Origin: an uncultured Verrucomicrobiae bacterium
GTDB lineage: Bacteria; Verrucomicrobiota; Verrucomicrobiia; Chthoniobacterales; JAATET01
NCBI GenBank assembly: GCA_963719495.1
Contig: CAVRCI010000013.1
Coordinates: 128,001 to 192,000 of the forward strand
Length of the DNA stretch: 64,000 nucleotides
Direction of reading: 5' to 3'
Shown here piece after piece: positions 1 to 64,000 of the stretch (positions are counted from its first letter, which is position 1; each line of letters begins with the position of its first letter). Made by a program: the position numbers and the translations under genes. Under the pieces are notes generated by a model. It made no database searches. It was not told the DNA's origin and saw nothing but the letters and a program-made list of their open reading frames with translations.

Positions 1-2013
1 GCGGTCAAGGCGCGAATCGTCATCTACATCCCATCCGGGTGGGCCGCCGACTTCGCCGACTTCACCCTCCAGCCCGCCGCCGTCCGCCCCGACAGCCTCT
101 CCGTCGACCTCGTCTGTTCACAGATCCGCAAAAATGCCCGCCAGGACGCCACGCTCGACCTCCGCGTGGAAAACCGCGGCTCGCAGGTTTACGAAAATCT
201 CGAGATCGATCTCGACCTCCCCCCCGGTCTTGCGACCGAAGACACCACCACTTACGCGATCGGCCGCCTCAGCTTCGGCGAAACCTACGAGCGCGCAATC
301 CCGCTCACTGGCTACCCGGAAGATCCCGCCAAACCCATCACCGCCAACGTCACCGCGAAAGTCGGTGGCGAGCCGAAAACTCTCACCGTCACCACCCTCC
401 CCTTCGTCACTTTCGCCGAGGAAACCGAACTCGCCACCAAGGACCTCCCCCCACCCGTCCTCCCCAAGATGGACGTGAAACTCGGAGCCTATTATTTTCC
501 CGTCACCCTCGATTGGGATCGCGCCAACTGGGGCGTTCGCGACGTCCCCTACCTAGACCCCCTACTCGGCTATTACGACGAGGCCTCGCCCGAGGTCGCC
601 GACTGGCACACCTGGTGGGCCATCGAGCACGGCATCTCCTACTTCATCTTCTGCTGGTATCAGAACCAGGGGATGGAATACCTCAACGACGCGCTCGACA
701 AGGGATTCCTCGAGAGCCGCTTTTCGTCGCGGATGGAATTCGCCGTCAATTGGTGCACCGAAAACCACGCCGCCGAGTTCAAGCCCGAGTCGTTCTCCGA
801 CGAAGCGCTCGCCGACGCGATGACGATCCTCTGCGATAAATATTTCAGCCAACCGAATTACCTGAAAGTCGACGGCAAACCCGTCGTCTTCCTCCACACC
901 CCGATCAAGATCATCGGCGAAGTCGGCGGCCTCGCCCAGATGAGCGACGCTCTCGACCGCATGCGGGCCATCGCCAAGGCCAAAGGCCACGAAGGCGTCT
1001 ACTTCGTCGCCGTCCACCTCATGCCCTACCTCGTCGACTTCAAAGCCGCCGGCTTCGACTGCGTCACCGCCTACGCCTACGGCTTCCGCGACGTTGCGAA
1101 GACCGTCGACGCCAAGGGCTACGAGCTCCCCTACTCCGCCCTCATCCCCCGCCACCGCGAAGCCTACGCGACCGCGCAGGCCGATGCGCACGAGCAGGGC
1201 CTCGATTACATCCCGGTCGCGTGGGTCGGCTGGGACGACTACGGCCGCTCGCGCGAAGGCTCCGTCCGCACCAGCGGCAACACGCCCGGCGCTTTCCGCC
1301 GAATGCTCGAGCAGCTCCCCGACTTCGTCGAAGACGAACCCCGCCTCGCCCTCTTCGAAGCCTGGAACGAATGGGGCGAAGGCGGCCACGTCGAGCCCTC
1401 GGCCCGTGAAGGTTTCGGCAAGCTCAGCGCCATCCGCGACGCGCTTTCCGACCAGCGCGGACCGTATCAAATGCCGCTACCACCCGCCGAAGAAATCGCC
1501 GCTTTCAACACGGACGCCAAGTGGGCCGACGTCCATTCCCTCTACAGCGAACGCTACGCGCGGAAACTCGGCATCCCGGAAAACGGCCTCGATCTGAATT
1601 TCGAATCCGGCGAAGCCAGCCTCTACCTCAAGCCGCTGCAAGGTGTGACGGACGTCACACTCGAGGACGGTCGCGAGACCGCCCGCGCCGTGACGAAAGA
1701 CCCCGCCTTCCTCTCCCCGCCCATGCTCCAGCTCGCCGCCGAGCGCTTCGACGCCATCGAGATCACGATGCGAGTCGCGAGCGGCACTCAGGGATCGATC
1801 TTCTGGACCTCCGAAAAGATTGGGAAATGGACTCCCGACCAATCCGTCACCTTCCCCGTCCAGTCCGGCGACCAGTTCCAAACCTACCGCGTCGACCTGG
1901 CGAAGAGCCCGCACTGGAAAGGAACAATCAATCAATTCCGAATCGACCCGACCAACGCCCCGGGACAGATCGAGATCGAGAGCTTCCGCACGATCCCAGC
2001 CGATCGTCCATGA
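1..2013 (+). CDS. Glycoside hydrolase family 99-like / WbsX-like protein with C-terminal beta-sandwich (5'-truncated)
   Basis: Frame is open from base 1. Motifs GAYYFP, PLLGYYDE, GISYFIFCWY, YLKVDGKPV and AWNEWGEG are typical of GH99-like/WbsX TIM barrels. The C-terminal WKGTINQFRIDP segment looks CBM-like. Confidence 0.75.
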   Translation, partial: AVKARIVIYIPSGWAADFADFTLQPAAVRPDSLSVDLVCSQIRKNARQDATLDLRVENRGSQVYENLEIDLDLPPGLATEDTTTYAIGRLSFGETYERAIPLTGYPEDPAKPITANVTAKVGGEPKTLTVTTLPFVTFAEETELATKDLPPPVLPKMDVKLGAYYFPVTLDWDRANWGVRDVPYLDPLLGYYDEASPEVADWHTWWAIEHGISYFIFCWYQNQGMEYLNDALDKGFLESRFSSRMEFAVNWCTENHAAEFKPESFSDEALADAMTILCDKYFSQPNYLKVDGKPVVFLHTPIKIIGEVGGLAQMSDALDRMRAIAKAKGHEGVYFVAVHLMPYLVDFKAAGFDCVTAYAYGFRDVAKTVDAKGYELPYSALIPRHREAYATAQADAHEQGLDYIPVAWVGWDDYGRSREGSVRTSGNTPGAFRRMLEQLPDFVEDEPRLALFEAWNEWGEGGHVEPSAREGFGKLSAIRDALSDQRGPYQMPLPPAEEIAAFNTDAKWADVHSLYSERYARKLGIPENGLDLNFESGEASLYLKPLQGVTDVTLEDGRETARAVTKDPAFLSPPMLQLAAERFDAIEITMRVASGTQGSIFWTSEKIGKWTPDQSVTFPVQSGDQFQTYRVDLAKSPHWKGTINQFRIDPTNAPGQIEIESFRTIPADRP

Positions 2014-4172
2014 CCCATTCCACCAGCCCATTCCGATACCGAGTCGCCATCGCCGGCTGCCCCTCGCACCCCGACGTCGAATGGAACGAGGCCAACCTCA
2101 CCCGCCTCCGCGACCTCGGCTTCAACACCGTCCAGCTCAACGTCGCCTGGGGCGGCCGCCCCGGTGACGAACCCCTCAACCTCGAAGACCTCGTCGCCCT
2201 CCCGCCCGCCCGACTCGCAGAATTGAATCAGCCCGACCTCCCGCCGCGCAGCGTGCCGGAGCGGCGCGACGAACGCCGCGCCCAGCTCACCCACCGGATC
2301 GCGCTTTGCCGCGAGCTTGGGCTCCGCACCATTTTTCACTTCGGCGCGCCCTTCAACGCGCAATACGGCATCGACACCGACTTCGACGGACCGCAGGCCC
2401 GCAGCCTGCTCGACCCCGAGACCACGCTCTACTACCGGGAGATGATCCGCGCCTTCGACGCTGAGTTCCCCGGCGTCGACGACCTCCTCGTCTACACCTA
2501 CGATCAAGACGCTTGGGTTACGAGCGAGTTCGGTACCTGCGTGAAAACCCGCGGCCACACCCTCGCCGATCAGGTCGTCCCCTTCGTCTCCGCGCTCGCG
2601 GAGGAATGGCGCGCCCACCGCGCCGAAGGCTGGCTCTGGTGGTCGCCGTGGGAACTCTCCGCCGGGCAGGTCTACGAATGCGTGGACCGATTCGCGACGG
2701 ACGGAATCGGCCTCGACCTCCACCCGAACGTCGCCGAGACCATGCTCACGCTGCCCGTCGACCGGTGGCTGAAAAATACCGTTCGACTCGCCAGCCAGCG
2801 CGGCATCCCCGTCCTCGTCGAAAGCTTCCTCGGCGCGATGAGCGAAGAGCTCGAGCCCTATCAGTATCTCATGCACCCTAACGCGGTGATCCGCCAAGTG
2901 CGGACGATTGCCAGCGTGCCCGGTGTCTCTGGTATCAAGGAATACTACGGGCTAAATCCCACCAAATGGGACGCCAACCTCTCGGCCGCCGCGCGCGCCA
3001 TGATGGCGGACGAGGAGATCACTGAAGCCACCATCGTCCGGGACTTGGCGACACCTTTCGGCGACGCCGCGGACGCTGTGATCGAAGCGTGGCGCCTCTT
3101 CAGCGAAGCCCAGGAATTTCTCCCGTGGGACCTCTCCTGGTATCTGCGGGAGTTCGGAACGTCCGACGTTTCCCACGCCCTCACCGCCGCTGGCCTCCGC
3201 GGCGCGCAAGTCCCCACTCCATCCTGGGAATCGACCCGGCGCGCGATCTTCATGAAGAACGACGACGCGCCGCCGCACCCGTGGATGTTGGAGGACGTCC
3301 AGCTTCGCTTTGGCTTTGCGGAAAAGCGAATCGAGCAGGCGCTTGAGGCACTCGAGCCCGTGATTGATCGGATCTCCCCCAGCCATCAGGTCATTTTCAA
3401 GGCCAGCATCCGCGAGGCCCGCCACCTTCTCCGTCGCGTCCGCACCTATCGACTGCACGCGCGCGAGACGAACATTGCCACAATGCTTCGGACGAATCCG
3501 GCCGGTGCCGAGGCGCTTGGTTTCTTGATCGACGAACTCATAGTCTTGCTTAGAGAAGACCACGAAAATCAGGTCGCAGCCTATTCCGACCAAGGCACCG
3601 CCGCTCTTGAGGGCGCGCACTGGATTTGGGAAGACGCGACTACTTATAAGTCGAATTTGCCATGGGCCGTCCGCACCTTCACCCGCTCGTTCCCGATCGC
3701 ATCAGTCCAATCGACCGGTGAAGTCTGGCTCACGGCTACGAGCTCCGATCGTCTTGTGCGAGCGTCTGTCAACGGACATCTTGTCGAAGGATTCGGCACC
3801 GGACCCCCACCGTTTCGAGCCGACATCGTGTCACTCCTTCGCGAAGGTCACAACGAGATCGAAATCAGGACTTTCAAGTCGGGCTCCCTCTACGAACGTC
3901 CCGGCATCTGCGCAGCAATCGATGGTCCGGACCGCATTCAAACCGACGAAAATTGGCGCGTAGCTAAGCACTCAACTGAGGCAAAAGCAGCCGTCTTGAT
4001 CGCCCTCTACGGCGACCAACCCTGGGGCAATCAGGGCGCTGGCGACGGCGGGAGAGCAATCAGAGGAGCCATCGACCTGCTGAATGAGAATCCTGCGAAA
4101 TTTCTCGAGACGTATTTCCAACGAGCCCCCAACGAGAGAACCCACGGCCTCTTTTCAGTTACCTCCTGCTGA
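2010..4172 (+). CDS. Hypothetical glycoside-hydrolase-like (TIM-barrel) protein with C-terminal beta-sandwich, 720 aa
   Basis: ATG at 2010 overlaps the upstream TGA (ATGA). LRDLGFNTVQLNVAW resembles a GH barrel strand, and the AHWIW-led domain resembles galactose-binding-like modules. Confidence 0.55.
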   Translation: MTHSTSPFRYRVAIAGCPSHPDVEWNEANLTRLRDLGFNTVQLNVAWGGRPGDEPLNLEDLVALPPARLAELNQPDLPPRSVPERRDERRAQLTHRIALCRELGLRTIFHFGAPFNAQYGIDTDFDGPQARSLLDPETTLYYREMIRAFDAEFPGVDDLLVYTYDQDAWVTSEFGTCVKTRGHTLADQVVPFVSALAEEWRAHRAEGWLWWSPWELSAGQVYECVDRFATDGIGLDLHPNVAETMLTLPVDRWLKNTVRLASQRGIPVLVESFLGAMSEELEPYQYLMHPNAVIRQVRTIASVPGVSGIKEYYGLNPTKWDANLSAAARAMMADEEITEATIVRDLATPFGDAADAVIEAWRLFSEAQEFLPWDLSWYLREFGTSDVSHALTAAGLRGAQVPTPSWESTRRAIFMKNDDAPPHPWMLEDVQLRFGFAEKRIEQALEALEPVIDRISPSHQVIFKASIREARHLLRRVRTYRLHARETNIATMLRTNPAGAEALGFLIDELIVLLREDHENQVAAYSDQGTAALEGAHWIWEDATTYKSNLPWAVRTFTRSFPIASVQSTGEVWLTATSSDRLVRASVNGHLVEGFGTGPPPFRADIVSLLREGHNEIEIRTFKSGSLYERPGICAAIDGPDRIQTDENWRVAKHSTEAKAAVLIALYGDQPWGNQGAGDGGRAIRGAIDLLNENPAKFLETYFQRAPNERTHGLFSVTSC

Positions 4173-4432
4173 AATTTTTCCAAAGGACGGAGATGCCGCC
4201 CCGATCGCGTCGTTCCGAAGAAGTTGATGGAGTTTTCAGGAGTTGAGAAAGGATAGGTCGACCGACGGGGAAGACAGGCTGAAAAGCGCGATTCGCGATG
4301 GCGTCGGCTGTATATCGAAGGCTCGATATGTATAGGTGGATTCACTCTACGGGTGTCCGCTGGCGATATCGCACGGTTCCAGTTTCCCGCCTAAAATGGG
4401 TCGGGGCTAAGCCTGACATCGGGCTCCTACTG

Positions 4433-5935
4433 TCACTGATAAGCCGCCGCGACTTCCGCTCGCTCGGAGTCTGAAAGGCGTCCGTTCTGCAATGCCGCCA
4501 ACGCCGCTCCCTTATCGACTTCCGCCCAACTCCGGAACACCTTCATCAGGCTCGTGCGGCGGAAGCCTTCGTCTTGCAATGCCAAGGCTCCCGCTAACGC
4601 CCGGGCTGGATCATTGACTTCGAAATGTTCGCAGTAGGCTTTGAGAGCGGCGTCCCGGTCGCCACTTTCGGATTGGCCGAAGATCCACTTCGTGGCGGCC
4701 AGCTCGTCCCGCGCAAGCCACTCCCGGCTCAACTGCGAAAAGGAACGGTCTCGCGCCACAGGGTCCGCCACTGACCGCACGTGGGCCACAACGTCATTCA
4801 TCGGTAATTTGCGAATCGCCTGTGCGACGATCCCGCCAATCACTTGGTTCCTCTGATCGCTATCGAGAGACTGGACGTAGAGCATCGACTCTTCGAGATC
4901 CTGCTGCGACCACTGATCTACCAGGATTTTCACTGCCCGCGTCCGCTGTTCCCCTTCCATTTGTCCAACGTAGGCAGCGCACTCCTTTGGCGAGATCCTC
5001 GCCCATGCTCCCACCCGCTTGAGCTCCAACGTTTCGCGAAGACGTGAATTCCCGATTTCCTTCAGATACTGGCCGACGTCTGCAGGATGAGTCGTTACAA
5101 GCTCGGTCATGAGGGTTTCGTAAATCAGCGGCGAATCGGGATCGTTCTGATTCGCGTCATACCATGCAAACGCTGCCTCGATGTCACGGGCGCCCCAGGC
5201 TTTAGCCAAGTGATAGCGAGCGTTTGTCTTGATCTTACCCTCGGCCAAACTTTGCACGCGCTTCGCGCAAGCGACCGGGTCAAGCACTGCTAGAGCAGAC
5301 AGGGTTTGCAGTAGCGCCGTTTCTTGATCATCACCCGTGAGACCGCTGACCCAGCGAAAAGCAATGTCGGGGTCTCGGTCCGTCAAACCTTCCGCTATTC
5401 GGTGGATCATGAGGTATCGATCATCATCCGTCTTCTGGGTTTCAAGTAAAGCGATGGCCGTCTCAGGGGCGTCGTCGATGAGCCGATAGATCAGCCTATT
5501 TACGATGCCTACGTGTTCTGGGCCGCGAGGGAGGCCGGCAAGATATTCCGCCACGCCCGCAAGATCTCGCGACGCCAAGACCGTCAGCATTTCAGCCCGG
5601 GCCTCGATTGACCGGGTAGCGGAAAGGTTCTGCTCCGCGTAGCGGAGCGCACCTTCCGGGTCGACCGGTAACCTTGCTAACAGCTCTCGTCGTTCCGCCT
5701 GAAACTTTCCGCCTACTCGAGAGATACCCGATTCGTTGGCGCTCGGCACCAATTGCGATTCAGCGAGCTGGGATGTGCCCCTTGACGACGCGGTAGCGGC
5801 GCTCGTCGAGACCTCACGATCCGAAGCTGCGGCATACCCCATCCAATACGCTGGCAATGCAATCACCACGCTTGCCCCGAGAGCAATGAGCGAAAACCGC
5901 AAACCGGATGCCTCTCGAATCAGCTCGTTTACCAC
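4433..5935 (-). CDS. Membrane-anchored helical-repeat hypothetical protein
   Basis: 500-aa ORF with an N-terminal hydrophobic helix and repeated W..DP..A..W helical units. Overlaps the upstream stop codon. Confidence 0.65.
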   Translation of the reverse strand: MVNELIREASGLRFSLIALGASVVIALPAYWMGYAAASDREVSTSAATASSRGTSQLAESQLVPSANESGISRVGGKFQAERRELLARLPVDPEGALRYAEQNLSATRSIEARAEMLTVLASRDLAGVAEYLAGLPRGPEHVGIVNRLIYRLIDDAPETAIALLETQKTDDDRYLMIHRIAEGLTDRDPDIAFRWVSGLTGDDQETALLQTLSALAVLDPVACAKRVQSLAEGKIKTNARYHLAKAWGARDIEAAFAWYDANQNDPDSPLIYETLMTELVTTHPADVGQYLKEIGNSRLRETLELKRVGAWARISPKECAAYVGQMEGEQRTRAVKILVDQWSQQDLEESMLYVQSLDSDQRNQVIGGIVAQAIRKLPMNDVVAHVRSVADPVARDRSFSQLSREWLARDELAATKWIFGQSESGDRDAALKAYCEHFEVNDPARALAGALALQDEGFRRTSLMKVFRSWAEVDKGAALAALQNGRLSDSERAEVAAAYQ

Positions 5936-7410
5936 GTGACCGAATTTTGATTCTGATACAGGGCTTGGGCGTCGCTCATCACGGAACTCAGGGTCCCAGA
6001 GATAATGTAGGCTACGTAGTCGTTCTCACCCGAGTTCCATGGGAGTTGATTATGCCCGATCATTTGAATTGTGTTGTTGGCGAACTCGCCCGTCTCGTTG
6101 ATCGGCCCAAGGTGCTTCCAGGAGTAGCCCAGCCAGAACTCCACACTCCCACCATCTTCAGGATCTTTTGCCATGAACCCTACGCAATGGTCATTATCGA
6201 ACCCAAGGATTATGCACCGACCTGTAACGACGTTCACCTTGTTGCCCGCGCTGTTTCCGTTGTTCCAGAACATTGCCGTCCGGTCTTCGAGAATATCCCC
6301 AGCGACGTTGTAGACGTAATAATTACTCACGTTTGCTTTTAGCGACGCTGCGGCCACTCCGTTGTGATTAAACGACAGGTTGGTGAAATCGTTCGAAACC
6401 CGGAGCACCTGCTTCCAGCGGGTGATCCGGTCGCGATTTAACACGCCCTGCGAGACCTCTTTCCGAATGTAAAGATCTTGGTACCAGACTGGCTGCACAC
6501 CGCTTCCGCCGTATTGGTGCGTCGCGTTAACCTGCAGATTCTCAAGCGGCAGGGTCTTGCTGATCTGAACGCCAAAGTTGTTGAGGGTGACGTATTCGAC
6601 CGGCGATCCCATTCGTGTCTTTGGATCATCGTAATCGTAAATGGCGGATCCCATCCCGGCTTCTGCCAGCGTGAATCGATTGACAGCACCATCGCTGTTG
6701 ATGAGATCCCACTGCGCTCCAACTTGGATCTGCCGACCCAAGTCGTTGTTGTTGATAAATTGGAGGCCGCCAAATTCAAGGTGCCAAAGGCTCATTCCCG
6801 CCGCTTCATTGAAAGTCAGCGTCACCCCGCCCTTCGACATGATCCGGCCGACCACCGCAGTATTGCCATACCGAGGGAATACGTATCCGAGTGCTCCGCT
6901 CGCACCGTAGCCGGTCTTGGTGGATTCGGCACTGCTCCGGGTGTAGAACAAATTTCCTGGTTTCGACATGTTGAGCAGTTGACTGGCCCCCGGTCGGCTT
7001 TGATCAAAACTGCGGCCCAGGGTTTTCTCCAACGCCCAGAAGCCTCCAATTGCTGAATTCGCATCTCGATAGAGACCGGAACCATTCTTGAACTGCTGGA
7101 CCAGTGAGGTGCCGCTGATCGGTTCGTCCAAGAGATAAGCGACCTGCCCGTCCGAAGCCGACGACAGCGTTGGGATCTTGGCACTCAGCCAATTGGACTG
7201 ATCGCCCGCATAACGGTAAAGCATCTGCAAGCGCACCGGATTTCCAATGTGATCGAAGCTAGCGAAGCGATCAAAGGCGAAGCCGACGGTGGTGGTTGTG
7301 AGGCCGAGTGCGCCACAGATCAAGGCGCGCCGAAGGTGAGAAACGTGATGAGAAATACCGTTGCCTTGATCAAGGCCGGTAGCTCGAAGGGCTGGGGGGA
7401 ATGGAATCAT
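5929..7410 (-). CDS. Secreted hypothetical beta-rich protein
   Basis: 493-aa ORF with signal-peptide-like RRALICGALGLTTTTVGFA. Rich in N, G and aromatic residues. Confidence 0.6.
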   Translation of the reverse strand: MIPFPPALRATGLDQGNGISHHVSHLRRALICGALGLTTTTVGFAFDRFASFDHIGNPVRLQMLYRYAGDQSNWLSAKIPTLSSASDGQVAYLLDEPISGTSLVQQFKNGSGLYRDANSAIGGFWALEKTLGRSFDQSRPGASQLLNMSKPGNLFYTRSSAESTKTGYGASGALGYVFPRYGNTAVVGRIMSKGGVTLTFNEAAGMSLWHLEFGGLQFINNNDLGRQIQVGAQWDLINSDGAVNRFTLAEAGMGSAIYDYDDPKTRMGSPVEYVTLNNFGVQISKTLPLENLQVNATHQYGGSGVQPVWYQDLYIRKEVSQGVLNRDRITRWKQVLRVSNDFTNLSFNHNGVAAASLKANVSNYYVYNVAGDILEDRTAMFWNNGNSAGNKVNVVTGRCIILGFDNDHCVGFMAKDPEDGGSVEFWLGYSWKHLGPINETGEFANNTIQMIGHNQLPWNSGENDYVAYIISGTLSSVMSDAQALYQNQNSVTW

Positions 7411-7606
7411 AGAATAGATGGGTTCAAAAGAAGTGGTTAGGCGCGCGGGTGAGTCCGAGGCTAACTCTAGGGCGGCACGCCAAAGTCGATCAGGATCCGT
7501 CCCGCCGACTTCGATCGTCCGGAAGTTCGGGCACGCCAGCCAGCAACCCGCTGCCCGAGCCGCAACTCTGCGACTTCCATTTTTCGGCTCTGATCAGCAG
7601 CGCACA

Positions 7607-9100
7607 TCAATTTTGCGATTCCCCGTGCTTCGGAAACCATTCCATCAGCGCATCGGCGAAGATTTGATGGCCGCGGTTGTCCGGATGGTTGATCCCGTTT
7701 TTGAGATAGATCTCGTAGGGAATACCTTGTCGCCAGAGCTTTTCCCAACGCTTTGATGCGTCGGCCAGCGCCACGTTATTTTCGTCGGCGAATTGGCGGA
7801 GATGTTCGACGTAGGGGCGCGACTCCGAGTCGCGGAGGTCTTGATGCCCCATCTTTTCCATCATCGTGAAGTGCGGCGTGATCAGCAGCAGCTCCGCCCC
7901 CATGGCGTTCACCTTCTGCAAAATGCGATCATACTGATTTTTGAATTGCGGCCACTTCGTGAGATAGGAGTCATTCACGAACTCCAACGTCACCAGGTCC
8001 GGCTTGGCCGCCTCGATATCTTTCCACCGCTTCGAGAGATCGTGATTTGGGTTAAACCACATCGCACTTGTCGAGGCTCCTCTCGCGATCGTTTCGACGC
8101 GGGCGTTCGGGTAACGCTCTTGAAGCGCCCGCTCGAAGACGGCTGAATAGCGCATCTCTTCCATGGGATCTGCGTCTCCGCCGACCGTTACGGAATCACC
8201 CCAACAAACGATGGTGATAGGTTCGCCGCTTTCCAGCTTCGCGCGGAGTTTTTTTAATCTCTCGGTTGCGATCTTCGTCCAGGCATCTGGCAACAAGGTG
8301 CCAACGGGGAAGATGTTCGCTGGCTCGACGGTCTGAACGTCGCCACCGGGCCAGTAGATGTGCGCAAGTGTTGTTTCGTTACCGCCCTCCGGTTCCGGCA
8401 AAGGAGGCGACGCCAGCTCGGACTCTCCGACCTGAAGCGAAATCTCGCCATCTTCCGATAAGTTCACCGAGTCGACTCGCCTCGGCCCGAGCTGATAGTC
8501 GACGGTGTAGCCTGGTCCTTCGGTAAGACCACTATCCGCAGCCAATGCCACCGCGTTCCAAGCCGGATCGATGACAAAATCCTGGCCCCGCACTAGCTTC
8601 CGACCGTCGCTGGTCGTGATTTCCACACTCTCTGCGATGAGAGATCCGGGCATCACCTTTCTCATCCCCAACGGCTGTCCCGCAAGCAGTGTCCGGCTTT
8701 TCCACTCGTCGAACGGCGCCTTGAAGAGCTTGATGGCCTGACCCCGCACGTTCAGCGGATCCGGGGGATTCATCGCGAGCGTCTTGCCCTTCGCCTCCAC
8801 CATACCGCCTTCCATTTCAGCCGAGCCCGATGCGACCTTGATCCCCCCGCCGGACGACGTGACCTCAAGACCAGACCGGATGGCGGGGTGGCGGATGGTT
8901 TCGCCGTCCGAAGGATCAGCTGATTTCGATCCAGCTTCGAACGTGTTTGCCGTCAGCTCCGGATCCGGCATGGCGACCTCCGGTTGATCGCCGTCCAACT
9001 CATCCGGAGCGAGCTGAGGCCAAGCGTTGCCAACAGAAACGATTGCCAAGAAAAAGACTGCGCGTCGGAAAACCGCGCAGAGAGGTGAAAAGGTTTTCAT
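7607..9100 (-). CDS. Secreted SGNH/GDSL hydrolase (esterase) with N-terminal extension
   Basis: Block I VCWGDSVT, RGAS glycine block, EFVND and terminal GINHP. Signal peptide follows the ATG at 9100. Confidence 0.85.
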   Translation of the reverse strand: MKTFSPLCAVFRRAVFFLAIVSVGNAWPQLAPDELDGDQPEVAMPDPELTANTFEAGSKSADPSDGETIRHPAIRSGLEVTSSGGGIKVASGSAEMEGGMVEAKGKTLAMNPPDPLNVRGQAIKLFKAPFDEWKSRTLLAGQPLGMRKVMPGSLIAESVEITTSDGRKLVRGQDFVIDPAWNAVALAADSGLTEGPGYTVDYQLGPRRVDSVNLSEDGEISLQVGESELASPPLPEPEGGNETTLAHIYWPGGDVQTVEPANIFPVGTLLPDAWTKIATERLKKLRAKLESGEPITIVCWGDSVTVGGDADPMEEMRYSAVFERALQERYPNARVETIARGASTSAMWFNPNHDLSKRWKDIEAAKPDLVTLEFVNDSYLTKWPQFKNQYDRILQKVNAMGAELLLITPHFTMMEKMGHQDLRDSESRPYVEHLRQFADENNVALADASKRWEKLWRQGIPYEIYLKNGINHPDNRGHQIFADALMEWFPKHGESQN

Positions 9101-9114
9101 CGGGATAGGATCAA

Positions 9115-9897
9115 TCAACGCTCTGCCGTCGCGTCGCTCCAACCGACTGCGTCGGTAAAGGACGCGTTCCGCGGCCCCCAGTCGATGTCGTTTGGGTCCA
9201 CTGCCAACGCGTGTCCATCGACAAATACGACGTTGGCCTTTCCGGAGTGCCGCGGCATCACGTTGACACCTTCATCCCGGGCACCCCGGAAGAACGTGGA
9301 CCCCCGGCCAGGCGTGTCTTCGCGTTTGTCAAAGGGACCAGTCGAGTTCGGACCTCCGCCCGCGTCAGCGAAATAGACGGTCTTCGACGGTTTTCCGACC
9401 CGCACCTGCCGCTCGAACGCTGCCGGCGTTACCCAGACAGAAGCAAGGCTCGGGAAATTGATTCCGATCCCCAGAGGACTTCTCACACTTGAGATACCAC
9501 CGTCGCCGGGCGAGGCAGGCTTATGAAGTGCCGGGCAGGAAACGTGGGCCGCCTCGCACCCGTAGAGACTGAGGATGTCCGGCCAGGCGAGCACGCCGGC
9601 ACCAATGGCCACCGGATTCGACTCGGCGGCCTGCTGTGGGAAAATAGCTTTCGCCGTGTAGAGAGGGGGCAATTTTCCATCGTTGTCCGATGCGAAGAGA
9701 TTCGACGCAACGACCACACTTTTCATGTTGGAAAGGCACTTAGCTGCCGCAGCTCGTTCCTGCATGCCGCCGACCGCCGCGAAGATCAGAGAAGCCAGGA
9801 TCGCAATGATCGAGATGACCACGAGCAGTTCGATGAGGGTGAAGGCCCTCGCGCTGGGTTTAGCGGGCGGAAGAAAGTATGACGATCTGAGTTTCAT
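9115..9897 (-). CDS. Prepilin-type N-terminal cleavage/methylation protein with H-X9-DG C-terminal motif
   Basis: RAFTLIELLVVISIIAILASL N-terminus, CLSNMK motif, and RH-SGKANVVFV-DGHA, which is an exact H-X9-DG. Confidence 0.92.
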   Translation of the reverse strand: MKLRSSYFLPPAKPSARAFTLIELLVVISIIAILASLIFAAVGGMQERAAAAKCLSNMKSVVVASNLFASDNDGKLPPLYTAKAIFPQQAAESNPVAIGAGVLAWPDILSLYGCEAAHVSCPALHKPASPGDGGISSVRSPLGIGINFPSLASVWVTPAAFERQVRVGKPSKTVYFADAGGGPNSTGPFDKREDTPGRGSTFFRGARDEGVNVMPRHSGKANVVFVDGHALAVDPNDIDWGPRNASFTDAVGWSDATAER

Positions 9898-9953
9898 TGT
9901 CCGGGGGTGCTTGGGATCTGAAAAGGGAAGGGACCGAAATCTCTCCGATGCCT

Positions 9954-9967
9954 ATTGAACGATATGT
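9954..9967. promoter_or_regulatory. Candidate operator copy 1 (attgaacgatatgt)
   Basis: 11/14 identical to the copies at 11186 and 12784. Lies 57 bp upstream of the pilin-like gene. Confidence 0.5.
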
Positions 9968-10102
9968 ATATCGCGTCCCCGCGATCTTCGCAAGGAATGT
10001 TTCCTGAAGCGAAGTTGGTCGACCGGTGTAATGGCGGGGTCGATGTTTGGCCTACTGGCACCGGCAAGCAGTCGCCCCGCTTAATCCGGCGGGGCAGAAA
10101 CG

Positions 10103-10132
10103 AAAAAGCGGCCCGGGTCGAACCCGGACCGC
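10103..10132 (-). terminator. Rho-independent terminator of the PEP-CTERM gene
   Basis: Minus strand reads GCGGTCCGGG-TTCGA-CCCGGGCCGC-TTTTT, 25 bp after the stop codon. Confidence 0.8.
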
Positions 10133-10157
10133 AATTCGGAGGTCGATCGTTTCTCGA

Positions 10158-11111
10158 TTACGCCGAGCGCCGCTTCGAGCGCGCCCGGGTCAGGCCAACA
10201 AGGATCGCTCCCGCCGCCAGAATCAGGCCGTAAGTGCTGGGCTCCGGGACTGCTGTGACCGAGATGACGCTATTCAATCCCGTGCCGTAGTTGATCGAAG
10301 CCGACTCGCCAGCGCCGAGACCGATGAAGTTGACCGTGCCAAAGGTTCCCGAGAGAGCTCCCGAATAGTCGAAGAGATTCAGAGTTGAGGAACCTGCGAT
10401 GGAATATCCCGTGAAGTCGACGTTCAGTGTCGCTTTGGCACCGCCGAGGGTGAGGGCTTGGGCCGAGAGTGTGCTAACGCCGATGGCATCCGGCGTGAAG
10501 TTGATGGTGGCGAGGCCGTTGCCGCCGCCCAGATTCATATCGGTTGTTGCACCACTCCACGTGACGCCAGAGCCGTTTACATTCAGCGTTCCGCTCACTC
10601 CGTCGTTTGTGGCCCCGCTACCGACCCAAAACCGATTAGTCGCGCTCACCGAGCCCCCGTTCAGTGTGAGGGTACCATTGCGCCCGAATGTGCCTGTCGA
10701 CCCGACATACAAGTTTTGCTGCGCATTGAGGGTTCCCCCCGATTGCACCGTCAACAAAGAGTTACTGACGCCAGTGGTTCCGTTAAGACCCGTCACACCG
10801 AGATAGAGATCACCCGCCCCGACCGTCATCGTCCCGCCGGATGCGACGATGAGAGACCCGGTGTTGCCGAGAAGTAGGCGGCTTGCTCCCGCCAACCCAC
10901 CGAGACTCACCGCGAAAGTCGAGTCGATAACCGCGTTGTCCGTGCCGACTGGAACGACGTCACCCGCCCAGTTCGCCGGGGTCAAGTAGGCCGTGCCTGT
11001 TCCGCCAGGACCGCCGTCAAATTTGATGTTAGCCGCCGCGGCGGATTGAATGGTTGCAAGGGCACCAACAGCGAGTGCAGGAAGCAAATTGAAGAGCTTT
11101 TGAGTTTTCAT
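10158..11111 (-). CDS. PEP-CTERM surface protein (G/T/N-rich beta-helix-like)
   Basis: Signal peptide plus C-terminal VPEPSTYGLILAAGAILVGLTRARSKRRSA. Confidence 0.92.
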   Translation of the reverse strand: MKTQKLFNLLPALAVGALATIQSAAAANIKFDGGPGGTGTAYLTPANWAGDVVPVGTDNAVIDSTFAVSLGGLAGASRLLLGNTGSLIVASGGTMTVGAGDLYLGVTGLNGTTGVSNSLLTVQSGGTLNAQQNLYVGSTGTFGRNGTLTLNGGSVSATNRFWVGSGATNDGVSGTLNVNGSGVTWSGATTDMNLGGGNGLATINFTPDAIGVSTLSAQALTLGGAKATLNVDFTGYSIAGSSTLNLFDYSGALSGTFGTVNFIGLGAGESASINYGTGLNSVISVTAVPEPSTYGLILAAGAILVGLTRARSKRRSA

Positions 11112-11177
11112 TTATTTTGGGTGGATGGGGTGTTGAGAGAGATTCTAGTTTTCTTCGTGAGGGAAGCTGACCCGCGA

Positions 11178-11206
11178 AATGTGAAACGGAACGTTATGTA
11201 TGTCAA
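11178..11206 (-). promoter_or_regulatory. Sigma70-like promoter (TTGACA-17bp-CACATT) with candidate operator copy 2 (11186-11199) in its spacer
   Basis: Perfect -35 TTGACA at 11206-11201, weak -10. The spacer holds ACATAACGTTCCGT. Confidence 0.55.
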
Positions 11207-11255
11207 CCTCGATCTTGCTGGACTTGGAAAATGATCGCTTGCGCTCCGAGTCTGA

Positions 11256-12701
11256 TCACGACGGCTGAATTCCAGACGCGTGGTCCGACGCCCGCTCCTC
11301 CAGCAGGCGCTGCGTCTCCGCGGCGCGGGCGCGGCTGATGGGGTAGAGCCAAATGAGGCCGATGGAGAGCACGAGCCCGAGGGATTGGAATCCCACCAGC
11401 GCAAGTTTCATCCGCACTGCCGTCGCCTCGTCCAATCCCGCCGCGTCGACGACTGCCGGATCGTAGCCGACCGCGGTCGCCATGTAACCGCCGATGCCAA
11501 ACGTGATCGCCTGCGCCGCCTTCAGCGCGAAGCCTTTGACGGCGCTGAACATTCCCTCGCGCCTCCGGCCGGTTTCCAATTCGTCGTCGTCGCACACGTC
11601 CGCCACCATTGAATCAATCATCAACCAGCAACCCTGCAGTCCCAAAAACGTGATTCCGCCAGCGACGAACATCGCCCACGGCCAGCGGGGATCGATGGCG
11701 AAGTAATTCACCACCGTGCCGACGAGCACGATCGCAAGTCCCACGACCATCGCGATCCGCTTGCTCGTGCGCGTGGAAATCCACGTGATGAGAAACATGC
11801 TCGCATAGGAGAGCACGACGGCGAGTGTCATGAGCCAGCCTTGAAAATTCCCGATCGCCTTCGTGCTGCCTTGGTAAACGTAGTGCTGGATCAGCAGCGG
11901 CGCGATGCTCTGCGACACGAACAACGCCACGATGATCGTCGTGTAGGCGACGAAGAGGATGACGAACGGTTTGTTCGTCATCGTGTATTTGATGGCCGGG
12001 ATCAGCTTGATCGGCTCCTGCTTCTCGATCTTGAGTTCCTCGCGACAGCCGAAGACGGGAATCATCCCCGAGATCAGCACGATCACCGCGACTCCGACCG
12101 ACACCCAGAACGCCCCCGCTCCGAGGTTCGGAAACATGTCCGCCGCCGCCAAGCGAAACAACCAGCCCGCCGCGACCGACGCGATCAACCCGATATACAT
12201 CCGCCAAACGATGACCCGCGTTCGCTCGTCATAATCCGGCGAAAGTTCGAACCCCAGCGCCGTGTAAGGCACCACGAAGAGCGTGTAGGCCACCGCCAGC
12301 AGGCTGCCGATGATCACGATGTAGAAGAACGGGACGTTACTGAACCACGGATTCTGCGCCGTCTCCGGACTCAGCGGAGTCCAGAGGAGCGGTAACAGCA
12401 ACGCGCACCCGATCACTCCGAAGAACATCAACGGCCGCCGACGCCCGTAGCGGGATTTCAGATTATCGGACACGTTCCCGATCCACGGATCGGTGAACGC
12501 ATCGATGAGCCGCGGCAGCGCCAGAGCAAGCCCGGCCAATGCGGGCGTCAGGCCAAAATAGTTCACGTAAACCAACGTCCCCAGCGCCGTCAGCGTATTG
12601 AACATGAAGTTGTCCGCCATCCCGCCGAACCCCCAAATGACTTTGGTTTTGAGCGGAACCCGGCGACGACCGGGCACGGAAGGGATGGACGATTCACTCA
12701 T
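11256..12701 (-). CDS. MFS / glycoside-pentoside-hexuronide (GPH, MelB-like) symporter
   Basis: DAFTDPWIGNVSD, SRYGRRRP, PYTALGFELSPDYDERT and ADVCDDDELETGRRREG motifs. About 12 hydrophobic segments. Confidence 0.92.
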   Translation of the reverse strand: MSESSIPSVPGRRRVPLKTKVIWGFGGMADNFMFNTLTALGTLVYVNYFGLTPALAGLALALPRLIDAFTDPWIGNVSDNLKSRYGRRRPLMFFGVIGCALLLPLLWTPLSPETAQNPWFSNVPFFYIVIIGSLLAVAYTLFVVPYTALGFELSPDYDERTRVIVWRMYIGLIASVAAGWLFRLAAADMFPNLGAGAFWVSVGVAVIVLISGMIPVFGCREELKIEKQEPIKLIPAIKYTMTNKPFVILFVAYTTIIVALFVSQSIAPLLIQHYVYQGSTKAIGNFQGWLMTLAVVLSYASMFLITWISTRTSKRIAMVVGLAIVLVGTVVNYFAIDPRWPWAMFVAGGITFLGLQGCWLMIDSMVADVCDDDELETGRRREGMFSAVKGFALKAAQAITFGIGGYMATAVGYDPAVVDAAGLDEATAVRMKLALVGFQSLGLVLSIGLIWLYPISRARAAETQRLLEERASDHASGIQPS

Positions 12702-12783
12702 GGCGTGGGGAACAAATTGGAAACAGATTGGGAAACTGCGCCGAAAAGATGCCGTGTCACCAGGATTCCGGCAACGAAAAGAT

Positions 12784-12797
12784 ACTGAACGTTACGT
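12784..12797. promoter_or_regulatory. Candidate operator copy 3 (actgaacgttacgt)
   Basis: 12/14 identical to the copy at 11186, with an AACGTT palindromic core. Lies 83 bp upstream of the symporter. Confidence 0.55.
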
Positions 12798-12843
12798 TGT
12801 CATTGCGGTTTTCAAATTGGCCCATTTCTCTTTGAATTCCCTC

Positions 12844-13275
12844 GTGCCGCCACCTCGTCCCACCAAAAAACTTCCGACCCCGCCCCGGACGCCCAAGCTC
12901 ACCCGCGAGATCTCCGCCATGGGCTGGATCGAAAACCTCGAAGGCGAAGTCCTCCTCGTCCGCCAGACTTCCGGCCGCAAACTCTGGGCCCTCCCCGGCG
13001 GCAAAGTCGAGTCCGGCGAAACGGTCCTCGCCGGACTCCACCGCGAGATCGCCGAAGAAGCCGGACTGACCGTCACCGCCGCCAGCCACGTCGCCGTCCT
13101 CGACCGCCCCGCGCGCCAAAGCCTCGCCTTTCTCTACCGCGTCACCACCGGCCCCGAGACACCCACCATCCCCAGACCCGAAGAAATCTCCGCCATCCAA
13201 CGAACCCGCAAACTCCCCGCAAACGCCACCCCCTCCCTCCGCCACTTCTGGCACCTCCTGCGAGGCAAGGTATGA
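12844..13275 (+). CDS. NUDIX hydrolase
   Basis: Nudix box GGKVESGETVLAGLHREIAEEAGL. Start is uncertain (GTG 12844 or ATG 12919). Confidence 0.85.
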   Translation: MPPPRPTKKLPTPPRTPKLTREISAMGWIENLEGEVLLVRQTSGRKLWALPGGKVESGETVLAGLHREIAEEAGLTVTAASHVAVLDRPARQSLAFLYRVTTGPETPTIPRPEEISAIQRTRKLPANATPSLRHFWHLLRGKV

Positions 13276-14138
13276 ATCCCCCACCAATCACCAGTCACCA
13301 GTCACCCATCACGCGCTCCGCGCCCCCCACCCGCCTCTTCCTCATCGCCGGCAACGGCCGCTACCCCGAGCTCGCCGCCCGCGCCGCCCGCGCCGCCGGC
13401 GTCACCCACCTCACCATCGCGGCCTTCGAAGGCGAAACCGCTCCCGCCACCACGGCTCTCGCCGACGACCTCGTCTGGCTCCGCGTCGGCCAGCTCGGCA
13501 AGCTCACCGAAGCCGCCCGCAATTCCGGAGCCACCGCCGCCATCATGGCCGGCCAGATAGCGCCGAAGAACCTGTTCGACCTCCGCCCCGACGTCAAAGC
13601 CCTCCTCATCCTCGCCAAGCTCAAGGAACGCAACGCCGAGACGCTCTTCGGCGCCGTCGCCGACATTCTCGCCGAAGTCGGCGTCCCCCTCATCTCCGCC
13701 ACCACCTTCCTCGAAGACTCCCTCGCCCCCGCGGGCCACCTCGCCGGCCCGAAGCTCAAGGAACGCGAACTCACCGACGCCGCCTACGGCCTCCGCATCG
13801 CCAAGGAAACCTCCCGCCTCGACATCGGCCAGACCGTCGTCGTGAAAAACGGAACCGTCCTCGCCGTCGAAGCCTTCGAAGGCACCAACGAAGCCATCAA
13901 ACGCGGCGGAGCCCTCGGCCGAGGCGGCGGACTCGTCATCAAAGTCACCAAGCCCGAACAGGACTTCCGCTTCGACGTCCCCGTCATCGGCGAACAAACC
14001 CTCGGAGTTGCCGCCGAGGCCGGCCTCCGCGGCATCGTCGCCGAAACGGGCGGAGTCCTCTTCCTCGACCTCCCCGCCCTCCGAGAACAGGCCACCCGCC
14101 TCAAAATAACCCTCCACGGCCTCCCCTCTTTCTCCTGA
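13272..14138 (+). CDS. lpxI: UDP-2,3-diacylglucosamine pyrophosphatase LpxI (DUF1009)
   Basis: LIAGNGRYP, LDIGQTVVV, AVEAFEGT and KPEQDFRFDVPVIG motifs. Lies in the same operon as lpxB. Confidence 0.9.
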   Translation: MNPPPITSHQSPITRSAPPTRLFLIAGNGRYPELAARAARAAGVTHLTIAAFEGETAPATTALADDLVWLRVGQLGKLTEAARNSGATAAIMAGQIAPKNLFDLRPDVKALLILAKLKERNAETLFGAVADILAEVGVPLISATTFLEDSLAPAGHLAGPKLKERELTDAAYGLRIAKETSRLDIGQTVVVKNGTVLAVEAFEGTNEAIKRGGALGRGGGLVIKVTKPEQDFRFDVPVIGEQTLGVAAEAGLRGIVAETGGVLFLDLPALREQATRLKITLHGLPSFS

Positions 14139-14171
14139 TCCTAATCTTCGACCGACTCAGTCCCCCCACCT

Positions 14172-14198
14172 GTCATGTTGAGAGAAGCGAAACATCTC
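14172..14198 (+). repeat. Dispersed REP-like repeat, copy 1 (25/27 identical to 17153-17179)
   Basis: gtcatgttgagagaagcgaaacatctc, sitting in a longer degenerate repeat that begins at the lpxI stop. Confidence 0.7.
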
Positions 14199-14333
14199 TG
14201 ACTCCTCACCTCACTCACTTCACCTCGGAGAAAGACGAAGATTATGATTGCGAGAAAGAAGAGAAATCACCCCGCCCCCCCTTTCATCCCTTTGCCGCCT
14301 TTGCGCTCTTCTGTTCAGGAGCATTGTATTGCA

Positions 14334-14374
14334 TTCCCCTTCGTTCCCTTCGTTCCCTTCGTTACCTTCTGTTC
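14334..14374 (+). repeat. 9-bp tandem repeat (ttcccttcg)n just upstream of the oxidoreductase start
   Basis: ttcccttcg x3 followed by ttaccttctgttc. Confidence 0.8.
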
Positions 14375-14379
14375 AAATC

Positions 14380-15363
14380 ATGACTGATCGAATCCGCACC
14401 GGCGTCGTCGGCACCGGCCACATGGGCAGCCACCACGTCCGCTGCAATGCCGCGTTCCCCGACTGCGATCTCACCGCCATCTACGACGCCAACCCGAAAG
14501 CCGCCGCCGCCGCCGCGAAGAAATACCGCACCCACGCCGCCACCGACCTCGAAGACTTCGCCGCCCGCGTCGACGCCGCCACCATCTGCACGCCGACCAT
14601 CACCCACTTCGAAATCGGCAAATTCCTCCTCGAGCGCGGCAAGCACCTCCTCGTCGAGAAACCCATTGCGCCCAACAGCACCGAAGCCCGCGCCCTCGCC
14701 GACCTCGCCGCCGCCAACAACTGCGTCCTCCAAGTCGGCCACATCGAGCGCTTCAACCCCGCCCTCGCCGCCCTCGAGTCCAAGCTCAACAACCCCCGCT
14801 TCCTCGAAGTCACCCGTCTCTCCCCCTTCCCGAATCGCTCCACCGACATCGGCGTCGTCCTCGATCTCATGATCCACGACATCGAGATCATCCTCCACCT
14901 CGTCCGCTCCCCCATCGTCTCGATGGACCCCGTCGGCATCGCCGTCCTCAGCAAAAGCGAAGACATCGCCAACGTCCGTTTCCGGTTCGAGAACGGCTGC
15001 GTCGCCAACGTCACCGCCTCCCGCATCAGCGCCGACAGCCTCCGCAAGATCCGCGTCTTCCAGGAAGACGCCTACCTCAGCCTCGACTACCAGAAGCAGG
15101 ACGGCGTCACCTACACGCTCGAGGACGGCAAAATCAAACGCGCCGGAGTGAAGGTCGAAAAAGGCGACGCCCTCGAACGCCAGCTCGCCAGCTTCCTCGA
15201 AAGCGCCCGCACAGGCAACGCCCCCAAAGTCACCGGCCACCAAGCCACCGCCGCCCTCGAAATCGCCCTCGAAATCACCGCCCAAATCGAAGCCAACGAT
15301 CCAAGGAAGGGTTGTCCACAGATTAAGCAGATCGACGCAGATTTATTCAAAGGCCCCGAATAA
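14380..15363 (+). CDS. Gfo/Idh/MocA oxidoreductase, probable GnnA-like UDP-GlcNAc 3-dehydrogenase
   Basis: GVVGTGHMG, HLLVEKPIA, QVGHIERFNPA and VVLDLMIHDI motifs. Located between lpxI and lpxB. Confidence 0.8.
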   Translation: MTDRIRTGVVGTGHMGSHHVRCNAAFPDCDLTAIYDANPKAAAAAAKKYRTHAATDLEDFAARVDAATICTPTITHFEIGKFLLERGKHLLVEKPIAPNSTEARALADLAAANNCVLQVGHIERFNPALAALESKLNNPRFLEVTRLSPFPNRSTDIGVVLDLMIHDIEIILHLVRSPIVSMDPVGIAVLSKSEDIANVRFRFENGCVANVTASRISADSLRKIRVFQEDAYLSLDYQKQDGVTYTLEDGKIKRAGVKVEKGDALERQLASFLESARTGNAPKVTGHQATAALEIALEITAQIEANDPRKGCPQIKQIDADLFKGPE

Positions 15364-15406
15364 AAACCGCATCAAAATCTGTGAAATCTGCGCAATCTGC
15401 GGACAA
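15312..15406. repeat. Inverted array of 9-mer repeats (cagattaag / aatctgcgc family)
   Basis: Left arm ttgtccacagattaagcagatcgacgcagattt pairs imperfectly with right arm aaatctgtgaaatctgcgcaatctgcggacaa. Confidence 0.75.
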
Positions 15407-16532
15407 AACCTCACCCCGAATCTGGGTGGTCGCCGGCGAAAACAGCGGCGACACCCGCGCCGCCGAAGTCATCCGCGCCGTCCACGCGATCGACCCCGCC
15501 ATCGAATTCATCGGAGCCGGCGGCCCGCAAACGGCCCCGCACACCGTCGCACCGTTCGACAATTGGACCGAGGAAGCCGGCGTCCTCGGCATCTGGGACG
15601 TCCTGAAAAACTACGGTTACTTCCGCAAAAAGTTCCGCTCCATGCTCCGCGCCATCGCCGAGCACCGCCCCGACGCCGTCCTCCTCGTCGACTACCCCGG
15701 CTTCAACCTCCGCCTCGCCAAAGCGCTCCGCGCCGCGCACCCCACCCTCCGCATCATCTACTACGTCAGCCCCCAAGTCTGGGCGTGGAACCGCGGCCGG
15801 ATCCCCAAGATGGCCCGCACCCTCGACCTGATGCTTTGCATCTTCCCGTTCGAGAAGACGCTTTACGAAAAATCCGGCCTCCGCACCGAATTCGTCGGCC
15901 ACCCCCTCATCGAGCGCCTCGCCACCGAGCGCACGGACGTCCCCCGCGCCCCCGACCTCGTCGGCTTCTTCCCCGGCAGCCGCGAGCGCGAAGTCCGCCG
16001 CATCTTCCCCGCCATGGCCGCCGCCGCCGTTCTCATCGTAAAGAGCCGCCCCGAACTCCGCTTCACCGCCGCCGCCGCGAACGCCACCCACGCCGCGCAA
16101 ATGACCGACCAAGCCCGCGCCGCCGGAGCCGACATCGAGATCACCATCGGCCAGGCCCACGACCTCATGCAACGCGCCACCGTCGGCCTCGTCGCCTCCG
16201 GCACCGCCACCCTCGAAGCCGCCTATTTCGGCCTGCCCTATGCGCTGGTTTACCGCATCGCCTGGCTCACCTACGAAATCGGCCGCCGCCTCGTCCGAGT
16301 CCCCCACCTCGGCATCGTCAACATCCTCGCCGGCCGCACCGTCGTTCGCGAATTGATCCAACACGCCGCCACCCCCGCCGCCCTCGCCGACGAATGCCTC
16401 CGCCTCCTCAACGATGCCGAAACCCGCAAAGCTCTCCAAACCGACCTAGCCACCACCATCGAAACCCTGGGATCCTCCGGCGCCGCCCACCGAGCCGCCA
16501 CCGCGGTTCTCAATGAGATCGGACAGGATTAA
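15381..16532 (+). CDS. lpxB: Lipid-A-disaccharide synthase
   Basis: VVAGENSGD, LVDYPGFNLRLA, YYVSPQVWAW, FVGHPL, FPGSR and ASGTATLE motifs. Confidence 0.97.
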   Translation: MKSAQSADKTSPRIWVVAGENSGDTRAAEVIRAVHAIDPAIEFIGAGGPQTAPHTVAPFDNWTEEAGVLGIWDVLKNYGYFRKKFRSMLRAIAEHRPDAVLLVDYPGFNLRLAKALRAAHPTLRIIYYVSPQVWAWNRGRIPKMARTLDLMLCIFPFEKTLYEKSGLRTEFVGHPLIERLATERTDVPRAPDLVGFFPGSREREVRRIFPAMAAAAVLIVKSRPELRFTAAAANATHAAQMTDQARAAGADIEITIGQAHDLMQRATVGLVASGTATLEAAYFGLPYALVYRIAWLTYEIGRRLVRVPHLGIVNILAGRTVVRELIQHAATPAALADECLRLLNDAETRKALQTDLATTIETLGSSGAAHRAATAVLNEIGQD

Positions 16533-16592
16533 CAAGATTTTCAGGATTCAAATTCGTGAAATAAAAATCCTGTCCATCCGGTAAATCCTGTC
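16522..16592. repeat. Inverted array of 9-mer repeats (acaggatt / aatcctgt family)
   Basis: gacaggattaacaagattttcaggatt ... aatcctgtccatccggtaaatcctgtc. Confidence 0.75.
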
Positions 16593-16607
16593 AAAAGACA
16601 TCGAATC

Positions 16608-17117
16608 ATGTTCCCAAAAGACCACCTCGAATCCCTTTGGTCCCCCTGGCGCGTCGAATACTTCCAGCGCAGCGAAGAAGACTCGGCGAAAGACTTTCTC
16701 CTCGAAGCCGCCAACACCACCGACGACGCCGCGCACTACATCGTCGCCCGCCGCAAGAGCTGCTTCCTCATGCTCAACCGCTACCCCTACACCGTCGGCC
16801 ACCTCATGGCCGTCCCCTACCGCAAACTCGCCGCGATGGAGGACCTCGGCGACGAAGAAGCCCTCGAGATCTGGCACCTCACCCTCCTCGGCCAACGCCT
16901 CCTCCGCCAAGTCGTCAAGGCCCAGGGCTTCAACGTCGGCATCAACCTCGGCGAAGCCGGCGGCGCGGGCTGCGCCGACCACCTCCACTGGCACATTGTC
17001 CCCCGGTGGACCGGCGATTCGAACTTCATGCCCGTCCTCGCCGGCACCCGCATCCTCCCCGACGCCCTCGAGCGAGTCTACGCCGAGCTAATCACCACCC
17101 TCACCACCTTCTCCTAA
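16608..17117 (+). CDS. HIT family hydrolase (Ap4A/FHIT-like)
   Basis: LWSPWR, LNRYPYTVGHLM, GFNVGINLG and HLHWHIVPRW motifs. Confidence 0.92.
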   Translation: MFPKDHLESLWSPWRVEYFQRSEEDSAKDFLLEAANTTDDAAHYIVARRKSCFLMLNRYPYTVGHLMAVPYRKLAAMEDLGDEEALEIWHLTLLGQRLLRQVVKAQGFNVGINLGEAGGAGCADHLHWHIVPRWTGDSNFMPVLAGTRILPDALERVYAELITTLTTFS

Positions 17118-17152
17118 TCGTAGTCCTAGTCCAACTCACCCCCCCGAACCCA

Positions 17153-17179
17153 GTCAGGTTGAGCGAAGCGAAACATCTC
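17153..17179 (+). repeat. Dispersed REP-like repeat, copy 2
   Basis: gtcaggttgagcgaagcgaaacatctc. Confidence 0.7.
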
Positions 17180-17245
17180 GGGCTTCCCCCTCACTGACCT
17201 CACCCCAAGCCTGATACCAAAACCCACGATTGACCTGACCATTGC

Positions 17246-17335
17246 TGTAGCGGCGGTCTGTGACCGCCGCCGTCTTCTCGAGCAGCGTCAACTTCCGGTT
17301 CGCAAGATCTGCGGCGGTCACAGACCGCCGCTACA
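17246..17335. repeat. GTAG-type REP doublet (REPIN-like)
   Basis: Perfect 25-bp inverted repeat tgtagcggcggtctgtgaccgccgc (17246-17270 / 17311-17335). Each arm is itself palindromic. Confidence 0.88.
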
Positions 17336-17418
17336 TTTTGCGAATTGTCGGTTTATGAGGAGAAAGAGGGGTAAAAAAACCCCCTCGCCAAGCGCCGAGT
17401 CTTCCTTACCTTTCCCGG

Positions 17419-17901
17419 ATGCAAATCACCAAAGGCTCCGTCGTCAGCATCGATTACACCCTCACCAACGACGCCAAGGAAACCCTCGATACCTCCAAAG
17501 GCCGCGAACCCCTCGCCTACCTCCAGGGCACCAGCCAGCTCATTCCCGGACTCGAGCGCGCCCTCGAAGGCAAGGCCACCGGTGACGCCCTCCAAGTCAC
17601 CATCGCTCCCGAGGACGCCTACGGCCACCGCGACGATTCGAAGACCACGACCGTTCCCCGCGAACAGATCCAAGGCACCGACGAACTCGTCCCTGGCACC
17701 CAGCTCCGAGCCAGCGGCCCCGACGGCGAACAAATCCTCACCGTCACCAAGGTCGACGAGACCGAAGTGACCGTCGACGCGAATCACCCGCTCGCCGGCG
17801 AGACTCTCCACTTCGACGTCACCGTCCGCGAAGTCCGCGCCGCCACCGAGGAAGAACTCGCCCACGGCCACGCCCACGGCCCCGGCGGCCACCACCACTA
17901 G
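17419..17901 (+). CDS. slyD: FKBP-type peptidyl-prolyl isomerase SlyD
   Basis: VVSIDYTL, LIPGLERALEG, PEDAYG and VDANHPLAGETLHFDV motifs, with a His-rich tail. Confidence 0.95.
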   Translation: MQITKGSVVSIDYTLTNDAKETLDTSKGREPLAYLQGTSQLIPGLERALEGKATGDALQVTIAPEDAYGHRDDSKTTTVPREQIQGTDELVPGTQLRASGPDGEQILTVTKVDETEVTVDANHPLAGETLHFDVTVREVRAATEEELAHGHAHGPGGHHH

Positions 17902-17924
17902 AACGGCGCGAACCACCGGCGTGT

Positions 17925-18117
17925 CGGGGAGCGCACGCGTCCCCGCGTGCGAGCCGCGGCGTCCCGCCGCGGCACCTTGGCAAGTCGAGCGAAGCGAGAG
18001 AGCCGAACGCTCGAGGTGCGGCGGCTTCCAGCCGCCCATCCAACCCCATCCAACCCCATCCGGCACCAGCCGGACACCTTAGACGTTCCGACCTTCCGAC
18101 CTTCCGACCTTCCGACC
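17925..18117. repeat. Composite repeat cluster: REP-like palindrome, gagcgaagcgagagagccg module, 10-mer (ccatccaacc) and 8-mer (ccgacctt) tandems
   Basis: 17925-17973 matches 22141-22189. About 17980-18005 matches about 37733-37759. The tandem units are directly visible. Confidence 0.7.
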
Positions 18118-18169
18118 CCAAAACACCCGCATCGACACAAATCGCCCCGAAACCTAAGTTCAGGCCAGC

Positions 18170-19168
18170 ATGAGACCCGCCATCCTCGCCCTCGCAACCC
18201 TCACCCTCTTCACCCTCCTCACCATCGCGGGCTGCAACCGCTCCCCCGAGCCCACCGCCCAGCCCCCCCTCAAGATCGGGATCGAGACCTGGGCCGGCTA
18301 CGCGTTCGCCTACCTCGCCGAAGACCGCGGCCTCTTCGAAAAGCACGGCGTCGACGTCGAACTCGTCTTCGCGCAGGACAGCGCCACCTCCCGCGACCGA
18401 TTCGCCCGCGGCGAAATCATGGGGTGGTTCGACGTCCTCCCGGAAGCCGTCACCGGCTACGCGCGCGGGGTCCCCGCCCGCGTCGTCTGGGTCGTCGATT
18501 ATTCCGATTCCGCCGACGTTCTCATCGGCGACGCCGCCATCGACAGCATCGAAGACCTCGGCGGCAAACGCATCGGCATCGAAGGCATCAACACCTTCTC
18601 CCACATGTTCGCCCTCGAGCTCCTCGCCAAACACGGCATCCCGGAAGAAGCGGTCCAATTCGTAATCGTCAATCCCATGGAGATCCTCGCCGCGCTGGAA
18701 GCCGACCGGATCGACGCCGGTCACACCTGGGAACCGGTCAAGACCGAGGCCACCGCGAAGGGTTACAAAATCTTTGGCAAAGCCGGCGAGATCCCCGGCC
18801 TCATCACCGACGTCCTCTTCATGAGCCCCGAAGCGATCGCCACCCGGCCCAACGAGATCCAAGGCGTCGTCGCCGCCTTCGCCGAAGCCATCGAACTTTG
18901 GCGCGACCAGCCCGAGGACTCCCTTCGAATCATGGCCGAATCCGAGAAAATGACCGTCGACCAGCTCCGCGCCGACCTCGCCGGCCTTCACATCCTCGAC
19001 CTGCCCGACAACCGACGAGCCATGTCCCAGGACGATCCCGATTCCGTCTACGTCCGCCTCCACGACATCATCGAATTTTTCGTTTCCCGCGGCCAGATCG
19101 TCGCCCGACCCGCCGTCGATCAACTCGTCGATCCCCGCTTCATCCGGGCGATGCCGGACGAGCCGTGA
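18170..19168 (+). CDS. NMT1/SsuA-like substrate-binding lipoprotein
   Basis: Lipobox IAGC, plus [23 protein letters not shown] and IDAGHTWEP motifs. Confidence 0.88.
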
Positions 19169-21492
19169 GACTCGCCCACAAGCTCGCGCTCGCCTGCTCC
19201 ACCCTCACGGTCGGAGGCATTCTGCTCACGGCCGCCGTCGCGTGGTATTCGACGATCCGCGCCCTGGAAACGGAGATCGTGCGGGACTTCCAGACCTCGG
19301 CCTCGCGCACCATGCAGCAGCTCGACAGCTTCTTTCTGGCCCGCCGACAAAACATCGAGATCATCGCCAACGACTCGGTCGTCACCGATCCCACCTCGTC
19401 CCCCGCCGCGATCACCCGTCGGCTCATAGATTATCGTAACCGGCTCAAGGTCTACACGTCCCTCTCGTTCTTCGATCTGGACCGCGTCCGAATCGCCGAC
19501 ACCGCCGGTCTCGACCTCGGGCGGACTTCCGATCCCGGGGCCTTCTGGGACGATATCGCCCAAGGCTTCACCAGCGCCGGAGGGCATTACGCCTTCGTCG
19601 AAGATCTGCGGACGGAAGTCATTTTCTTCGCCTCCACCGTGCCGAACTCGGGCGGCGAGGTCATCGGCACCGTCGTCGCCCGCATGCCACTCTCCGTCCT
19701 CCACTTGCTCATCGCGCAGGTTCAACTCCCGGAACGAACCCAATCGATCCGCACCGACCTCGTCTCCGACGACGGCACCCTCCTCTACTCCAGCCACCTG
19801 CGCCCCGTCCATCTGCTCCGCCCCGTCGCCGGATGGGATTCGGTCCTCACTCAGATCGACGGTCGCCCCGTCGCCACCATCGACGGGAGCGCCATCGGTC
19901 GCGCCGACGACATCACCGTTGTCGTCGAGGAGCGCGGCTTCCTCGATTTTCCCGGCAATGGCTGGTCGCTCGTCGTCTCGATTCCGCGTTCGGAGGCCTT
20001 CGCACCAGCCGCCGATCTTCGCAACCGCCTCGTTGTCATCCTCGCCGCCGCCCTCGCGGTCTCCATCGTCGTCGCCATTCTGATCGCCCGCAATTTCACC
20101 CGGCCCGTCATGGCCCTCGCCGACCAAATGCGCGACGGCACGCACCCCGCGGCCCACCAGATCCTCGGCAATCGCTCGCGGCGGGACGAGATCGGCACCC
20201 TCATTCGCGGCTACCACTCGATGCGCGAACAGATCGAGACCGACCGCGAAGCCCTCCTCGCCGCCACGACCGAAGCCAACCGCGCCAACCAGGCCAAGTC
20301 GGATTTCCTCGCCGCCATGAGCCACGAAATCCGCACCCCCCTCAACGGCGTCGTCGGCTTCTCGTCCCTCCTGCTCGAAACACCCCTGAACGAAGAACAG
20401 ACCGAGTTCGCCCGCGCCGCCGTCAACAGTTCCGAAGTCCTCCTCGGCCTCGTCAACGACGTCCTTGATTTCTCAAAGATCGAAGCCGGCAAATTCGAGC
20501 TCGAAATCGCCCCCTTCGACCTCCGCTCCACGATCTCATCCTGCCTCGAACTCATCGAGCCGACCGCCGCGCGGAAATCCCTCGCCCTCCGCTCCGCCGT
20601 CGCCCCCGATTGCCCGACCCTCTTCAACGGCGACGTCCTCCGCTTCCGCCAGATCCTCACCAATCTCCTCAGCAACGCCGTCAAATTCACCAGCACCGGC
20701 ACCATCAGCATCACCGCCTCGATTGAAAAAAAATCCGCACCAGCGGATCAAGACAGGACCTCCCGACCTTCGACCCTCGACTCGCTCTGCGTCACCGTCA
20801 GCGACACCGGCATCGGCCTCACCCCCAGCCAGCAAGCGACCATCTTCGACTCCTTCACCCAGGCCGACGCCAGCACGACGCGCCGCTTCGGCGGCACCGG
20901 TCTCGGCCTGGCCATCACCAAACACCTGCTCGAGCTCATGGGCGGCACCATTCGAGTCGAGAGCGAACCCGACACCGGCAGCACCTTCATCGCCACCATA
21001 CCCATCCATCCCCCCGGACCCGACGACCGACCGGCCCGGCCGACACTTTCGCAACATCCGACCGACGAACCGACCGCCTCCCCCACCCTGCCCGCCGGGC
21101 TGCGCATCCTCCTCGTCGACGACGTCCGGACAAACCTACTTCTGGGCAGCGCCATGCTCAAACGACTGAGCGCCACCGCGACCCTCGCCGGCAATGGCCT
21201 CGAAGCTCTCGTCGCACTCCGCGAACAAGGCTACGACATCGTCCTCATGGACATCGAGATGCCCGAGCTCGACGGCATCGACGCCACCCGCGCCATCCGC
21301 CAGGAATTCCCGGCCTCCCGGCAGCCCTGGATCATCGCCGTCACGGCCCACGCCACCGAAGCTGATCGGGAACGCTGCCTCGCCGCCGGCATGAACGATT
21401 ACCTCACCAAACCCATCCGCCTCGACCGACTCGCCACCGCCATCCGCCGAGCCGAAACCCCGCAGCCCGAAACGAAGCCACGGATTTCATGA
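19165..21492 (+). CDS. Hybrid sensor histidine kinase/response regulator (Cache-like periplasmic domain, HAMP, HisKA, HATPase, REC)
   Basis: GTG overlaps the SBP stop. [47 protein letters not shown] and YLTKP motifs. Confidence 0.93.
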
Positions 21493-21538
21493 AAAAAAGA
21501 TACGCGCAACCCGGCCTTCACCCGCGAAACAAGGATCT

Positions 21539-22045
21539 ATGAAACTCAAAACCCTACGAAATCTGTCAGCGGTCGCAGCTCTCGGACTCCTTCCCATCGC
21601 GGCCCACGCCGACGCGGACGCAGCGAAATCGATCGCTTCCGAAGCCGCCACGGACGCCTCCGACGATGCTACGACGACCACTGCGGTCGTTGCGGACGAC
21701 GCCGAGGATGCCACCACCACGGTCACGACCGAAGCAACCGAAGCGAGCGACGGGACGTCCTCCGTGGGCGACGCCGACACCAGAGCCAACGAAATCGACG
21801 AGAAGGTCGATGACCCCATGTCCGCCTCCGAAGCGAAGCCCACTCTCACCAGCCCAAGCGTGAGCGCTGGAACGGGAATGGGATCGGCGACGAACACCGG
21901 CAGCGGCACCGGAGTCTCGCCCGAAGGTGACAACACCGGCGCCCGCGACAACAAGACCGAGCCCGGCGTCGGAGCAGGCAAAGCCAACGGCACCGGTAGC
22001 AACACCGGCAGCGGCACCGGAGCCGACACCGACATGGCTGAATAA
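21539..22045 (+). CDS. Secreted low-complexity (T/D/G-rich) hypothetical protein
   Basis: Signal peptide ending AHA. Followed by a strong terminator. Confidence 0.7.
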   Translation: MKLKTLRNLSAVAALGLLPIAAHADADAAKSIASEAATDASDDATTTTAVVADDAEDATTTVTTEATEASDGTSSVGDADTRANEIDEKVDDPMSASEAKPTLTSPSVSAGTGMGSATNTGSGTGVSPEGDNTGARDNKTEPGVGAGKANGTGSNTGSGTGADTDMAE

Positions 22046-22069
22046 GCGCCAGTCGCAAAGCAGATCACC

Positions 22070-22104
22070 AGCGGGGCAGCCAAAAGGCTGCCCCGCTTTT
22101 TTTT
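22070..22104 (+). terminator. Rho-independent terminator
   Basis: GCGGGGCAGCC-AAAA-GGCTGCCCCGC followed by T8. Confidence 0.92.
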
Positions 22105-22140
22105 GCGCCCAGCCATCAAGACACTTCCAGCCGCCGAATT

Positions 22141-22189
22141 CGGGGGAGCGCGCGCGTCCCGCGTGCGAGATGCGGCGTCCCGCCGCATC
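22141..22189. repeat. REP-like palindrome, second copy of 17925-17973
   Basis: gggagcgcgcgcgtcccgcgtgcgagatgcggcgtcccgccgcatc. Confidence 0.7.
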
Positions 22190-22304
22190 ACAGCGACCGC
22201 AAACCAAATCGAATGAGGCAAAGCGAAACCGGCTCCAGCAACCTGTCCCCAACTCACAGAATCAGGGAAACCCAGCACTGCCAGCACGATCAACGCGACT
22301 CGTT

Positions 22305-23276
22305 CTACTCGAACGAAATGACCACGTTCCCAACCTTGCGCCGCGATTGCACGCGGGCGTGGGCTTCCGCAATTCGGTCGAACGAATACACCCGCTCGAT
22401 CAAAGGGGAAAACACCCCTCTGGTCGCGAGGTCGACCATTCGCTCGAGGTCATCCCGACGCTCCGCGGCCGGTCCGACCACCGCGCGGCAGCCCCGTGAT
22501 CTCGCTCGGCGCGAAGCCCAAAGCAGGTCGCCCAGACCCCCCGCGATCAACGCGACCCGCCCGCCGGGCTTCACCAAATCAAGAGCTTGCGAACAATTCA
22601 TGGATCCGGCGGTTTCGAACACCACGTCGTAGCGATCCTCAATAGACCTGAGATCCCGCTTCGTGTAGTCGATCACGTGCTCCGCTCCGAGCGCGCGGAC
22701 CGTCCCGACGTTATCGCCCCGACAAACCCCGGTCACCGTCGCGCCCAGATGGCTGGCAATCCGCACCGCCGCGCTCCCCACACTCCCGGACGCACCGACC
22801 ACCAAAACACTCTCACCCCGACCAAGCTCCAAGCGACGGAAGAAATCCAACGCGGTCGTGCCCCCAAACGGAAGAGCCGCCGCCGTCGTAAAATCAAGAT
22901 TCGCGGGCTTCGCGACGATGTTCCCGTCTTCCGAAAGAACCTTGAATTCCGCGTGACAGCCCATCCGCGAACCGTCGAAGGCAATCACCTCATCGCCCGG
23001 ACGAAACTTCGTCACCTTCCGCCCCACCTGGTCGACGACGCCGGAAATCTCGGATCCCAGAATCGGCTGCCGCGGTTTCACCAAACCGAAGATCGGGCGA
23101 GCCAGCAGACCAAAACCCGGTGGCATCTCCAGACTACGAATGCGCCAATCGCCCGAAGTCACCGTCGTCGCGCGCGTCCGAATCAGGATCTCGTTGTCAC
23201 CCGGAACCGGCGTCGGCACCTCCACGATCCGAATTACCTCCGGCGATCCATAACCAATGCAAACAGCAGCCCTCAC
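22305..23276 (-). CDS. NAD(P)-dependent MDR-family oxidoreductase (quinone reductase/alcohol dehydrogenase-like)
   Basis: YGSPEV, ILGSEISGVV, AAALPFGGTTA, GASGSVG and LGAEHVIDY motifs. Start is either GTG 23276 or 23309. Confidence 0.9.
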   Translation of the reverse strand: MRAAVCIGYGSPEVIRIVEVPTPVPGDNEILIRTRATTVTSGDWRIRSLEMPPGFGLLARPIFGLVKPRQPILGSEISGVVDQVGRKVTKFRPGDEVIAFDGSRMGCHAEFKVLSEDGNIVAKPANLDFTTAAALPFGGTTALDFFRRLELGRGESVLVVGASGSVGSAAVRIASHLGATVTGVCRGDNVGTVRALGAEHVIDYTKRDLRSIEDRYDVVFETAGSMNCSQALDLVKPGGRVALIAGGLGDLLWASRRARSRGCRAVVGPAAERRDDLERMVDLATRGVFSPLIERVYSFDRIAEAHARVQSRRKVGNVVISFE

Positions 23277-23841
23277 GAAGCCAAACTCGCAACCGCGACT
23301 CCCGAACACATGTCCAGACTCACCGTCCCCGCCACCGCCAAAAACTTAAACTCAAATCCCGTCATCTAATCACCTCCGCTAAAAAAGCCGTCACGCTAGA
23401 CACCGTCAAGGTTCACGATTTGACGCCTGATTCCATTCCCTTGACTCGCTGTTTTTCGCGCTCAGCGATCAGGCGCATTTCGAGGAACGGCGGCTTTCAG
23501 CCACCGGAAACGGGAATTGCACGCGTTCCATCATGCGAACGGCGACAAAACGCCGTAGGAATCAATGCGAAGCCAATATCAGCACCCGCGAAATGCCCCG
23601 TCCCGTTCTCGACGATCAGCGACGTTCAATCCCCGGACTTCTGGAAACGGCCGAGCCGTCATTTGAGATCCACCAATCGCCTCCGGCAAATGATTCGAGA
23701 TGGTCACCTCCTTCAACCGAACCCGGAATTGAAATCCCTGGCTCACAGAAAGAGAGAGCCAGATCCAGACGCGAGCGCGTCGTCGGTAAAGATTTCGGAA
23801 CGGGCCAGAAAGGGCACTCGTTCGAACGGATGGGAACTCTC

Positions 23842-24828
23842 TCAAAAAGAATTCGCCCACCCATTCCTCCGAAGGTCTTCGATCGCAGCCAAATTCCATT
23901 CATTGATCTGGCCGAGCAAACCCTCCCATGGGGTCCTATCTCCTTGATGCAACCACAGCTCCCCGAGCAGGCCATTCCCGATCATTTCCACGATACGGCA
24001 ACGGTCAAATAGAAGCTTTGCGTTTCGCGTCGAACCTTCCCACCGAGCTCGATCGTGAGATTCCGAAATGAAGTAGGCTTTCATCGGAGGCGATTGGTAA
24101 GTCCGCTCCATCCAACGCTCTGTGAAAGAGCCGGGCTCCAATTTTGTCAGCTCATCCGTCCAATTCGTTCCAGTCTTGCATTGCCCGAAGATAGAAATCT
24201 GACTCGGTCGACCATCCGCGAATGGCAGCCAGCCCACCACGTCCAGCTTGTCGTCGTTGGCTTGCTCGCGGATCCCGTCGGTATTGCGGTACCGACCGCC
24301 CTCCCCAACGGCCCGGCAGAGATCATCAACCTTGTCGGCGAACCTGCCACCAACCGCGGTGCCGAAGACCATCGCCCGAGCACGGGTGGGATGAAGGTAG
24401 TGGCGCAGGATGTACGGCGAAAGACTTTCAAACAGCACTGTCCCGTCGAACCCGGCCCAAGCCCTTTGCTTTTGCATATCGAGACGCGTGGCAAGCAGCA
24501 GAAATTGATAGATCGTCGCTTGCGGAACCCGAACACGCTCAAGGTTCCGCAAAGTTGTGCTCTTCAGCTTGATTTCGAATGGATATCCCCCAGCTGCGGC
24601 AATTCGTCGGTCCTCGATTTCGACCAGCATCCGGGTGGCCAGCACTTCGTTGGCAGCATCACTGTCGTCCATGCCCTCGTTGCGAGCATTGTCGTCGAGC
24701 TGACCCAGATGGCGCTCGATCCGCCGAGCGGAACACTCGCCGTAGACCAAGGTGAGGCACTCCGCAAAATCAGCAAGCTCATGGGGCCGCGCCCGCAGAG
24801 AAGGCGTTCCCGGTAATTTGAAACTCAT
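23842..24828 (-). CDS. Putative PD-(D/E)XK (Mrr-like) endonuclease
   Basis: LFE helix ... DDKLDVV ... FGQCKTG matches the E..D..QxK active-site pattern. Starts 18 bp after the ParB-like gene. Confidence 0.6.
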   Translation of the reverse strand: MSFKLPGTPSLRARPHELADFAECLTLVYGECSARRIERHLGQLDDNARNEGMDDSDAANEVLATRMLVEIEDRRIAAAGGYPFEIKLKSTTLRNLERVRVPQATIYQFLLLATRLDMQKQRAWAGFDGTVLFESLSPYILRHYLHPTRARAMVFGTAVGGRFADKVDDLCRAVGEGGRYRNTDGIREQANDDKLDVVGWLPFADGRPSQISIFGQCKTGTNWTDELTKLEPGSFTERWMERTYQSPPMKAYFISESHDRARWEGSTRNAKLLFDRCRIVEMIGNGLLGELWLHQGDRTPWEGLLGQINEWNLAAIEDLRRNGWANSF

Positions 24829-24846
24829 CGATCTTTGAGTTGGGAC

Positions 24847-25962
24847 TTAGTCTTCGATTATACGGAGTTTTTTCCGATTCCCGTTCCTCATGACATCCAT
24901 TTCCTCGTAGACGGCGTCGGCGAGCGTAGCGACTGAGCCAGCGGTTTTGAGCAGGGATTCCGATCCGTCGTAACCGTTGGCCACGTAACTTTTAGCCCGC
25001 ATGAGCGCCCGCTTGGCGTCGAGCAGCGCATCCTCCAAGACCGCTCCGGCTGGGCGACTCAGCAGGAAGGACGCTCCCAACGACTCGCCAGCTCGAAGGG
25101 CCGAGATAGCCTCTCGATTATCGACCACCTCGTTGAGTTGCCTTAAGTCCGGGTTCTGGCTTTCGATCACCGACGGAGCACCACTTTTCTTGCTTCCGAA
25201 AAGCCAAGTGAGCAGCTCGCCCAGTTCGGAGATTTTATCTTTAGATACCGGCGAGTCGGTCTCGTCTTCTTTTTGAGCAAGATTTAGGAATCGACCGAAC
25301 CCGTCGTATTCCAAACCCGTGTAAAGATGGGAAAAGAAGATTCGCGAAGCGTAACAGTCGGCACGATCGTAAACGCCCGCGCGCTCAGCCTGCTCAAGCA
25401 CCATCAGCGCTCGAAAAAGCTTCTGGACCGTCCCGTGATTGTCACCAATCTGACGGGCGATATCCGAAAGACCGACGCCGTAATTCCGACGAACCTCCGC
25501 GATGTAGTTTGCCTTCGCAAAGCTCGTCCATTTCGCCGGACCGTTGACGTGCTTGAAGCCCATGTAGCGCCACGAAGCTTCACGGCTCTGCCTGAGGGTC
25601 GGAACCGACTCCAGCCTCACCTTGAGAGGCTCCGAAATCTCGGGAATCGTCCACTTGTTTTCGCCAGCGAACCGGGGTTGCGTCAGAACTTTGAGCGCGG
25701 CCAATCGACGATTGCCTTCGATGACAATCCGCTCGCCGTTCTCCTCTGAAACGATCAACGGCTCGTGGGCAAAATAGCCACTGGCCGCCATCGATAGGAC
25801 CAGCTCGCGCACGTCCATCTCCGTCCAAAGCGTCCGCAGGATCTCGTCTTCTTCACTCTCTTCCGTGATCCCGAACTCGATCAAACGCGGATTATTGCGA
25901 TCGAACCGGAGGTCAGTCACCAGCGAATCCTCCATTATCGGACATTCTAGTTCGACGTTCAT
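24847..25962 (-). CDS. ParB/Srx N-terminal domain protein with HTH
   Basis: FDRNNPRL, VIEGNRRLAALK (GxxRxxA), KHVNGPAKW and HTH-like LSDIARQIGDNHGTVQK. Confidence 0.8.
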   Translation of the reverse strand: MNVELECPIMEDSLVTDLRFDRNNPRLIEFGITEESEEDEILRTLWTEMDVRELVLSMAASGYFAHEPLIVSEENGERIVIEGNRRLAALKVLTQPRFAGENKWTIPEISEPLKVRLESVPTLRQSREASWRYMGFKHVNGPAKWTSFAKANYIAEVRRNYGVGLSDIARQIGDNHGTVQKLFRALMVLEQAERAGVYDRADCYASRIFFSHLYTGLEYDGFGRFLNLAQKEDETDSPVSKDKISELGELLTWLFGSKKSGAPSVIESQNPDLRQLNEVVDNREAISALRAGESLGASFLLSRPAGAVLEDALLDAKRALMRAKSYVANGYDGSESLLKTAGSVATLADAVYEEMDVMRNGNRKKLRIIED

Positions 25963-26861
25963 AACTTAGTAGCGGACTGCGGTATCGCGACCGTTTTCCC
26001 GCGAATTGTGGAAGCACGAGGCAAACAGACGCGGTGAGGGCAAATTAGCAATTCGCTTGCCTCGCGCTTTGCTTGGAATGAATAGTTGATTGGCAGTGAA
26101 AACACGTGGTCGTCAGCGTAGAGTGATCGAACCAAGCTGGTATCGTCGTAGGACATTGCCCACGGCAGCAGACTCTGACCGTGCAGATACGAGGCGATTT
26201 CCCGATGATTTTTGTTGGTGTAGGAATTCAAATACAGGCGCTCCGCCTTATTCACGTAGGGTGGATCGAGATAGACGAAAGCCTTCCGCCGAGCGCGACC
26301 GTTCGGCAGACCCCTTTTCAGAAATTCGATCGCGTCAAGTTGGGTGACATTGATTCGGTCCCGCTTCCTTGCTATGAGACCAATTCTGGTCGTGAGTCCA
26401 GCCCGATTGAAACGCGCGTCCAGATTCCACTCCCCTTTTTGCTCGAGGCCACCAATCGGCCCAGCCCCAGATAACACGCCCGATCGATTGCATCGATTCA
26501 TGTAAAATGCCGCGAACCCAACCTCGAACGAACTGTGCTTGGCAGGTTCATCACAGATGGCGCGCTCTTTCCGCCAATGCTCGATGTCGAGCGGGACGGT
26601 GGCGACTCGATCAACGAACCGATCCGTTTCGTCGAGGATCGAATGCCACAAGCTGGCAACCCGGAAATCGGCGTCGTTGATGTTGATTTCCGAAACGACC
26701 CCGTTCAAAAGAAGGGTCAGCGCGGCACCCGCACCGCCCGCGTAGGGCTCGAAGTAAGCGACATTTCGCAATTCGTTGAGGTCAATCACATCCGTAAGAA
26801 AGGATGCCAAACACGCCTTCCCTCCCGGGTAGCGCAACGGACTGAGATGTCGCTCCAACAC
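25959..26861 (-). CDS. D12-class (Dam-like) N6-adenine DNA methyltransferase
   Basis: SPLRYPGGK, FEPYAGG (motif I), INDAD, YLDPPY (motif IV) and SYDD. Confidence 0.93.
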   Translation of the reverse strand: MLERHLSPLRYPGGKACLASFLTDVIDLNELRNVAYFEPYAGGAGAALTLLLNGVVSEININDADFRVASLWHSILDETDRFVDRVATVPLDIEHWRKERAICDEPAKHSSFEVGFAAFYMNRCNRSGVLSGAGPIGGLEQKGEWNLDARFNRAGLTTRIGLIARKRDRINVTQLDAIEFLKRGLPNGRARRKAFVYLDPPYVNKAERLYLNSYTNKNHREIASYLHGQSLLPWAMSYDDTSLVRSLYADDHVFSLPINYSFQAKREASELLICPHRVCLPRASTIRGKTVAIPQSATKL

Positions 26862-26980
26862 GGTGTCTTGTTACGTGCCTGAGTCATTGTTGTCACGTTG
26901 CCTTTGATCCGTCGGCAGCCGATTGACCACCCGTGGCGAGGAAGCATTCATCGAGACATATTTGGTAGAGGCCAACTTCC

Positions 26981-28510
26981 TCACCGCCACAAATTCCGAT
27001 CCAGCGTCCGGTACTGAATCGCCTCCGCCAAATGCTCCGCCGCAATCGCTTCGACCCCCGCCAAATCCGCAATCGTCCGCGAAACTTTCAAAATCCGATC
27101 GTAAGCTCTTGCACTCAATTGCAGCTCGCTCATCGCCATCCGCAGCATCTCCTGACTCTCCGCGTCGAGCCGGCAATGCGTCTTCAAAGCCGCCGGTGTC
27201 ATCCGCGCATTGCTCGCGATCTTCGTTCGCGCAAAGCGCGCGCCCTGCACCCCACGCGCCGCCTCGACCCGTTCCCGGATCGCCCGCGAGGGCTCGGCCC
27301 GCACGTCGCTCGCCAGATCGCGATACTCCACCGCGGGCGCCTCGACGTGGATGTCGATCCGGTCGAGCAGCGGCCCCGAGATCCTCTGACGATATTTCTC
27401 CACCTGCACCGGCGAGCACCGGCACTCCCGCTTCGGATCTCCGAAGTATCCGCAAGCGCACGGATTCATCGCCGCCACCAACATGAACTGCGCCGGGAAC
27501 GTCATCGTCCCCGCCGCCCGGCTGATCACCACCCGCCCGTCCTCCAGCGGCTGCCGCATCACCTCGAGCGTCGAGCGTTTGAACTCCGGCAGCTCGTCCA
27601 AGAACAGCACACCCTGATGCGCCAGACTCACCTCGCCCGGCGACGGATTCGACGATCCGCCCAGCAGCCCCACGTCCGAAATCGTGTGGTGCGGAGCGCG
27701 AAAAGGCCGCACCCGCACGAACGACCGCGCCTCGTCCGTGAGCCCACAGATGCTGTGAATCTTCGTCGCCTCGATCGCCTCCTCCAGCGACATCGCCGGC
27801 ATGATCGTCGCGATCCGCTTCGACAACATGCTCTTCCCCGACCCCGGGGGCCCGATGAGCAGTAAATTATGGCCACCGGAAACCGCCACCTCGATCGCCC
27901 GCTTCACCTGCTCCTGCCCCTTCACGTCGGCGAAATCCAGATCCGGATCGTCCTCCACGACCGTCGCCGCGAAATCCACGTGGGTCGGTTCCAATTCCTT
28001 CGCCCGGCTGACAAATTCGTAGGCCTCCCGCAGCGACCGCACGCCATACACCTCGATGCCCTCGACCACCGCCGCCTCCGCCGCGTTCGCCAACGGCAGG
28101 ATCACCGCCCTTTTTCCTCGCCGCCTTGCCTCCAGCGCAATCGGCAGTGCCCCCTTGATCGCCCGCACCTCGCCGGTCAACCCGAGCTCGCCCACCATCA
28201 GACACCGCTCCAGCCTCGGCAGATCGGCATCCTCCGCAACGGCGACCATTCCGACTGCAATCGGCAGATCGAAACTCGGCCCCTCCTTCTTCACGTCGGC
28301 GGGCGCCAGGTTCACGGTCGTCCGGGTCCGCGGCCACCGGAACCCACTGTTCGCGATCGCCGTCGTCACCCGGTCCCGGCTTTCTTTCACCGACGTATCG
28401 GGGAGGCCCACGACGATGACCATCGGATCCCCGTGCCCGGCGTTCACCTCGACCTCGACCTCGCAGGCCTCCACGCCACGAAGCGCCGCTGAAAAAACCT
28501 TCGTGAGCAT
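26981..28510 (-). CDS. comM: YifB/ComM Mg-chelatase-like AAA+ ATPase
   Basis: [54 protein letters not shown] and SGPLLDRID motifs. Confidence 0.96.
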
Positions 28511-28708
28511 CCGCGCACCCTACAGGCCGCCGATTCCGCCTGTCGAATCCCGTTCGCCCACGAACTCAGCTTGTTTTCCCACCGCGCCAGGCGATGATCG
28601 GAGGCCAGCCCCCAAAGCAGCCGCAACCGTCGTCCCCCGCGAATGAATACTTCCGGCGCGTCGCTCGTTCCTCTCCTCGAACACCCAAACTTTCACCGCA
28701 TCAAAAAT

Positions 28709-30658
28709 ATGAAAATCCACCCCGTCACCTCACCCCGGAAGCGTCGCCTCGTGCGACCCGTCCTCCTCACCGCCCTGCTGGCGATGACCGTCCCGGCGCT
28801 CGTCACCCCGGCCACGGCCCAATACTCGACCACCACCGCGCCCATTTCCGACGACGCGTACCTGCTGGGCCCCGACGAGCTCGACGAAATGCTCGGCCCC
28901 ATTGCGCTCTACCCCGACGCTCTCGTCAGCCTCATGCTTCCCGCGGCCACCGTCCCCACGGACATCACGCTCGCCACCCGCTACCTCGACGATGGCGACC
29001 TCGATTACGTCGACGACCAGCCTTGGGACGAGAGCGTGATCGGCCTCACCCGCTACCCCGACGTCCTCGCCTGGATGGATGAGAATCTCGAATGGACCGC
29101 CGCTCTCGGCGAAGCCTTCTACGCCCAGCCGGAGGACGTCATGGCCTCCGTCCAGCGCCTTCGCGACGACGCCCGCGAAGTCGGTTCCCTCGTGAACACT
29201 CCGCAGCAGACCGTCATCGTCGAGCAGGAAGTCATCCGCATCGTTCCGACCGATCCCGAGATCATCTACGTCCCCGTCTACGATCCCCAGGTCGTCTACG
29301 TCGAGACCTACGAGCCCGCCTACGTCGGCAACGCCATCAGCTTCGGCGTCGGATTCGCCGTCGGCAGCTGGCTCAGTTACGACTTCGATTGGCGCCGCCG
29401 CGAGTTCTACTACGGCCCCGGCTACGGCTACAACAACCGCGACTACTGGTATGACCGCGGCTCCTACGACCGCGACCGCAACGTCAACGTCGTCGAGACC
29501 AACACCAACATCTCGAACGTCAACAACATCACCAGCGTCGACAATCGCAACATCGACAACCGCACCATCAACAAATGGCAGCCCAGCAACCGCAGCGACC
29601 GTCAGATCGAACAGCGTCGGCGCAACAACGGCGGCAACGCCCGCATCGTCCAAGCCGACCGCAAGAACCGCGCCGAAGGCAAAAAGCCCAACGGCAAGGC
29701 GAACAACCCGGCCATCCCCAAACCCGCGAAGCTGAAGGCCGACAAGAACCGCAAACCCGCCGGACCTCGCAAGGACGACAAGCGCCCGAACCAGCCCAAC
29801 AAGCAGGCGAACAACGACAAGCGCCCGAACCAGGACCGCAAGAACAACGCCAACAACAGCCGGGACAACGACAACGACAAGGGCAGGAAAACCAACAACG
29901 TCAACGCCGACCGCCCGAACCGCCCCAAGGTGCCCAGCGCCGCGCCGAAGGTCGCGGACAAAGCCAACGATCGCAAAAACGACAACGGCAACAAAAACCG
30001 GCAGGCGAAGGACAACAAACCAGCCGACCGCCCAAACGCGGACCGGAAAGGCAAATCGGACGTGAAGAAGCCCACCGAACGCCCGAACAAGCCAGCCGAG
30101 CGGAAGGCATCCGCGAACAAGCCAACCAAGCCGTCCGAAAAGCCAGCCAACCGTCCTTCGAACCAGGACCGTGAAAAAGCGGAGAAGCGCGCCAACGACG
30201 ACCAGCGCCAGAAGCAACAGCGCGAACAGGAACAGCGCAAGCAACAGGCTGACCGCCAGAAACGCCAGCAGCAGGAAGAGCGGCAACAGAAGCAGGCCCG
30301 CGACCAGCAGGCCGAGCGGCAGAAACAGGCCGACCGCCAGAAACAAGCCGAGCGCCAGAAGCAGGGAGAGCGTCAGCAACAGCAGCGCCAGCAAGCCGAA
30401 CGGCAACAGCAGGCCGAGCGGCAACAGCGCCAGAAGCAGGCCGAGCGCCAGCAGCAGGCTCAACGGCAGCAGCAAGCTCAGCGGCAACAGCAGCAGCAAC
30501 AACAACAACAACGCCAGCAGCAGGCCCAGCGCCCGCAGCAGCAGCAGCGCCAGCAACAGCAGCGCCCCCAGCAGCAGCAACGCCAGAACTCGAATCGTGA
30601 AGACGACTCGAACCAAAAGAAAAAGAAGAAGAACAACAACAACGGCAACCGCAACTAG
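28709..30658 (+). CDS. DUF3300 domain protein with long disordered K/N/D- then Q/R-rich tail
   Basis: LDEMLGPIALYPDALV, WDESV, WTAALGEAF, DVMASVQRLR and IYVPVYDP motifs. Confidence 0.88.
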   Translation: MKIHPVTSPRKRRLVRPVLLTALLAMTVPALVTPATAQYSTTTAPISDDAYLLGPDELDEMLGPIALYPDALVSLMLPAATVPTDITLATRYLDDGDLDYVDDQPWDESVIGLTRYPDVLAWMDENLEWTAALGEAFYAQPEDVMASVQRLRDDAREVGSLVNTPQQTVIVEQEVIRIVPTDPEIIYVPVYDPQVVYVETYEPAYVGNAISFGVGFAVGSWLSYDFDWRRREFYYGPGYGYNNRDYWYDRGSYDRDRNVNVVETNTNISNVNNITSVDNRNIDNRTINKWQPSNRSDRQIEQRRRNNGGNARIVQADRKNRAEGKKPNGKANNPAIPKPAKLKADKNRKPAGPRKDDKRPNQPNKQANNDKRPNQDRKNNANNSRDNDNDKGRKTNNVNADRPNRPKVPSAAPKVADKANDRKNDNGNKNRQAKDNKPADRPNADRKGKSDVKKPTERPNKPAERKASANKPTKPSEKPANRPSNQDREKAEKRANDDQRQKQQREQEQRKQQADRQKRQQQEERQQKQARDQQAERQKQADRQKQAERQKQGERQQQQRQQAERQQQAERQQRQKQAERQQQAQRQQQAQRQQQQQQQQQRQQQAQRPQQQQRQQQQRPQQQQRQNSNREDDSNQKKKKKNNNNGNRN

Positions 30659-30667
30659 CCCGTCACC

Positions 30668-30694
30668 GGTGGTTCCCGATCCTCGGGAACCACC
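30668..30694. terminator. Hairpin between convergent genes
   Basis: Perfect 12-bp stem ggtggttcccga-tcc-tcgggaaccacc. No clear U-tract. Confidence 0.55.
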
Positions 30695-30715
30695 TCTTCG
30701 GCGGAACCGGCCCGC

Positions 30716-31522
30716 TCATTCGATGTGCCCGTATCGGGCGCGAACCGCGCAATACACCCCGTAGGCCGCCAAGCCCAGCGCCATCGCCCCGAGCAGCCAG
30801 GCGCCATAAGGCTGCTGCTCGAGCGACTCGATCGCCGCGCCTGATCCCTTCACGGCACCCGAGTTTGCCTGCCATCCGGCTGTGATCAGGAACCCACCGA
30901 TCAGCAGAAACACGAACCCGCGCGCCGCGATCCCGAACCTCGCCAGGCGATCCACCCATTTCTTCACCGTCGCGCTTCCGTCCGTGACCGTGAATTTTTT
31001 CCGATACCGAGCCGAAAACGATTGGTAGAAAAACCACCCCGCAACCCCGACGATCGCCAGCCCGACCGCGATCACCGCCCATTCTCCCAGCGGCTGCCGC
31101 ATCGCCGTCGAAGCGGCCTCCCGGGTCCCCGAGCCGCCTCCATCGCTCCCACCACTCCCCACCAGCCGACTCCCCGCCGCCCACGCCAGACCAGCGTAGG
31201 CCAGGCCGCTGAACAAATACCCGCCCCGCTTCGCGAGCGCGGCGAATCCATCCTTCCCACCCATCGACGGACCGAAAGCCGCGATCAGCCGCCAACCGAC
31301 GTAGCAGACAATCCCCACGAACAACAGCGCCAGAATGAACCAACCGAACGGCTGCCCCGCGAGCACGTCGAGCGTCGATTTCGCGTCCGGCTCCTGCGAA
31401 CCCCAGTTCAATGCCTCCATCCCCGCGAGCCCGGCGATCGTGAAATAAATCACCGCCTTCGCCGTGTATCCCGCCCTCGCCATCGCATCCACCCAACCTT
31501 TTTTATCACTCTTGCCACTCAT
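30716..31522 (-). CDS. DUF1206 membrane protein
   Basis: ARAGYTAKAVIY and three repeats ending QPFG/QPLG/QPYG. Confidence 0.85.
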   Translation of the reverse strand: MSGKSDKKGWVDAMARAGYTAKAVIYFTIAGLAGMEALNWGSQEPDAKSTLDVLAGQPFGWFILALLFVGIVCYVGWRLIAAFGPSMGGKDGFAALAKRGGYLFSGLAYAGLAWAAGSRLVGSGGSDGGGSGTREAASTAMRQPLGEWAVIAVGLAIVGVAGWFFYQSFSARYRKKFTVTDGSATVKKWVDRLARFGIAARGFVFLLIGGFLITAGWQANSGAVKGSGAAIESLEQQPYGAWLLGAMALGLAAYGVYCAVRARYGHIE

Positions 31523-31613
31523 TCCCGAAACGTTCGTCGCTCGGCCCCGAACCGGTCGGGCAAGTCTGGAGGTTGCGATCCTTCGAAACCGGAGCGAAAC
31601 TCCTGCCGAAATC

Positions 31614-32207
31614 ATGATCCGTCCGAAATTCTTCCTGTCCCTCCCGTCCGTTCTCCTGGCCCTGGCGATCGCTTCAACACCCGCAATCTTCGCTGAATCC
31701 GAAACCAGCGCCGCGAAGCCCGTCGTGGACTTCAGCGAACCATCCGACGCCGAGGCTTGGGACGTGGTGAACGACGGAGTGATGGGCGGGTTGTCCCGCG
31801 GCGAGATGAACGTGACCGACGGCGCGCTCGATTTCTCCGGCACCCTGTCGCTCGAGAACAACGGCGGCTTCTCGCTCGTCGAAACGTCCGGCGGGACTCG
31901 GAATTTCGAGGGAGCCACCGGAGTCCGCCTCCGCGTCAAGGGTGACGGACGCACCTACACCTTTCGCCTCGGCACCGACGCCCGCCACCGCGGCGACCGC
32001 GTTTCCTACAGCGCCGATTTCGAGACCGAGAAGGGCGAATGGGTCGAGCGAGTCATTCCCTTCGCGGATTTGAAGCCGATTCATCACGGTGAGTCCGTCG
32101 ACGCCCCACCCATCAACCTCGCGAACATCGAGCAAATTGGCATCCTCATCGGCGACAAAAATGCCGGCCCGTTCGAGATCCAAATCGACTGGATCGCCCT
32201 CGACTGA
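31614..32207 (+). CDS. CIA30 family protein (secreted)
   Basis: VVNDGVMGGLSRG, LSLENNGGF, VKGDGRTY and DKNAGPF motifs. Confidence 0.9.
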   Translation: MIRPKFFLSLPSVLLALAIASTPAIFAESETSAAKPVVDFSEPSDAEAWDVVNDGVMGGLSRGEMNVTDGALDFSGTLSLENNGGFSLVETSGGTRNFEGATGVRLRVKGDGRTYTFRLGTDARHRGDRVSYSADFETEKGEWVERVIPFADLKPIHHGESVDAPPINLANIEQIGILIGDKNAGPFEIQIDWIALD

Positions 32208-32214
32208 CCCCACT

Positions 32215-32328
32215 TCCAACCCGGAGGGCGAGGCTCCCGCCGAGCCGTAACCTTCCACCCAAACCGCCCGAACTCTCACTCAACGCCGATCCCATAAAAA
32301 GACGGCTCGGCAGGAGCCTCGCCCTCCG
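32215..32328. repeat. 114-bp REPIN/MITE-like hairpin element, copy A
   Basis: Inverted arms cggagggcgaggctcccgccgagccgt / acggctcggcaggagcctcgccctccg. 111/114 identical to 33049-33162. Confidence 0.92.
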
Positions 32329-33084
32329 ATGAAAGTCCCAACCATCCGCGGCGTGATTCGTCGGCGCCTGCTTCTCAACTACCGCGTCGATCCCGACGTG
32401 TGCGCAGCTCTGCTGCCGGGAAGCTTCCGCCCAAAGCTGATCCGCGGCCGCGCCATCGCTGGAATCTGCCTCATCCGACTGGAGCGGATCCGCCCCAAGG
32501 GGCTTCCAGCGATCCTCGGCATCACGAGCGAGAATACCGCCCACCGCTTCGCCGTTGAATGGGACGGCGAGGACGGCAGCGCCCAGTCCGGCGTCTTCAT
32601 CCCACGTCGTGACACCAGTTCCCAACTGAACGCCCTCGCGGGCGGACGACTCTTCCCGGGCGTGCATCACCGGTCGCACTTCACAGTCGAGGATGCCGCC
32701 GAAGAAATCGCGATCACCGTGCGGGCAAAAGCCTTCGATCAACCGCTCGTCGAAATCCGGGCGCACGAAGTCGCTCACTTCCCGACCACCTCGGTTTTCG
32801 AATCGCTCGAAGAATCCTCCCAATTTTTCGAATCCGGCTGCGTCGGCTACTCCTCCGACCCTGGCTCACACCATCTCGACGGCCTCCGCCTCGCGGTCGA
32901 TCACTGGGAAGTCACCGCGCTCGAAATCGAAAGCATTGCCTCCGCCTACTTCGACGATCCGGCAATTTTCCCCGCTGGCAGCACCACGTTCGACCACGCG
33001 CTCCTCATGCGCGACATCCCCCACGAATGGCACGCCCTACCAGCCAAATCCAACCCGGAGGGCGAGGCTCCCGCCGAGCCGTAA
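32329..33084 (+). CDS. DUF2071 family protein
   Basis: RRLLLNYRVDP, AGICLIRL, SENTAHRFAVEW and GVFIPRRDT motifs. Confidence 0.8.
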   Translation: MKVPTIRGVIRRRLLLNYRVDPDVCAALLPGSFRPKLIRGRAIAGICLIRLERIRPKGLPAILGITSENTAHRFAVEWDGEDGSAQSGVFIPRRDTSSQLNALAGGRLFPGVHHRSHFTVEDAAEEIAITVRAKAFDQPLVEIRAHEVAHFPTTSVFESLEESSQFFESGCVGYSSDPGSHHLDGLRLAVDHWEVTALEIESIASAYFDDPAIFPAGSTTFDHALLMRDIPHEWHALPAKSNPEGEAPAEP

Positions 33085-33162
33085 TCTCCCACCCAAACCG
33101 CCCGAACTCTCACTCAACGCCGATCCCATAAGAAGACGGCTCGGCAGGAGCCTCGCCCTCCG
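33049..33162. repeat. 114-bp REPIN/MITE-like hairpin element, copy B
   Basis: Direct repeat of copy A. Encodes the DUF2071 C-terminus and its stop codon. Confidence 0.92.
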
Positions 33163-33322
33163 GGCTGGGAAGTCCACCGTTCCGGCGATGAACCCGCGAA
33201 TTCACCCCCTGCGCTCTCCGCATTCTCCTCGGTCGAAAACGCATTTCTTCAAGGCCACCAATCGACTTTCCGTCCCAAGTCTGTCAGGTTCCTCGCGAAA
33301 CGGCTCCGGCCGACCCAATCCG

Positions 33323-35134
33323 ATGAAAAATCCGCTCCGCTCCCTCGCCCTTTTCCTCGCCACCCTCACCCCGGCGCTCGTCGTCGCCCAAGGTGTCGAT
33401 TACGTCGAACCCTACCGCCCCTTCAGCGAATCCCCCGCGATCCGCGACACCACGAAAGGCGAGGTCGACCCGACCCGCACCCTCCAGATCCCCCTCATCA
33501 CCTGGGCCGCCGACGGCGTGACCGTCAGCGCGAACGGCGGCCTCGACCCGAACCCGAATTCCCCCCTCGCCCGCGCCGTCGGCGGAGCCGCGCAACTCAC
33601 CGTCATCGACGACTTCGACAAGCAGGTCGCCAACTACGTTACCGGCAAATCCCCGTTCCTCCGCGGCACCGCCGACATGATCGCCCTCGTCAGCCAGGCC
33701 CTCAAAACCAAGGACCCCGGCCTCGAGCCCGTCGTCTTCCTCCAACTCTCCACCTCCACCGGCGCCGACGGATTCGTCGCCGTCGACACCGACCAACTCG
33801 CCGACCTGAAAGGCAAATCCATCGCCCTCCAGCTCAACGGCCCGCACCTCTCCCTCGTCGGCAACCTCATCAAGGACGCCGGACTCGCCCCGACCGACGT
33901 CACCCTCAAATTCGTGCCCGAGATCACCGCCCCTCCCGGCTGGAATCCCGACGAACCCGCGCTCGACCCCGCGAACGCCCTCCGCCGCGACGACACGCTC
34001 GCCGGCGCGGCCATGATCTTTCCCGACATCCTCGGCACCACCGGCGGCGGTGTCGGCACCGGACAGGAAGGCACGGTCAAGGGAGCCAAACCCGTCTTCA
34101 CCACCAAGACCGCCGACAACGTCATCTTCGACGTCTACGCCGTCCGCAAAGACTTCCTCGCCAGCCACCCCGAGATCGTCGAAGGCTTCCGCGCCACCCA
34201 CCTCGCCAAGCAGGAGGAATTCCTCGCCGACCTCGCGAACGTCGCTAAGAAGAACGACGCCGACCGCCGCAAGGTCGAAGCCTTCAAGGAAGCCAGCCGC
34301 CCGCTCGCCAAGATTTTCCTCCAGGACGCCGGCGCCGTGAACGACTACATCCTCTGGGTCGGCGTCGACTCCCGCCTCGCCGGCACCGCGGGCAACGCGA
34401 AGTTCTTCGACGAAAAAAATTCCGTCGGCCTCCGCGCCACCACCGACCGCATCCAGGCCTTCCTCGCCGAGATCGGCCTCATCGCCTCGCCCACCACCAT
34501 CGCGTTTCTCGCACCCACCGCCACCGACAAACCCACCCAAGCCAAGCCCGCCCGCCAGACCTTCGCCAACGCGCAAGCCGTCCGCGACGCCGCCGAGAGT
34601 CAGGACGCCAGCACGCTCTACGGCTACACGTTCCAGTTCCCCGCCGCCATGAGCGAGATGAGCTGGCAGGATTACCCCGACGTCTTCGCGAAGATCCACG
34701 AGACCGTCGCCCGCTACGGCGGCGCCATCGTCCAACTCCAAGGCCACGCCGACAATTTCTTCGCCAACTTCGTCGCCGCCAAACGCAAAGCCGGCGAGAC
34801 CACCTACGAACGCCGCAACCGCACCACCGGCCAGTTCGACCAAATGGCTCTCCCCAAATACGAGGAGATCCTCAACGACGCGAACACCCTCTCCTACTCC
34901 CGCGCCTTCGCGGTGAAAAAAGCCTACGCCGCCTACGTCCGCGAAGCCCTCAACCTCTCGCCCGACGAGGTCGACCTCTCCCGCTTCGACGTCCGCGGCA
35001 TGGGAATCACCAAGCCCATCATCGCCAACCCGACCACCCCCGACGAACGCGCCCAAAACATGCGCGGCGAAATGGTCATCATCGCCGCCGAATCCGAAAT
35101 CCCCGCCGACTTCGGAGCCGACGACCTGCGCTAA
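33323..35134 (+). CDS. NMT1-like substrate-binding protein fused to C-terminal OmpA-like domain
   Basis: Signal peptide and STSTGADG..LADLKGKSIALQ binding-protein region. C-terminal LQGHAD..LSYSRAFAVK..VRGMGITKP..NMRGE is OmpA-like. Confidence 0.75.
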   Translation: MKNPLRSLALFLATLTPALVVAQGVDYVEPYRPFSESPAIRDTTKGEVDPTRTLQIPLITWAADGVTVSANGGLDPNPNSPLARAVGGAAQLTVIDDFDKQVANYVTGKSPFLRGTADMIALVSQALKTKDPGLEPVVFLQLSTSTGADGFVAVDTDQLADLKGKSIALQLNGPHLSLVGNLIKDAGLAPTDVTLKFVPEITAPPGWNPDEPALDPANALRRDDTLAGAAMIFPDILGTTGGGVGTGQEGTVKGAKPVFTTKTADNVIFDVYAVRKDFLASHPEIVEGFRATHLAKQEEFLADLANVAKKNDADRRKVEAFKEASRPLAKIFLQDAGAVNDYILWVGVDSRLAGTAGNAKFFDEKNSVGLRATTDRIQAFLAEIGLIASPTTIAFLAPTATDKPTQAKPARQTFANAQAVRDAAESQDASTLYGYTFQFPAAMSEMSWQDYPDVFAKIHETVARYGGAIVQLQGHADNFFANFVAAKRKAGETTYERRNRTTGQFDQMALPKYEEILNDANTLSYSRAFAVKKAYAAYVREALNLSPDEVDLSRFDVRGMGITKPIIANPTTPDERAQNMRGEMVIIAAESEIPADFGADDLR

Positions 35135-35151
35135 ATTCAAATCACGAAATG

Positions 35152-35281
35152 GACAGGATTTACAGGATTGGAAGGATTGAATTCCAGACTCTTAGCCCGG
35201 ACCTCCCACTCACCCATCAGGTGACCGGTTCAGGTCGGACAACCCTTTCCGAATCATCCTGTTAATCCTGTAAATCCTGTC
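35152..35281. repeat. Inverted 9-mer array (acaggatt family)
   Basis: gacaggatttacaggattggaaggatt ... atcctgttaatcctgtaaatcctgtc. Same family as 16522-16592. Confidence 0.75.
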
Positions 35282-35312
35282 TCATCCGCCTTTTGAGAAT
35301 CAGTCCCAAGCC

Positions 35313-36161
35313 ATGCGATTTCCCATTCCCATCCTCCTCGCCAGCGCCCTCCTCGCGCTCGCGCCGCCCGCCCCCGCGCAGACCGACGCCTTCCCCGGCC
35401 TCGAAGCCGAGCGCCTCGAGCAGAGCGGCACCGTCATCACGATCATCTTCGACGACTCCAGCTCGATGCGCGGCAACAAGCTCGACGAAGCCAAACGCGC
35501 CTTCCGCGACTGGCTCTCCACCGTCCCCGACAACCACCGCATCGGCCTCATCTCGCTCAACCAAGGCCAACTCGTCGCCAGCGAGCGCGGCAACAAAAGC
35601 GAAGTCGCCGACACCGTCGCCCGCATCCAGGCCGTCGGCACCACCCCCCTCGCCGACGCCATCGACCTCGCGAACGAGGAGATCGCCAAACGCAAAGCCA
35701 GCCGCCCCTTCGAGCGCCAGGTCCTCGTCGTCCTCACCGACGGCGAAGACAGCACCGCCCGCGGGGCCGCCGGGGTTCAGGACGAATTGCAGGCCGCCGC
35801 CCGCGAAGGCACCGAGACCGTCGGCATCGGATTCTTCGGCGAAGGCGACTACATGAGTTCCGCCGCCACCCGCTACTTCGACGCCGCGAATTCCGAAGAA
35901 CTGCGCGCCGGCCTTGCGAAAGTCGACGCCGAGATCGGCGACACCAGCGACATCGTCATCTCCCCCGAGATCGCCGAGGCCATGAAGACCGTCTCCCTCG
36001 CCGACCTCCGCCCCACCGCCCCAGCGAATTCAAACGCCCGCGCCGACAACTCCGCCTCGCCCAACTCGACCACCAGCACCAACGACGGCCCGCCCTTCAC
36101 CTGGATCATCATCCTCGTCATCGCCTATGGCGTCTACCGCGTCTTCTTCCGCCGAAAATAG
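35313..36161 (+). CDS. vWA domain protein, signal peptide and C-terminal TM anchor
   Basis: MIDAS motif DDSSSM, GTTPL and VLTDGE. C-terminal WIIILVIAYGVYRVFFRRK. Confidence 0.9.
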   Translation: MRFPIPILLASALLALAPPAPAQTDAFPGLEAERLEQSGTVITIIFDDSSSMRGNKLDEAKRAFRDWLSTVPDNHRIGLISLNQGQLVASERGNKSEVADTVARIQAVGTTPLADAIDLANEEIAKRKASRPFERQVLVVLTDGEDSTARGAAGVQDELQAAAREGTETVGIGFFGEGDYMSSAATRYFDAANSEELRAGLAKVDAEIGDTSDIVISPEIAEAMKTVSLADLRPTAPANSNARADNSASPNSTTSTNDGPPFTWIIILVIAYGVYRVFFRRK

Positions 36162-36173
36162 TCTGATCGCCGG

Positions 36174-37694
36174 ATGAAAAAATGGCTCACCGCCACCATC
36201 ATTCTCGTCACCCTGGCGATGGTCCTCTGGGGCGTCAGCAAGCCGTGGCGCGAGAAAAACGAATGGGATTCCCTCGTCGAGCAGACCAGCGACGCCATCC
36301 CGACGAACCGCACCATCACCGTCCTCGGTGACGACTGGCTCGGCTACCTCGTCATCCGCTCCGGCGATTTCCAGAACCGGATGGCCCGCGCCGGCATCCG
36401 CGTGAACTTCGAAATCGAACCCGACTTCGACGCCCGTATCCGCGCCCTCCGCAACGGCACCGCCCAGTTCATCGTCCTCACCCTCGACAGCTACCTCGTG
36501 AGCGGCGCGGCCAGCGATTGGCCCGGCTCCGCCATCTTCGTCATCGACGAATCCTTCGGCGGCGACGCGGTCATCGGCGACGCCGACCTCGAGAACATCG
36601 ACTCCCTCGACAACCCCACCGTCCGCGGAGCCTTCGTCGGCGACTCCCCGTCCGAATTTCTGCTCAAAAGCCAGACCTCCCACTTCAAGCTCGACCAACT
36701 CCGCCCCCGCCTCGCCAGCATGCGCGTCCCCACCGTCGAAGCCGCCAGCCAAGCCCTTGCCCGCGGCGACGTCGACTTCGCCGTCCTCTGGGAGCCCTTC
36801 GTCTCCCGCGCGTTGGACGAGATCGCCGGTGCCCACACCCTCGTCGACACCAAGCAGGCCCAGGGCCTCATCATCGACCTCTGCCTCGCCTCCCGCCGCG
36901 TCCTCTCCGACGACCCCCAACTCGCCGAGACCTTCACCCGCACCTACTTCGCCACGCTCCACGACCTCCTCAACCACCCCGAAAAACTCCGAGCCGTCGC
37001 CGCGAAAGACGCCGACAAAAGCCCCGAAGAAGCCGCCACCATGCTCGCCGGCATCCGCTTCGCGAGCCTCGGCGACAACGCCATCGACTGGCTCAGCCGC
37101 ACCGGCACCCCCCAGCTCGTCGAGAGCATCGACTCCATTGGCACCATCCTCGCCGACAACGGCCAACGCGTCACCCTCCCCAACTCCGACCCCCTCAGCC
37201 TCCTCTACCGCAAGACCATCGCCGACGTCGCCGCCAAAGACGACGGCATTGCCCCCCTCCTCGCCCAAACCCCCAAGCCCAGCCAAAACTACCGCTCCCT
37301 CACCGAAGCCGAATGGGCCGACCTGATCCCCCAGGTCAAAGGCACCCTCCTCGACGAGCCCATCACCTTCCGCCCCGGCTCGACCACGATCCCCGCCGAC
37401 TTCGAAGACGCCGTCCGAGCCGCCGCCCCAAAATTATCGCATTACCCTGACTACCGAATCATCGTCGAAGCCCACGTCGCCCCCAGCGCCGACGCCGAAG
37501 GCGACAAAGCCCTCTCGGAAAAAAGAGCCGAAGCCGTGAAGCAATTTCTCCAATGGGAGTGCGGCGTCCCCGCCACGAGAATCCACACCATCGGAGCCGG
37601 CGGCACCAACCCGCCCGAACGAATCCAAAACCAAAGCCAAACCGCCTACGAACGCCGCTCCCGCCGAGCCAGAATCACCCTGGTAGGAGAATAG
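36174..37694 (+). CDS. Substrate-binding protein / OmpA-like fusion, N-terminal TM anchor
   Basis: DDWLGY, IDESFGGDA and AVLWEPFV motifs. C-terminal ITFRPGS..LSEKRAEAVK..IGAGGTNP is OmpA-like. Confidence 0.8.
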   Translation: MKKWLTATIILVTLAMVLWGVSKPWREKNEWDSLVEQTSDAIPTNRTITVLGDDWLGYLVIRSGDFQNRMARAGIRVNFEIEPDFDARIRALRNGTAQFIVLTLDSYLVSGAASDWPGSAIFVIDESFGGDAVIGDADLENIDSLDNPTVRGAFVGDSPSEFLLKSQTSHFKLDQLRPRLASMRVPTVEAASQALARGDVDFAVLWEPFVSRALDEIAGAHTLVDTKQAQGLIIDLCLASRRVLSDDPQLAETFTRTYFATLHDLLNHPEKLRAVAAKDADKSPEEAATMLAGIRFASLGDNAIDWLSRTGTPQLVESIDSIGTILADNGQRVTLPNSDPLSLLYRKTIADVAAKDDGIAPLLAQTPKPSQNYRSLTEAEWADLIPQVKGTLLDEPITFRPGSTTIPADFEDAVRAAAPKLSHYPDYRIIVEAHVAPSADAEGDKALSEKRAEAVKQFLQWECGVPATRIHTIGAGGTNPPERIQNQSQTAYERRSRRARITLVGE

Positions 37695-37871
37695 ATAATT
37701 CAAGGAGCGGCACCTTCCAGGTGCCGAAGTCCGGCGAATCGAGCAAAGCGAGAGAGCCGCTTCCATCTCGAGGAGCGGCGATTTGCAATCGCCGAACCAA
37801 CCCAATCCCGCAAAGCGGGACACTCCCCTCCCCAGCCAACTCGCGCACTGCGCGAATCCCCGCATCCGCGA

Positions 37872-38996
37872 TCAGAAGACGCACCGCCGCCGCCACCGGC
37901 GAACCAGCAGAAACCCGACAATCGCGAAAGCCACGAAAACGGAAATCTCCCCACCCTCAGGCACCGCCACGAACGAAAAACTCGCATCCGACGCATTCTG
38001 AAAAAGACTGAAGTTCGCCGTGCTGTCATCGACCCAAGTCAGGTCGATCAAAAATGTCTGACTGCGCGACGCGTCGGGCGTCACCGTCCAGGATTTCGCT
38101 TCGAACAGAATCGATCCTTCCCGCAGCGAAATCCCCCACCCAGCCAAACCAGCCGCGCCCAGCGATCCCGATCCAAAACTGCCCCCCGCCTCGCCGGGAG
38201 GGGCAAACATTCCAGCGAAACTCATCCCGGGACCGCTCCCGTTGGTGGACGTCCCGCCGCCACCGCCTTCCCCGCCGTCACCACCGAATCCTCCCGCGCC
38301 ACCCGTTCCAGCCGCACCACCAACGCCAGCCAATCCGGCGGCGAATTGCCCACCCCGAATCGTCACGCTGGCCCCGCCCGTGATCTGCAATCCACTACCC
38401 GCGTCTCCGCCGACGCCGCCCGTCCCGCCAAGTCCGCCGACTCCCCCCTCTCCGCCGATTCCGCCGGGTGCGCCATCACCACCACGACCTTCCGGCGGAA
38501 AAAACCCATTTCCGAAAGCATTACCGCCACTCCCACCGACTCCACCGGCACCGCCGCGACCACCGCTCCCGCCGAACCCACCAACTCCGCCCGTCCCCCC
38601 GTCGCCGCCGAAGAACGATCCTCCGATCACGAGATGAGCGCCACCCACGAGATCGAATCCGCTCCCCCCGGCAACGCCGCTATCACCCATCTCGCCAGTC
38701 TCACCAATCCCCCCCCGACCCCCGTCTTCACCCGGCGCTCCATCGCCGCCGTCCGCGTCGAATTCATCGCCGTCCTGCCCATCGAAACCATTCGCTCCAG
38801 CTTCGCCCGGAGCCCCGGAAGCCCCCGTTGCAGCGCCGCCTCCATCGCCACCATTCGCTCCTGAATAACTCCCCACCGGAACCGTCGTCTGAGCGGAGAG
38901 GTCAGACAAAGCCACGACGCAAAGGCCAAAGCCGACGGCTCGCGTCAGAGCGGAAAATCGCTTGCCAGGAAAACTTTTCGGCAGGAAATGCATCAC
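37872..38996 (-). CDS. Glycine-rich (PGRS-like) PEP-CTERM-type surface protein
   Basis: Signal peptide, GGxGGxGG repeats, and terminal VPEG + TM helix + RRWRRR. Confidence 0.75.
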   Translation of the reverse strand: MMHFLPKSFPGKRFSALTRAVGFGLCVVALSDLSAQTTVPVGSYSGANGGDGGGAATGASGAPGEAGANGFDGQDGDEFDADGGDGAPGEDGGRGGIGETGEMGDSGVAGGSGFDLVGGAHLVIGGSFFGGDGGTGGVGGFGGSGGRGGAGGVGGSGGNAFGNGFFPPEGRGGDGAPGGIGGEGGVGGLGGTGGVGGDAGSGLQITGGASVTIRGGQFAAGLAGVGGAAGTGGAGGFGGDGGEGGGGGTSTNGSGPGMSFAGMFAPPGEAGGSFGSGSLGAAGLAGWGISLREGSILFEAKSWTVTPDASRSQTFLIDLTWVDDSTANFSLFQNASDASFSFVAVPEGGEISVFVAFAIVGFLLVRRWRRRCVF

Positions 38997-39074
38997 CCGA
39001 TCCTAAAGCAACCCGATTCCCGAGCAATCAATTCGTTCGCTTGGATCCTGATCGCGACCGTGAAAAATATCCCA

Positions 39075-39106
39075 AACCCGGAGGGCGAGGCTCCCGCCGA
39101 GCCGTA
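39075..39106 (+). repeat. Solo arm of the 114-bp element
   Basis: aacccggagggcgaggctcccgccgagccgta, identical to the left arms of copies A and B. Confidence 0.85.
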
Positions 39107-39157
39107 TTCAATCGAACCGTCGTCGGCCGAAAGCCAAAGCAAGCGGCAAGTTCGGAG

Positions 39158-40342
39158 TCACAACTCCTCAGGCGAATTCAACAGCTCCGCCACGCGCTTC
39201 AGTAGCCGCCCCGCCGCGCCACCGTCCAGCACGCGGTGATCGAAGCTCAACGTGAACATCGCCTCCGTCACCGGCAAAAACTCCTCCAGCTCCGCATCCC
39301 AGCTCGGCACCGTCGCTCCCGCGCCCATGCCGAGCAGAATCGTTTGCTCGGGCAGCGGAATCGGCGTCGCCAACGTCAGCCCGAACGTCCCGTAATTCGT
39401 CACCGTCGCGATGGACCCACCCAGATCCGCGGGCGGCATCCGGCGCTGACGCGCCAAATCCACGAGACGATTGTAACGATCCACCAGATCCGACAAGGAA
39501 GCCTGATCCGCGTTCCGGATCACCGGCACCATCACGCCATCCTCCGCCTCGACCGCGAACCCAATGTCCACCGACCGCGGATGCACGATCCGATCACCGA
39601 CCAACCGCCCCGCCGGCGCGCTGTTCTCACCCAGCGCCATGGCGAGCGCCCGGAGCGCGTAAAGCGCCGGACCCGGCTTCGGCGTCTGCGTTTTTCGGTG
39701 CGCGAGCAGTTTGTCCATCCGCACTGGGATCACCACGGTAGCCAACGGCCGCGTCCAACTCCGCCGCATCGCATCGGCCACCGCAACGCGCATCGACGAC
39801 GCGGGCGTCATCCGGTTGCGCTCGAGGTCGCCGAGGAATTTCTCCAGATCGTCGATCGTCACCCGCCCCGACGCCCCGCTCCCCGCGATCCCCGCGAGAT
39901 CCGCTTGGTGGAGCCCGAGTTCCCCCATCCGCGCCTTCATCCGCGGCGAAAGATACGTCGCCCCGCCCGCCGGAGCCGGCACCGGCAGCCCGCTCACCGT
40001 TGGCGCGACCTCCTGCGAGACCGCCTTCTTCGGCGCGCGCTTCTCCGCCGCCGGTTTCTCGATTGGCTCGGCCTCGAACCCGATTCGCGCCGCTTCTTCG
40101 TCAGTCACTTCGATGTAACCCAGCACCGATCCGACCAAATAACTCTCGTCCACCGTGACCTTCAGCTCGCCCAACGTGCCGTTGCACGGAGCGGTCACGC
40201 CCATTACAGCCTTGTTCGTTTCAACCTCGATGATGTCGGAATCGGCCTCGATGGTGTCGCCCTGCGCGAAGAGCACTTTCACGACGGTCGCCTCGGCGAT
40301 CGACTCGCCGAGCTGGGGCATGATGATGGGAACCTGGGGCAT
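39158..40342 (-). CDS. 2-oxoacid dehydrogenase E2 (dihydrolipoamide acyltransferase)
   Basis: MPQLGESIAEA, lipoyl motif EVETNKA, E3-binding GSGASGRVT and catalytic DHRVLDG. Confidence 0.92.
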   Translation of the reverse strand: MPQVPIIMPQLGESIAEATVVKVLFAQGDTIEADSDIIEVETNKAVMGVTAPCNGTLGELKVTVDESYLVGSVLGYIEVTDEEAARIGFEAEPIEKPAAEKRAPKKAVSQEVAPTVSGLPVPAPAGGATYLSPRMKARMGELGLHQADLAGIAGSGASGRVTIDDLEKFLGDLERNRMTPASSMRVAVADAMRRSWTRPLATVVIPVRMDKLLAHRKTQTPKPGPALYALRALAMALGENSAPAGRLVGDRIVHPRSVDIGFAVEAEDGVMVPVIRNADQASLSDLVDRYNRLVDLARQRRMPPADLGGSIATVTNYGTFGLTLATPIPLPEQTILLGMGAGATVPSWDAELEEFLPVTEAMFTLSFDHRVLDGGAAGRLLKRVAELLNSPEEL

Positions 40343-40353
40343 TTTCTTCGGGG

Positions 40354-41313
40354 TTAAAGTTCGAGCAGTCGCCGCGTCGCGGTCGCAATGGTGCCCGCCG
40401 TCGGGCGGTGAGTTCCCCAAAGATCGGGGTGATACGGCACGGGCGTGTCCCGCGCGTTGAGACGTTGCGGCGGCGCGTCCAGCATCCCGAACGCTTCCGT
40501 CGAAACCCGGGCGATCACTTCCGCCGTCACGCCGCCCCACGGCCAGGCCTCGCCGACGCAAAGCAACCGCCCCGTCCGGCACACGGACGCCAGCACGGTG
40601 TCGGTGTCCAGCGGCTTGATCGAACGCAGATCCACAACCTCGACGTGGTAACCGTCCTCTTCGAGTTCCTCCGCCGCCGCCAGCGATTCGTGCAGCATCG
40701 CGCTGTAGGTCACGATGGTCGCGTCCCGACCCGGCCGCGCGATTCGCGCCCGGCCGATCGGCAACGCCTCCTTCCCGACGTCGTCGGCCTTGAGGTGGTT
40801 ATACAAAAATTTGTGCTCGCAGAAAATGACCGGATCGTCGATCGCGACCGCCTCGATCAACATGCTGTAGGCGTCCTCCACCGTCGCCGGAGTCAGCACG
40901 ATCGTCCCGGGATAATGCGCGTAGATCGCCTCCATGCTCTGACTGTGAAACGGCCCGCCACCCGGAGTTCCGCCCGAAGGCAAGCGCACCACGATGGGAC
41001 ACGCGACCTCGGTCCGGTAATAGAGGGTCGCCGCCTGGTTCACGATCTGGTTGAACCCGCACGTCGAGAAGTCGGCGAACTGCATCTCGATGATCGGCCG
41101 CATCCCCTCGATGGCCGCGCCGATCGCGAGTCCCATCATCGCATCCTCACTGATCGGGGAATCGAGCACCCGCCCCGGAAATTTCTTCGCCAGCCCCTTC
41201 GTCGCCTTGAACGCCCCGCCGAATTCCCCGACGTCCTGCCCGTAAATAAACACGCGCTCGTCGTCGGCCAGCAGCTTCCCCTGCGCCTCGCAGATCGCCT
41301 GCAGATAAGTCAC
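40354..41313 (-). CDS. 2-oxoacid dehydrogenase E1 beta subunit
   Basis: GQDVGEFGGAFKATKGL, DSPISE, EMQFADF, GPFHSQ and EVVDLRS motifs. GTG overlaps the alpha stop. Confidence 0.93.
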   Translation of the reverse strand: MTYLQAICEAQGKLLADDERVFIYGQDVGEFGGAFKATKGLAKKFPGRVLDSPISEDAMMGLAIGAAIEGMRPIIEMQFADFSTCGFNQIVNQAATLYYRTEVACPIVVRLPSGGTPGGGPFHSQSMEAIYAHYPGTIVLTPATVEDAYSMLIEAVAIDDPVIFCEHKFLYNHLKADDVGKEALPIGRARIARPGRDATIVTYSAMLHESLAAAEELEEDGYHVEVVDLRSIKPLDTDTVLASVCRTGRLLCVGEAWPWGGVTAEVIARVSTEAFGMLDAPPQRLNARDTPVPYHPDLWGTHRPTAGTIATATRRLLEL

Positions 41314-42344
41314 GACGCCACCTCCGCGAACCGGTCGGCCAAGTGATCGCTCGAAATCGCCGACCATTCCTCCTCCGCCGGATCCGGCGCGGGCTCGCGC
41401 AGCACCCGATTCGCCGTCTCGTCCACCTCCGCCTTCGCCTCGGCGCGCCACGCCTTGATCTCCTCCGCGTCCGACCAGCCCCGCTCGACCAGAGCCTCCT
41501 CGGCGACAGTCAGACAATCCCGCCCCACCGTGCTGTCCCGCAAATCCTGCGCGACGTAAGACCCGTCGTCGTGCTCCCCGTGACCAACCAGCCGCAGCAA
41601 ATTCGCGACCACCAACTGAGGTCCACCGCCCCCTCGAGCCGCCTCGACCGCACCGCCGACCACCCGCAGGCAATCCGCCAAATCCGTGCCCACCGCCCGG
41701 TGCCCCGCCACGCCGTAACCCGCCGCCCGGTCCAGCAAATCCGCGCAGGCGAACTGCTTCGCCGTCGGCGTCGAATACGCGTATTGGTTGTTCGCGACCA
41801 CGACGACCAGCGGCAATTTCTCGACCGCCGCCGTGTTCATCCCCTCGTGAAACGCCCCCGTCGACGTCCCGCCGTCGCCGATGCACGTCGCCCCGACCAC
41901 CCCCGATTCCCCCCGAAAACGCCGCGCCATCAGACCCCCGACCACCACCGGAATCATCGCCCCCAAGTGACTGATCATCGCGTAATAACCTTCTTTCGGT
42001 CGCCCCCGGTGAATGTTCCCGTCCCGACCCCGCATCGAACCCAACTGCGACCCCAGGTAGGTCCGCAGCGTATCGAGCACGGTATCGCCAAAAGCCATCC
42101 GCCCCGCCTGATCCCGAATGAGCGGCGCGAAAATATCCCCCGGGCGCAGATTCACCCCCACCGACACGCTCAAAGCCTCCTGCCCCCGCCCGAGAAAGAC
42201 GCCACCCTTGATCTTCCCACCCCGGTAGAGCGCCGCCAGCTTCTCCTCCAGCGTCCGCGCCAGCAGCGCCGTCCGGTAAGCCCGCAGAAACACGTCGCGT
42301 CCCACTTCCTTTGCATCCTGCGACATCGAGACAACTTCCGCCAT
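41310..42344 (-). CDS. 2-oxoacid dehydrogenase E1 alpha subunit (TPP-dependent)
   Basis: GQEA and TPP motif GDGGTSTGAFHEG...NNQYAYS. Confidence 0.93.
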   Translation of the reverse strand: MAEVVSMSQDAKEVGRDVFLRAYRTALLARTLEEKLAALYRGGKIKGGVFLGRGQEALSVSVGVNLRPGDIFAPLIRDQAGRMAFGDTVLDTLRTYLGSQLGSMRGRDGNIHRGRPKEGYYAMISHLGAMIPVVVGGLMARRFRGESGVVGATCIGDGGTSTGAFHEGMNTAAVEKLPLVVVVANNQYAYSTPTAKQFACADLLDRAAGYGVAGHRAVGTDLADCLRVVGGAVEAARGGGGPQLVVANLLRLVGHGEHDDGSYVAQDLRDSTVGRDCLTVAEEALVERGWSDAEEIKAWRAEAKAEVDETANRVLREPAPDPAEEEWSAISSDHLADRFAEVAS

Positions 42345-42508
42345 GAACCGCCGAAGTTAGAAAAATTCCCCCCAGCCTGCAACCGCGAACCACCCCGAGT
42401 CCGCCAGGACTCCGATACTCCACCAGTCACCAGTCACCAGTCACGCGAAGCTCACCCCCACCACCCCACTTGCACCCGTTCACCATTCCCACTACATTCC
42501 CCGCCTCT

Positions 42509-43921
42509 ATGAAACAGACGTTGTTGGACAAAGTGTGGGCCGCCCACGAAGTGCGGAAATTGCCGAACGGCCAGACGCAGCTCCTCATCGGCACGCACCT
42601 CATTCACGAAGTGACCAGCCCGCAGGCGTTCGGAATGCTCCGCGACCTCGGTCTCCAGGTCCTCTACCCGAACCGCACGTTCGCCACCGTCGACCACATC
42701 GTTCCCACCGACGAGCGCGAGGAGCCGTTCTCCGACTCCCTCGCCGACGACATGATCAAGGCGCTCCGCAAAAACTGCGAGGAGTCCGGCGTGACCTTTT
42801 TCGACCTTCCATCCGGCAAGCAGGGCATCGTCCACATCGTCGGCCCCGAGCAGGGCATCACCCAGCCCGGCACCACCATCGCGTGCGGCGATTCCCACAC
42901 CTCGACCCACGGCGCGTTCGGCGCGATCGCCTTCGGCATCGGCACCAGCCAGGTCCGCGACGTCCTCGCGACCCAGACCATGGCCCTCCAAAAGCCGAAG
43001 GTCCGCCGCATCAACGTCGACGGCAAACTCACGCCCGGCGTCTACGCCAAGGACGTCATCCTCCACATCATCCGCAAACTCGGAGTCAACGGCGGCATCG
43101 GTTACGCCTACGAATACGGCGGCAGCACGTTTGACAACTTCACGCAGGAGGAGCGAATGACCGTCTGCAATATGTCGATCGAAGGCGGCGCGCGCGTCGG
43201 CTACGTGAATCCCGACAACACGACCTTTGAATACCTCAAAGGCCGACCCTACTCGCCAAAAGGTGCCGACTGGGACGCCGCCGTCGAGCGATGGAAGGCC
43301 ACCGCCAGCGACCCCGACGCCGACTACGACGACGTCATCAACTACCGCGCCGAAGACATCGCCCCGACCGTCACCTGGGGCATCAACCCCGGCCAGGCCA
43401 TTTTCATCACCGAAAACGTCCCGACCCCCGAGGAAGTTCCCGAAAAAGACCGCGCGACCGCCGAAGAGGCCATCGCCCACATGCACCTCGTCCCCGGAGC
43501 CGCGATCAAGGGCACCAAGGTCGACGTCGCCTTCCTCGGCAGTTGCACGAACGGCCGCCTCTCCGACCTTCAGGAAGTCGCGGGCTACCTGAAGGGCCGC
43601 CGGGTTTCCGAAGCCGTCAAAGCCATTGTCGTCCCCGGCTCCCAAGGCGTCGCCGCCCTCGCCGAGACGATGGGCATCGCCACGATCTTCCGCGACGCGG
43701 GCTTCGAATGGCGAGGCGCGGGCTGCTCGATGTGCCTCGGAATGAACCCCGACAAACTCGTCGGCGAAGAACTCTGCGCCAGCTCGTCGAACCGCAACTT
43801 CAAGGGCCGCCAAGGCAGCCCGACCGGCCGCACCGTCCTCATGAGCCCGCTCATGGTCGCCGCCGCCGCCATCACCGGCGTCGTCTCCGACGCCCGCGAA
43901 GTCTTCGAGCTAGCTCGATGA
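42509..43921 (+). CDS. leuC: 3-isopropylmalate dehydratase large subunit
   Basis: [38 protein letters not shown] and [10 protein letters not shown] motifs. Confidence 0.98.
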
Positions 43922-44910
43922 TTGCGGATTGCGGATTGCGGATTGCGGATTGGATGAGGATCACCGCGTCCGCGCTGGTCGTGCTTGGATACGTCCATCC
44001 AATGCTGGCGGAGTCGGCAGCGAAATTCCAATCCGAAATCCGAAATCCGAAATCCGAAATTTCCACCCCTTTCCTCTGGAAAGTCACCTCCCCCACCGCG
44101 ACCGCGCCGTCCTACATCTTCGGCACCATCCACCTACCCCGCCCCGACGTCGCCCGGATTCCCGCCAGCGTCGCGCCCGCCTTCGACAGCGCCGACGCCG
44201 TCTACACCGAGATCCCGATGGACACCGGGACGCTCCTCTCGATGTCGGCCGCGATGTTCCTCCCCGACGGCAAGAAACTCGAAGACGTCCTCCCCGCCGA
44301 CCTCTACGCGACCGTCCTCCAAGAGCTGACCGCCATCAATCCCCGCCTGCCCCTCGCGCCCCGCGACCGCCTGAAAATCTGGGCGTTCACGGTGAGCCTC
44401 ATGACCCTCGAGGACGAACTCAAACACGCGGGCGTCATCCCGCTCGACATGCTCCTCTTTCAGAAAGCCGCCATGGCTGGCAAGGAAACCGGTGGCCTCG
44501 AGACCCCCGCCGAGCAAATGGCCATCTTCGACGACATCAGCGAAGCGGACCAGATCACCCTCCTCCGCGACACCCTCACCCAACTCAAAACCGCCCGCGA
44601 ATCCGGCATCAACGTCGCCGACCAGCTCGTCGCGAGCTACCTCTCCGGCGACCTGGCCCGCCTCGAAGCCGACATGAAGGAAATGGAGGCCCTCGCCGGT
44701 GACAGCGAGCTCAACGACCGCCTCATGGACCGCCTCCTCGACCAGCGCAACGAGCTCATGGCCGAGCGAATCGAAGCCAAAATCAAAGCCGATCCCGCGA
44801 AAACGTATTTCTTCGCCATGGGAGCCGCCCACCTCTACGGCGAAACCGGCCTCATCGCGCTCCTGGAAGCCGCCGGCTTCACCCTCACCCGCCAAGCTGC
44901 TAACAACTAA
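43918..44910 (+). CDS. TraB/GumN family protein
   Basis: [27 protein letters not shown] and FFAMGAAHL motifs. Start is ATG 43918 (overlapping the leuC stop) or 43954. Confidence 0.88.
43921..44060. repeat. Inverted heptamer arrays (attgcgg)4 / (ccgaaat)4
   Basis: 33-bp arms at 43921-43953 and 44028-44060 are complementary except for one mismatch per heptamer. Confidence 0.9.
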
Positions 44911-44928
44911 AAACCAATAACCAACAAC

Positions 44929-45531
44929 ATGGCTCTCGCGCAAATCACCCAAGTCAGCGGCACCGCCGTCCACGTCCCCGGCGACGACATCGACACCGAC
45001 CGCATCATCCCCGCCCGCTTCATGAAGTGCGTCACCTTCGACGGACTCGGCGAATACGCCTTCATCGACGTCCGCCAGGATCCCGCCACCGGCGAAGACC
45101 GCCCGCACCCGCTCAACGACGAGCAGTTCAAGGGAGCCAGCATCCTGCTCACGGGCTCGAATTTCGGCTGCGGCTCCTCGCGCGAGCACGCCCCGCAAGC
45201 CCTCTACCGCTTCGGCTTCCGCGCCGTGATCGCCGAGAGCTTCGCCGAGATTTTCTTCGGCAATTCCATCACCCTCGGCATGCCCTGCGTCGTTATGAAC
45301 GGCGGCGACATCAAATCCCTCGCCCAGCTGGTCGCCGCCGACCCGAAGGCTCCGATCACGATCGATCTCGAAGGAAAGAAGGCCCACTGCGGCGACCTCG
45401 ATTTTCCCATCGAAATCCCCGACCACGCCCACGAAGCCCTGATCAGCGGCAAATGGGACGCCATCGCCGACCTCCTCGAAGGCATCCCGCAGGTCAAAGC
45501 CACCGCCGGCAATCTCGCCTACATGCGGTAA
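44929..45531 (+). CDS. leuD: 3-isopropylmalate dehydratase small subunit
   Basis: DIDTDRIIPARF, NFGCGSSREHAP and SFAEIFFGN motifs. Confidence 0.98.
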   Translation: MALAQITQVSGTAVHVPGDDIDTDRIIPARFMKCVTFDGLGEYAFIDVRQDPATGEDRPHPLNDEQFKGASILLTGSNFGCGSSREHAPQALYRFGFRAVIAESFAEIFFGNSITLGMPCVVMNGGDIKSLAQLVAADPKAPITIDLEGKKAHCGDLDFPIEIPDHAHEALISGKWDAIADLLEGIPQVKATAGNLAYMR

Positions 45532-45628
45532 GGCGCGCAGCGCCTCCATCTAGGGTAGGGCAGCCGGGCCCCGGGTGCCGTCGCCTCCTCGCCAACGCCC
45601 GCCATCACCAGGCCACGCCAAACGTCGC

Positions 45629-46033
45629 TCACCCCCCACCCGCCGCCACCAGCAGAATTTTCACCGCCCCGCCGTCGACCGGTCCCGCCGGAAACACGTA
45701 AGACTGCCGAGCCTCGCGGCCATTCGTTACGTGGACCTGAAACGTCCACTCCCCGTTCAGGGCCTGCCCCACTTCACCATCGTCGCCCGCCCGCCGCTCC
45801 GTCGCCGTCACCACCGCGTCGTCCCACCGCAGAATCTCGTCGATGATCGCTTTCATTCGACCCCGAGCCGTCGCGTCGGCTCCCGCGAACTCGAAGCACC
45901 GCTCGAAGTAACCCCGATTCCCGGTCTTCAAGGCCGCGCTCACCTCGAACATCAAGTCTCCCCGCGACTCCGCGGCCCCCACCATTCCCAAACTCAAAAC
46001 GAACCCAACCCATCCCACCAACCAAAAACGCAT
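45629..46033 (-). CDS. Small secreted hypothetical protein
   Basis: Signal-peptide-like MRFWLVGWVGFVLSLGMVGA. G-ending codons fit the minus-strand style of this region. Confidence 0.5.
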   Translation of the reverse strand: MRFWLVGWVGFVLSLGMVGAAESRGDLMFEVSAALKTGNRGYFERCFEFAGADATARGRMKAIIDEILRWDDAVVTATERRAGDDGEVGQALNGEWTFQVHVTNGREARQSYVFPAGPVDGGAVKILLVAAGGG

Positions 46034-46154
46034 ACCCCCATTTCTCATTTCACATTGAAAATTCAACCTTTCCCCAAACGTAACATTTTCGTCACAAGCC
46101 CGAAATCGGCTCATCCGCCCTTGTCCGGGTTCCCCGTCGCAATAGATTCCCGAC

Positions 46155-46745
46155 ATGCTTCACCACGCCCGCCTCAGCGCCGCCGCCCTCGCCGCGCTCG
46201 CCATTTTCCCCTCCCTCCGCGCCCAAGACACCGACGAAGGCGGCGCGACCAAGAACGCCACCGATCTGTCCGCCTTCCAAGGCAACTACTTCGGCCGAAC
46301 CGTCGTCACGACCACGCAGGACAAATTCCGCGGCAACCGGCTCAAAATCCGCGCCAACATCGCGGACGACGGACTCTCGGGAGTATTCAAATTCACCAGT
46401 AACGTGAAGGTCGAGGGCGAACGCGTCCCGGTCAATAACCGCTATCGATTCCGTCCCAGCGGTCGCGTCGCCATCGACGAGATTGCCCCCGCCGTGTCGA
46501 ACAATCAGAAGACCCGCGGGTTTTACGGCGCAACCGCCCGATCGATCCAGATGTCCGGCCAGTTTCGCTTGGATGGCCAAAGTGGAAAAATTGAAGGCCG
46601 TTACGACGCCACGATCCGCATCAGCGTCAAACGCATTGTCCGTATGACCTACTCGGTCACGCTCGCCGATGACACCTCGCCAAGCTTCGTTTACAAATTT
46701 CGCGCCGAGCCTAGGGACCGCTCCGACGACACCGACTCCAATTAA
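46155..46745 (+). CDS. Secreted beta-rich hypothetical protein
   Basis: Signal peptide ending LRA-Q. 196 aa. Confidence 0.65.
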   Translation: MLHHARLSAAALAALAIFPSLRAQDTDEGGATKNATDLSAFQGNYFGRTVVTTTQDKFRGNRLKIRANIADDGLSGVFKFTSNVKVEGERVPVNNRYRFRPSGRVAIDEIAPAVSNNQKTRGFYGATARSIQMSGQFRLDGQSGKIEGRYDATIRISVKRIVRMTYSVTLADDTSPSFVYKFRAEPRDRSDDTDSN

Positions 46746-46797
46746 TTAAAAATCGCGAGAGCGGCGACGCCTTCTCTATATAAAAAAAGCGGGGGCT

Positions 46798-47658
46798 CTA
46801 CTGCCCGCCTCCGATCTCCAAGGCCGCGGTCCGTTGCTGAGCGTTGAACGCTTGCTGGCCAAACATCGCGCGGTATCGCTGGTCAGCCAACCATTGGGCC
46901 GTTTGCCACTCGGCGCGGTCGACTTCTCTCGGAATGCGCCCCGATTGATCGCGGAGGGAGTCTGCAAACTCGTTCTGAATGTCGCGGAGACGGTCCTTTT
47001 TGGCGGGTTCCGCGGCGATGGATTCATCCGTGGCCTCCAACGCCGCCGGCACGGTGGTGCCCTCGGGAGCCTCAATCGTCTCCGCTTCCACGGCCTCCGA
47101 TCGCCGGGTTTCGGCGAGGCTTCGGGCGGGCTCGGTCACGCCCCCGGGTTCGCCGAGCGCCCCGGCGCCGACTCCGGCGGTGGCTCGGGGGATGATTCCA
47201 GTCGCAAACGCGGGCACGACGGTGTTCGGCGAAGTGCCATTCCGATCAGGAACGCTGGCCGCTGAGGGCCGCGGCCCCACGGTCGTGACCAACGGATCGT
47301 GCGGCTGCAGGGCGACCGGGGCAACGGCCGAATTCGAGACCACCGAGGTGGGTGCTGAACTTGGAACAACCGGGGCGCGCTGGACCCCCACAAAGACCGG
47401 TTGCGTGCCAGGCAATTGAACTGAGTCGCTCGGAGCGGACAATCGATTCGCCACGGATGGTGCCGAATCGGATCCCGGAGTCGGCAACGGTGATCCACCC
47501 GGTTTCGAAGTATTGGCTCGAACGGTCGCATCGCTCGAGATCGCCAATTCCGCCGTCGCCCTTGCCACCGGCTCCCGGAAGGAGGACCACGCAACCGCTG
47601 CGAGGAGCAGCGTCTGAGTGAGACTGAGAACAACGAGGAAGCGGAGAGTGGTTTTCAT
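46798..47658 (-). CDS. Membrane-anchored P/S/A-rich hypothetical protein
   Basis: N-terminal TM helix, disordered linker and a short helical C-terminus. Starts 16 bp after the Sel1 gene. Confidence 0.65.
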   Translation of the reverse strand: MKTTLRFLVVLSLTQTLLLAAVAWSSFREPVARATAELAISSDATVRANTSKPGGSPLPTPGSDSAPSVANRLSAPSDSVQLPGTQPVFVGVQRAPVVPSSAPTSVVSNSAVAPVALQPHDPLVTTVGPRPSAASVPDRNGTSPNTVVPAFATGIIPRATAGVGAGALGEPGGVTEPARSLAETRRSEAVEAETIEAPEGTTVPAALEATDESIAAEPAKKDRLRDIQNEFADSLRDQSGRIPREVDRAEWQTAQWLADQRYRAMFGQQAFNAQQRTAALEIGGGQ

Positions 47659-47674
47659 AGGATCGAATGGGGAG

Positions 47675-48577
47675 TCACTTGTCGGGCGGAGTTTGAGCGG
47701 CCCGTTCCGAGCGGGCTGTCGCTAGGCGCCGACGGCCTTCCGCGAGTTCAGCCTCCGACATCTCGAGTTCCAAGCCGACCAGAATTTTCGAAGCCGTGAT
47801 CTCGCCCTGGTCTGCGCTGAGCGAAAGCCATTTGAAAATTTCCGAGCGATCACGTTCTCGAGCGGATTCTTCGAACAGGACTCGACCGAGATTACTTTGC
47901 GCCTTGGCGTCGCCGGCTTCAGCCGCCGCGAGGTAAAGTTCCGTTGCCCGCTCCCGGTCGACCTCACCGCCCAAGCCCTGCTCGAACAGGACACCGAGCG
48001 CGTTTTGTGACCACGCGTCGCCACCCTCAGCGGCCTTCGCAAGCCATTTGCGCGCCTTGAAATTGTCCTGCTCGAGAGCTCCGGAGCTTTCGAGATAGAG
48101 TCGCCCCAACTCGCGTTGGGCGGCGGTGTAGCCTGAGTCTCCCGCCCGCGTGTAATACGCGACGGCGGCTTCCAGATCCTGATCAATTCCGATCCCGCGT
48201 TCCGAGAGCTGCCCGAGCACGAACTGCGACAACACGGCACCGCCGTCCGCTGCCTTTTGATACCAAATCACCGCCTCGGTCTGATCGGCGGGCACCCCGC
48301 GGCCTTGGAACAGCGCCGCCGCGTAATTGTTCTGCGCCTCGACCGAGCCATTCTCCGCCGCCCGCCGAAACCACTCCGCCGCCTGGGCGTCGTCTTGCTC
48401 GACCCCGTCTCCCGCAGCATACATTTTCCCGCGTTTCAATTGCGACTCCGCATCCCCGATTCGGGCGGTCGCCTCGGGTTCGGCTGACTGGAGATCAACC
48501 GGACCTTGGCCGAGCGGGCCAAGAAGTATCCCGAAGGTCAGGGCGGAAAGCGCGTGCTTGAGGCGGAAGCGTTTCAT
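47675..48577 (-). CDS. Sel1-repeat (TPR-like) periplasmic protein
   Basis: Repeated G.GV.QD...A..W...AA..G...AQ..LG units plus a signal peptide. Confidence 0.93.
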   Translation of the reverse strand: MKRFRLKHALSALTFGILLGPLGQGPVDLQSAEPEATARIGDAESQLKRGKMYAAGDGVEQDDAQAAEWFRRAAENGSVEAQNNYAAALFQGRGVPADQTEAVIWYQKAADGGAVLSQFVLGQLSERGIGIDQDLEAAVAYYTRAGDSGYTAAQRELGRLYLESSGALEQDNFKARKWLAKAAEGGDAWSQNALGVLFEQGLGGEVDRERATELYLAAAEAGDAKAQSNLGRVLFEESARERDRSEIFKWLSLSADQGEITASKILVGLELEMSEAELAEGRRRLATARSERAAQTPPDK

Positions 48578-48594
48578 TGTTGCTCGAGAAATAC

Positions 48595-51500
48595 CTAGCG
48601 GGCGGCGGGTTCCGGCGTCGGCGTCGGTTCCGACGATGCGGAGACCGCCCCACCGCCGTAGCCCACGACTTCGACGACGAAGATGGACGGCGCTTCTTCA
48701 CGCGGCGCCGCTGTCGGTTGGAAATTTCCGGCCGCGTCGTCGGCGCTGCTCTGCGCCGCACCCGCCGTGCCCGCCGCGCTGGTGAGACCGCCGACGTTGG
48801 GCGCGCTGACGACAGCCGGAGCGGGTGCGCCGGTCGTCGTGCCACCGGCCACGGAGTTACCGGCGTTCCGGAACTCCGTTGCCGCAACCGTCAGGTTGCC
48901 GGTCGCCCGAATTCCCGCGTCACCCGCGTCGACGACACCAACGGGAGCGATGAGATCGACGTCGCCGGGCGGAATGCCCCTGACCGTCGCCAGGACGCCA
49001 ATTCCGCCGCCCGTCGCCAAGCCGGCCAGATCGGTCTGCACATCGGCGCTCGACGGATCGAGCAGCACGCGGGTTGGCGGCGCGGACTGCACCGTCTTCG
49101 CCGACGATCCGGCGGCGATGTCTCCGGTCGAGGACCAGATGATTTGATTGCCGCCGCGCAGCGTGAAGATCCGACCGATTCCGATGTCAACGCTGTCGTC
49201 GGTGAAGACCGAAATATCACCACCGCTTTCGGTCACGATCCCCGGGGGAACGAGGGCCGCGCCGAGGGTGGAATTCGCGAGCGTAAGTCCGCCGCCCGGC
49301 GCCAGGAGCTGAATCCCCCCGCCGCTCCGCGTCCGAACGTCGCGGGCGCGGGTCAGCAACTCACCGCGGTATCTCCCATTGAACAGCGCGTCGATCGCCT
49401 CAAATCCACGGTCGTAATTCTGGAACGTCGGACTCGCCGGATCGACCGCTCGGCGACCCGTGGTCCGCAGCACGTCGTAAAAGACATCGAGCGCGAGCTG
49501 ATTCCGCCGGACGTTCGGAAGCGCCAGGAATTCCTCCAGCGTCAAATCGCCCAGTCCGCCCAGTCCGCCCAGTCCGCCCGCCGCGGTCGTGGCGGTCGGA
49601 TCATCGACATCCTCGAAAAGGAACGCCTCGATGAACGCGTCGAAGTCGAGGTTCGATCCCGCGAGACCCTCCGCCGTCTCGCGCAATCCGGCGATCGCGA
49701 TCACGCTCGAACCCGTGAAAGGCAGCGCCGCGTTGCGGGAGTTGCCCAGCGTCGTGATGCCGACGCCCGTGCCGTCGGCGTTGTTTTCTCCGGTGCCGAG
49801 ATCAAGGTCGCGTCCAGCCAGAATCTCGAGCACACCGGGGCCGCCAAGCTGAATGTCACCCGCGAGCGGCACCTCGCCGAGGTTGAGCTGGTTGCCGCTC
49901 GCGACAGCCGCCGAACGCCCGGGCGAATTTGCATTGTAAAGGAGAATGTCGCGCCCCGCCGAGATCACCGTCGTGTCGGTCTCGCTGGTCTGCTGCAAAT
50001 AGAACGAGACGTCCGTGATGTCCCGCCCGGCGAAGATCCGGGTGACCTTCGGACTGAATAGCGTCAAGCCTGAGATGCTCCCGTTGCTCGCGTAGAGGCG
50101 CACCGGGTCCGGGTCGTCCCGGTGGAGGAGATCGGACGAATGCAGCGCCTGCCTGGTCTGCAGGTCGAGAGTGGGAGCGCCCGTCTCGGCGAACAGCGCG
50201 TTCACGAAGAAGAGAAAATCGTCACCCGATTGGCGCGCCAAGCCCGTCGTGCCGACGAGGCTCTGATACGCAAACGGACTCTCGATCCCGGGAACGTTCG
50301 CCGGATCGGCGTCCGATACGATGATCCGGCTGGAGCCGAAGCCAACCACCGGCGCGCCGTTGACCGTCGTCACACCCTGGGGCTGGAGACCGTTGATCGC
50401 ACCCCCGGCGATGAGTTCCAGCGTCCCGTTCGGCGCGGGCGCAAGCGTGAGATCGCCCGCGACGTTGATGTCACCCGAGAAGGCCGTGACTCGTAGCGTC
50501 GGCGGTTTCAAGCCAACGACGGTCGAGAACGAAGCCACGCTTGTCTCGTTCAGGCGGAGCCACGGTTGAAACGTCGAGGCCGTCGTTCGCTGGGCGTCGA
50601 AGACCAGGACATTCTGGAACCACGCGAGCAGCGTCGGCGTGCTGCCGCCGGCCCCAACGGTCGGGAGCACAACGCTCTCGCGCAGCGTCACCGACCCGCC
50701 GAGTGAAGTCACGTCGACCGCGCTCTTTGGGTCGTAGGTCGAGAAATACGACTTATACCAATACGTGTTGTTGTAACCGCCGGGCAGGAGGAACGGATTG
50801 GCGACCGGTCCGAGCAGGATGTCGCCACGGGCTCGCACGTCGAAGCTTCCCTTGCCAAGAAACAGCGTCGTCGGGAGCCACGTCAACTCGTCGAGCGGTG
50901 CTTGGTTTGCAAAGACCCCGACCGACGGCGAGCGACTCGAATTCGTCCGAATCTCGCTGCCAGCATCGAGCAATCCGCGGCCACGCTCGACGTAGTAGAC
51001 GCCGCCATCGATCGCGTTGCCGGCCCGCACGGTGAGGTCGCCTCCGCCCAACTCGACGAGTGCGTCGGCGTTGGGGATTCCCTTGGGCGACCGTGCGTTG
51101 GTCGGCACAACGGCGTCGACGTTCGTCACGTTGTTCCCAGCAAGCAGCGAGACATTCCCGCCCCCGAGGGCGCCGACGCCCTCGAAGAAATTGCTGAAAT
51201 CCACCCACCAACTCGTCGACAGAATTTGCGGGAAGGTCGGCCCGTCGAACCGCCCAGCCCCGAATGCCCCCGTCTCCGGATCGACGAACCCGACGCGGTA
51301 GAGCCAATTGATCGGCAACTGCCGGCTTGAATCGGTCAGCAGCGTCACGCCATCGAAGTCGAGGCGGTAGCGCGCAATGTCGCGCCCGGCCTCGAGCGTG
51401 ACGTCGCCGCCGCCCATCGTGAACTGCGGCTGGTAACCCGGGTTTTGCTGCACCGCCCCGAGGAAAAACTGCCCGCCATTCGCGTTGAGGAACGGCACGT

Positions 51501-54500
51501 CGTAGGTGCCGCCCAGCGTCGCGTCAGCCACCTGCGTGCCGACCGTGTAGATCGACGCGATTTGATTCAGTAGTTGAATGTCCCGCCCGGCGACGATGTC
51601 GATATCGCCGCTGCCCGTGCGAATGACTTGAAAAGAGCGCGGGATCGTGTTTCGCGTCGAGGCGTTCGATCCGGAAGGAAACGCCGCCCCGGTCCCGGTC
51701 GGCTTGCCAATTTTAAACGACCCCTTGTCAGCCGCAAGCAGACCCAGCGCAAGGACCCGACTGAAATCCGCCGCGGTGAAATCCGCGCCCGCCGCCAACC
51801 GGTAGCTCCACGATTGCGCGTTGAGCGGCACCTCGGGGTTGCGCTCGACGAGGCGCGAATTGAAGGCACTCGTGAAGAACCCGTCGCTCAGCGTATTGAA
51901 GAAAACGAGATCCTCCGATGCCCGCAACGTCAGGATGCCCGGGACGCTCCGCGGGCCGAAACGGAAAGTCGCGAGATTCCAATCGTTGTTCTGCGGCGAA
52001 AATTCCGAGCCGAGCCGCAGGTCGCCCGTGCGGTTCACGATCTCGACACCGGGCCGGATGGTGAGGATCGATCCGAGAGCCCCGTCGTCTCCGACGAGCC
52101 GGGTTCTCATCGCCCCGTAGTTCGCCGATTCCGTTCCGGCCGCACCGAGGAAGGTGGCCGCGTCGCTGTTGATCGTGTTCCGCAGCCCGGTCGTGATCTC
52201 CTCACCCACCCCGGTAAGGTCGTAGAGCCGGTAACCCTCGGCGATGACGCTCGACGCGCCGCGGATTTCCCCCGCAATCGCGGCGATGGCCAGATCGTCA
52301 CCTGCCGCCGTGCGCGGAGCCCGCAGGTGCAGGGTGCCCGTGAACCAACCCCGATCCTCCTGGCTATTCTCCCGCGCCTGGGCGACCCGCAAATTGATCA
52401 GCGACCCGCGAAGGATTTCGATCTGACCCGTCTCGTCGATCACACCGTCGATCTGGGAACCGGCTTCGAGCAACACCGAGCCACCCTTCCCGGCGGCGTC
52501 AAATTTTTTCCCGGACGCGTCCAACACCGCCCCGTCCGCCAGCACCACGCTCCCGGAGGCCTTCAGCTCGATGCGCCCACCCGTTACCCCCGACGCATCG
52601 ATCCGCCCGGCCACGCGGATCGACCCCGCGTCGGTTGCCAAACGGTAGACCGCCGCCTTCGCTTCTCCATCAATGCGCACGTCGCCCGAGCGAATTCGAT
52701 AATCCCGCAGGGCGTTGAAGTTCGCGATGTTCAGGACCTCATCCAGCCCGCCGAGATTTTCGATTTCCGACACGTCGAGTTGGAACGAACCACTCGCCCC
52801 ACGTCGGCTACCCCCACCTAGCAGGGTCCCGCCCGCCACGAAATCACCCAGCCCCGCCTCGACGGCGATCCGCCCCGCGTCACCCCGCCGCGGATCCGAG
52901 GAGACGTCGATCACGCTGTCTTCGCCGAGCAACACCGAACCCCGGTCCGAGATCAACGAAACGTTCCCGGCGTCGGTGAAGCGAACGATGTCGTAGATCG
53001 AGATCCGCCGACCCGAGACGTCCAGGCGTCCTCCCACCGTCACGTCCCCCTCGGTTGCCCGTAACGTGAGCAGTCCACTGGGCAGCGAGATCGCGGAGTC
53101 GGCGCGCACGCTGGTCCCCGTGATCGACAGATTCGCCCCCAGGCCGCCCGAACCCGGGCGCGCCTTCCCGCCCGCCGCCAGGAGCGCCACGTCACCCGCC
53201 GCCGTGATCGTGCGGATTGCGGACCGTCCGCCACTGATGCTCGGCGTCGTCACCGTCAGCGTTCCGTCCGTCGTGAGGGCTCCTTCGCCCGTGAAGCGCA
53301 AACGACGGTCAGCCGTGAATTCGAGCGTCGCAAAGTCGCGGAAGGCCAGGTCGTTGGCCGCGAGTTCGATCGTGCGCCCGGTGAAGGCCAACCCGCCCCG
53401 CGGCGGCTCGGGAACCTCACCTTCCACCGCCGCGGCGGGTTCCGGCACGGTCACGTTGCCGGCGTTGCCGAGCAGAACGCTGTCCGCGAAAAAGCGAGCC
53501 GGGCGTTTCCCCGTCTGGAAGCTCCGGATCTCACCCGCATTGATGGAAAGAAAATCCCCACCCCGGAATTGCCCCGACCCGTAGACGTCGAACGTCGAAT
53601 AGCTCAACAGTGACAGCGATCGGGCATCGCCGAGCTGTCGCAGCAGTCGCCCACGCAGGATGAGACCCACCGTCGGCTCGATCTTACCCGGTTTGCGGAG
53701 GGCCACCGTGATCTGACCACTGTTCAGCCCGATGGATTCGCCCTCGATGACCGCGCGACGCGCTAGCGTCGTCGAGTAGGTCGAATCCAACAACACACTC
53801 GTGCCCGAGATCACCGATCCGCGGCCCACGAAGAGCGAGGGTTCGCGGGAAGGAGTCACCCCGGTCCGCAGGGTCGTCGCGTCGAAGTCGCTGCTTACCC
53901 GCACCAGCACGCCGTCCCGCCGCAGGAGTAGCCGATCCGCTTCGCCACCCAACGATCCGCGTTGGATCACCGACGAACCCGGTGCCAGCGTGATCAAGCG
54001 ATTGGCGGAAAGAACGATCTCCGGCCCGACCAATGGCGTGCCCGCGTTGTCGAGGAAGATCCCGCTCGAGAGCGTTCGCACGAACGTGCCGTTGGCGACA
54101 TCGATCCGCTCCCCACCGAGGAAGAGACTCTCGGCGTCGAAGCTGTTGAGCAGTGAAGCTCGAATCCGGGCGACCGCGGTCTCCGGTTGTCCGAAGGTGC
54201 CCACGCCGAAGAGATCCGGTGGGAATTCCGCCGTGGCGGTGTCGATCCCGCGTCCCGTGACCAGGATGTTGAGGGGTGTGCTGATGTCGATCCGGGCGCC
54301 ACGCCCGCCCATTGGTGCCGACCCCAGCACCCCGCCACGCACGACCAGGCGATCCAGGCCCTGTAGCACCAGGCGTCCGGCGTCGATCGGCAGTCGCGGC
54401 ACGTCGACCTCGAGCGCCCGAGCGCGATTGCTCAGGAAGCGGTTCGCCGTGAGCAGACGATACTCGGCCCGATTCAGCACGTTGCCACGATCCAGGACTT

Positions 54501-57500
54501 CAAACGACGAGAAGACCGTCGGCACGTCGCGGTCACGATTCAACCCATTGTAGCGGTAGCCCGAGACCAGCCGCGTCCCATCCGGCTGCGCGAGGGTCTC
54601 CAGGCGCGGGTCCGTCGAGCGCGGCGTCACGAGGACGGCACCGGGAAGCAACGCGTAACGCGGCGGCAGGAGCGTGTAGTCTCCCTCCGGCAGCGCACTG
54701 CTGGCATTCAGAAACACCCGGTCGCCCGCGCTCAACGTCCGGCTCAGGTATCCCGGATCACTCGCGATGTCCGGCGCGTTCGTCGAACGGCTAAACGGCG
54801 CGAACGGCGCGACCTCACCTTGGAATTCAGGAACGACCGCAAACCGCTCCGGCACCGCCGTCCAAAACAGGTTCGGCTCCGGCGCGACGCCCATACTGTC
54901 CTGCCGCGCCGAGAAGGTTATCCCGTCGAAAGTCACCAGGTCGCCCGCCTCGTAGTCCTGACCCGCCGACCAAGCGCCGGGTGCCGTCCCCAGCAGATCC
55001 ACCGATCCGCCCTGACCCGCCACGAAGCGATAGGCAAACAGATCGCCGCCCCCGCGGAGATCGATCAGCGAGTCACGCGCGGTCGCCAGACTCGACGCGC
55101 CAACGCGCACTGACTTCGTCGGCACCCCGCCCGCCGTGATGTCGAAGCCCGCCGGGTCGAAGAACGACGTGTCGTTGACGTTCAACCCATAGGGGATCAG
55201 CAAGGCTTCGCCGGTGAGCGGGTCCACCGCCGAGGTGGAAGTCGTGCTACCCCGTCCCAGCACGAGCCGCCTCGTCACCGGGACGGGCAGAGTATTTCCG
55301 GTCAGCAAATCAACCGGCACGGTCCCCGTGCCGTCGAAGCCGAGCGAGATCGAGCCAATCGGAGCCCGCAAATTGCCACCCTGCTCGATGACCGTCGCGT
55401 AGGCGTTGAGGCTGCCCCCCGCCGAGAGCGGAAGCGGCGACGTCCCGCTCGCGAAAAATTGAATGAGACCTTCCTTTGCCACCACGCGCGACGGCAGCGG
55501 CAACCTCGGCTGGTCCGGCGGGATCACGAACTCCGTCGGGATGACGTTCCGGTCTCGGCCCACGAAGTCGTAGGCGAAGATGTTGAAATCCGCTCCCGTT
55601 GTCGGGTAGATCTGGTTCGCGTTCATCACGATCCGGCCCGCGATGCTGAGCGTCCCGTTGCCCCGAATGTCGCCCCCTTCGGCGATGAAACTCGCCCGCC
55701 GAATCGTCTGGAGCGACAGGTTGCCGATGTCGATCACGCGCCCTCTCACGGTCAGCTTTCCGCTACCCGTGGTCGGAGCGAAGAAGAACGGTGAACCCAG
55801 GGAATTAAAGACACTCGTCGCCAGCGCGTCGTCGGCGCGGACCGGGGGCGCGAACGGCGTGCCAATCTCGACGTAAGGCGCCCGCAGATCGACGTCGCCA
55901 TCGGCGTAGATCACGCCCCCGCTCGCCACCGTAATCCGCCGACCCGCGTCCAGCCGCACGTCCCCGCGGAATTCGACCGTCCCGTCCAGCGTGAGCGATT
56001 CGAATCCCCCCTCCTGAAAGCGATCCGCCGTGAAGCGTCCGAAGGCGTCGAGCTTGTTGCCGTTGCCGTCCCGCACGGGATTCCCGATCACCTTCCGATC
56101 ATCGCTCCGCAAAAAGACGATGGGGGAGAACACCGCGTTCGGGTCGAACGCCGGGATCGCCCGGTCGCTTTGCGAGACCTGCAACGTCACGTCCGTCGGC
56201 AAACGCTCGAGGTCATTCGCATCGTAGAACCGCCCCGACGAGACGTTAACCTCACCCCCGAGGGCCGTCGGCCCGCCCCGCCGCCCGATGAGAGTCGAAT
56301 CGACAAAGAGCAATTCCCCACCCTCGAGGTTGATCGTTCCCGCGTCGCTGTCGAGCTGCACCGGGACCGTCCGGAAGGCGAAGAGCGGCGAGTTCAAACC
56401 ACTCGTCTGCGGGATCAACGGCCCGTCCACCGGACCCCGGCCCAATCGGGAATTCAAGCCAAGGACCGCCGGCGCGACGTCGATCGTCGTCCGCGCGCCC
56501 GACACGTCGAGCACCGACCCCGCCGCGGCGTAGACGTTGCCCGACAGATTGATCGTCCCACCCGGGAGCACGAAACCCGTCCGGTTGCCGAACGCGTTGA
56601 ACGTGCGGATCGCCGTTCCCTCCGTTGAAAGCCGCGCGCCCGGCGCGATGAAAACCGTCGCAAACGCCTCGGTCGGTGCCGCGTCGCGGGACGGCAAACT
56701 GTCCGCGCCGTCGACCGTGATCGTCCCACCCGGCGCCGTGATGCCACCCCGCACCACGATCGTATCGCCCTTCAAACTCACCGACGCTCCCGGGTCGGTC
56801 CGGATCGACGCCCCCGCCCCCATCACGAGATCACCCCGCACCGACAGCGACTGCAGGAACGTGTCCCTGGCCCCCAGCGCCGTGAAGGCAAGACTCACCG
56901 GTGTGCGGTCCGACAGCCGGTCGACCTGCCGCTGCACGCGGACCGGTTCGTCCCTCACCGCGAAAGCCTGCAAGTTTTGCGCCACCGGAGCCAGCTCGGT
57001 CCCGGCCGCGATCACGACCGCCGGGCGGTAGACGATCGGCTTGTCTGGATCCCGGTCCCGCACGAAATCCTCCAGCGAAAACGTCCCAAAGTTTCCGATC
57101 GTAAACGTCGCGTCCACGCCGATGCCAGCCAGCGAGAAACTCCCGAACCCACCCTCGTCAAAGAACGACGGATCCAGCACCAGCTTCCCCGGTCGCCGCG
57201 GCTCCCGGCCGACCCGGACCAGCGTCGACCGTAGCTCCAGCGCTCCGCCTTTTGCGCCCGAGAATCCGAGAAGCTCGCCGCCAAGTCGCAGATCGCCACC
57301 GGTTACACCGGTCAGATTCGGATCGCGGCCCGCGAGGATGGCGATCCGGCCGGCATCGCCGTAGTCGATGTCCGCGTCCGCATTCACCACCAGACCGCCC
57401 GACACGTCGACCACCGACCCGCCCCGCATCCGCGCCGTGAACGCCTCGATCAGGATCTCGCCCCCATCCGTTCGCAGCGGCAACGACCGCCGACTCGCCG

Positions 57501-60438
57501 ACTCGAGACGGTCGTCCACCAGCAAGCCCGCCGTGCTCAGGCGAGTGCCCCGCGCCAGCGTGAAGATGCCCGCCGTCGGATCGACGTCCGGCTGGGCGAA
57601 GTCCGGAGACGCCGGATCCGCGAGCAGGATCGTCGCATCGTAGGTCGACGCGTTGTAGGCGGTGAAATTCAGACTTCCGCCCGGAGCCGTGATGTCGCCC
57701 GCCAGCGTGATATTGCGGCCCAGCAAGGTGAGCGAACCTCCCACCGGACCCACGATCGCCTCGCCGCGTGGGACGATCACGTCGCCGTCGCGATTATCCA
57801 CCGTCACCGAGCCGAAGCCCGCGTCGCTCAGCAACTCAGGTGACAAAATGACCGTTTCCTGCCGGTCCGACCGCAGCGAGATTTGAAACGACCCGTCCGT
57901 GTCGACAAACGGGTTGTCGTCGGGATCAAGCAGGAAGGGCGTGCCGTTCCGGGTGAGCGACAGCGGCTTGCCGTCGGCATCCACGGCGAAGGCGTCCGCC
58001 GCGGCCAGGTTTGAGTTCCGCTGGAAGACCACCGTCGGCGGCGTCGGCGAGATGAAAGGTTCCAGGATGCCCACCAGATCCGTCGGATCCTGCGAGCGGA
58101 AGGTCAGCTCGAGCTGTCCCGCCGTCGGGAGAACGGAGTCGCCCTGCGCGTCGCGGAGCTGGCGCGGCCCGATCACGGTCCGGCCCGCCAATTTTCCATC
58201 GAGCGCCATCGCCGGGGCCGTGATCGCGATCCGACCGGCGTCGGAACCCTCGATGTAGGCCTGATCGAAGAATTCTCCGTCGAACGTGAGCGGACGGCGG
58301 AAGGTCCGCGTGATGCCGTATTTTTCGTTCGTCGTCGTCGTCGTGTCCGAGAAGAAGCCGTCGTAGACCCGATCCGGCGTCGCGTCGGCGATGTCGATCA
58401 CTTGCCCGCCGACGAGCAGCCGCGTCGTGCGCACGAACCCACCTTCGTTCTGGAAAAACCCGCCCGACGTGTCGACCGTCGACCCGGCTTCGAGCACCAC
58501 GGAATCCCCCGCGTTCATTGTCACCGACCCGCCGAGCGTCGTGAGCTGCCCGGCGTTCCGTTGGATCAACCCGACGAAGCCCGCCGCGTCCCCCAGCGGC
58601 GTGCCAACGAAAAATTTTCCGTTGAAAACCCCGTTCCGCCGCACGTCGATCCGCAGGTCGATCCCCCGCAGGAACGAGTCCCGCTGCAAGGGCGAGTCGG
58701 CCAGCTCCGCGCCGCGCAACTGCACGTCGAGGATGGATTGCGAAAGCGGCACGAACGCATCGGGCGTGCCCGCCACGTCGATGAACGCATCCCGCGCGGC
58801 CTGAATCCGCCCGCCGAAGAAGACAAATCTCGACTGCGGAGCGAAGTCCGACGGCACGAACTTGAAAGTCCCCGCGTTCAGCGTCACGTCGGCGTTGGGC
58901 GCCAGCATCATCGAGCCACGCTCGAAATTGATCCCCTGACCCTGCGCGTTGATCTGGGAGCGCAGGGTCAATTCCGTTCCGACCACCATCTCGTCGCTGT
59001 CCAGCTCCGGCAGGATCCGGGTCACACTGTCCTCGCCGAAGCGAATCGTTCCCGTCGAGCGATAGAGCACCGGCGGGTTGCTGGCGACACTCGCCGGGTC
59101 GAAATTCGGATTGATCAGACCGTCGTAATTCGATTGCAGGTCGATGCGCCCGTTGAATGACACCGAAGTCGAACTATCGATGACCGCGAGCTGATTCACC
59201 TGGCGGCCCGCGATCGTCACGTTGCCGCGAGGTGCGGTGATCAACCCAAGGTTCGTTGCCGCCCCGCCAGTCGGCAAAGCCGAATCCACCGCGCTTGAGA
59301 CCGCGCCGATGAACACGTCGAGTCCGCGGAGGCTCGGATCCGCCGCGTCGTGTCCCGCGATCCCGACCTGCAGTCCCGCCGCCAGGATCGTCTGGCCATC
59401 CTCGGTCGATATCGTCCCGGCGTTCTCGACGTTCGGGCCGACCAGCATGACCCGGCCACCGACGTTGTCCGCCGAGGTCGGACTCTTGATCCGCGCGCCG
59501 GCCCGCACTTCGACGTCCCCGGGACGACCGTCCGCCGTGAGCGGAGTCGCGGGATTGAACGCCGGCGTCCCCTTGCTCCCCGCCTCGAGCGGGATGGAGG
59601 AAAAAAGGAACTGCGCGTCGGGATTGTTCAGAAGTCCGCGCTGGACCAGTCCGTCGTTGATCGGCAGCGACGAGGCGACCAGCGTGTGCGTGTTCACCTG
59701 ACTCGTCCCGCCGAAGATGATGCCGTTCTGGTTGATGACGTAAACCTGACCTTCCGCGCGGATCGATCCGAGGATTTGGCTGGGTGCACCCGACGGATCG
59801 AGGATGCGGTTGAAGGCGATCCAATTCGTGACGTTGTCGCCAGCCTTCCGCTGATTGAAAAACACGGTCGTTTTTTTCCCAACGTTAAAGGTCTTCCACG
59901 TCAGTAACGCCTGCGGGTCGGTCTGCTTGATGGTGACGATGGTCTCGCCGTCCTTCGTCCGCTTCTGGGTCGGTAATTTTGCGCCGGTGTAGAGTTCGGG
60001 ATCCTCGCCGTCCTCCGGGCGACGGAGATTTTTCGGCACGCCGGGTGCCAGGTTCAACCCATTCTCCTTGAGACCGTTCGGCACGTTCTTCAGCCGCGGT
60101 GTGCCGAGGCGCTGATTCAGCCCGTTGGGCAGCGGAATGCGCTGGAAGTTCGGGTTCCTCCCGAGGTTGTTGCCCTTCTTCGCCGCGGCCGCTGCCCGGG
60201 CCGCCGCCTGCATCTGCTTGACGGACTGCATCGCCTGCGTCGTCCGCGAGAGTCGGTCCTTCGCGTTCTGCCGGGCGGCGGCCGCCGCGGCGTCACCCGC
60301 TCCGGCCGTGCCGTCCGCCGGATTCCGACGCGACGCCTGGCCACTCGCGCCGCCGCGCAGCAGATCGCCGCCAAACGCCGACGCGCCCGCCAGCACCAGG
60401 CAGGCGAGCAATCGAACGGCGAGGACCCGGCGGAGCAT
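48595..60438 (-). CDS. Giant filamentous-haemagglutinin-family (TpsA-like) exoprotein with C-terminal DUF3739-like domain, 3947 aa
   Basis: Signal peptide, TPS domain (LTWKTFNVG, NRILDPSG.PSQILG, VYVINQNGIIFG), beta-helix repeats and C-terminal WSSTGDIAAG..VDAGDAGIRATGNL. Confidence 0.92.
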   Translation of the reverse strand: MLRRVLAVRLLACLVLAGASAFGGDLLRGGASGQASRRNPADGTAGAGDAAAAAARQNAKDRLSRTTQAMQSVKQMQAAARAAAAAKKGNNLGRNPNFQRIPLPNGLNQRLGTPRLKNVPNGLKENGLNLAPGVPKNLRRPEDGEDPELYTGAKLPTQKRTKDGETIVTIKQTDPQALLTWKTFNVGKKTTVFFNQRKAGDNVTNWIAFNRILDPSGAPSQILGSIRAEGQVYVINQNGIIFGGTSQVNTHTLVASSLPINDGLVQRGLLNNPDAQFLFSSIPLEAGSKGTPAFNPATPLTADGRPGDVEVRAGARIKSPTSADNVGGRVMLVGPNVENAGTISTEDGQTILAAGLQVGIAGHDAADPSLRGLDVFIGAVSSAVDSALPTGGAATNLGLITAPRGNVTIAGRQVNQLAVIDSSTSVSFNGRIDLQSNYDGLINPNFDPASVASNPPVLYRSTGTIRFGEDSVTRILPELDSDEMVVGTELTLRSQINAQGQGINFERGSMMLAPNADVTLNAGTFKFVPSDFAPQSRFVFFGGRIQAARDAFIDVAGTPDAFVPLSQSILDVQLRGAELADSPLQRDSFLRGIDLRIDVRRNGVFNGKFFVGTPLGDAAGFVGLIQRNAGQLTTLGGSVTMNAGDSVVLEAGSTVDTSGGFFQNEGGFVRTTRLLVGGQVIDIADATPDRVYDGFFSDTTTTTNEKYGITRTFRRPLTFDGEFFDQAYIEGSDAGRIAITAPAMALDGKLAGRTVIGPRQLRDAQGDSVLPTAGQLELTFRSQDPTDLVGILEPFISPTPPTVVFQRNSNLAAADAFAVDADGKPLSLTRNGTPFLLDPDDNPFVDTDGSFQISLRSDRQETVILSPELLSDAGFGSVTVDNRDGDVIVPRGEAIVGPVGGSLTLLGRNITLAGDITAPGGSLNFTAYNASTYDATILLADPASPDFAQPDVDPTAGIFTLARGTRLSTAGLLVDDRLESASRRSLPLRTDGGEILIEAFTARMRGGSVVDVSGGLVVNADADIDYGDAGRIAILAGRDPNLTGVTGGDLRLGGELLGFSGAKGGALELRSTLVRVGREPRRPGKLVLDPSFFDEGGFGSFSLAGIGVDATFTIGNFGTFSLEDFVRDRDPDKPIVYRPAVVIAAGTELAPVAQNLQAFAVRDEPVRVQRQVDRLSDRTPVSLAFTALGARDTFLQSLSVRGDLVMGAGASIRTDPGASVSLKGDTIVVRGGITAPGGTITVDGADSLPSRDAAPTEAFATVFIAPGARLSTEGTAIRTFNAFGNRTGFVLPGGTINLSGNVYAAAGSVLDVSGARTTIDVAPAVLGLNSRLGRGPVDGPLIPQTSGLNSPLFAFRTVPVQLDSDAGTINLEGGELLFVDSTLIGRRGGPTALGGEVNVSSGRFYDANDLERLPTDVTLQVSQSDRAIPAFDPNAVFSPIVFLRSDDRKVIGNPVRDGNGNKLDAFGRFTADRFQEGGFESLTLDGTVEFRGDVRLDAGRRITVASGGVIYADGDVDLRAPYVEIGTPFAPPVRADDALATSVFNSLGSPFFFAPTTGSGKLTVRGRVIDIGNLSLQTIRRASFIAEGGDIRGNGTLSIAGRIVMNANQIYPTTGADFNIFAYDFVGRDRNVIPTEFVIPPDQPRLPLPSRVVAKEGLIQFFASGTSPLPLSAGGSLNAYATVIEQGGNLRAPIGSISLGFDGTGTVPVDLLTGNTLPVPVTRRLVLGRGSTTSTSAVDPLTGEALLIPYGLNVNDTSFFDPAGFDITAGGVPTKSVRVGASSLATARDSLIDLRGGGDLFAYRFVAGQGGSVDLLGTAPGAWSAGQDYEAGDLVTFDGITFSARQDSMGVAPEPNLFWTAVPERFAVVPEFQGEVAPFAPFSRSTNAPDIASDPGYLSRTLSAGDRVFLNASSALPEGDYTLLPPRYALLPGAVLVTPRSTDPRLETLAQPDGTRLVSGYRYNGLNRDRDVPTVFSSFEVLDRGNVLNRAEYRLLTANRFLSNRARALEVDVPRLPIDAGRLVLQGLDRLVVRGGVLGSAPMGGRGARIDISTPLNILVTGRGIDTATAEFPPDLFGVGTFGQPETAVARIRASLLNSFDAESLFLGGERIDVANGTFVRTLSSGIFLDNAGTPLVGPEIVLSANRLITLAPGSSVIQRGSLGGEADRLLLRRDGVLVRVSSDFDATTLRTGVTPSREPSLFVGRGSVISGTSVLLDSTYSTTLARRAVIEGESIGLNSGQITVALRKPGKIEPTVGLILRGRLLRQLGDARSLSLLSYSTFDVYGSGQFRGGDFLSINAGEIRSFQTGKRPARFFADSVLLGNAGNVTVPEPAAAVEGEVPEPPRGGLAFTGRTIELAANDLAFRDFATLEFTADRRLRFTGEGALTTDGTLTVTTPSISGGRSAIRTITAAGDVALLAAGGKARPGSGGLGANLSITGTSVRADSAISLPSGLLTLRATEGDVTVGGRLDVSGRRISIYDIVRFTDAGNVSLISDRGSVLLGEDSVIDVSSDPRRGDAGRIAVEAGLGDFVAGGTLLGGGSRRGASGSFQLDVSEIENLGGLDEVLNIANFNALRDYRIRSGDVRIDGEAKAAVYRLATDAGSIRVAGRIDASGVTGGRIELKASGSVVLADGAVLDASGKKFDAAGKGGSVLLEAGSQIDGVIDETGQIEILRGSLINLRVAQARENSQEDRGWFTGTLHLRAPRTAAGDDLAIAAIAGEIRGASSVIAEGYRLYDLTGVGEEITTGLRNTINSDAATFLGAAGTESANYGAMRTRLVGDDGALGSILTIRPGVEIVNRTGDLRLGSEFSPQNNDWNLATFRFGPRSVPGILTLRASEDLVFFNTLSDGFFTSAFNSRLVERNPEVPLNAQSWSYRLAAGADFTAADFSRVLALGLLAADKGSFKIGKPTGTGAAFPSGSNASTRNTIPRSFQVIRTGSGDIDIVAGRDIQLLNQIASIYTVGTQVADATLGGTYDVPFLNANGGQFFLGAVQQNPGYQPQFTMGGGDVTLEAGRDIARYRLDFDGVTLLTDSSRQLPINWLYRVGFVDPETGAFGAGRFDGPTFPQILSTSWWVDFSNFFEGVGALGGGNVSLLAGNNVTNVDAVVPTNARSPKGIPNADALVELGGGDLTVRAGNAIDGGVYYVERGRGLLDAGSEIRTNSSRSPSVGVFANQAPLDELTWLPTTLFLGKGSFDVRARGDILLGPVANPFLLPGGYNNTYWYKSYFSTYDPKSAVDVTSLGGSVTLRESVVLPTVGAGGSTPTLLAWFQNVLVFDAQRTTASTFQPWLRLNETSVASFSTVVGLKPPTLRVTAFSGDINVAGDLTLAPAPNGTLELIAGGAINGLQPQGVTTVNGAPVVGFGSSRIIVSDADPANVPGIESPFAYQSLVGTTGLARQSGDDFLFFVNALFAETGAPTLDLQTRQALHSSDLLHRDDPDPVRLYASNGSISGLTLFSPKVTRIFAGRDITDVSFYLQQTSETDTTVISAGRDILLYNANSPGRSAAVASGNQLNLGEVPLAGDIQLGGPGVLEILAGRDLDLGTGENNADGTGVGITTLGNSRNAALPFTGSSVIAIAGLRETAEGLAGSNLDFDAFIEAFLFEDVDDPTATTAAGGLGGLGGLGDLTLEEFLALPNVRRNQLALDVFYDVLRTTGRRAVDPASPTFQNYDRGFEAIDALFNGRYRGELLTRARDVRTRSGGGIQLLAPGGGLTLANSTLGAALVPPGIVTESGGDISVFTDDSVDIGIGRIFTLRGGNQIIWSSTGDIAAGSSAKTVQSAPPTRVLLDPSSADVQTDLAGLATGGGIGVLATVRGIPPGDVDLIAPVGVVDAGDAGIRATGNLTVAATEFRNAGNSVAGGTTTGAPAPAVVSAPNVGGLTSAAGTAGAAQSSADDAAGNFQPTAAPREEAPSIFVVEVVGYGGGAVSASSEPTPTPEPAAR

Positions 60439-60451
60439 CGAAAAAGGGCGG

Positions 60452-61342
60452 TTAGTTCTTCGGCAGCAACTCGCCGAGTTTCATCTCGTTGATCGCGACC
60501 GGGTTCACCTGCAGCAGCTGCGCGACGTATTCCTGGCTGTTCTGCTCGGCCTTCGCCTGCCGCATCCGCTGGACGAGGGCGTCCCGCACCTCCGCGAGGT
60601 CGGGGGTGTAGGCCGGCTTGGTCTCAAGCACTTTGACGATGTGAAAACCATCCTCGAGCTGGATGGCGGGCGACACTTTTCCGGCGTCGAGCTGCCCGAT
60701 CTCATCGCGAATCCCGGGCTGGATCTGCGCTTCGGTGAGCCAGCCGATCTCACCACCCTTCGCGGCACTCTGCGGCTCTTCGCTGCGGGCCTTGGCGATG
60801 GCGGAGAAATCCGAACCCGATTTCCCCAGGCTGGTTTGGATCTCATCGATCTTCACCTTCGCCACGGCGGTCGCCTCCTGGTCGGCGTCCCGCGGCAGCG
60901 CCACGAAGATCTGCGCGAGTCGGACCTGATCCGGCACCTTCAACGCGGATTGGTTTTCGTTGTAGGCGGCCTCGACTTCGGCGTCGCTCGGGTAGTCCTT
61001 CGCGGGTTCCGCCTTGGCTTCGAGGTAAGCTTGCGTGATGGCCCTTTCACGCAATTGCGCCAGCTCTGCCGCGATCTTGGGCGTGTCGGCGAATTCCTCC
61101 TTTGTCGCGGTCTGGAGAACGAGCTGCTGGACGACGAGCGAACGGACGAACTGGTTGAGCAACGCCGGATTTGCGGCGAGAGCCTGCTTCTCCTGGTCGC
61201 TCAGCGCCTCGATGCGCGGCTGGAGGTCGTCGACGGTGATCTCGACGTCGCCGGCTCGGGCGACCGGGTCGGCGGCGTGAAGGGAAACGGAACCCGCGAT
61301 CAGGATCGCGGCGGTCAGGTGGGTGTGGATACGGATTTTCAT
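60452..61342 (-). CDS. PpiC/parvulin-type peptidyl-prolyl isomerase (periplasmic chaperone)
   Basis: VRLAQIFV, FSAIAKARSE, GGEIGW and GFHIVKV motifs, with a signal peptide. Confidence 0.9.
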   Translation of the reverse strand: MKIRIHTHLTAAILIAGSVSLHAADPVARAGDVEITVDDLQPRIEALSDQEKQALAANPALLNQFVRSLVVQQLVLQTATKEEFADTPKIAAELAQLRERAITQAYLEAKAEPAKDYPSDAEVEAAYNENQSALKVPDQVRLAQIFVALPRDADQEATAVAKVKIDEIQTSLGKSGSDFSAIAKARSEEPQSAAKGGEIGWLTEAQIQPGIRDEIGQLDAGKVSPAIQLEDGFHIVKVLETKPAYTPDLAEVRDALVQRMRQAKAEQNSQEYVAQLLQVNPVAINEMKLGELLPKN

Positions 61343-62196
61343 TGTCTGATCTTTTGTTCGGCGAGGTCGTCGCCGTAGTCCTGCATGAGGTTTTGAAACT
61401 TCACCCGCGTCGTGCCGACGAAGGGCTCGCGGGTCGTGATCGCGTCGCCGAGACCGAAGCCTTCGTAGCGGTCGAGGATCTCTTTCCCGACCGCGTAGAG
61501 CTTCCGGTTCGTCGCGGCGTATTCGTCGTTGGTGCGCTGGAGCAGGATCGCCTTCGCGGCGAGCTCCGCCCGCTTGGCCTCGGTCGCCTTCGCGTAGTCG
61601 GTGAGCTGGCCGTAGGATTTCTTCCACTTCGCCAAGGCCTGGATTTGGACGGCGTTCCGAGTGTCCTGCTCGGCGACTTCCTTCTCGAGGACGGCGATCC
61701 GCTCGGCGGCGATCTCGCTGTCTTCGGTCGATTTTTTCTCGAGCTTCGCGAGCTTGGATTCAAGGGATTTGATCTGATTCTCGTTCTGAAGCTGCGTTCC
61801 CTGGAGCGCCGCGATCTGACCCTGCGCGTCGCGCAGCTGGACGAGGGTGCTCTTCAACTGGTCGCGGAGCTGGACCTCGGCCTCGGTCGGCCCCTCCTGC
61901 GCGAAACCAACCGTCACGCAGGCAAGCGCCAAGAAGATCGCGGCGCCCCGCCGACACGATCCCGAAGGGATCCCACCCCCAGCAGGTCGGGGTTGAAAAC
62001 CCCGGCATTCGACCACCCAACGGCATCGATCCCGGAGGGATCGCACCCACTCGGATAAAAGCACGGCTGCGATCCCTCCGGGATCGATGCTGCTCCCGCG
62101 GGCCGATCCGGGGGTCTTCGACCCCCGGCTGCTGACGCTGGGATCCCTTCGGGATCGCGTCCCGCCGGTCGGTATTTGCGTTGCAATTTGGTTCAT
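61339..62196 (-). CDS. Secreted coiled-coil protein with an in-frame palindromic insertion in its N-terminus
   Basis: Heptad-rich body ending NRKLY..EILDRYE..EPFVG..RVKFQN. Stop overlaps the PPIase ATG. Confidence 0.75.
   Translation of the reverse strand: MNQIATQIPTGGTRSRRDPSVSSRGSKTPGSARGSSIDPGGIAAVLLSEWVRSLRDRCRWVVECRGFQPRPAGGGIPSGSCRRGAAIFLALACVTVGFAQEGPTEAEVQLRDQLKSTLVQLRDAQGQIAALQGTQLQNENQIKSLESKLAKLEKKSTEDSEIAAERIAVLEKEVAEQDTRNAVQIQALAKWKKSYGQLTDYAKATEAKRAELAAKAILLQRTNDEYAATNRKLYAVGKEILDRYEGFGLGDAITTREPFVGTTRVKFQNLMQDYGDDLAEQKIRQ
61957..62157. mobile_element. 201-bp nested palindromic element (REP/MITE-like)
   Basis: Perfect 19-bp terminal IR (61957-61975 / 62139-62157) and perfect 23-bp inner IR (62023-62045 / 62068-62090), with two small hairpins between them. 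Confidence 0.8.
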
Positions 62197-62199
62197 GAG

Positions 62200-64000
62200 T
62201 TAGAATTTGGCGTTGAGATCGAGTTGGAAGCGGTCTTCTCGGAGCCGCGGGCCGGCGATGCTTTCGCCGCTCAGGTAGCTGGCCGTGAACCACACGTTCT
62301 TGGACAGCGCGACGCTGCCGCTCACGGTGTAGCCCTTGAGATTCGTGCCGCCGCCGCCGAAGTTCGAGTCGTTGAATCCATCGACGACCGAGTCAGACTC
62401 GACGTAGCGGTAGCCAAACGCGACGCCCCAGTCCCACCGCTTGGCCAGCTTGGCCGTGCCGACCTCGACGCCCACGATCCACGCGTTCCCGCCGCCGATG
62501 AAGTCGCCGACGTCCGACAGATCGTCCGGGTCGATGTCCCCTCGATTGTTCACCGCGATGTCGTTGATCGCTCCCTGGTCGAACGCCAGGTTCTTGACGT
62601 AGTCGCCAAAGACGGAGATCACGACCGGCTCGAAATAGGTGAGACTCAGCCGACCCGCGAAAGCGAGATTCTGAAACTCGGTCGCGAGTCCGTAATATTG
62701 AAACTGGTTGATGGTCCCGAAGTTGTTCGCTTCGGTCGGAATGATGTTGCGGATCGGGCGGTAGGTGTTGCCCTTCTGCGCGAACATCGGGCGGCTGTTG
62801 TCGGTGCTCCCGGCGTCGTTCGAATCGAGCGGCACGTAGGGGTCCGAGAGTTGGCCCTCGATGTTGTCGAAATAAAAGTAACCGAGCGCCGTCGTCACGT
62901 TCACGTGCTTCGTGACATCCCAATCGAGGCCGCCCTGGATCGCGTAGAGGTATTTGTCGTAGCTCTCGATTTTGTCGGGCGAGTTGCTGGGGAAATCGAA
63001 CGCGGTGTTGAAGATGGGAAATAGACCCGTCGTGAAAAACGGCGTGAGCCCGAAGCCGACGTCATACCGGGCGCTGGCCGCGATCCCGTCGAACGCGATG
63101 TCGTTGTCCCACATGATCTGCGACGTCCGGAAGAACGGGTTATCGAAACGCCCAACCTCGATCCCGATGCTGCGGTCGGGTCCCTGCGTCAGCTCGTATT
63201 TGATGAACGCGCGGTCGATCCAGATCGAATACTTTTGGAAGTTCCCGTCGGGCGATCCGAGAGTCTGGTTCGCCGACACGGGGGAATTGCTGTTGCCGGA
63301 CGCCAACCGGAATCCGGTGGTGAAGCCGTCGCCCAGCTGGATCTCCGCGCCGAGCCGCAACCGAATCCGCAGACGACTGCGGTTGTCGCTCACGTTCAAC
63401 TGCGGGGAAAATTCGTCGCCCGTCACGTCGAACGGCGCGCCACTGTTGATCGCGTCGAAGTTCGGAAACACGCCCGAATCATCGTTCCCGCTCGGAAAAC
63501 GAACGCCCTCGTAGCGGAACCGCACGTCCGCGAAGGGCCGCACGTCGCGCACCCAGCTCGGCAGAAAGGAGTCATCCGCGAGCAGCTCGGCCTTCGTCGC
63601 CGCCAGCACGTCTTCCTTGATCTCATCGCGGATCTGATTTCGCACGAAGCTTGGCACGTAGGTCACCCGCACCGATTCCTCGTCCAGGGGCGGGGGCGTG
63701 TTCGCGATGAGCGTCTCCGCGGCGGCGTTCGTCTCCGAGATCGCCTGCGTCGCGAGGGCGTCCTTCGTCCGCGCGATCTCGGCGTCCATCTCGGCCTGCG
63801 CGATCAACTCGGCGGCGTCCTCGCGGGTGAGGATGCCTTTCTCGACCAGGCGGTTGATCAGATTAATCGTCACGCTGTGCGACGGCGACGGGAGATCGTT
63901 CACGTCGAGCGGCCGCTCGGGCTCGAAGTCGGGCGGCGTCAGCAAATCGGGAGCCGCCGCGAGGTCGTAATCCCCGTCGCCCATCGGCAGCGCCTCGGCG
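62200..64000 (-). CDS. Putative porin (outer-membrane beta-barrel), 5'-truncated
   Basis: NLINRLVEKGILT N-domain, DVRFRYE, RLRIRLRLG, GGTNLKGY and terminal DLNAKF. Frame is open to the window edge. Confidence 0.88.
   Translation of the reverse strand, partial: AEALPMGDGDYDLAAAPDLLTPPDFEPERPLDVNDLPSPSHSVTINLINRLVEKGILTREDAAELIAQAEMDAEIARTKDALATQAISETNAAAETLIANTPPPLDEESVRVTYVPSFVRNQIRDEIKEDVLAATKAELLADDSFLPSWVRDVRPFADVRFRYEGVRFPSGNDDSGVFPNFDAINSGAPFDVTGDEFSPQLNVSDNRSRLRIRLRLGAEIQLGDGFTTGFRLASGNSNSPVSANQTLGSPDGNFQKYSIWIDRAFIKYELTQGPDRSIGIEVGRFDNPFFRTSQIMWDNDIAFDGIAASARYDVGFGLTPFFTTGLFPIFNTAFDFPSNSPDKIESYDKYLYAIQGGLDWDVTKHVNVTTALGYFYFDNIEGQLSDPYVPLDSNDAGSTDNSRPMFAQKGNTYRPIRNIIPTEANNFGTINQFQYYGLATEFQNLAFAGRLSLTYFEPVVISVFGDYVKNLAFDQGAINDIAVNNRGDIDPDDLSDVGDFIGGGNAWIVGVEVGTAKLAKRWDWGVAFGYRYVESDSVVDGFNDSNFGGGGTNLKGYTVSGSVALSKNVWFTASYLSGESIAGPRLREDRFQLDLNAKF

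Follow-up and report, generated by a model that had tools for sequence, protein, structure and literature searches.

PD-lambda-5, catalogued as 'ParB/HEPN, methyltransferase' by Vassallo et al. (2022), protected E. coli against nine of ten phages (PMC9519451). The same study describes it as a compacted 'RM+Abi' system whose protection is best against T-even phages with modified DNA. This preference for T-even phages is unlike classical restriction. In Lactococcus, the AbiR system with its LlaKR2I methylase comprises a ParB-like protein and a nuclease/helicase and is toxic without the methylase (PMC13064643). GmrSD has been described as 'ParB and HNH', and it is placed with BrxU and SspE as a coupling of a ParB-superfamily nucleotide-binding domain to a DNA nuclease in defence, a likeness to the three genes considered here (PMC12839542). 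A literature search found no published description of a trio consisting of a methylase, a ParB-like protein and a nuclease.

We analysed a stretch of 64,000 nucleotides (the window) from an uncultured Verrucomicrobiae bacterium, in which such a trio lies next to comM. The features of the locus are as follows.

22109-26978: variable segment 3' of comM, made up of an alcohol dehydrogenase gene and the trio; missing in one congener
22305-23309: zinc-type alcohol dehydrogenase gene, in the same variable segment as the trio
23842-24828, minus strand: predicted nuclease gene, 328 aa
24847-25962, minus strand: ParB-like gene, 371 aa
25959-26861, minus strand: D12 adenine methylase gene, 300 aa, GTG start
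26862-26980, minus strand: spacer of 119 bp from the comM stop to the methylase start
26981-28510: comM, directly upstream of the trio (Mg_chelatase, E 2.5e-94)

All three reading frames of the trio are intact in the window sequence. The methylase stop overlaps the ParB-like start by 4 nt (ATGA), and 18 nt separate the ParB-like gene from the nuclease start; this is the tight coupling after comM that a preliminary description of this locus had reported. In a public gene call, the ParB-like protein (P0121, 362 aa) starts at an in-frame ATG nine codons downstream; with two possible starts, the ATGA overlap therefore hinges on the choice between them. A 4-nt overlap of methylase and ParB-like genes is present at 10 related loci, and the junctions in related loci are mostly -4 to +5 nt. 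When 23200-27100 was scanned with a consensus, no sigma-70-like site fell within the 119-bp spacer; the spacer may possibly hold a promoter of its own or be transcribed by read-through from comM. The neighbours of the trio are housekeeping genes, and no defence island or integrase was found within about 18 kb of it.

Profile matches assign the methylase to the D12-class (Dam-like) N6-adenine DNA methyltransferases, and within these to the PD-Lambda-5_B type. It matches Pfam MethyltransfD12 (E 1.3e-10), PHROG 56 (DNA methyltransferase; E 3.2e-42) and PADLOC PD-Lambda-5_B (PDLC04018; E 4.7e-100, residues 4-286 on profile positions 3-281 of 291), and its closest solved chain is the adenine methyltransferase 7m6b (E 1.2e-11). 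The motifs FEPYAGG and DPPY are present in its translation. For the two other proteins, the predicted domains are the following.

ParB-like protein, residues about 8-130: ParB/Srx NTP-binding-type domain with the EGNRRLAA motif
ParB-like protein, residues about 131-290: HTH DNA-binding domain
ParB-like protein, residues about 304-361: C-terminal helical hairpin
Nuclease, residues about 10-120: winged-helix domain
Nuclease, residues about 105-305: PD-(D/E)xK domain with E134, D192, D196 and Q216-C-K218

The AlphaFold2 model of the ParB-like protein (mean pLDDT 89.9) has a ParB/KorB fold, in which an N-terminal ParB/Srx domain is followed by an HTH domain. All 30 Foldseek matches of this model in the PDB at E<=0.001 were ParB, Noc, KorB or pNOB8 ParB chains, while VIA-align matched it to pNOB8 ParB-N (Z 8.5, 200 residues aligned), the KorB N-domain (Z 8.3), sulfiredoxin (Z 8.2), PadC (Z 8.1) and the KorB DNA-binding domain (Z 6.8). 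Searched against PDB sequences, the family profile found H. pylori Spo0J (E 6.3e-4) with GNRR aligned on GERR. The translation contains NPR and EGNRRLAA, and E82 G83 N84 R85 R86, which includes the GxRR of the Box II phosphate-binding motif, is invariant in 26 of 26 aligned homologues. The protein thus shares with the CTP clamps ParB, Noc and KorB the N-domain fold, a GxRR in register with GERR, the HTH and a C-terminal helical part; it differs from them in lacking parA, a partition context and any Pfam ParBc match (even at E 10), and in having a nuclease as its partner. The third box differs as well: that of canonical ParB is ENLQR, and GFKHVNGPAKW aligns in its place. TIGR00180 scored 23.1 bits, under its cut-off of 58.45, and precomputed PF02195 hits exist for a small number of homologues. 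Further profile matches of the ParB-like protein were to phrog_3694, whose function is not annotated (E 5.8e-70), to PADLOC PDC-M38A (E 1.4e-18) and to PADLOC PD-Lambda-5_A (PDLC04017; E 6.1e-17), the last with residues 15-173 on profile positions 16-176 of 473 only. This protein is likely an NTP-gated DNA clamp that would bind CTP or another nucleotide, and its C-terminal helical part could dimerise; sequence and AlphaFold3 models reportedly do not predict which nucleotide is bound (PMC12704722).

The third protein is predicted to be a nuclease of the PD-(D/E)xK fold with a winged-helix N-domain. VIA-align matched its AlphaFold2 model (mean pLDDT 78.5, pTM 0.85) to AF1548 (Z 7.7), MspJI (Z 7.3), FokI (Z 6.7) and AspBHI (Z 6.6); among 28 rows with Z>=5, 19 were nucleases by title and 4 further ones were winged-helix proteins placed on the N-domain. 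The nuclease fold matches (Z 5.0-7.7) cover residues about 105-305, and those of the winged helix (Z 4.3-5.6) residues about 10-120; all these Z values are moderate by VIA-align's own warning. D192, D196, Q216, C217 and K218 are the same in all 46 of the 46 related loci compared. With the invariant GxRR of the ParB-like protein, aligned on the GERR of Spo0J, the invariant D...QxK gives both parts the appearance of active proteins, and such conservation shows that the motifs are not chance occurrences. The family comprises 2330 representative clusters at E<=0.001, and the nuclease had no match in Pfam, NCBIfam or PADLOC (tried up to E 10 for Pfam and PADLOC). A search of weak power gave no protein in which ParB and nuclease are fused, and neither did the best 150 of the 2330 family matches. 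The motifs quoted in the preliminary description, including E..D..QCK, are all in the translations, and its identification of a D12 methylase, of a ParB/Srx domain with an HTH and of a PD-(D/E)XK protein agrees with these profiles and models. Its term 'Mrr-like' is apt for architecture and motif, as E. coli Mrr also has a winged helix followed by a PD-(D/E)xK domain with D...QxK, in register by hhalign. As a statement of family membership the term fares less well: the hhalign comparison with E. coli Mrr was not significant (probability 0.38%, E 0.16) and Pfam Mrr_cat and Mrr_N did not match at E 10. The window nuclease also differs from Mrr in adjoining a methylase and a ParB-like partner.

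The preliminary description did not recognise the trio as a named system. This stands for the nuclease, but judged by sequence the trio is not wholly uncatalogued: it is a relative of the validated PD-lambda-5 and not a separate kind, because it has a full-length PD-Lambda-5_B methylase and a common PD-Lambda-5_A N-terminal domain. The methylase family is common to both, with a full-length match, both are compact mobile operons, and the N-terminal ParB-type domain and the helices that follow it are homologous. The ParB-like protein aligns with residues 20-188 of a true PD-Lambda-5_A member, gp27 of Marinobacter phage AS1, at 28% identity over about 170 residues (E 7e-16); this BLASTP similarity stops at about residue 181, whereas gp27 itself covers positions 4-381 of the 473 in the profile. 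PD-lambda-5 consists of two genes, with ParB fused to a HEPN (RNase-type) C-terminus in an A protein of about 430-590 aa, and lacks a separate effector. The window has three genes; its ParB-like protein carries an HTH of its own and a C-terminal helical hairpin, and its effector is a distinct winged-helix/PD-(D/E)xK protein without detectable similarity to the PD-Lambda-5_A protein (hhalign probability 0.9%). Gene order differs too, the methylase being first in the window and last in the PD-lambda-5 of phage AS1. The trio is best read as a sister form of PD-lambda-5 in which a DNase replaces the RNase domain.

A related cassette occurs in the variable region of P2-like phages (Wphi gp98-gp96-Mth, a P2 variant, L-413C and Pseudomonas phage D14A), where a ParB-like protein, a partner and a C5-methylase are encoded. 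Alignments of the phage ParB-like proteins with that of the window span 80-88% of their length and show about 30% identity, and profile comparison identifies the partners as homologues of the window nuclease (probability 98.3%, E 1.8e-14; 95.7%, E 9.5e-9). The third gene is a DNA methylase in both cases but in the phages it is a convergent cytosine-5 enzyme, and the partners have QCA or QCG where the window nuclease family has an invariant QCK. Neither the sequence records nor PADLOC give a function for this phage cassette. By its make-up AbiR is a second precedent for the trio: as described in PMC13064643, it likewise combines a ParB-like protein, a restriction-endonuclease-type effector and dependence on a methylase. 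However, AbiR has a sigma70-like protein and its nuclease is fused to an SNF2-type helicase; neither a sigma70-like nor an SNF2-type helicase domain was found in the trio or its flanks. In GmrSD, BrxU and SspE one polypeptide carries both a DUF262-type ParB domain and HNH; these enzymes target modified DNA and lack a cognate methylase. The window form has two polypeptides, which provide a canonical ParB/KorB-like domain with an HTH and a PD-(D/E)xK nuclease, and a methylase usually accompanies them.

The trio is a conserved mobile unit that has diversified jointly across phyla, and the co-occurrence on which the preliminary description had made its proposal depend is found. We examined 47 loci with nuclease homologues in genome contigs from at least nine phyla, and in 43 of them the nuclease gene has a ParB-like gene immediately upstream. 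Of the four exceptions, two are cut off by the end of the contig, a third is a truncated nuclease remnant, and in the last about 1.6 kb separate the genes. A methylase of the PD-Lambda-5_B type is upstream of the pair in 27 of the 47 loci and methylase remnants in 2, while in 3 loci another class adjoins the pair (L030 and L035 have a D12 methylase of a different type, L046 one of the N6_N4 type). Over 24 complete trios, identities were correlated between ParB-like protein and nuclease (r=0.93), methylase and ParB-like protein (r=0.86) and methylase and nuclease (r=0.84), and none of 2000 permutations reached the observed r for any of the three pairs. One congener holds two diverged full trios (61/63/48% identity). 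The methylase flank was assessable in 43 loci, and 11 of the 47 have a ParB-nuclease pair with intact catalytic residues and no methylase detected in the fetched flanks. In four related alphaproteobacterial genomes such a pair sits between cobalamin genes. Five genomes with a methylase-less pair contain elsewhere only distant D12 methylases (24-29% identity) plus one 45% remnant, and because these genomes keep it, the pair is not obviously lethal without a cognate neighbour.

Our results suggest, with a probability of roughly 0.5, that the trio is a horizontally acquired restriction-modification-like defence cassette. In such a cassette the methylase would mark the host's own DNA, the ParB-like protein, likely as an NTP-gated clamp, would direct or license its partner nuclease, presumably through physical contact, and the nuclease would cut incoming DNA that is unmarked; methylation would then block loading or cutting. 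Exchange of the methylase around a constant pair is what self-marking by modification predicts and so counts for this restriction-modification-like reading, as do the two diverged trios in one genome, an arrangement that is usual for restriction systems of different specificity. The absence of a detected methylase from about a quarter of the loci is not predicted by strict restriction-modification logic, which is therefore weakened. The preference of PD-lambda-5 for T-even phages, the housekeeping surroundings of the window trio and the missing ParBc match also count against this reading. More tentatively, and with the odds rather against it, a ParB-type nucleotide-gated sliding clamp may serve as the subunit for long-range communication in a restriction-modification class that is widespread but has gone unrecognised so far. 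The clamp would load at unmethylated sites and carry or activate a dedicated PD-(D/E)xK nuclease, and the methylase modules (m6A, m4C/m6A and m5C) would be freely exchangeable. If this were true, a ParB clamp would do, without a motor ATPase, the job of the helicase-type motors in type I and III enzymes.

The loci without a methylase are also an argument for a different and rather unlikely reading, in which the pair is self-contained and the methylase optional, for example shielding the DNA from other systems or widening the range. The pair would then cut modified or marked DNA in the type IV-like manner of GmrSD, Mrr and SspE, or be an abortive-infection nuclease cued by phage. Most of the methylase-less loci belong to one well-supported clade of the nuclease tree (14 rows) and persist through related species, the winged helix with D...QxK is a methyl-directed layout, and the best folds include MspJI and AspBHI, modification-dependent by title. 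ParB-type domains head known type IV enzymes such as GmrSD (PMC12839542), and the strength of PD-lambda-5 on T-even phages and its label 'RM+Abi' (PMC9519451) are also in keeping with this. However, a methylase accompanies the pair in most loci whose flanks could be assessed (of 43, 27 have the same type, 3 have other classes and 2 have remnants) and co-diversifies with it (r 0.84-0.86), the distant phage versions still keep one, and a methyl-directed nuclease beside an active adenine methylase must avoid its neighbour's mark; the relation to E. coli Mrr is, moreover, not significant. An equally improbable alternative is an ordinary type II restriction-modification pair whose ParB-like protein is a mere KorB-like or C-protein-like repressor timing nuclease expression on host entry. 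The superposition of its HTH and N-domain on those of KorB (Z 6.8 and 8.3), the titles of the matched KorB entries (transcriptional repressor), and the position of its gene just before that of the nuclease would all fit a controller, and the nuclease's own winged helix could read DNA unaided. Controller proteins of restriction-modification systems have about 80-100 aa, whereas the ParB-like protein is far larger at 371 aa and has a conserved nucleotide-binding-type domain. The regions 5' of the methylase gene from 23 loci were found to share no palindrome or 7-mer, the most frequent word being present in 6 of 23, and loci with no methylase detected nearby still keep the pair, its GxRR and nuclease motifs invariant. 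In PD-lambda-5 the effector is joined to the homologous domain in one protein, going by its 'ParB/HEPN' label in PMC9519451, and the PDC-M38A profile joins a ParB-like part (about 59-355) to a part (382-692) matched by an AAA/ABC-type ATPase; both point to a role of the ParB-like protein in an effector complex.

It is far less probable that the cassette serves itself and not host defence, either as a selfish addiction or element-competition module (post-segregational killing) or as a DNA-handling accessory of conjugative elements. Conjugative or mobilisable contexts do occur (TraC/TraG in L022, TrbL and NikA in L016), and the window cassette stands alone as a 3-kb insert with housekeeping genes around it, as selfish restriction-modification-like units typically do. 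Defence or mobile-element genes, such as HsdM/HsdS, TraC/TraG, an integrase, a transposase and DUF4041-T5orf172, are present in 8 of 18 trio neighbourhoods; in the other 10 none was seen within 4 kb. For restriction-modification-like units, addiction and defence are not exclusive, and protection against phages is on record for PD-lambda-5 and AbiR, the relatives that have been studied (PMC9519451, PMC13064643).

The trio is foreign, horizontally acquired DNA in this genome, given its drop in GC, its patchy presence in the order and the empty site of G001. There, 510 bp separate the conserved flanks (window 21730-22108 and comM, 26979-28515), compared with 4.87 kb in the window; G003 has the same insert as the window at the comM site and G004 a different one, of 7.7 kb. 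The nuclease is present in 3 of 31 genomes of its own order (G000 included) and in 1 of 5 congeners. Phyla are interspersed in the nuclease tree, with Microcystis beside Ideonella, for example, at 100/100 support. The GC content is 0.53-0.60 over 23250-26999 against 0.62-0.69 in both flanks, and the GC skew is -0.01 to -0.13 against -0.2 to -0.37, the lower GC and weaker C-skew noted at the outset. The drop in GC is confined to about 23250-27000 and is thus narrower than the variable segment of 22109-26978.

Three coupled genes on the minus strand, for a D12 methylase, a ParB-like protein and a nuclease, lie beside comM in the window, and this trio is real and conserved. The preliminary description had reported three coupled ORFs after comM with lower GC and weak skew, and this picture was confirmed by ORF calls and base composition; every motif it quoted was found in the ORF translations.

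Features of the locus, in window numbering
26981-28510: comM, directly upstream of the trio (Mg_chelatase, E 2.5e-94)
25959-26861, minus strand: methylase ORF, 300 aa
24847-25962, minus strand: ParB-like ORF, 371 aa
23842-24828, minus strand: nuclease ORF, 328 aa

As read in the sequence, the methylase and ParB-like ORFs meet in an ATGA overlap, which hinges on start choice because the public gene call begins the ParB-like protein nine codons later, and 18 nt lie between the ParB-like and nuclease ORFs. Across ~23250-27000 the GC content is 0.53-0.60 and almost no GC skew is left; the flanking DNA has a GC content of 0.62-0.69 and is strongly negative in skew. Promoter and terminator scans at the trio gave results at chance level.

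With each species represented by a single genome, scanning yielded 47 loci with a nuclease homologue, spanning Verrucomicrobiota, Planctomycetota, Nitrospirota, Acidobacteriota, Pseudomonadota, Cyanobacteriota, Bacteroidota, Chloroflexota and Lentisphaerota. The genes grouped by the preliminary description do co-occur in these loci: in 43 of them the nuclease gene comes immediately after the ParB-like gene, the other four comprising two cut by contig ends, one truncated remnant and one interrupted locus. The methylase next to this pair is exchanged or undetected in a proportion of the loci, as follows.

Methylase state in the 47 loci
Same methylase type just upstream of the pair: 27 loci
Remnants of the same methylase type: 2 loci
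Methylase of another class next to the pair: 3 loci
No methylase detected in the flanks: 11 loci
State cannot be judged: 4 loci

Gene junctions across related loci are mostly -4 to +5 nt. The three proteins have diversified jointly, with pairwise identities that correlate at r 0.84-0.93 among 24 complete trios (0 of 2,000 permutations as high). The loci with an intact pair and no detected methylase are concentrated in one clade, and five such genomes have only distant D12 methylases elsewhere (24-29% identity), bar one 45% remnant.

The methylase belongs to the D12 class of adenine methylases (Pfam E 1.3e-10), has the FEPYAGG and DPPY motifs, and matches the PADLOC profile PD-Lambda-5_B at full length (E 4.7e-100). 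The ParB-like protein had no Pfam match even at E 10 and only a sub-threshold match to TIGR00180. Its AlphaFold2 model (mean pLDDT 89.9) resembles ParB-type proteins: all 30 Foldseek matches at E<=0.001 are ParB, Noc, KorB or pNOB8 ParB chains, and VIA-align gives Z 8.5 over 200 residues for pNOB8 ParB-N, Z 8.3 for KorB and Z 8.2 for sulfiredoxin. Residues 131-282 match the KorB DNA-binding domain (Z 6.8), and the final 60 residues of the model form a helical hairpin. The family profile hits Spo0J of H. pylori (E 6.3e-4) with GNRR in register with GERR, and all 26 homologues aligned share E82-G-N-R-R86 unchanged. The family contains at least 2,700 clusters at 90% identity. The ParB fold was until recently known as a CTP switch that serves the segregation of chromosomes and plasmids. 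According to a 2025 survey (PMC12704722), which does not cover the trio operon, the fold binds several nucleotides and is fused with many domains.

The nuclease has no match in PADLOC, nor in Pfam or NCBIfam. Searches of PDB sequences with phmmer returned only chance-level antibody chains, the family profile gave nothing in the PDB at E<=1, and the ESM Atlas yielded only unnamed clusters and a weak lead (0.82) to HaeII-type endonucleases. Foldseek matched the model (mean pLDDT 78.5, pTM 0.85) to no PDB entry at E<=0.001, the best being FokI and MspJI at E 3e-3 to 5e-3. VIA-align finds an N-terminal winged helix (BrxR, CapW, HlyU and Pex at Z 5.0-5.6) and a C-terminal restriction-endonuclease fold (AF1548 Z 7.7, MspJI Z 7.3, FokI Z 6.7, AspBHI Z 6.6), Z values that are moderate by the tool's own warning; 19 of the 28 rows at Z>=5 are titled nucleases. 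These fold matches agree with an invariant E134...D192..D196...Q216-C-K218 pattern. An N-terminal helix of the protein, HELADFAE, is also invariant. The earlier label of "Mrr-like" holds for the layout, a winged helix plus PD-(D/E)xK domain, and for the motif; it does not hold for family membership, as there is no Pfam match and the match to E. coli Mrr is not significant, and Mrr homology was rejected. The family comprises 2,330 representative clusters at E<=0.001 (1,385 at E<=1e-10); clustering at 90% identity gives at least 953. The best 150 of the 2,330 matches are all 139-407 aa long; no fused form was found at E<=0.001 among longer proteins (575-2000 aa), which is weak evidence by the tool's note.

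The trio has validated relatives. PD-lambda-5, listed by Vassallo et al. 2022 as "ParB/HEPN, methyltransferase", is termed there a compacted prophage "RM+Abi" system; it required an mrr-deleted host and gave broad protection, with a preference for T-even phages (PMC9519451). No account of its mechanism was found in the literature searched. Gp27 of Marinobacter phage AS1 is a true PD-Lambda-5_A protein (E 1.4e-42), encoded beside a B-type methylase and an integrase. Its first ~190 residues are common to the ParB-like protein of the window, but the likeness goes no further, and gp27 shares nothing with the nuclease. The idea that the nuclease might derive from PD-Lambda-5_A, as its C-terminal half split off into a separate gene, was rejected because the hhalign probability is 0.9% and because the table of Vassallo et al. 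labels that half HEPN (PMC9519451). P2-like phages (Wphi gp98/gp96 and others) carry an unannotated pair homologous to the window's ParB-like and nuclease proteins over most of their length; this pair adjoins a convergent cytosine-5 methylase, unlike the D12 adenine methylase of the window, and is not a system in PADLOC. In PHROGs, both proteins fall in families of unknown function. A further precedent is lactococcal AbiR; its components are ParB-like, nuclease/helicase and sigma-like proteins, and it is toxic without the LlaKR2I methylase (PMC13064643). The preliminary description had put the system forward as a candidate undescribed one, and no description of a ParB-like, PD-(D/E)xK and methylase system was found in the full-text literature searched. 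Built round an unannotated nuclease family, the trio is a sister form, in three genes, of both PD-lambda-5 and the P2-phage cassette.

Our preferred reading, to which we assign a probability of about 0.5, takes the trio for a defence cassette of restriction-modification-like type. In it, self DNA would be marked by the methylase, and the ParB-like protein and the nuclease would bind each other and make up the restriction part. The ParB-like protein, likely a nucleotide-gated DNA clamp, would find unmarked DNA and direct or license cutting; the clamp-licensing mechanism of the preliminary description remains a reasonable hypothesis. What the data establish are the folds and motifs, the gene linkage, the joint diversification, the exchange of methylases, the mobility and the kinship with PD-lambda-5, whereas contact between the two proteins, use of a nucleotide, the influence of methylation and the defence role are inferred. 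Against a restriction-modification-like reading stand the 11 intact pairs with no methylase detected beside them, the presence of only distant D12 methylases in five of these genomes and the T-even preference of PD-lambda-5. The pair might instead be a self-contained type IV-like or abortive module for which the methylase is optional; this appears unlikely, the same methylase type lying upstream of the pair in the majority of loci and diversifying with it. About as unlikely is that the ParB-like protein is a mere KorB/C-protein-like regulator of a type II pair; KorB is among its structural neighbours, which favours this rival, but the 23 loci compared share no conserved palindrome of the operator or parS kind ahead of the methylase gene. 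A selfish addiction or element-competition module is very improbable; the trio is mobile, as such a module might be, but is kin to a validated anti-phage system.

The trio is foreign DNA in the window's genome. Within the order, the nuclease was detected in 3 of 31 genomes (the window's own included) and in one of five congeners, and phyla are interspersed on the nuclease tree. Conserved flanks lie 510 bp apart in congener G001 versus 4.87 kb in the window, where they enclose an alcohol dehydrogenase gene and the trio; this insert recurs in congener G003 at 92% DNA identity. At this comM-downstream site, congener G004 carries 7.7 kb of unrelated inserted DNA (locus L058, G004:C5:272000-284800, 2876-10573), containing three short-chain dehydrogenase ORFs, a TetR regulator and unknown ORFs; the site is therefore variable in the genus and not defence-specific. 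On a Pfam scan, comM as an integration target was rejected, since its 509-aa product is complete, with full Pfam matches, and the insert sits downstream of the gene. No defence island surrounds the window trio, with housekeeping genes only within ~18 kb; defence or mobile-element genes were present in 8 of 18 other trio neighbourhoods.

In this cassette the ParB-type part and a plain DNase are separate proteins, which opens the role of the ParB domain in immunity to direct tests by simple genetics and biochemistry. As the large nuclease family has no Pfam, NCBIfam or PADLOC annotation, current defence-finding tools would miss or mislabel its loci. If true, the clamp model would provide a new way for restriction enzymes to couple site recognition with cutting; should it prove wrong, the locus would remain a useful addition to the known cassettes of methylase-linked defence.

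Several minor observations were made. In the native flanks (window 18000-32000), plus-strand GC skew is persistently -0.2 to -0.37, independent of gene orientation, a skew that the foreign trio lacks. A DUF3300 protein (28643-30658, plus strand; E 8.7e-49) has a C-terminal tail of ~350 residues, nearly all Q, R, K, N, D, A, P and E, with long QQQ/RQQ runs and an AT skew of up to 0.86. About 84 kb from the shared island, G003 carries a second, diverged full trio (L060, G003:C1:786000-797000, ~4317-7164) with identities to the window of 61% for the methylase, 63% for the ParB-like protein and 48% for the nuclease, one TAG being counted inside the nuclease match. The copy in a same-order genome (L061, G018:C307, 1656-4509) has methylase and ParB-like genes that each match as two pieces in different frames, due to either decay or assembly error. 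PD-Lambda-5_B-type methylases have differing phage partners: a ParB/HEPN-type protein in phage AS1 (L050, 2447-4912) and a 595-aa AAA_15/AAA_21 (OLD/PtuA/GajA-like) ATPase in Citrobacter phage phiNP (L049, 2131-4813). The PADLOC candidate profile PDC-M38A (715 positions) looks like a fusion of these two partner kinds, with ParB-like proteins matching ~59-355 and the phiNP ATPase 382-692. Two loci without the usual methylase have an upstream ORF with weak similarity to a different family of restriction endonucleases, to RE_HaeII (L026, 3935-4846; E 5.9e-5) or to HSDR_N (L046, E 2.7e-8), the latter with an N6_N4 methylase after the nuclease gene (ORFs at 3650-4603 and 6940-8028). The most distant relative of the pair (L048, 30-6909; 29% identity for the nuclease and 34% for the ParB-like protein, with ORFs of 380 and 558 aa) is preceded by a 1347-aa ORF without a Pfam match and may represent a larger version of the system.
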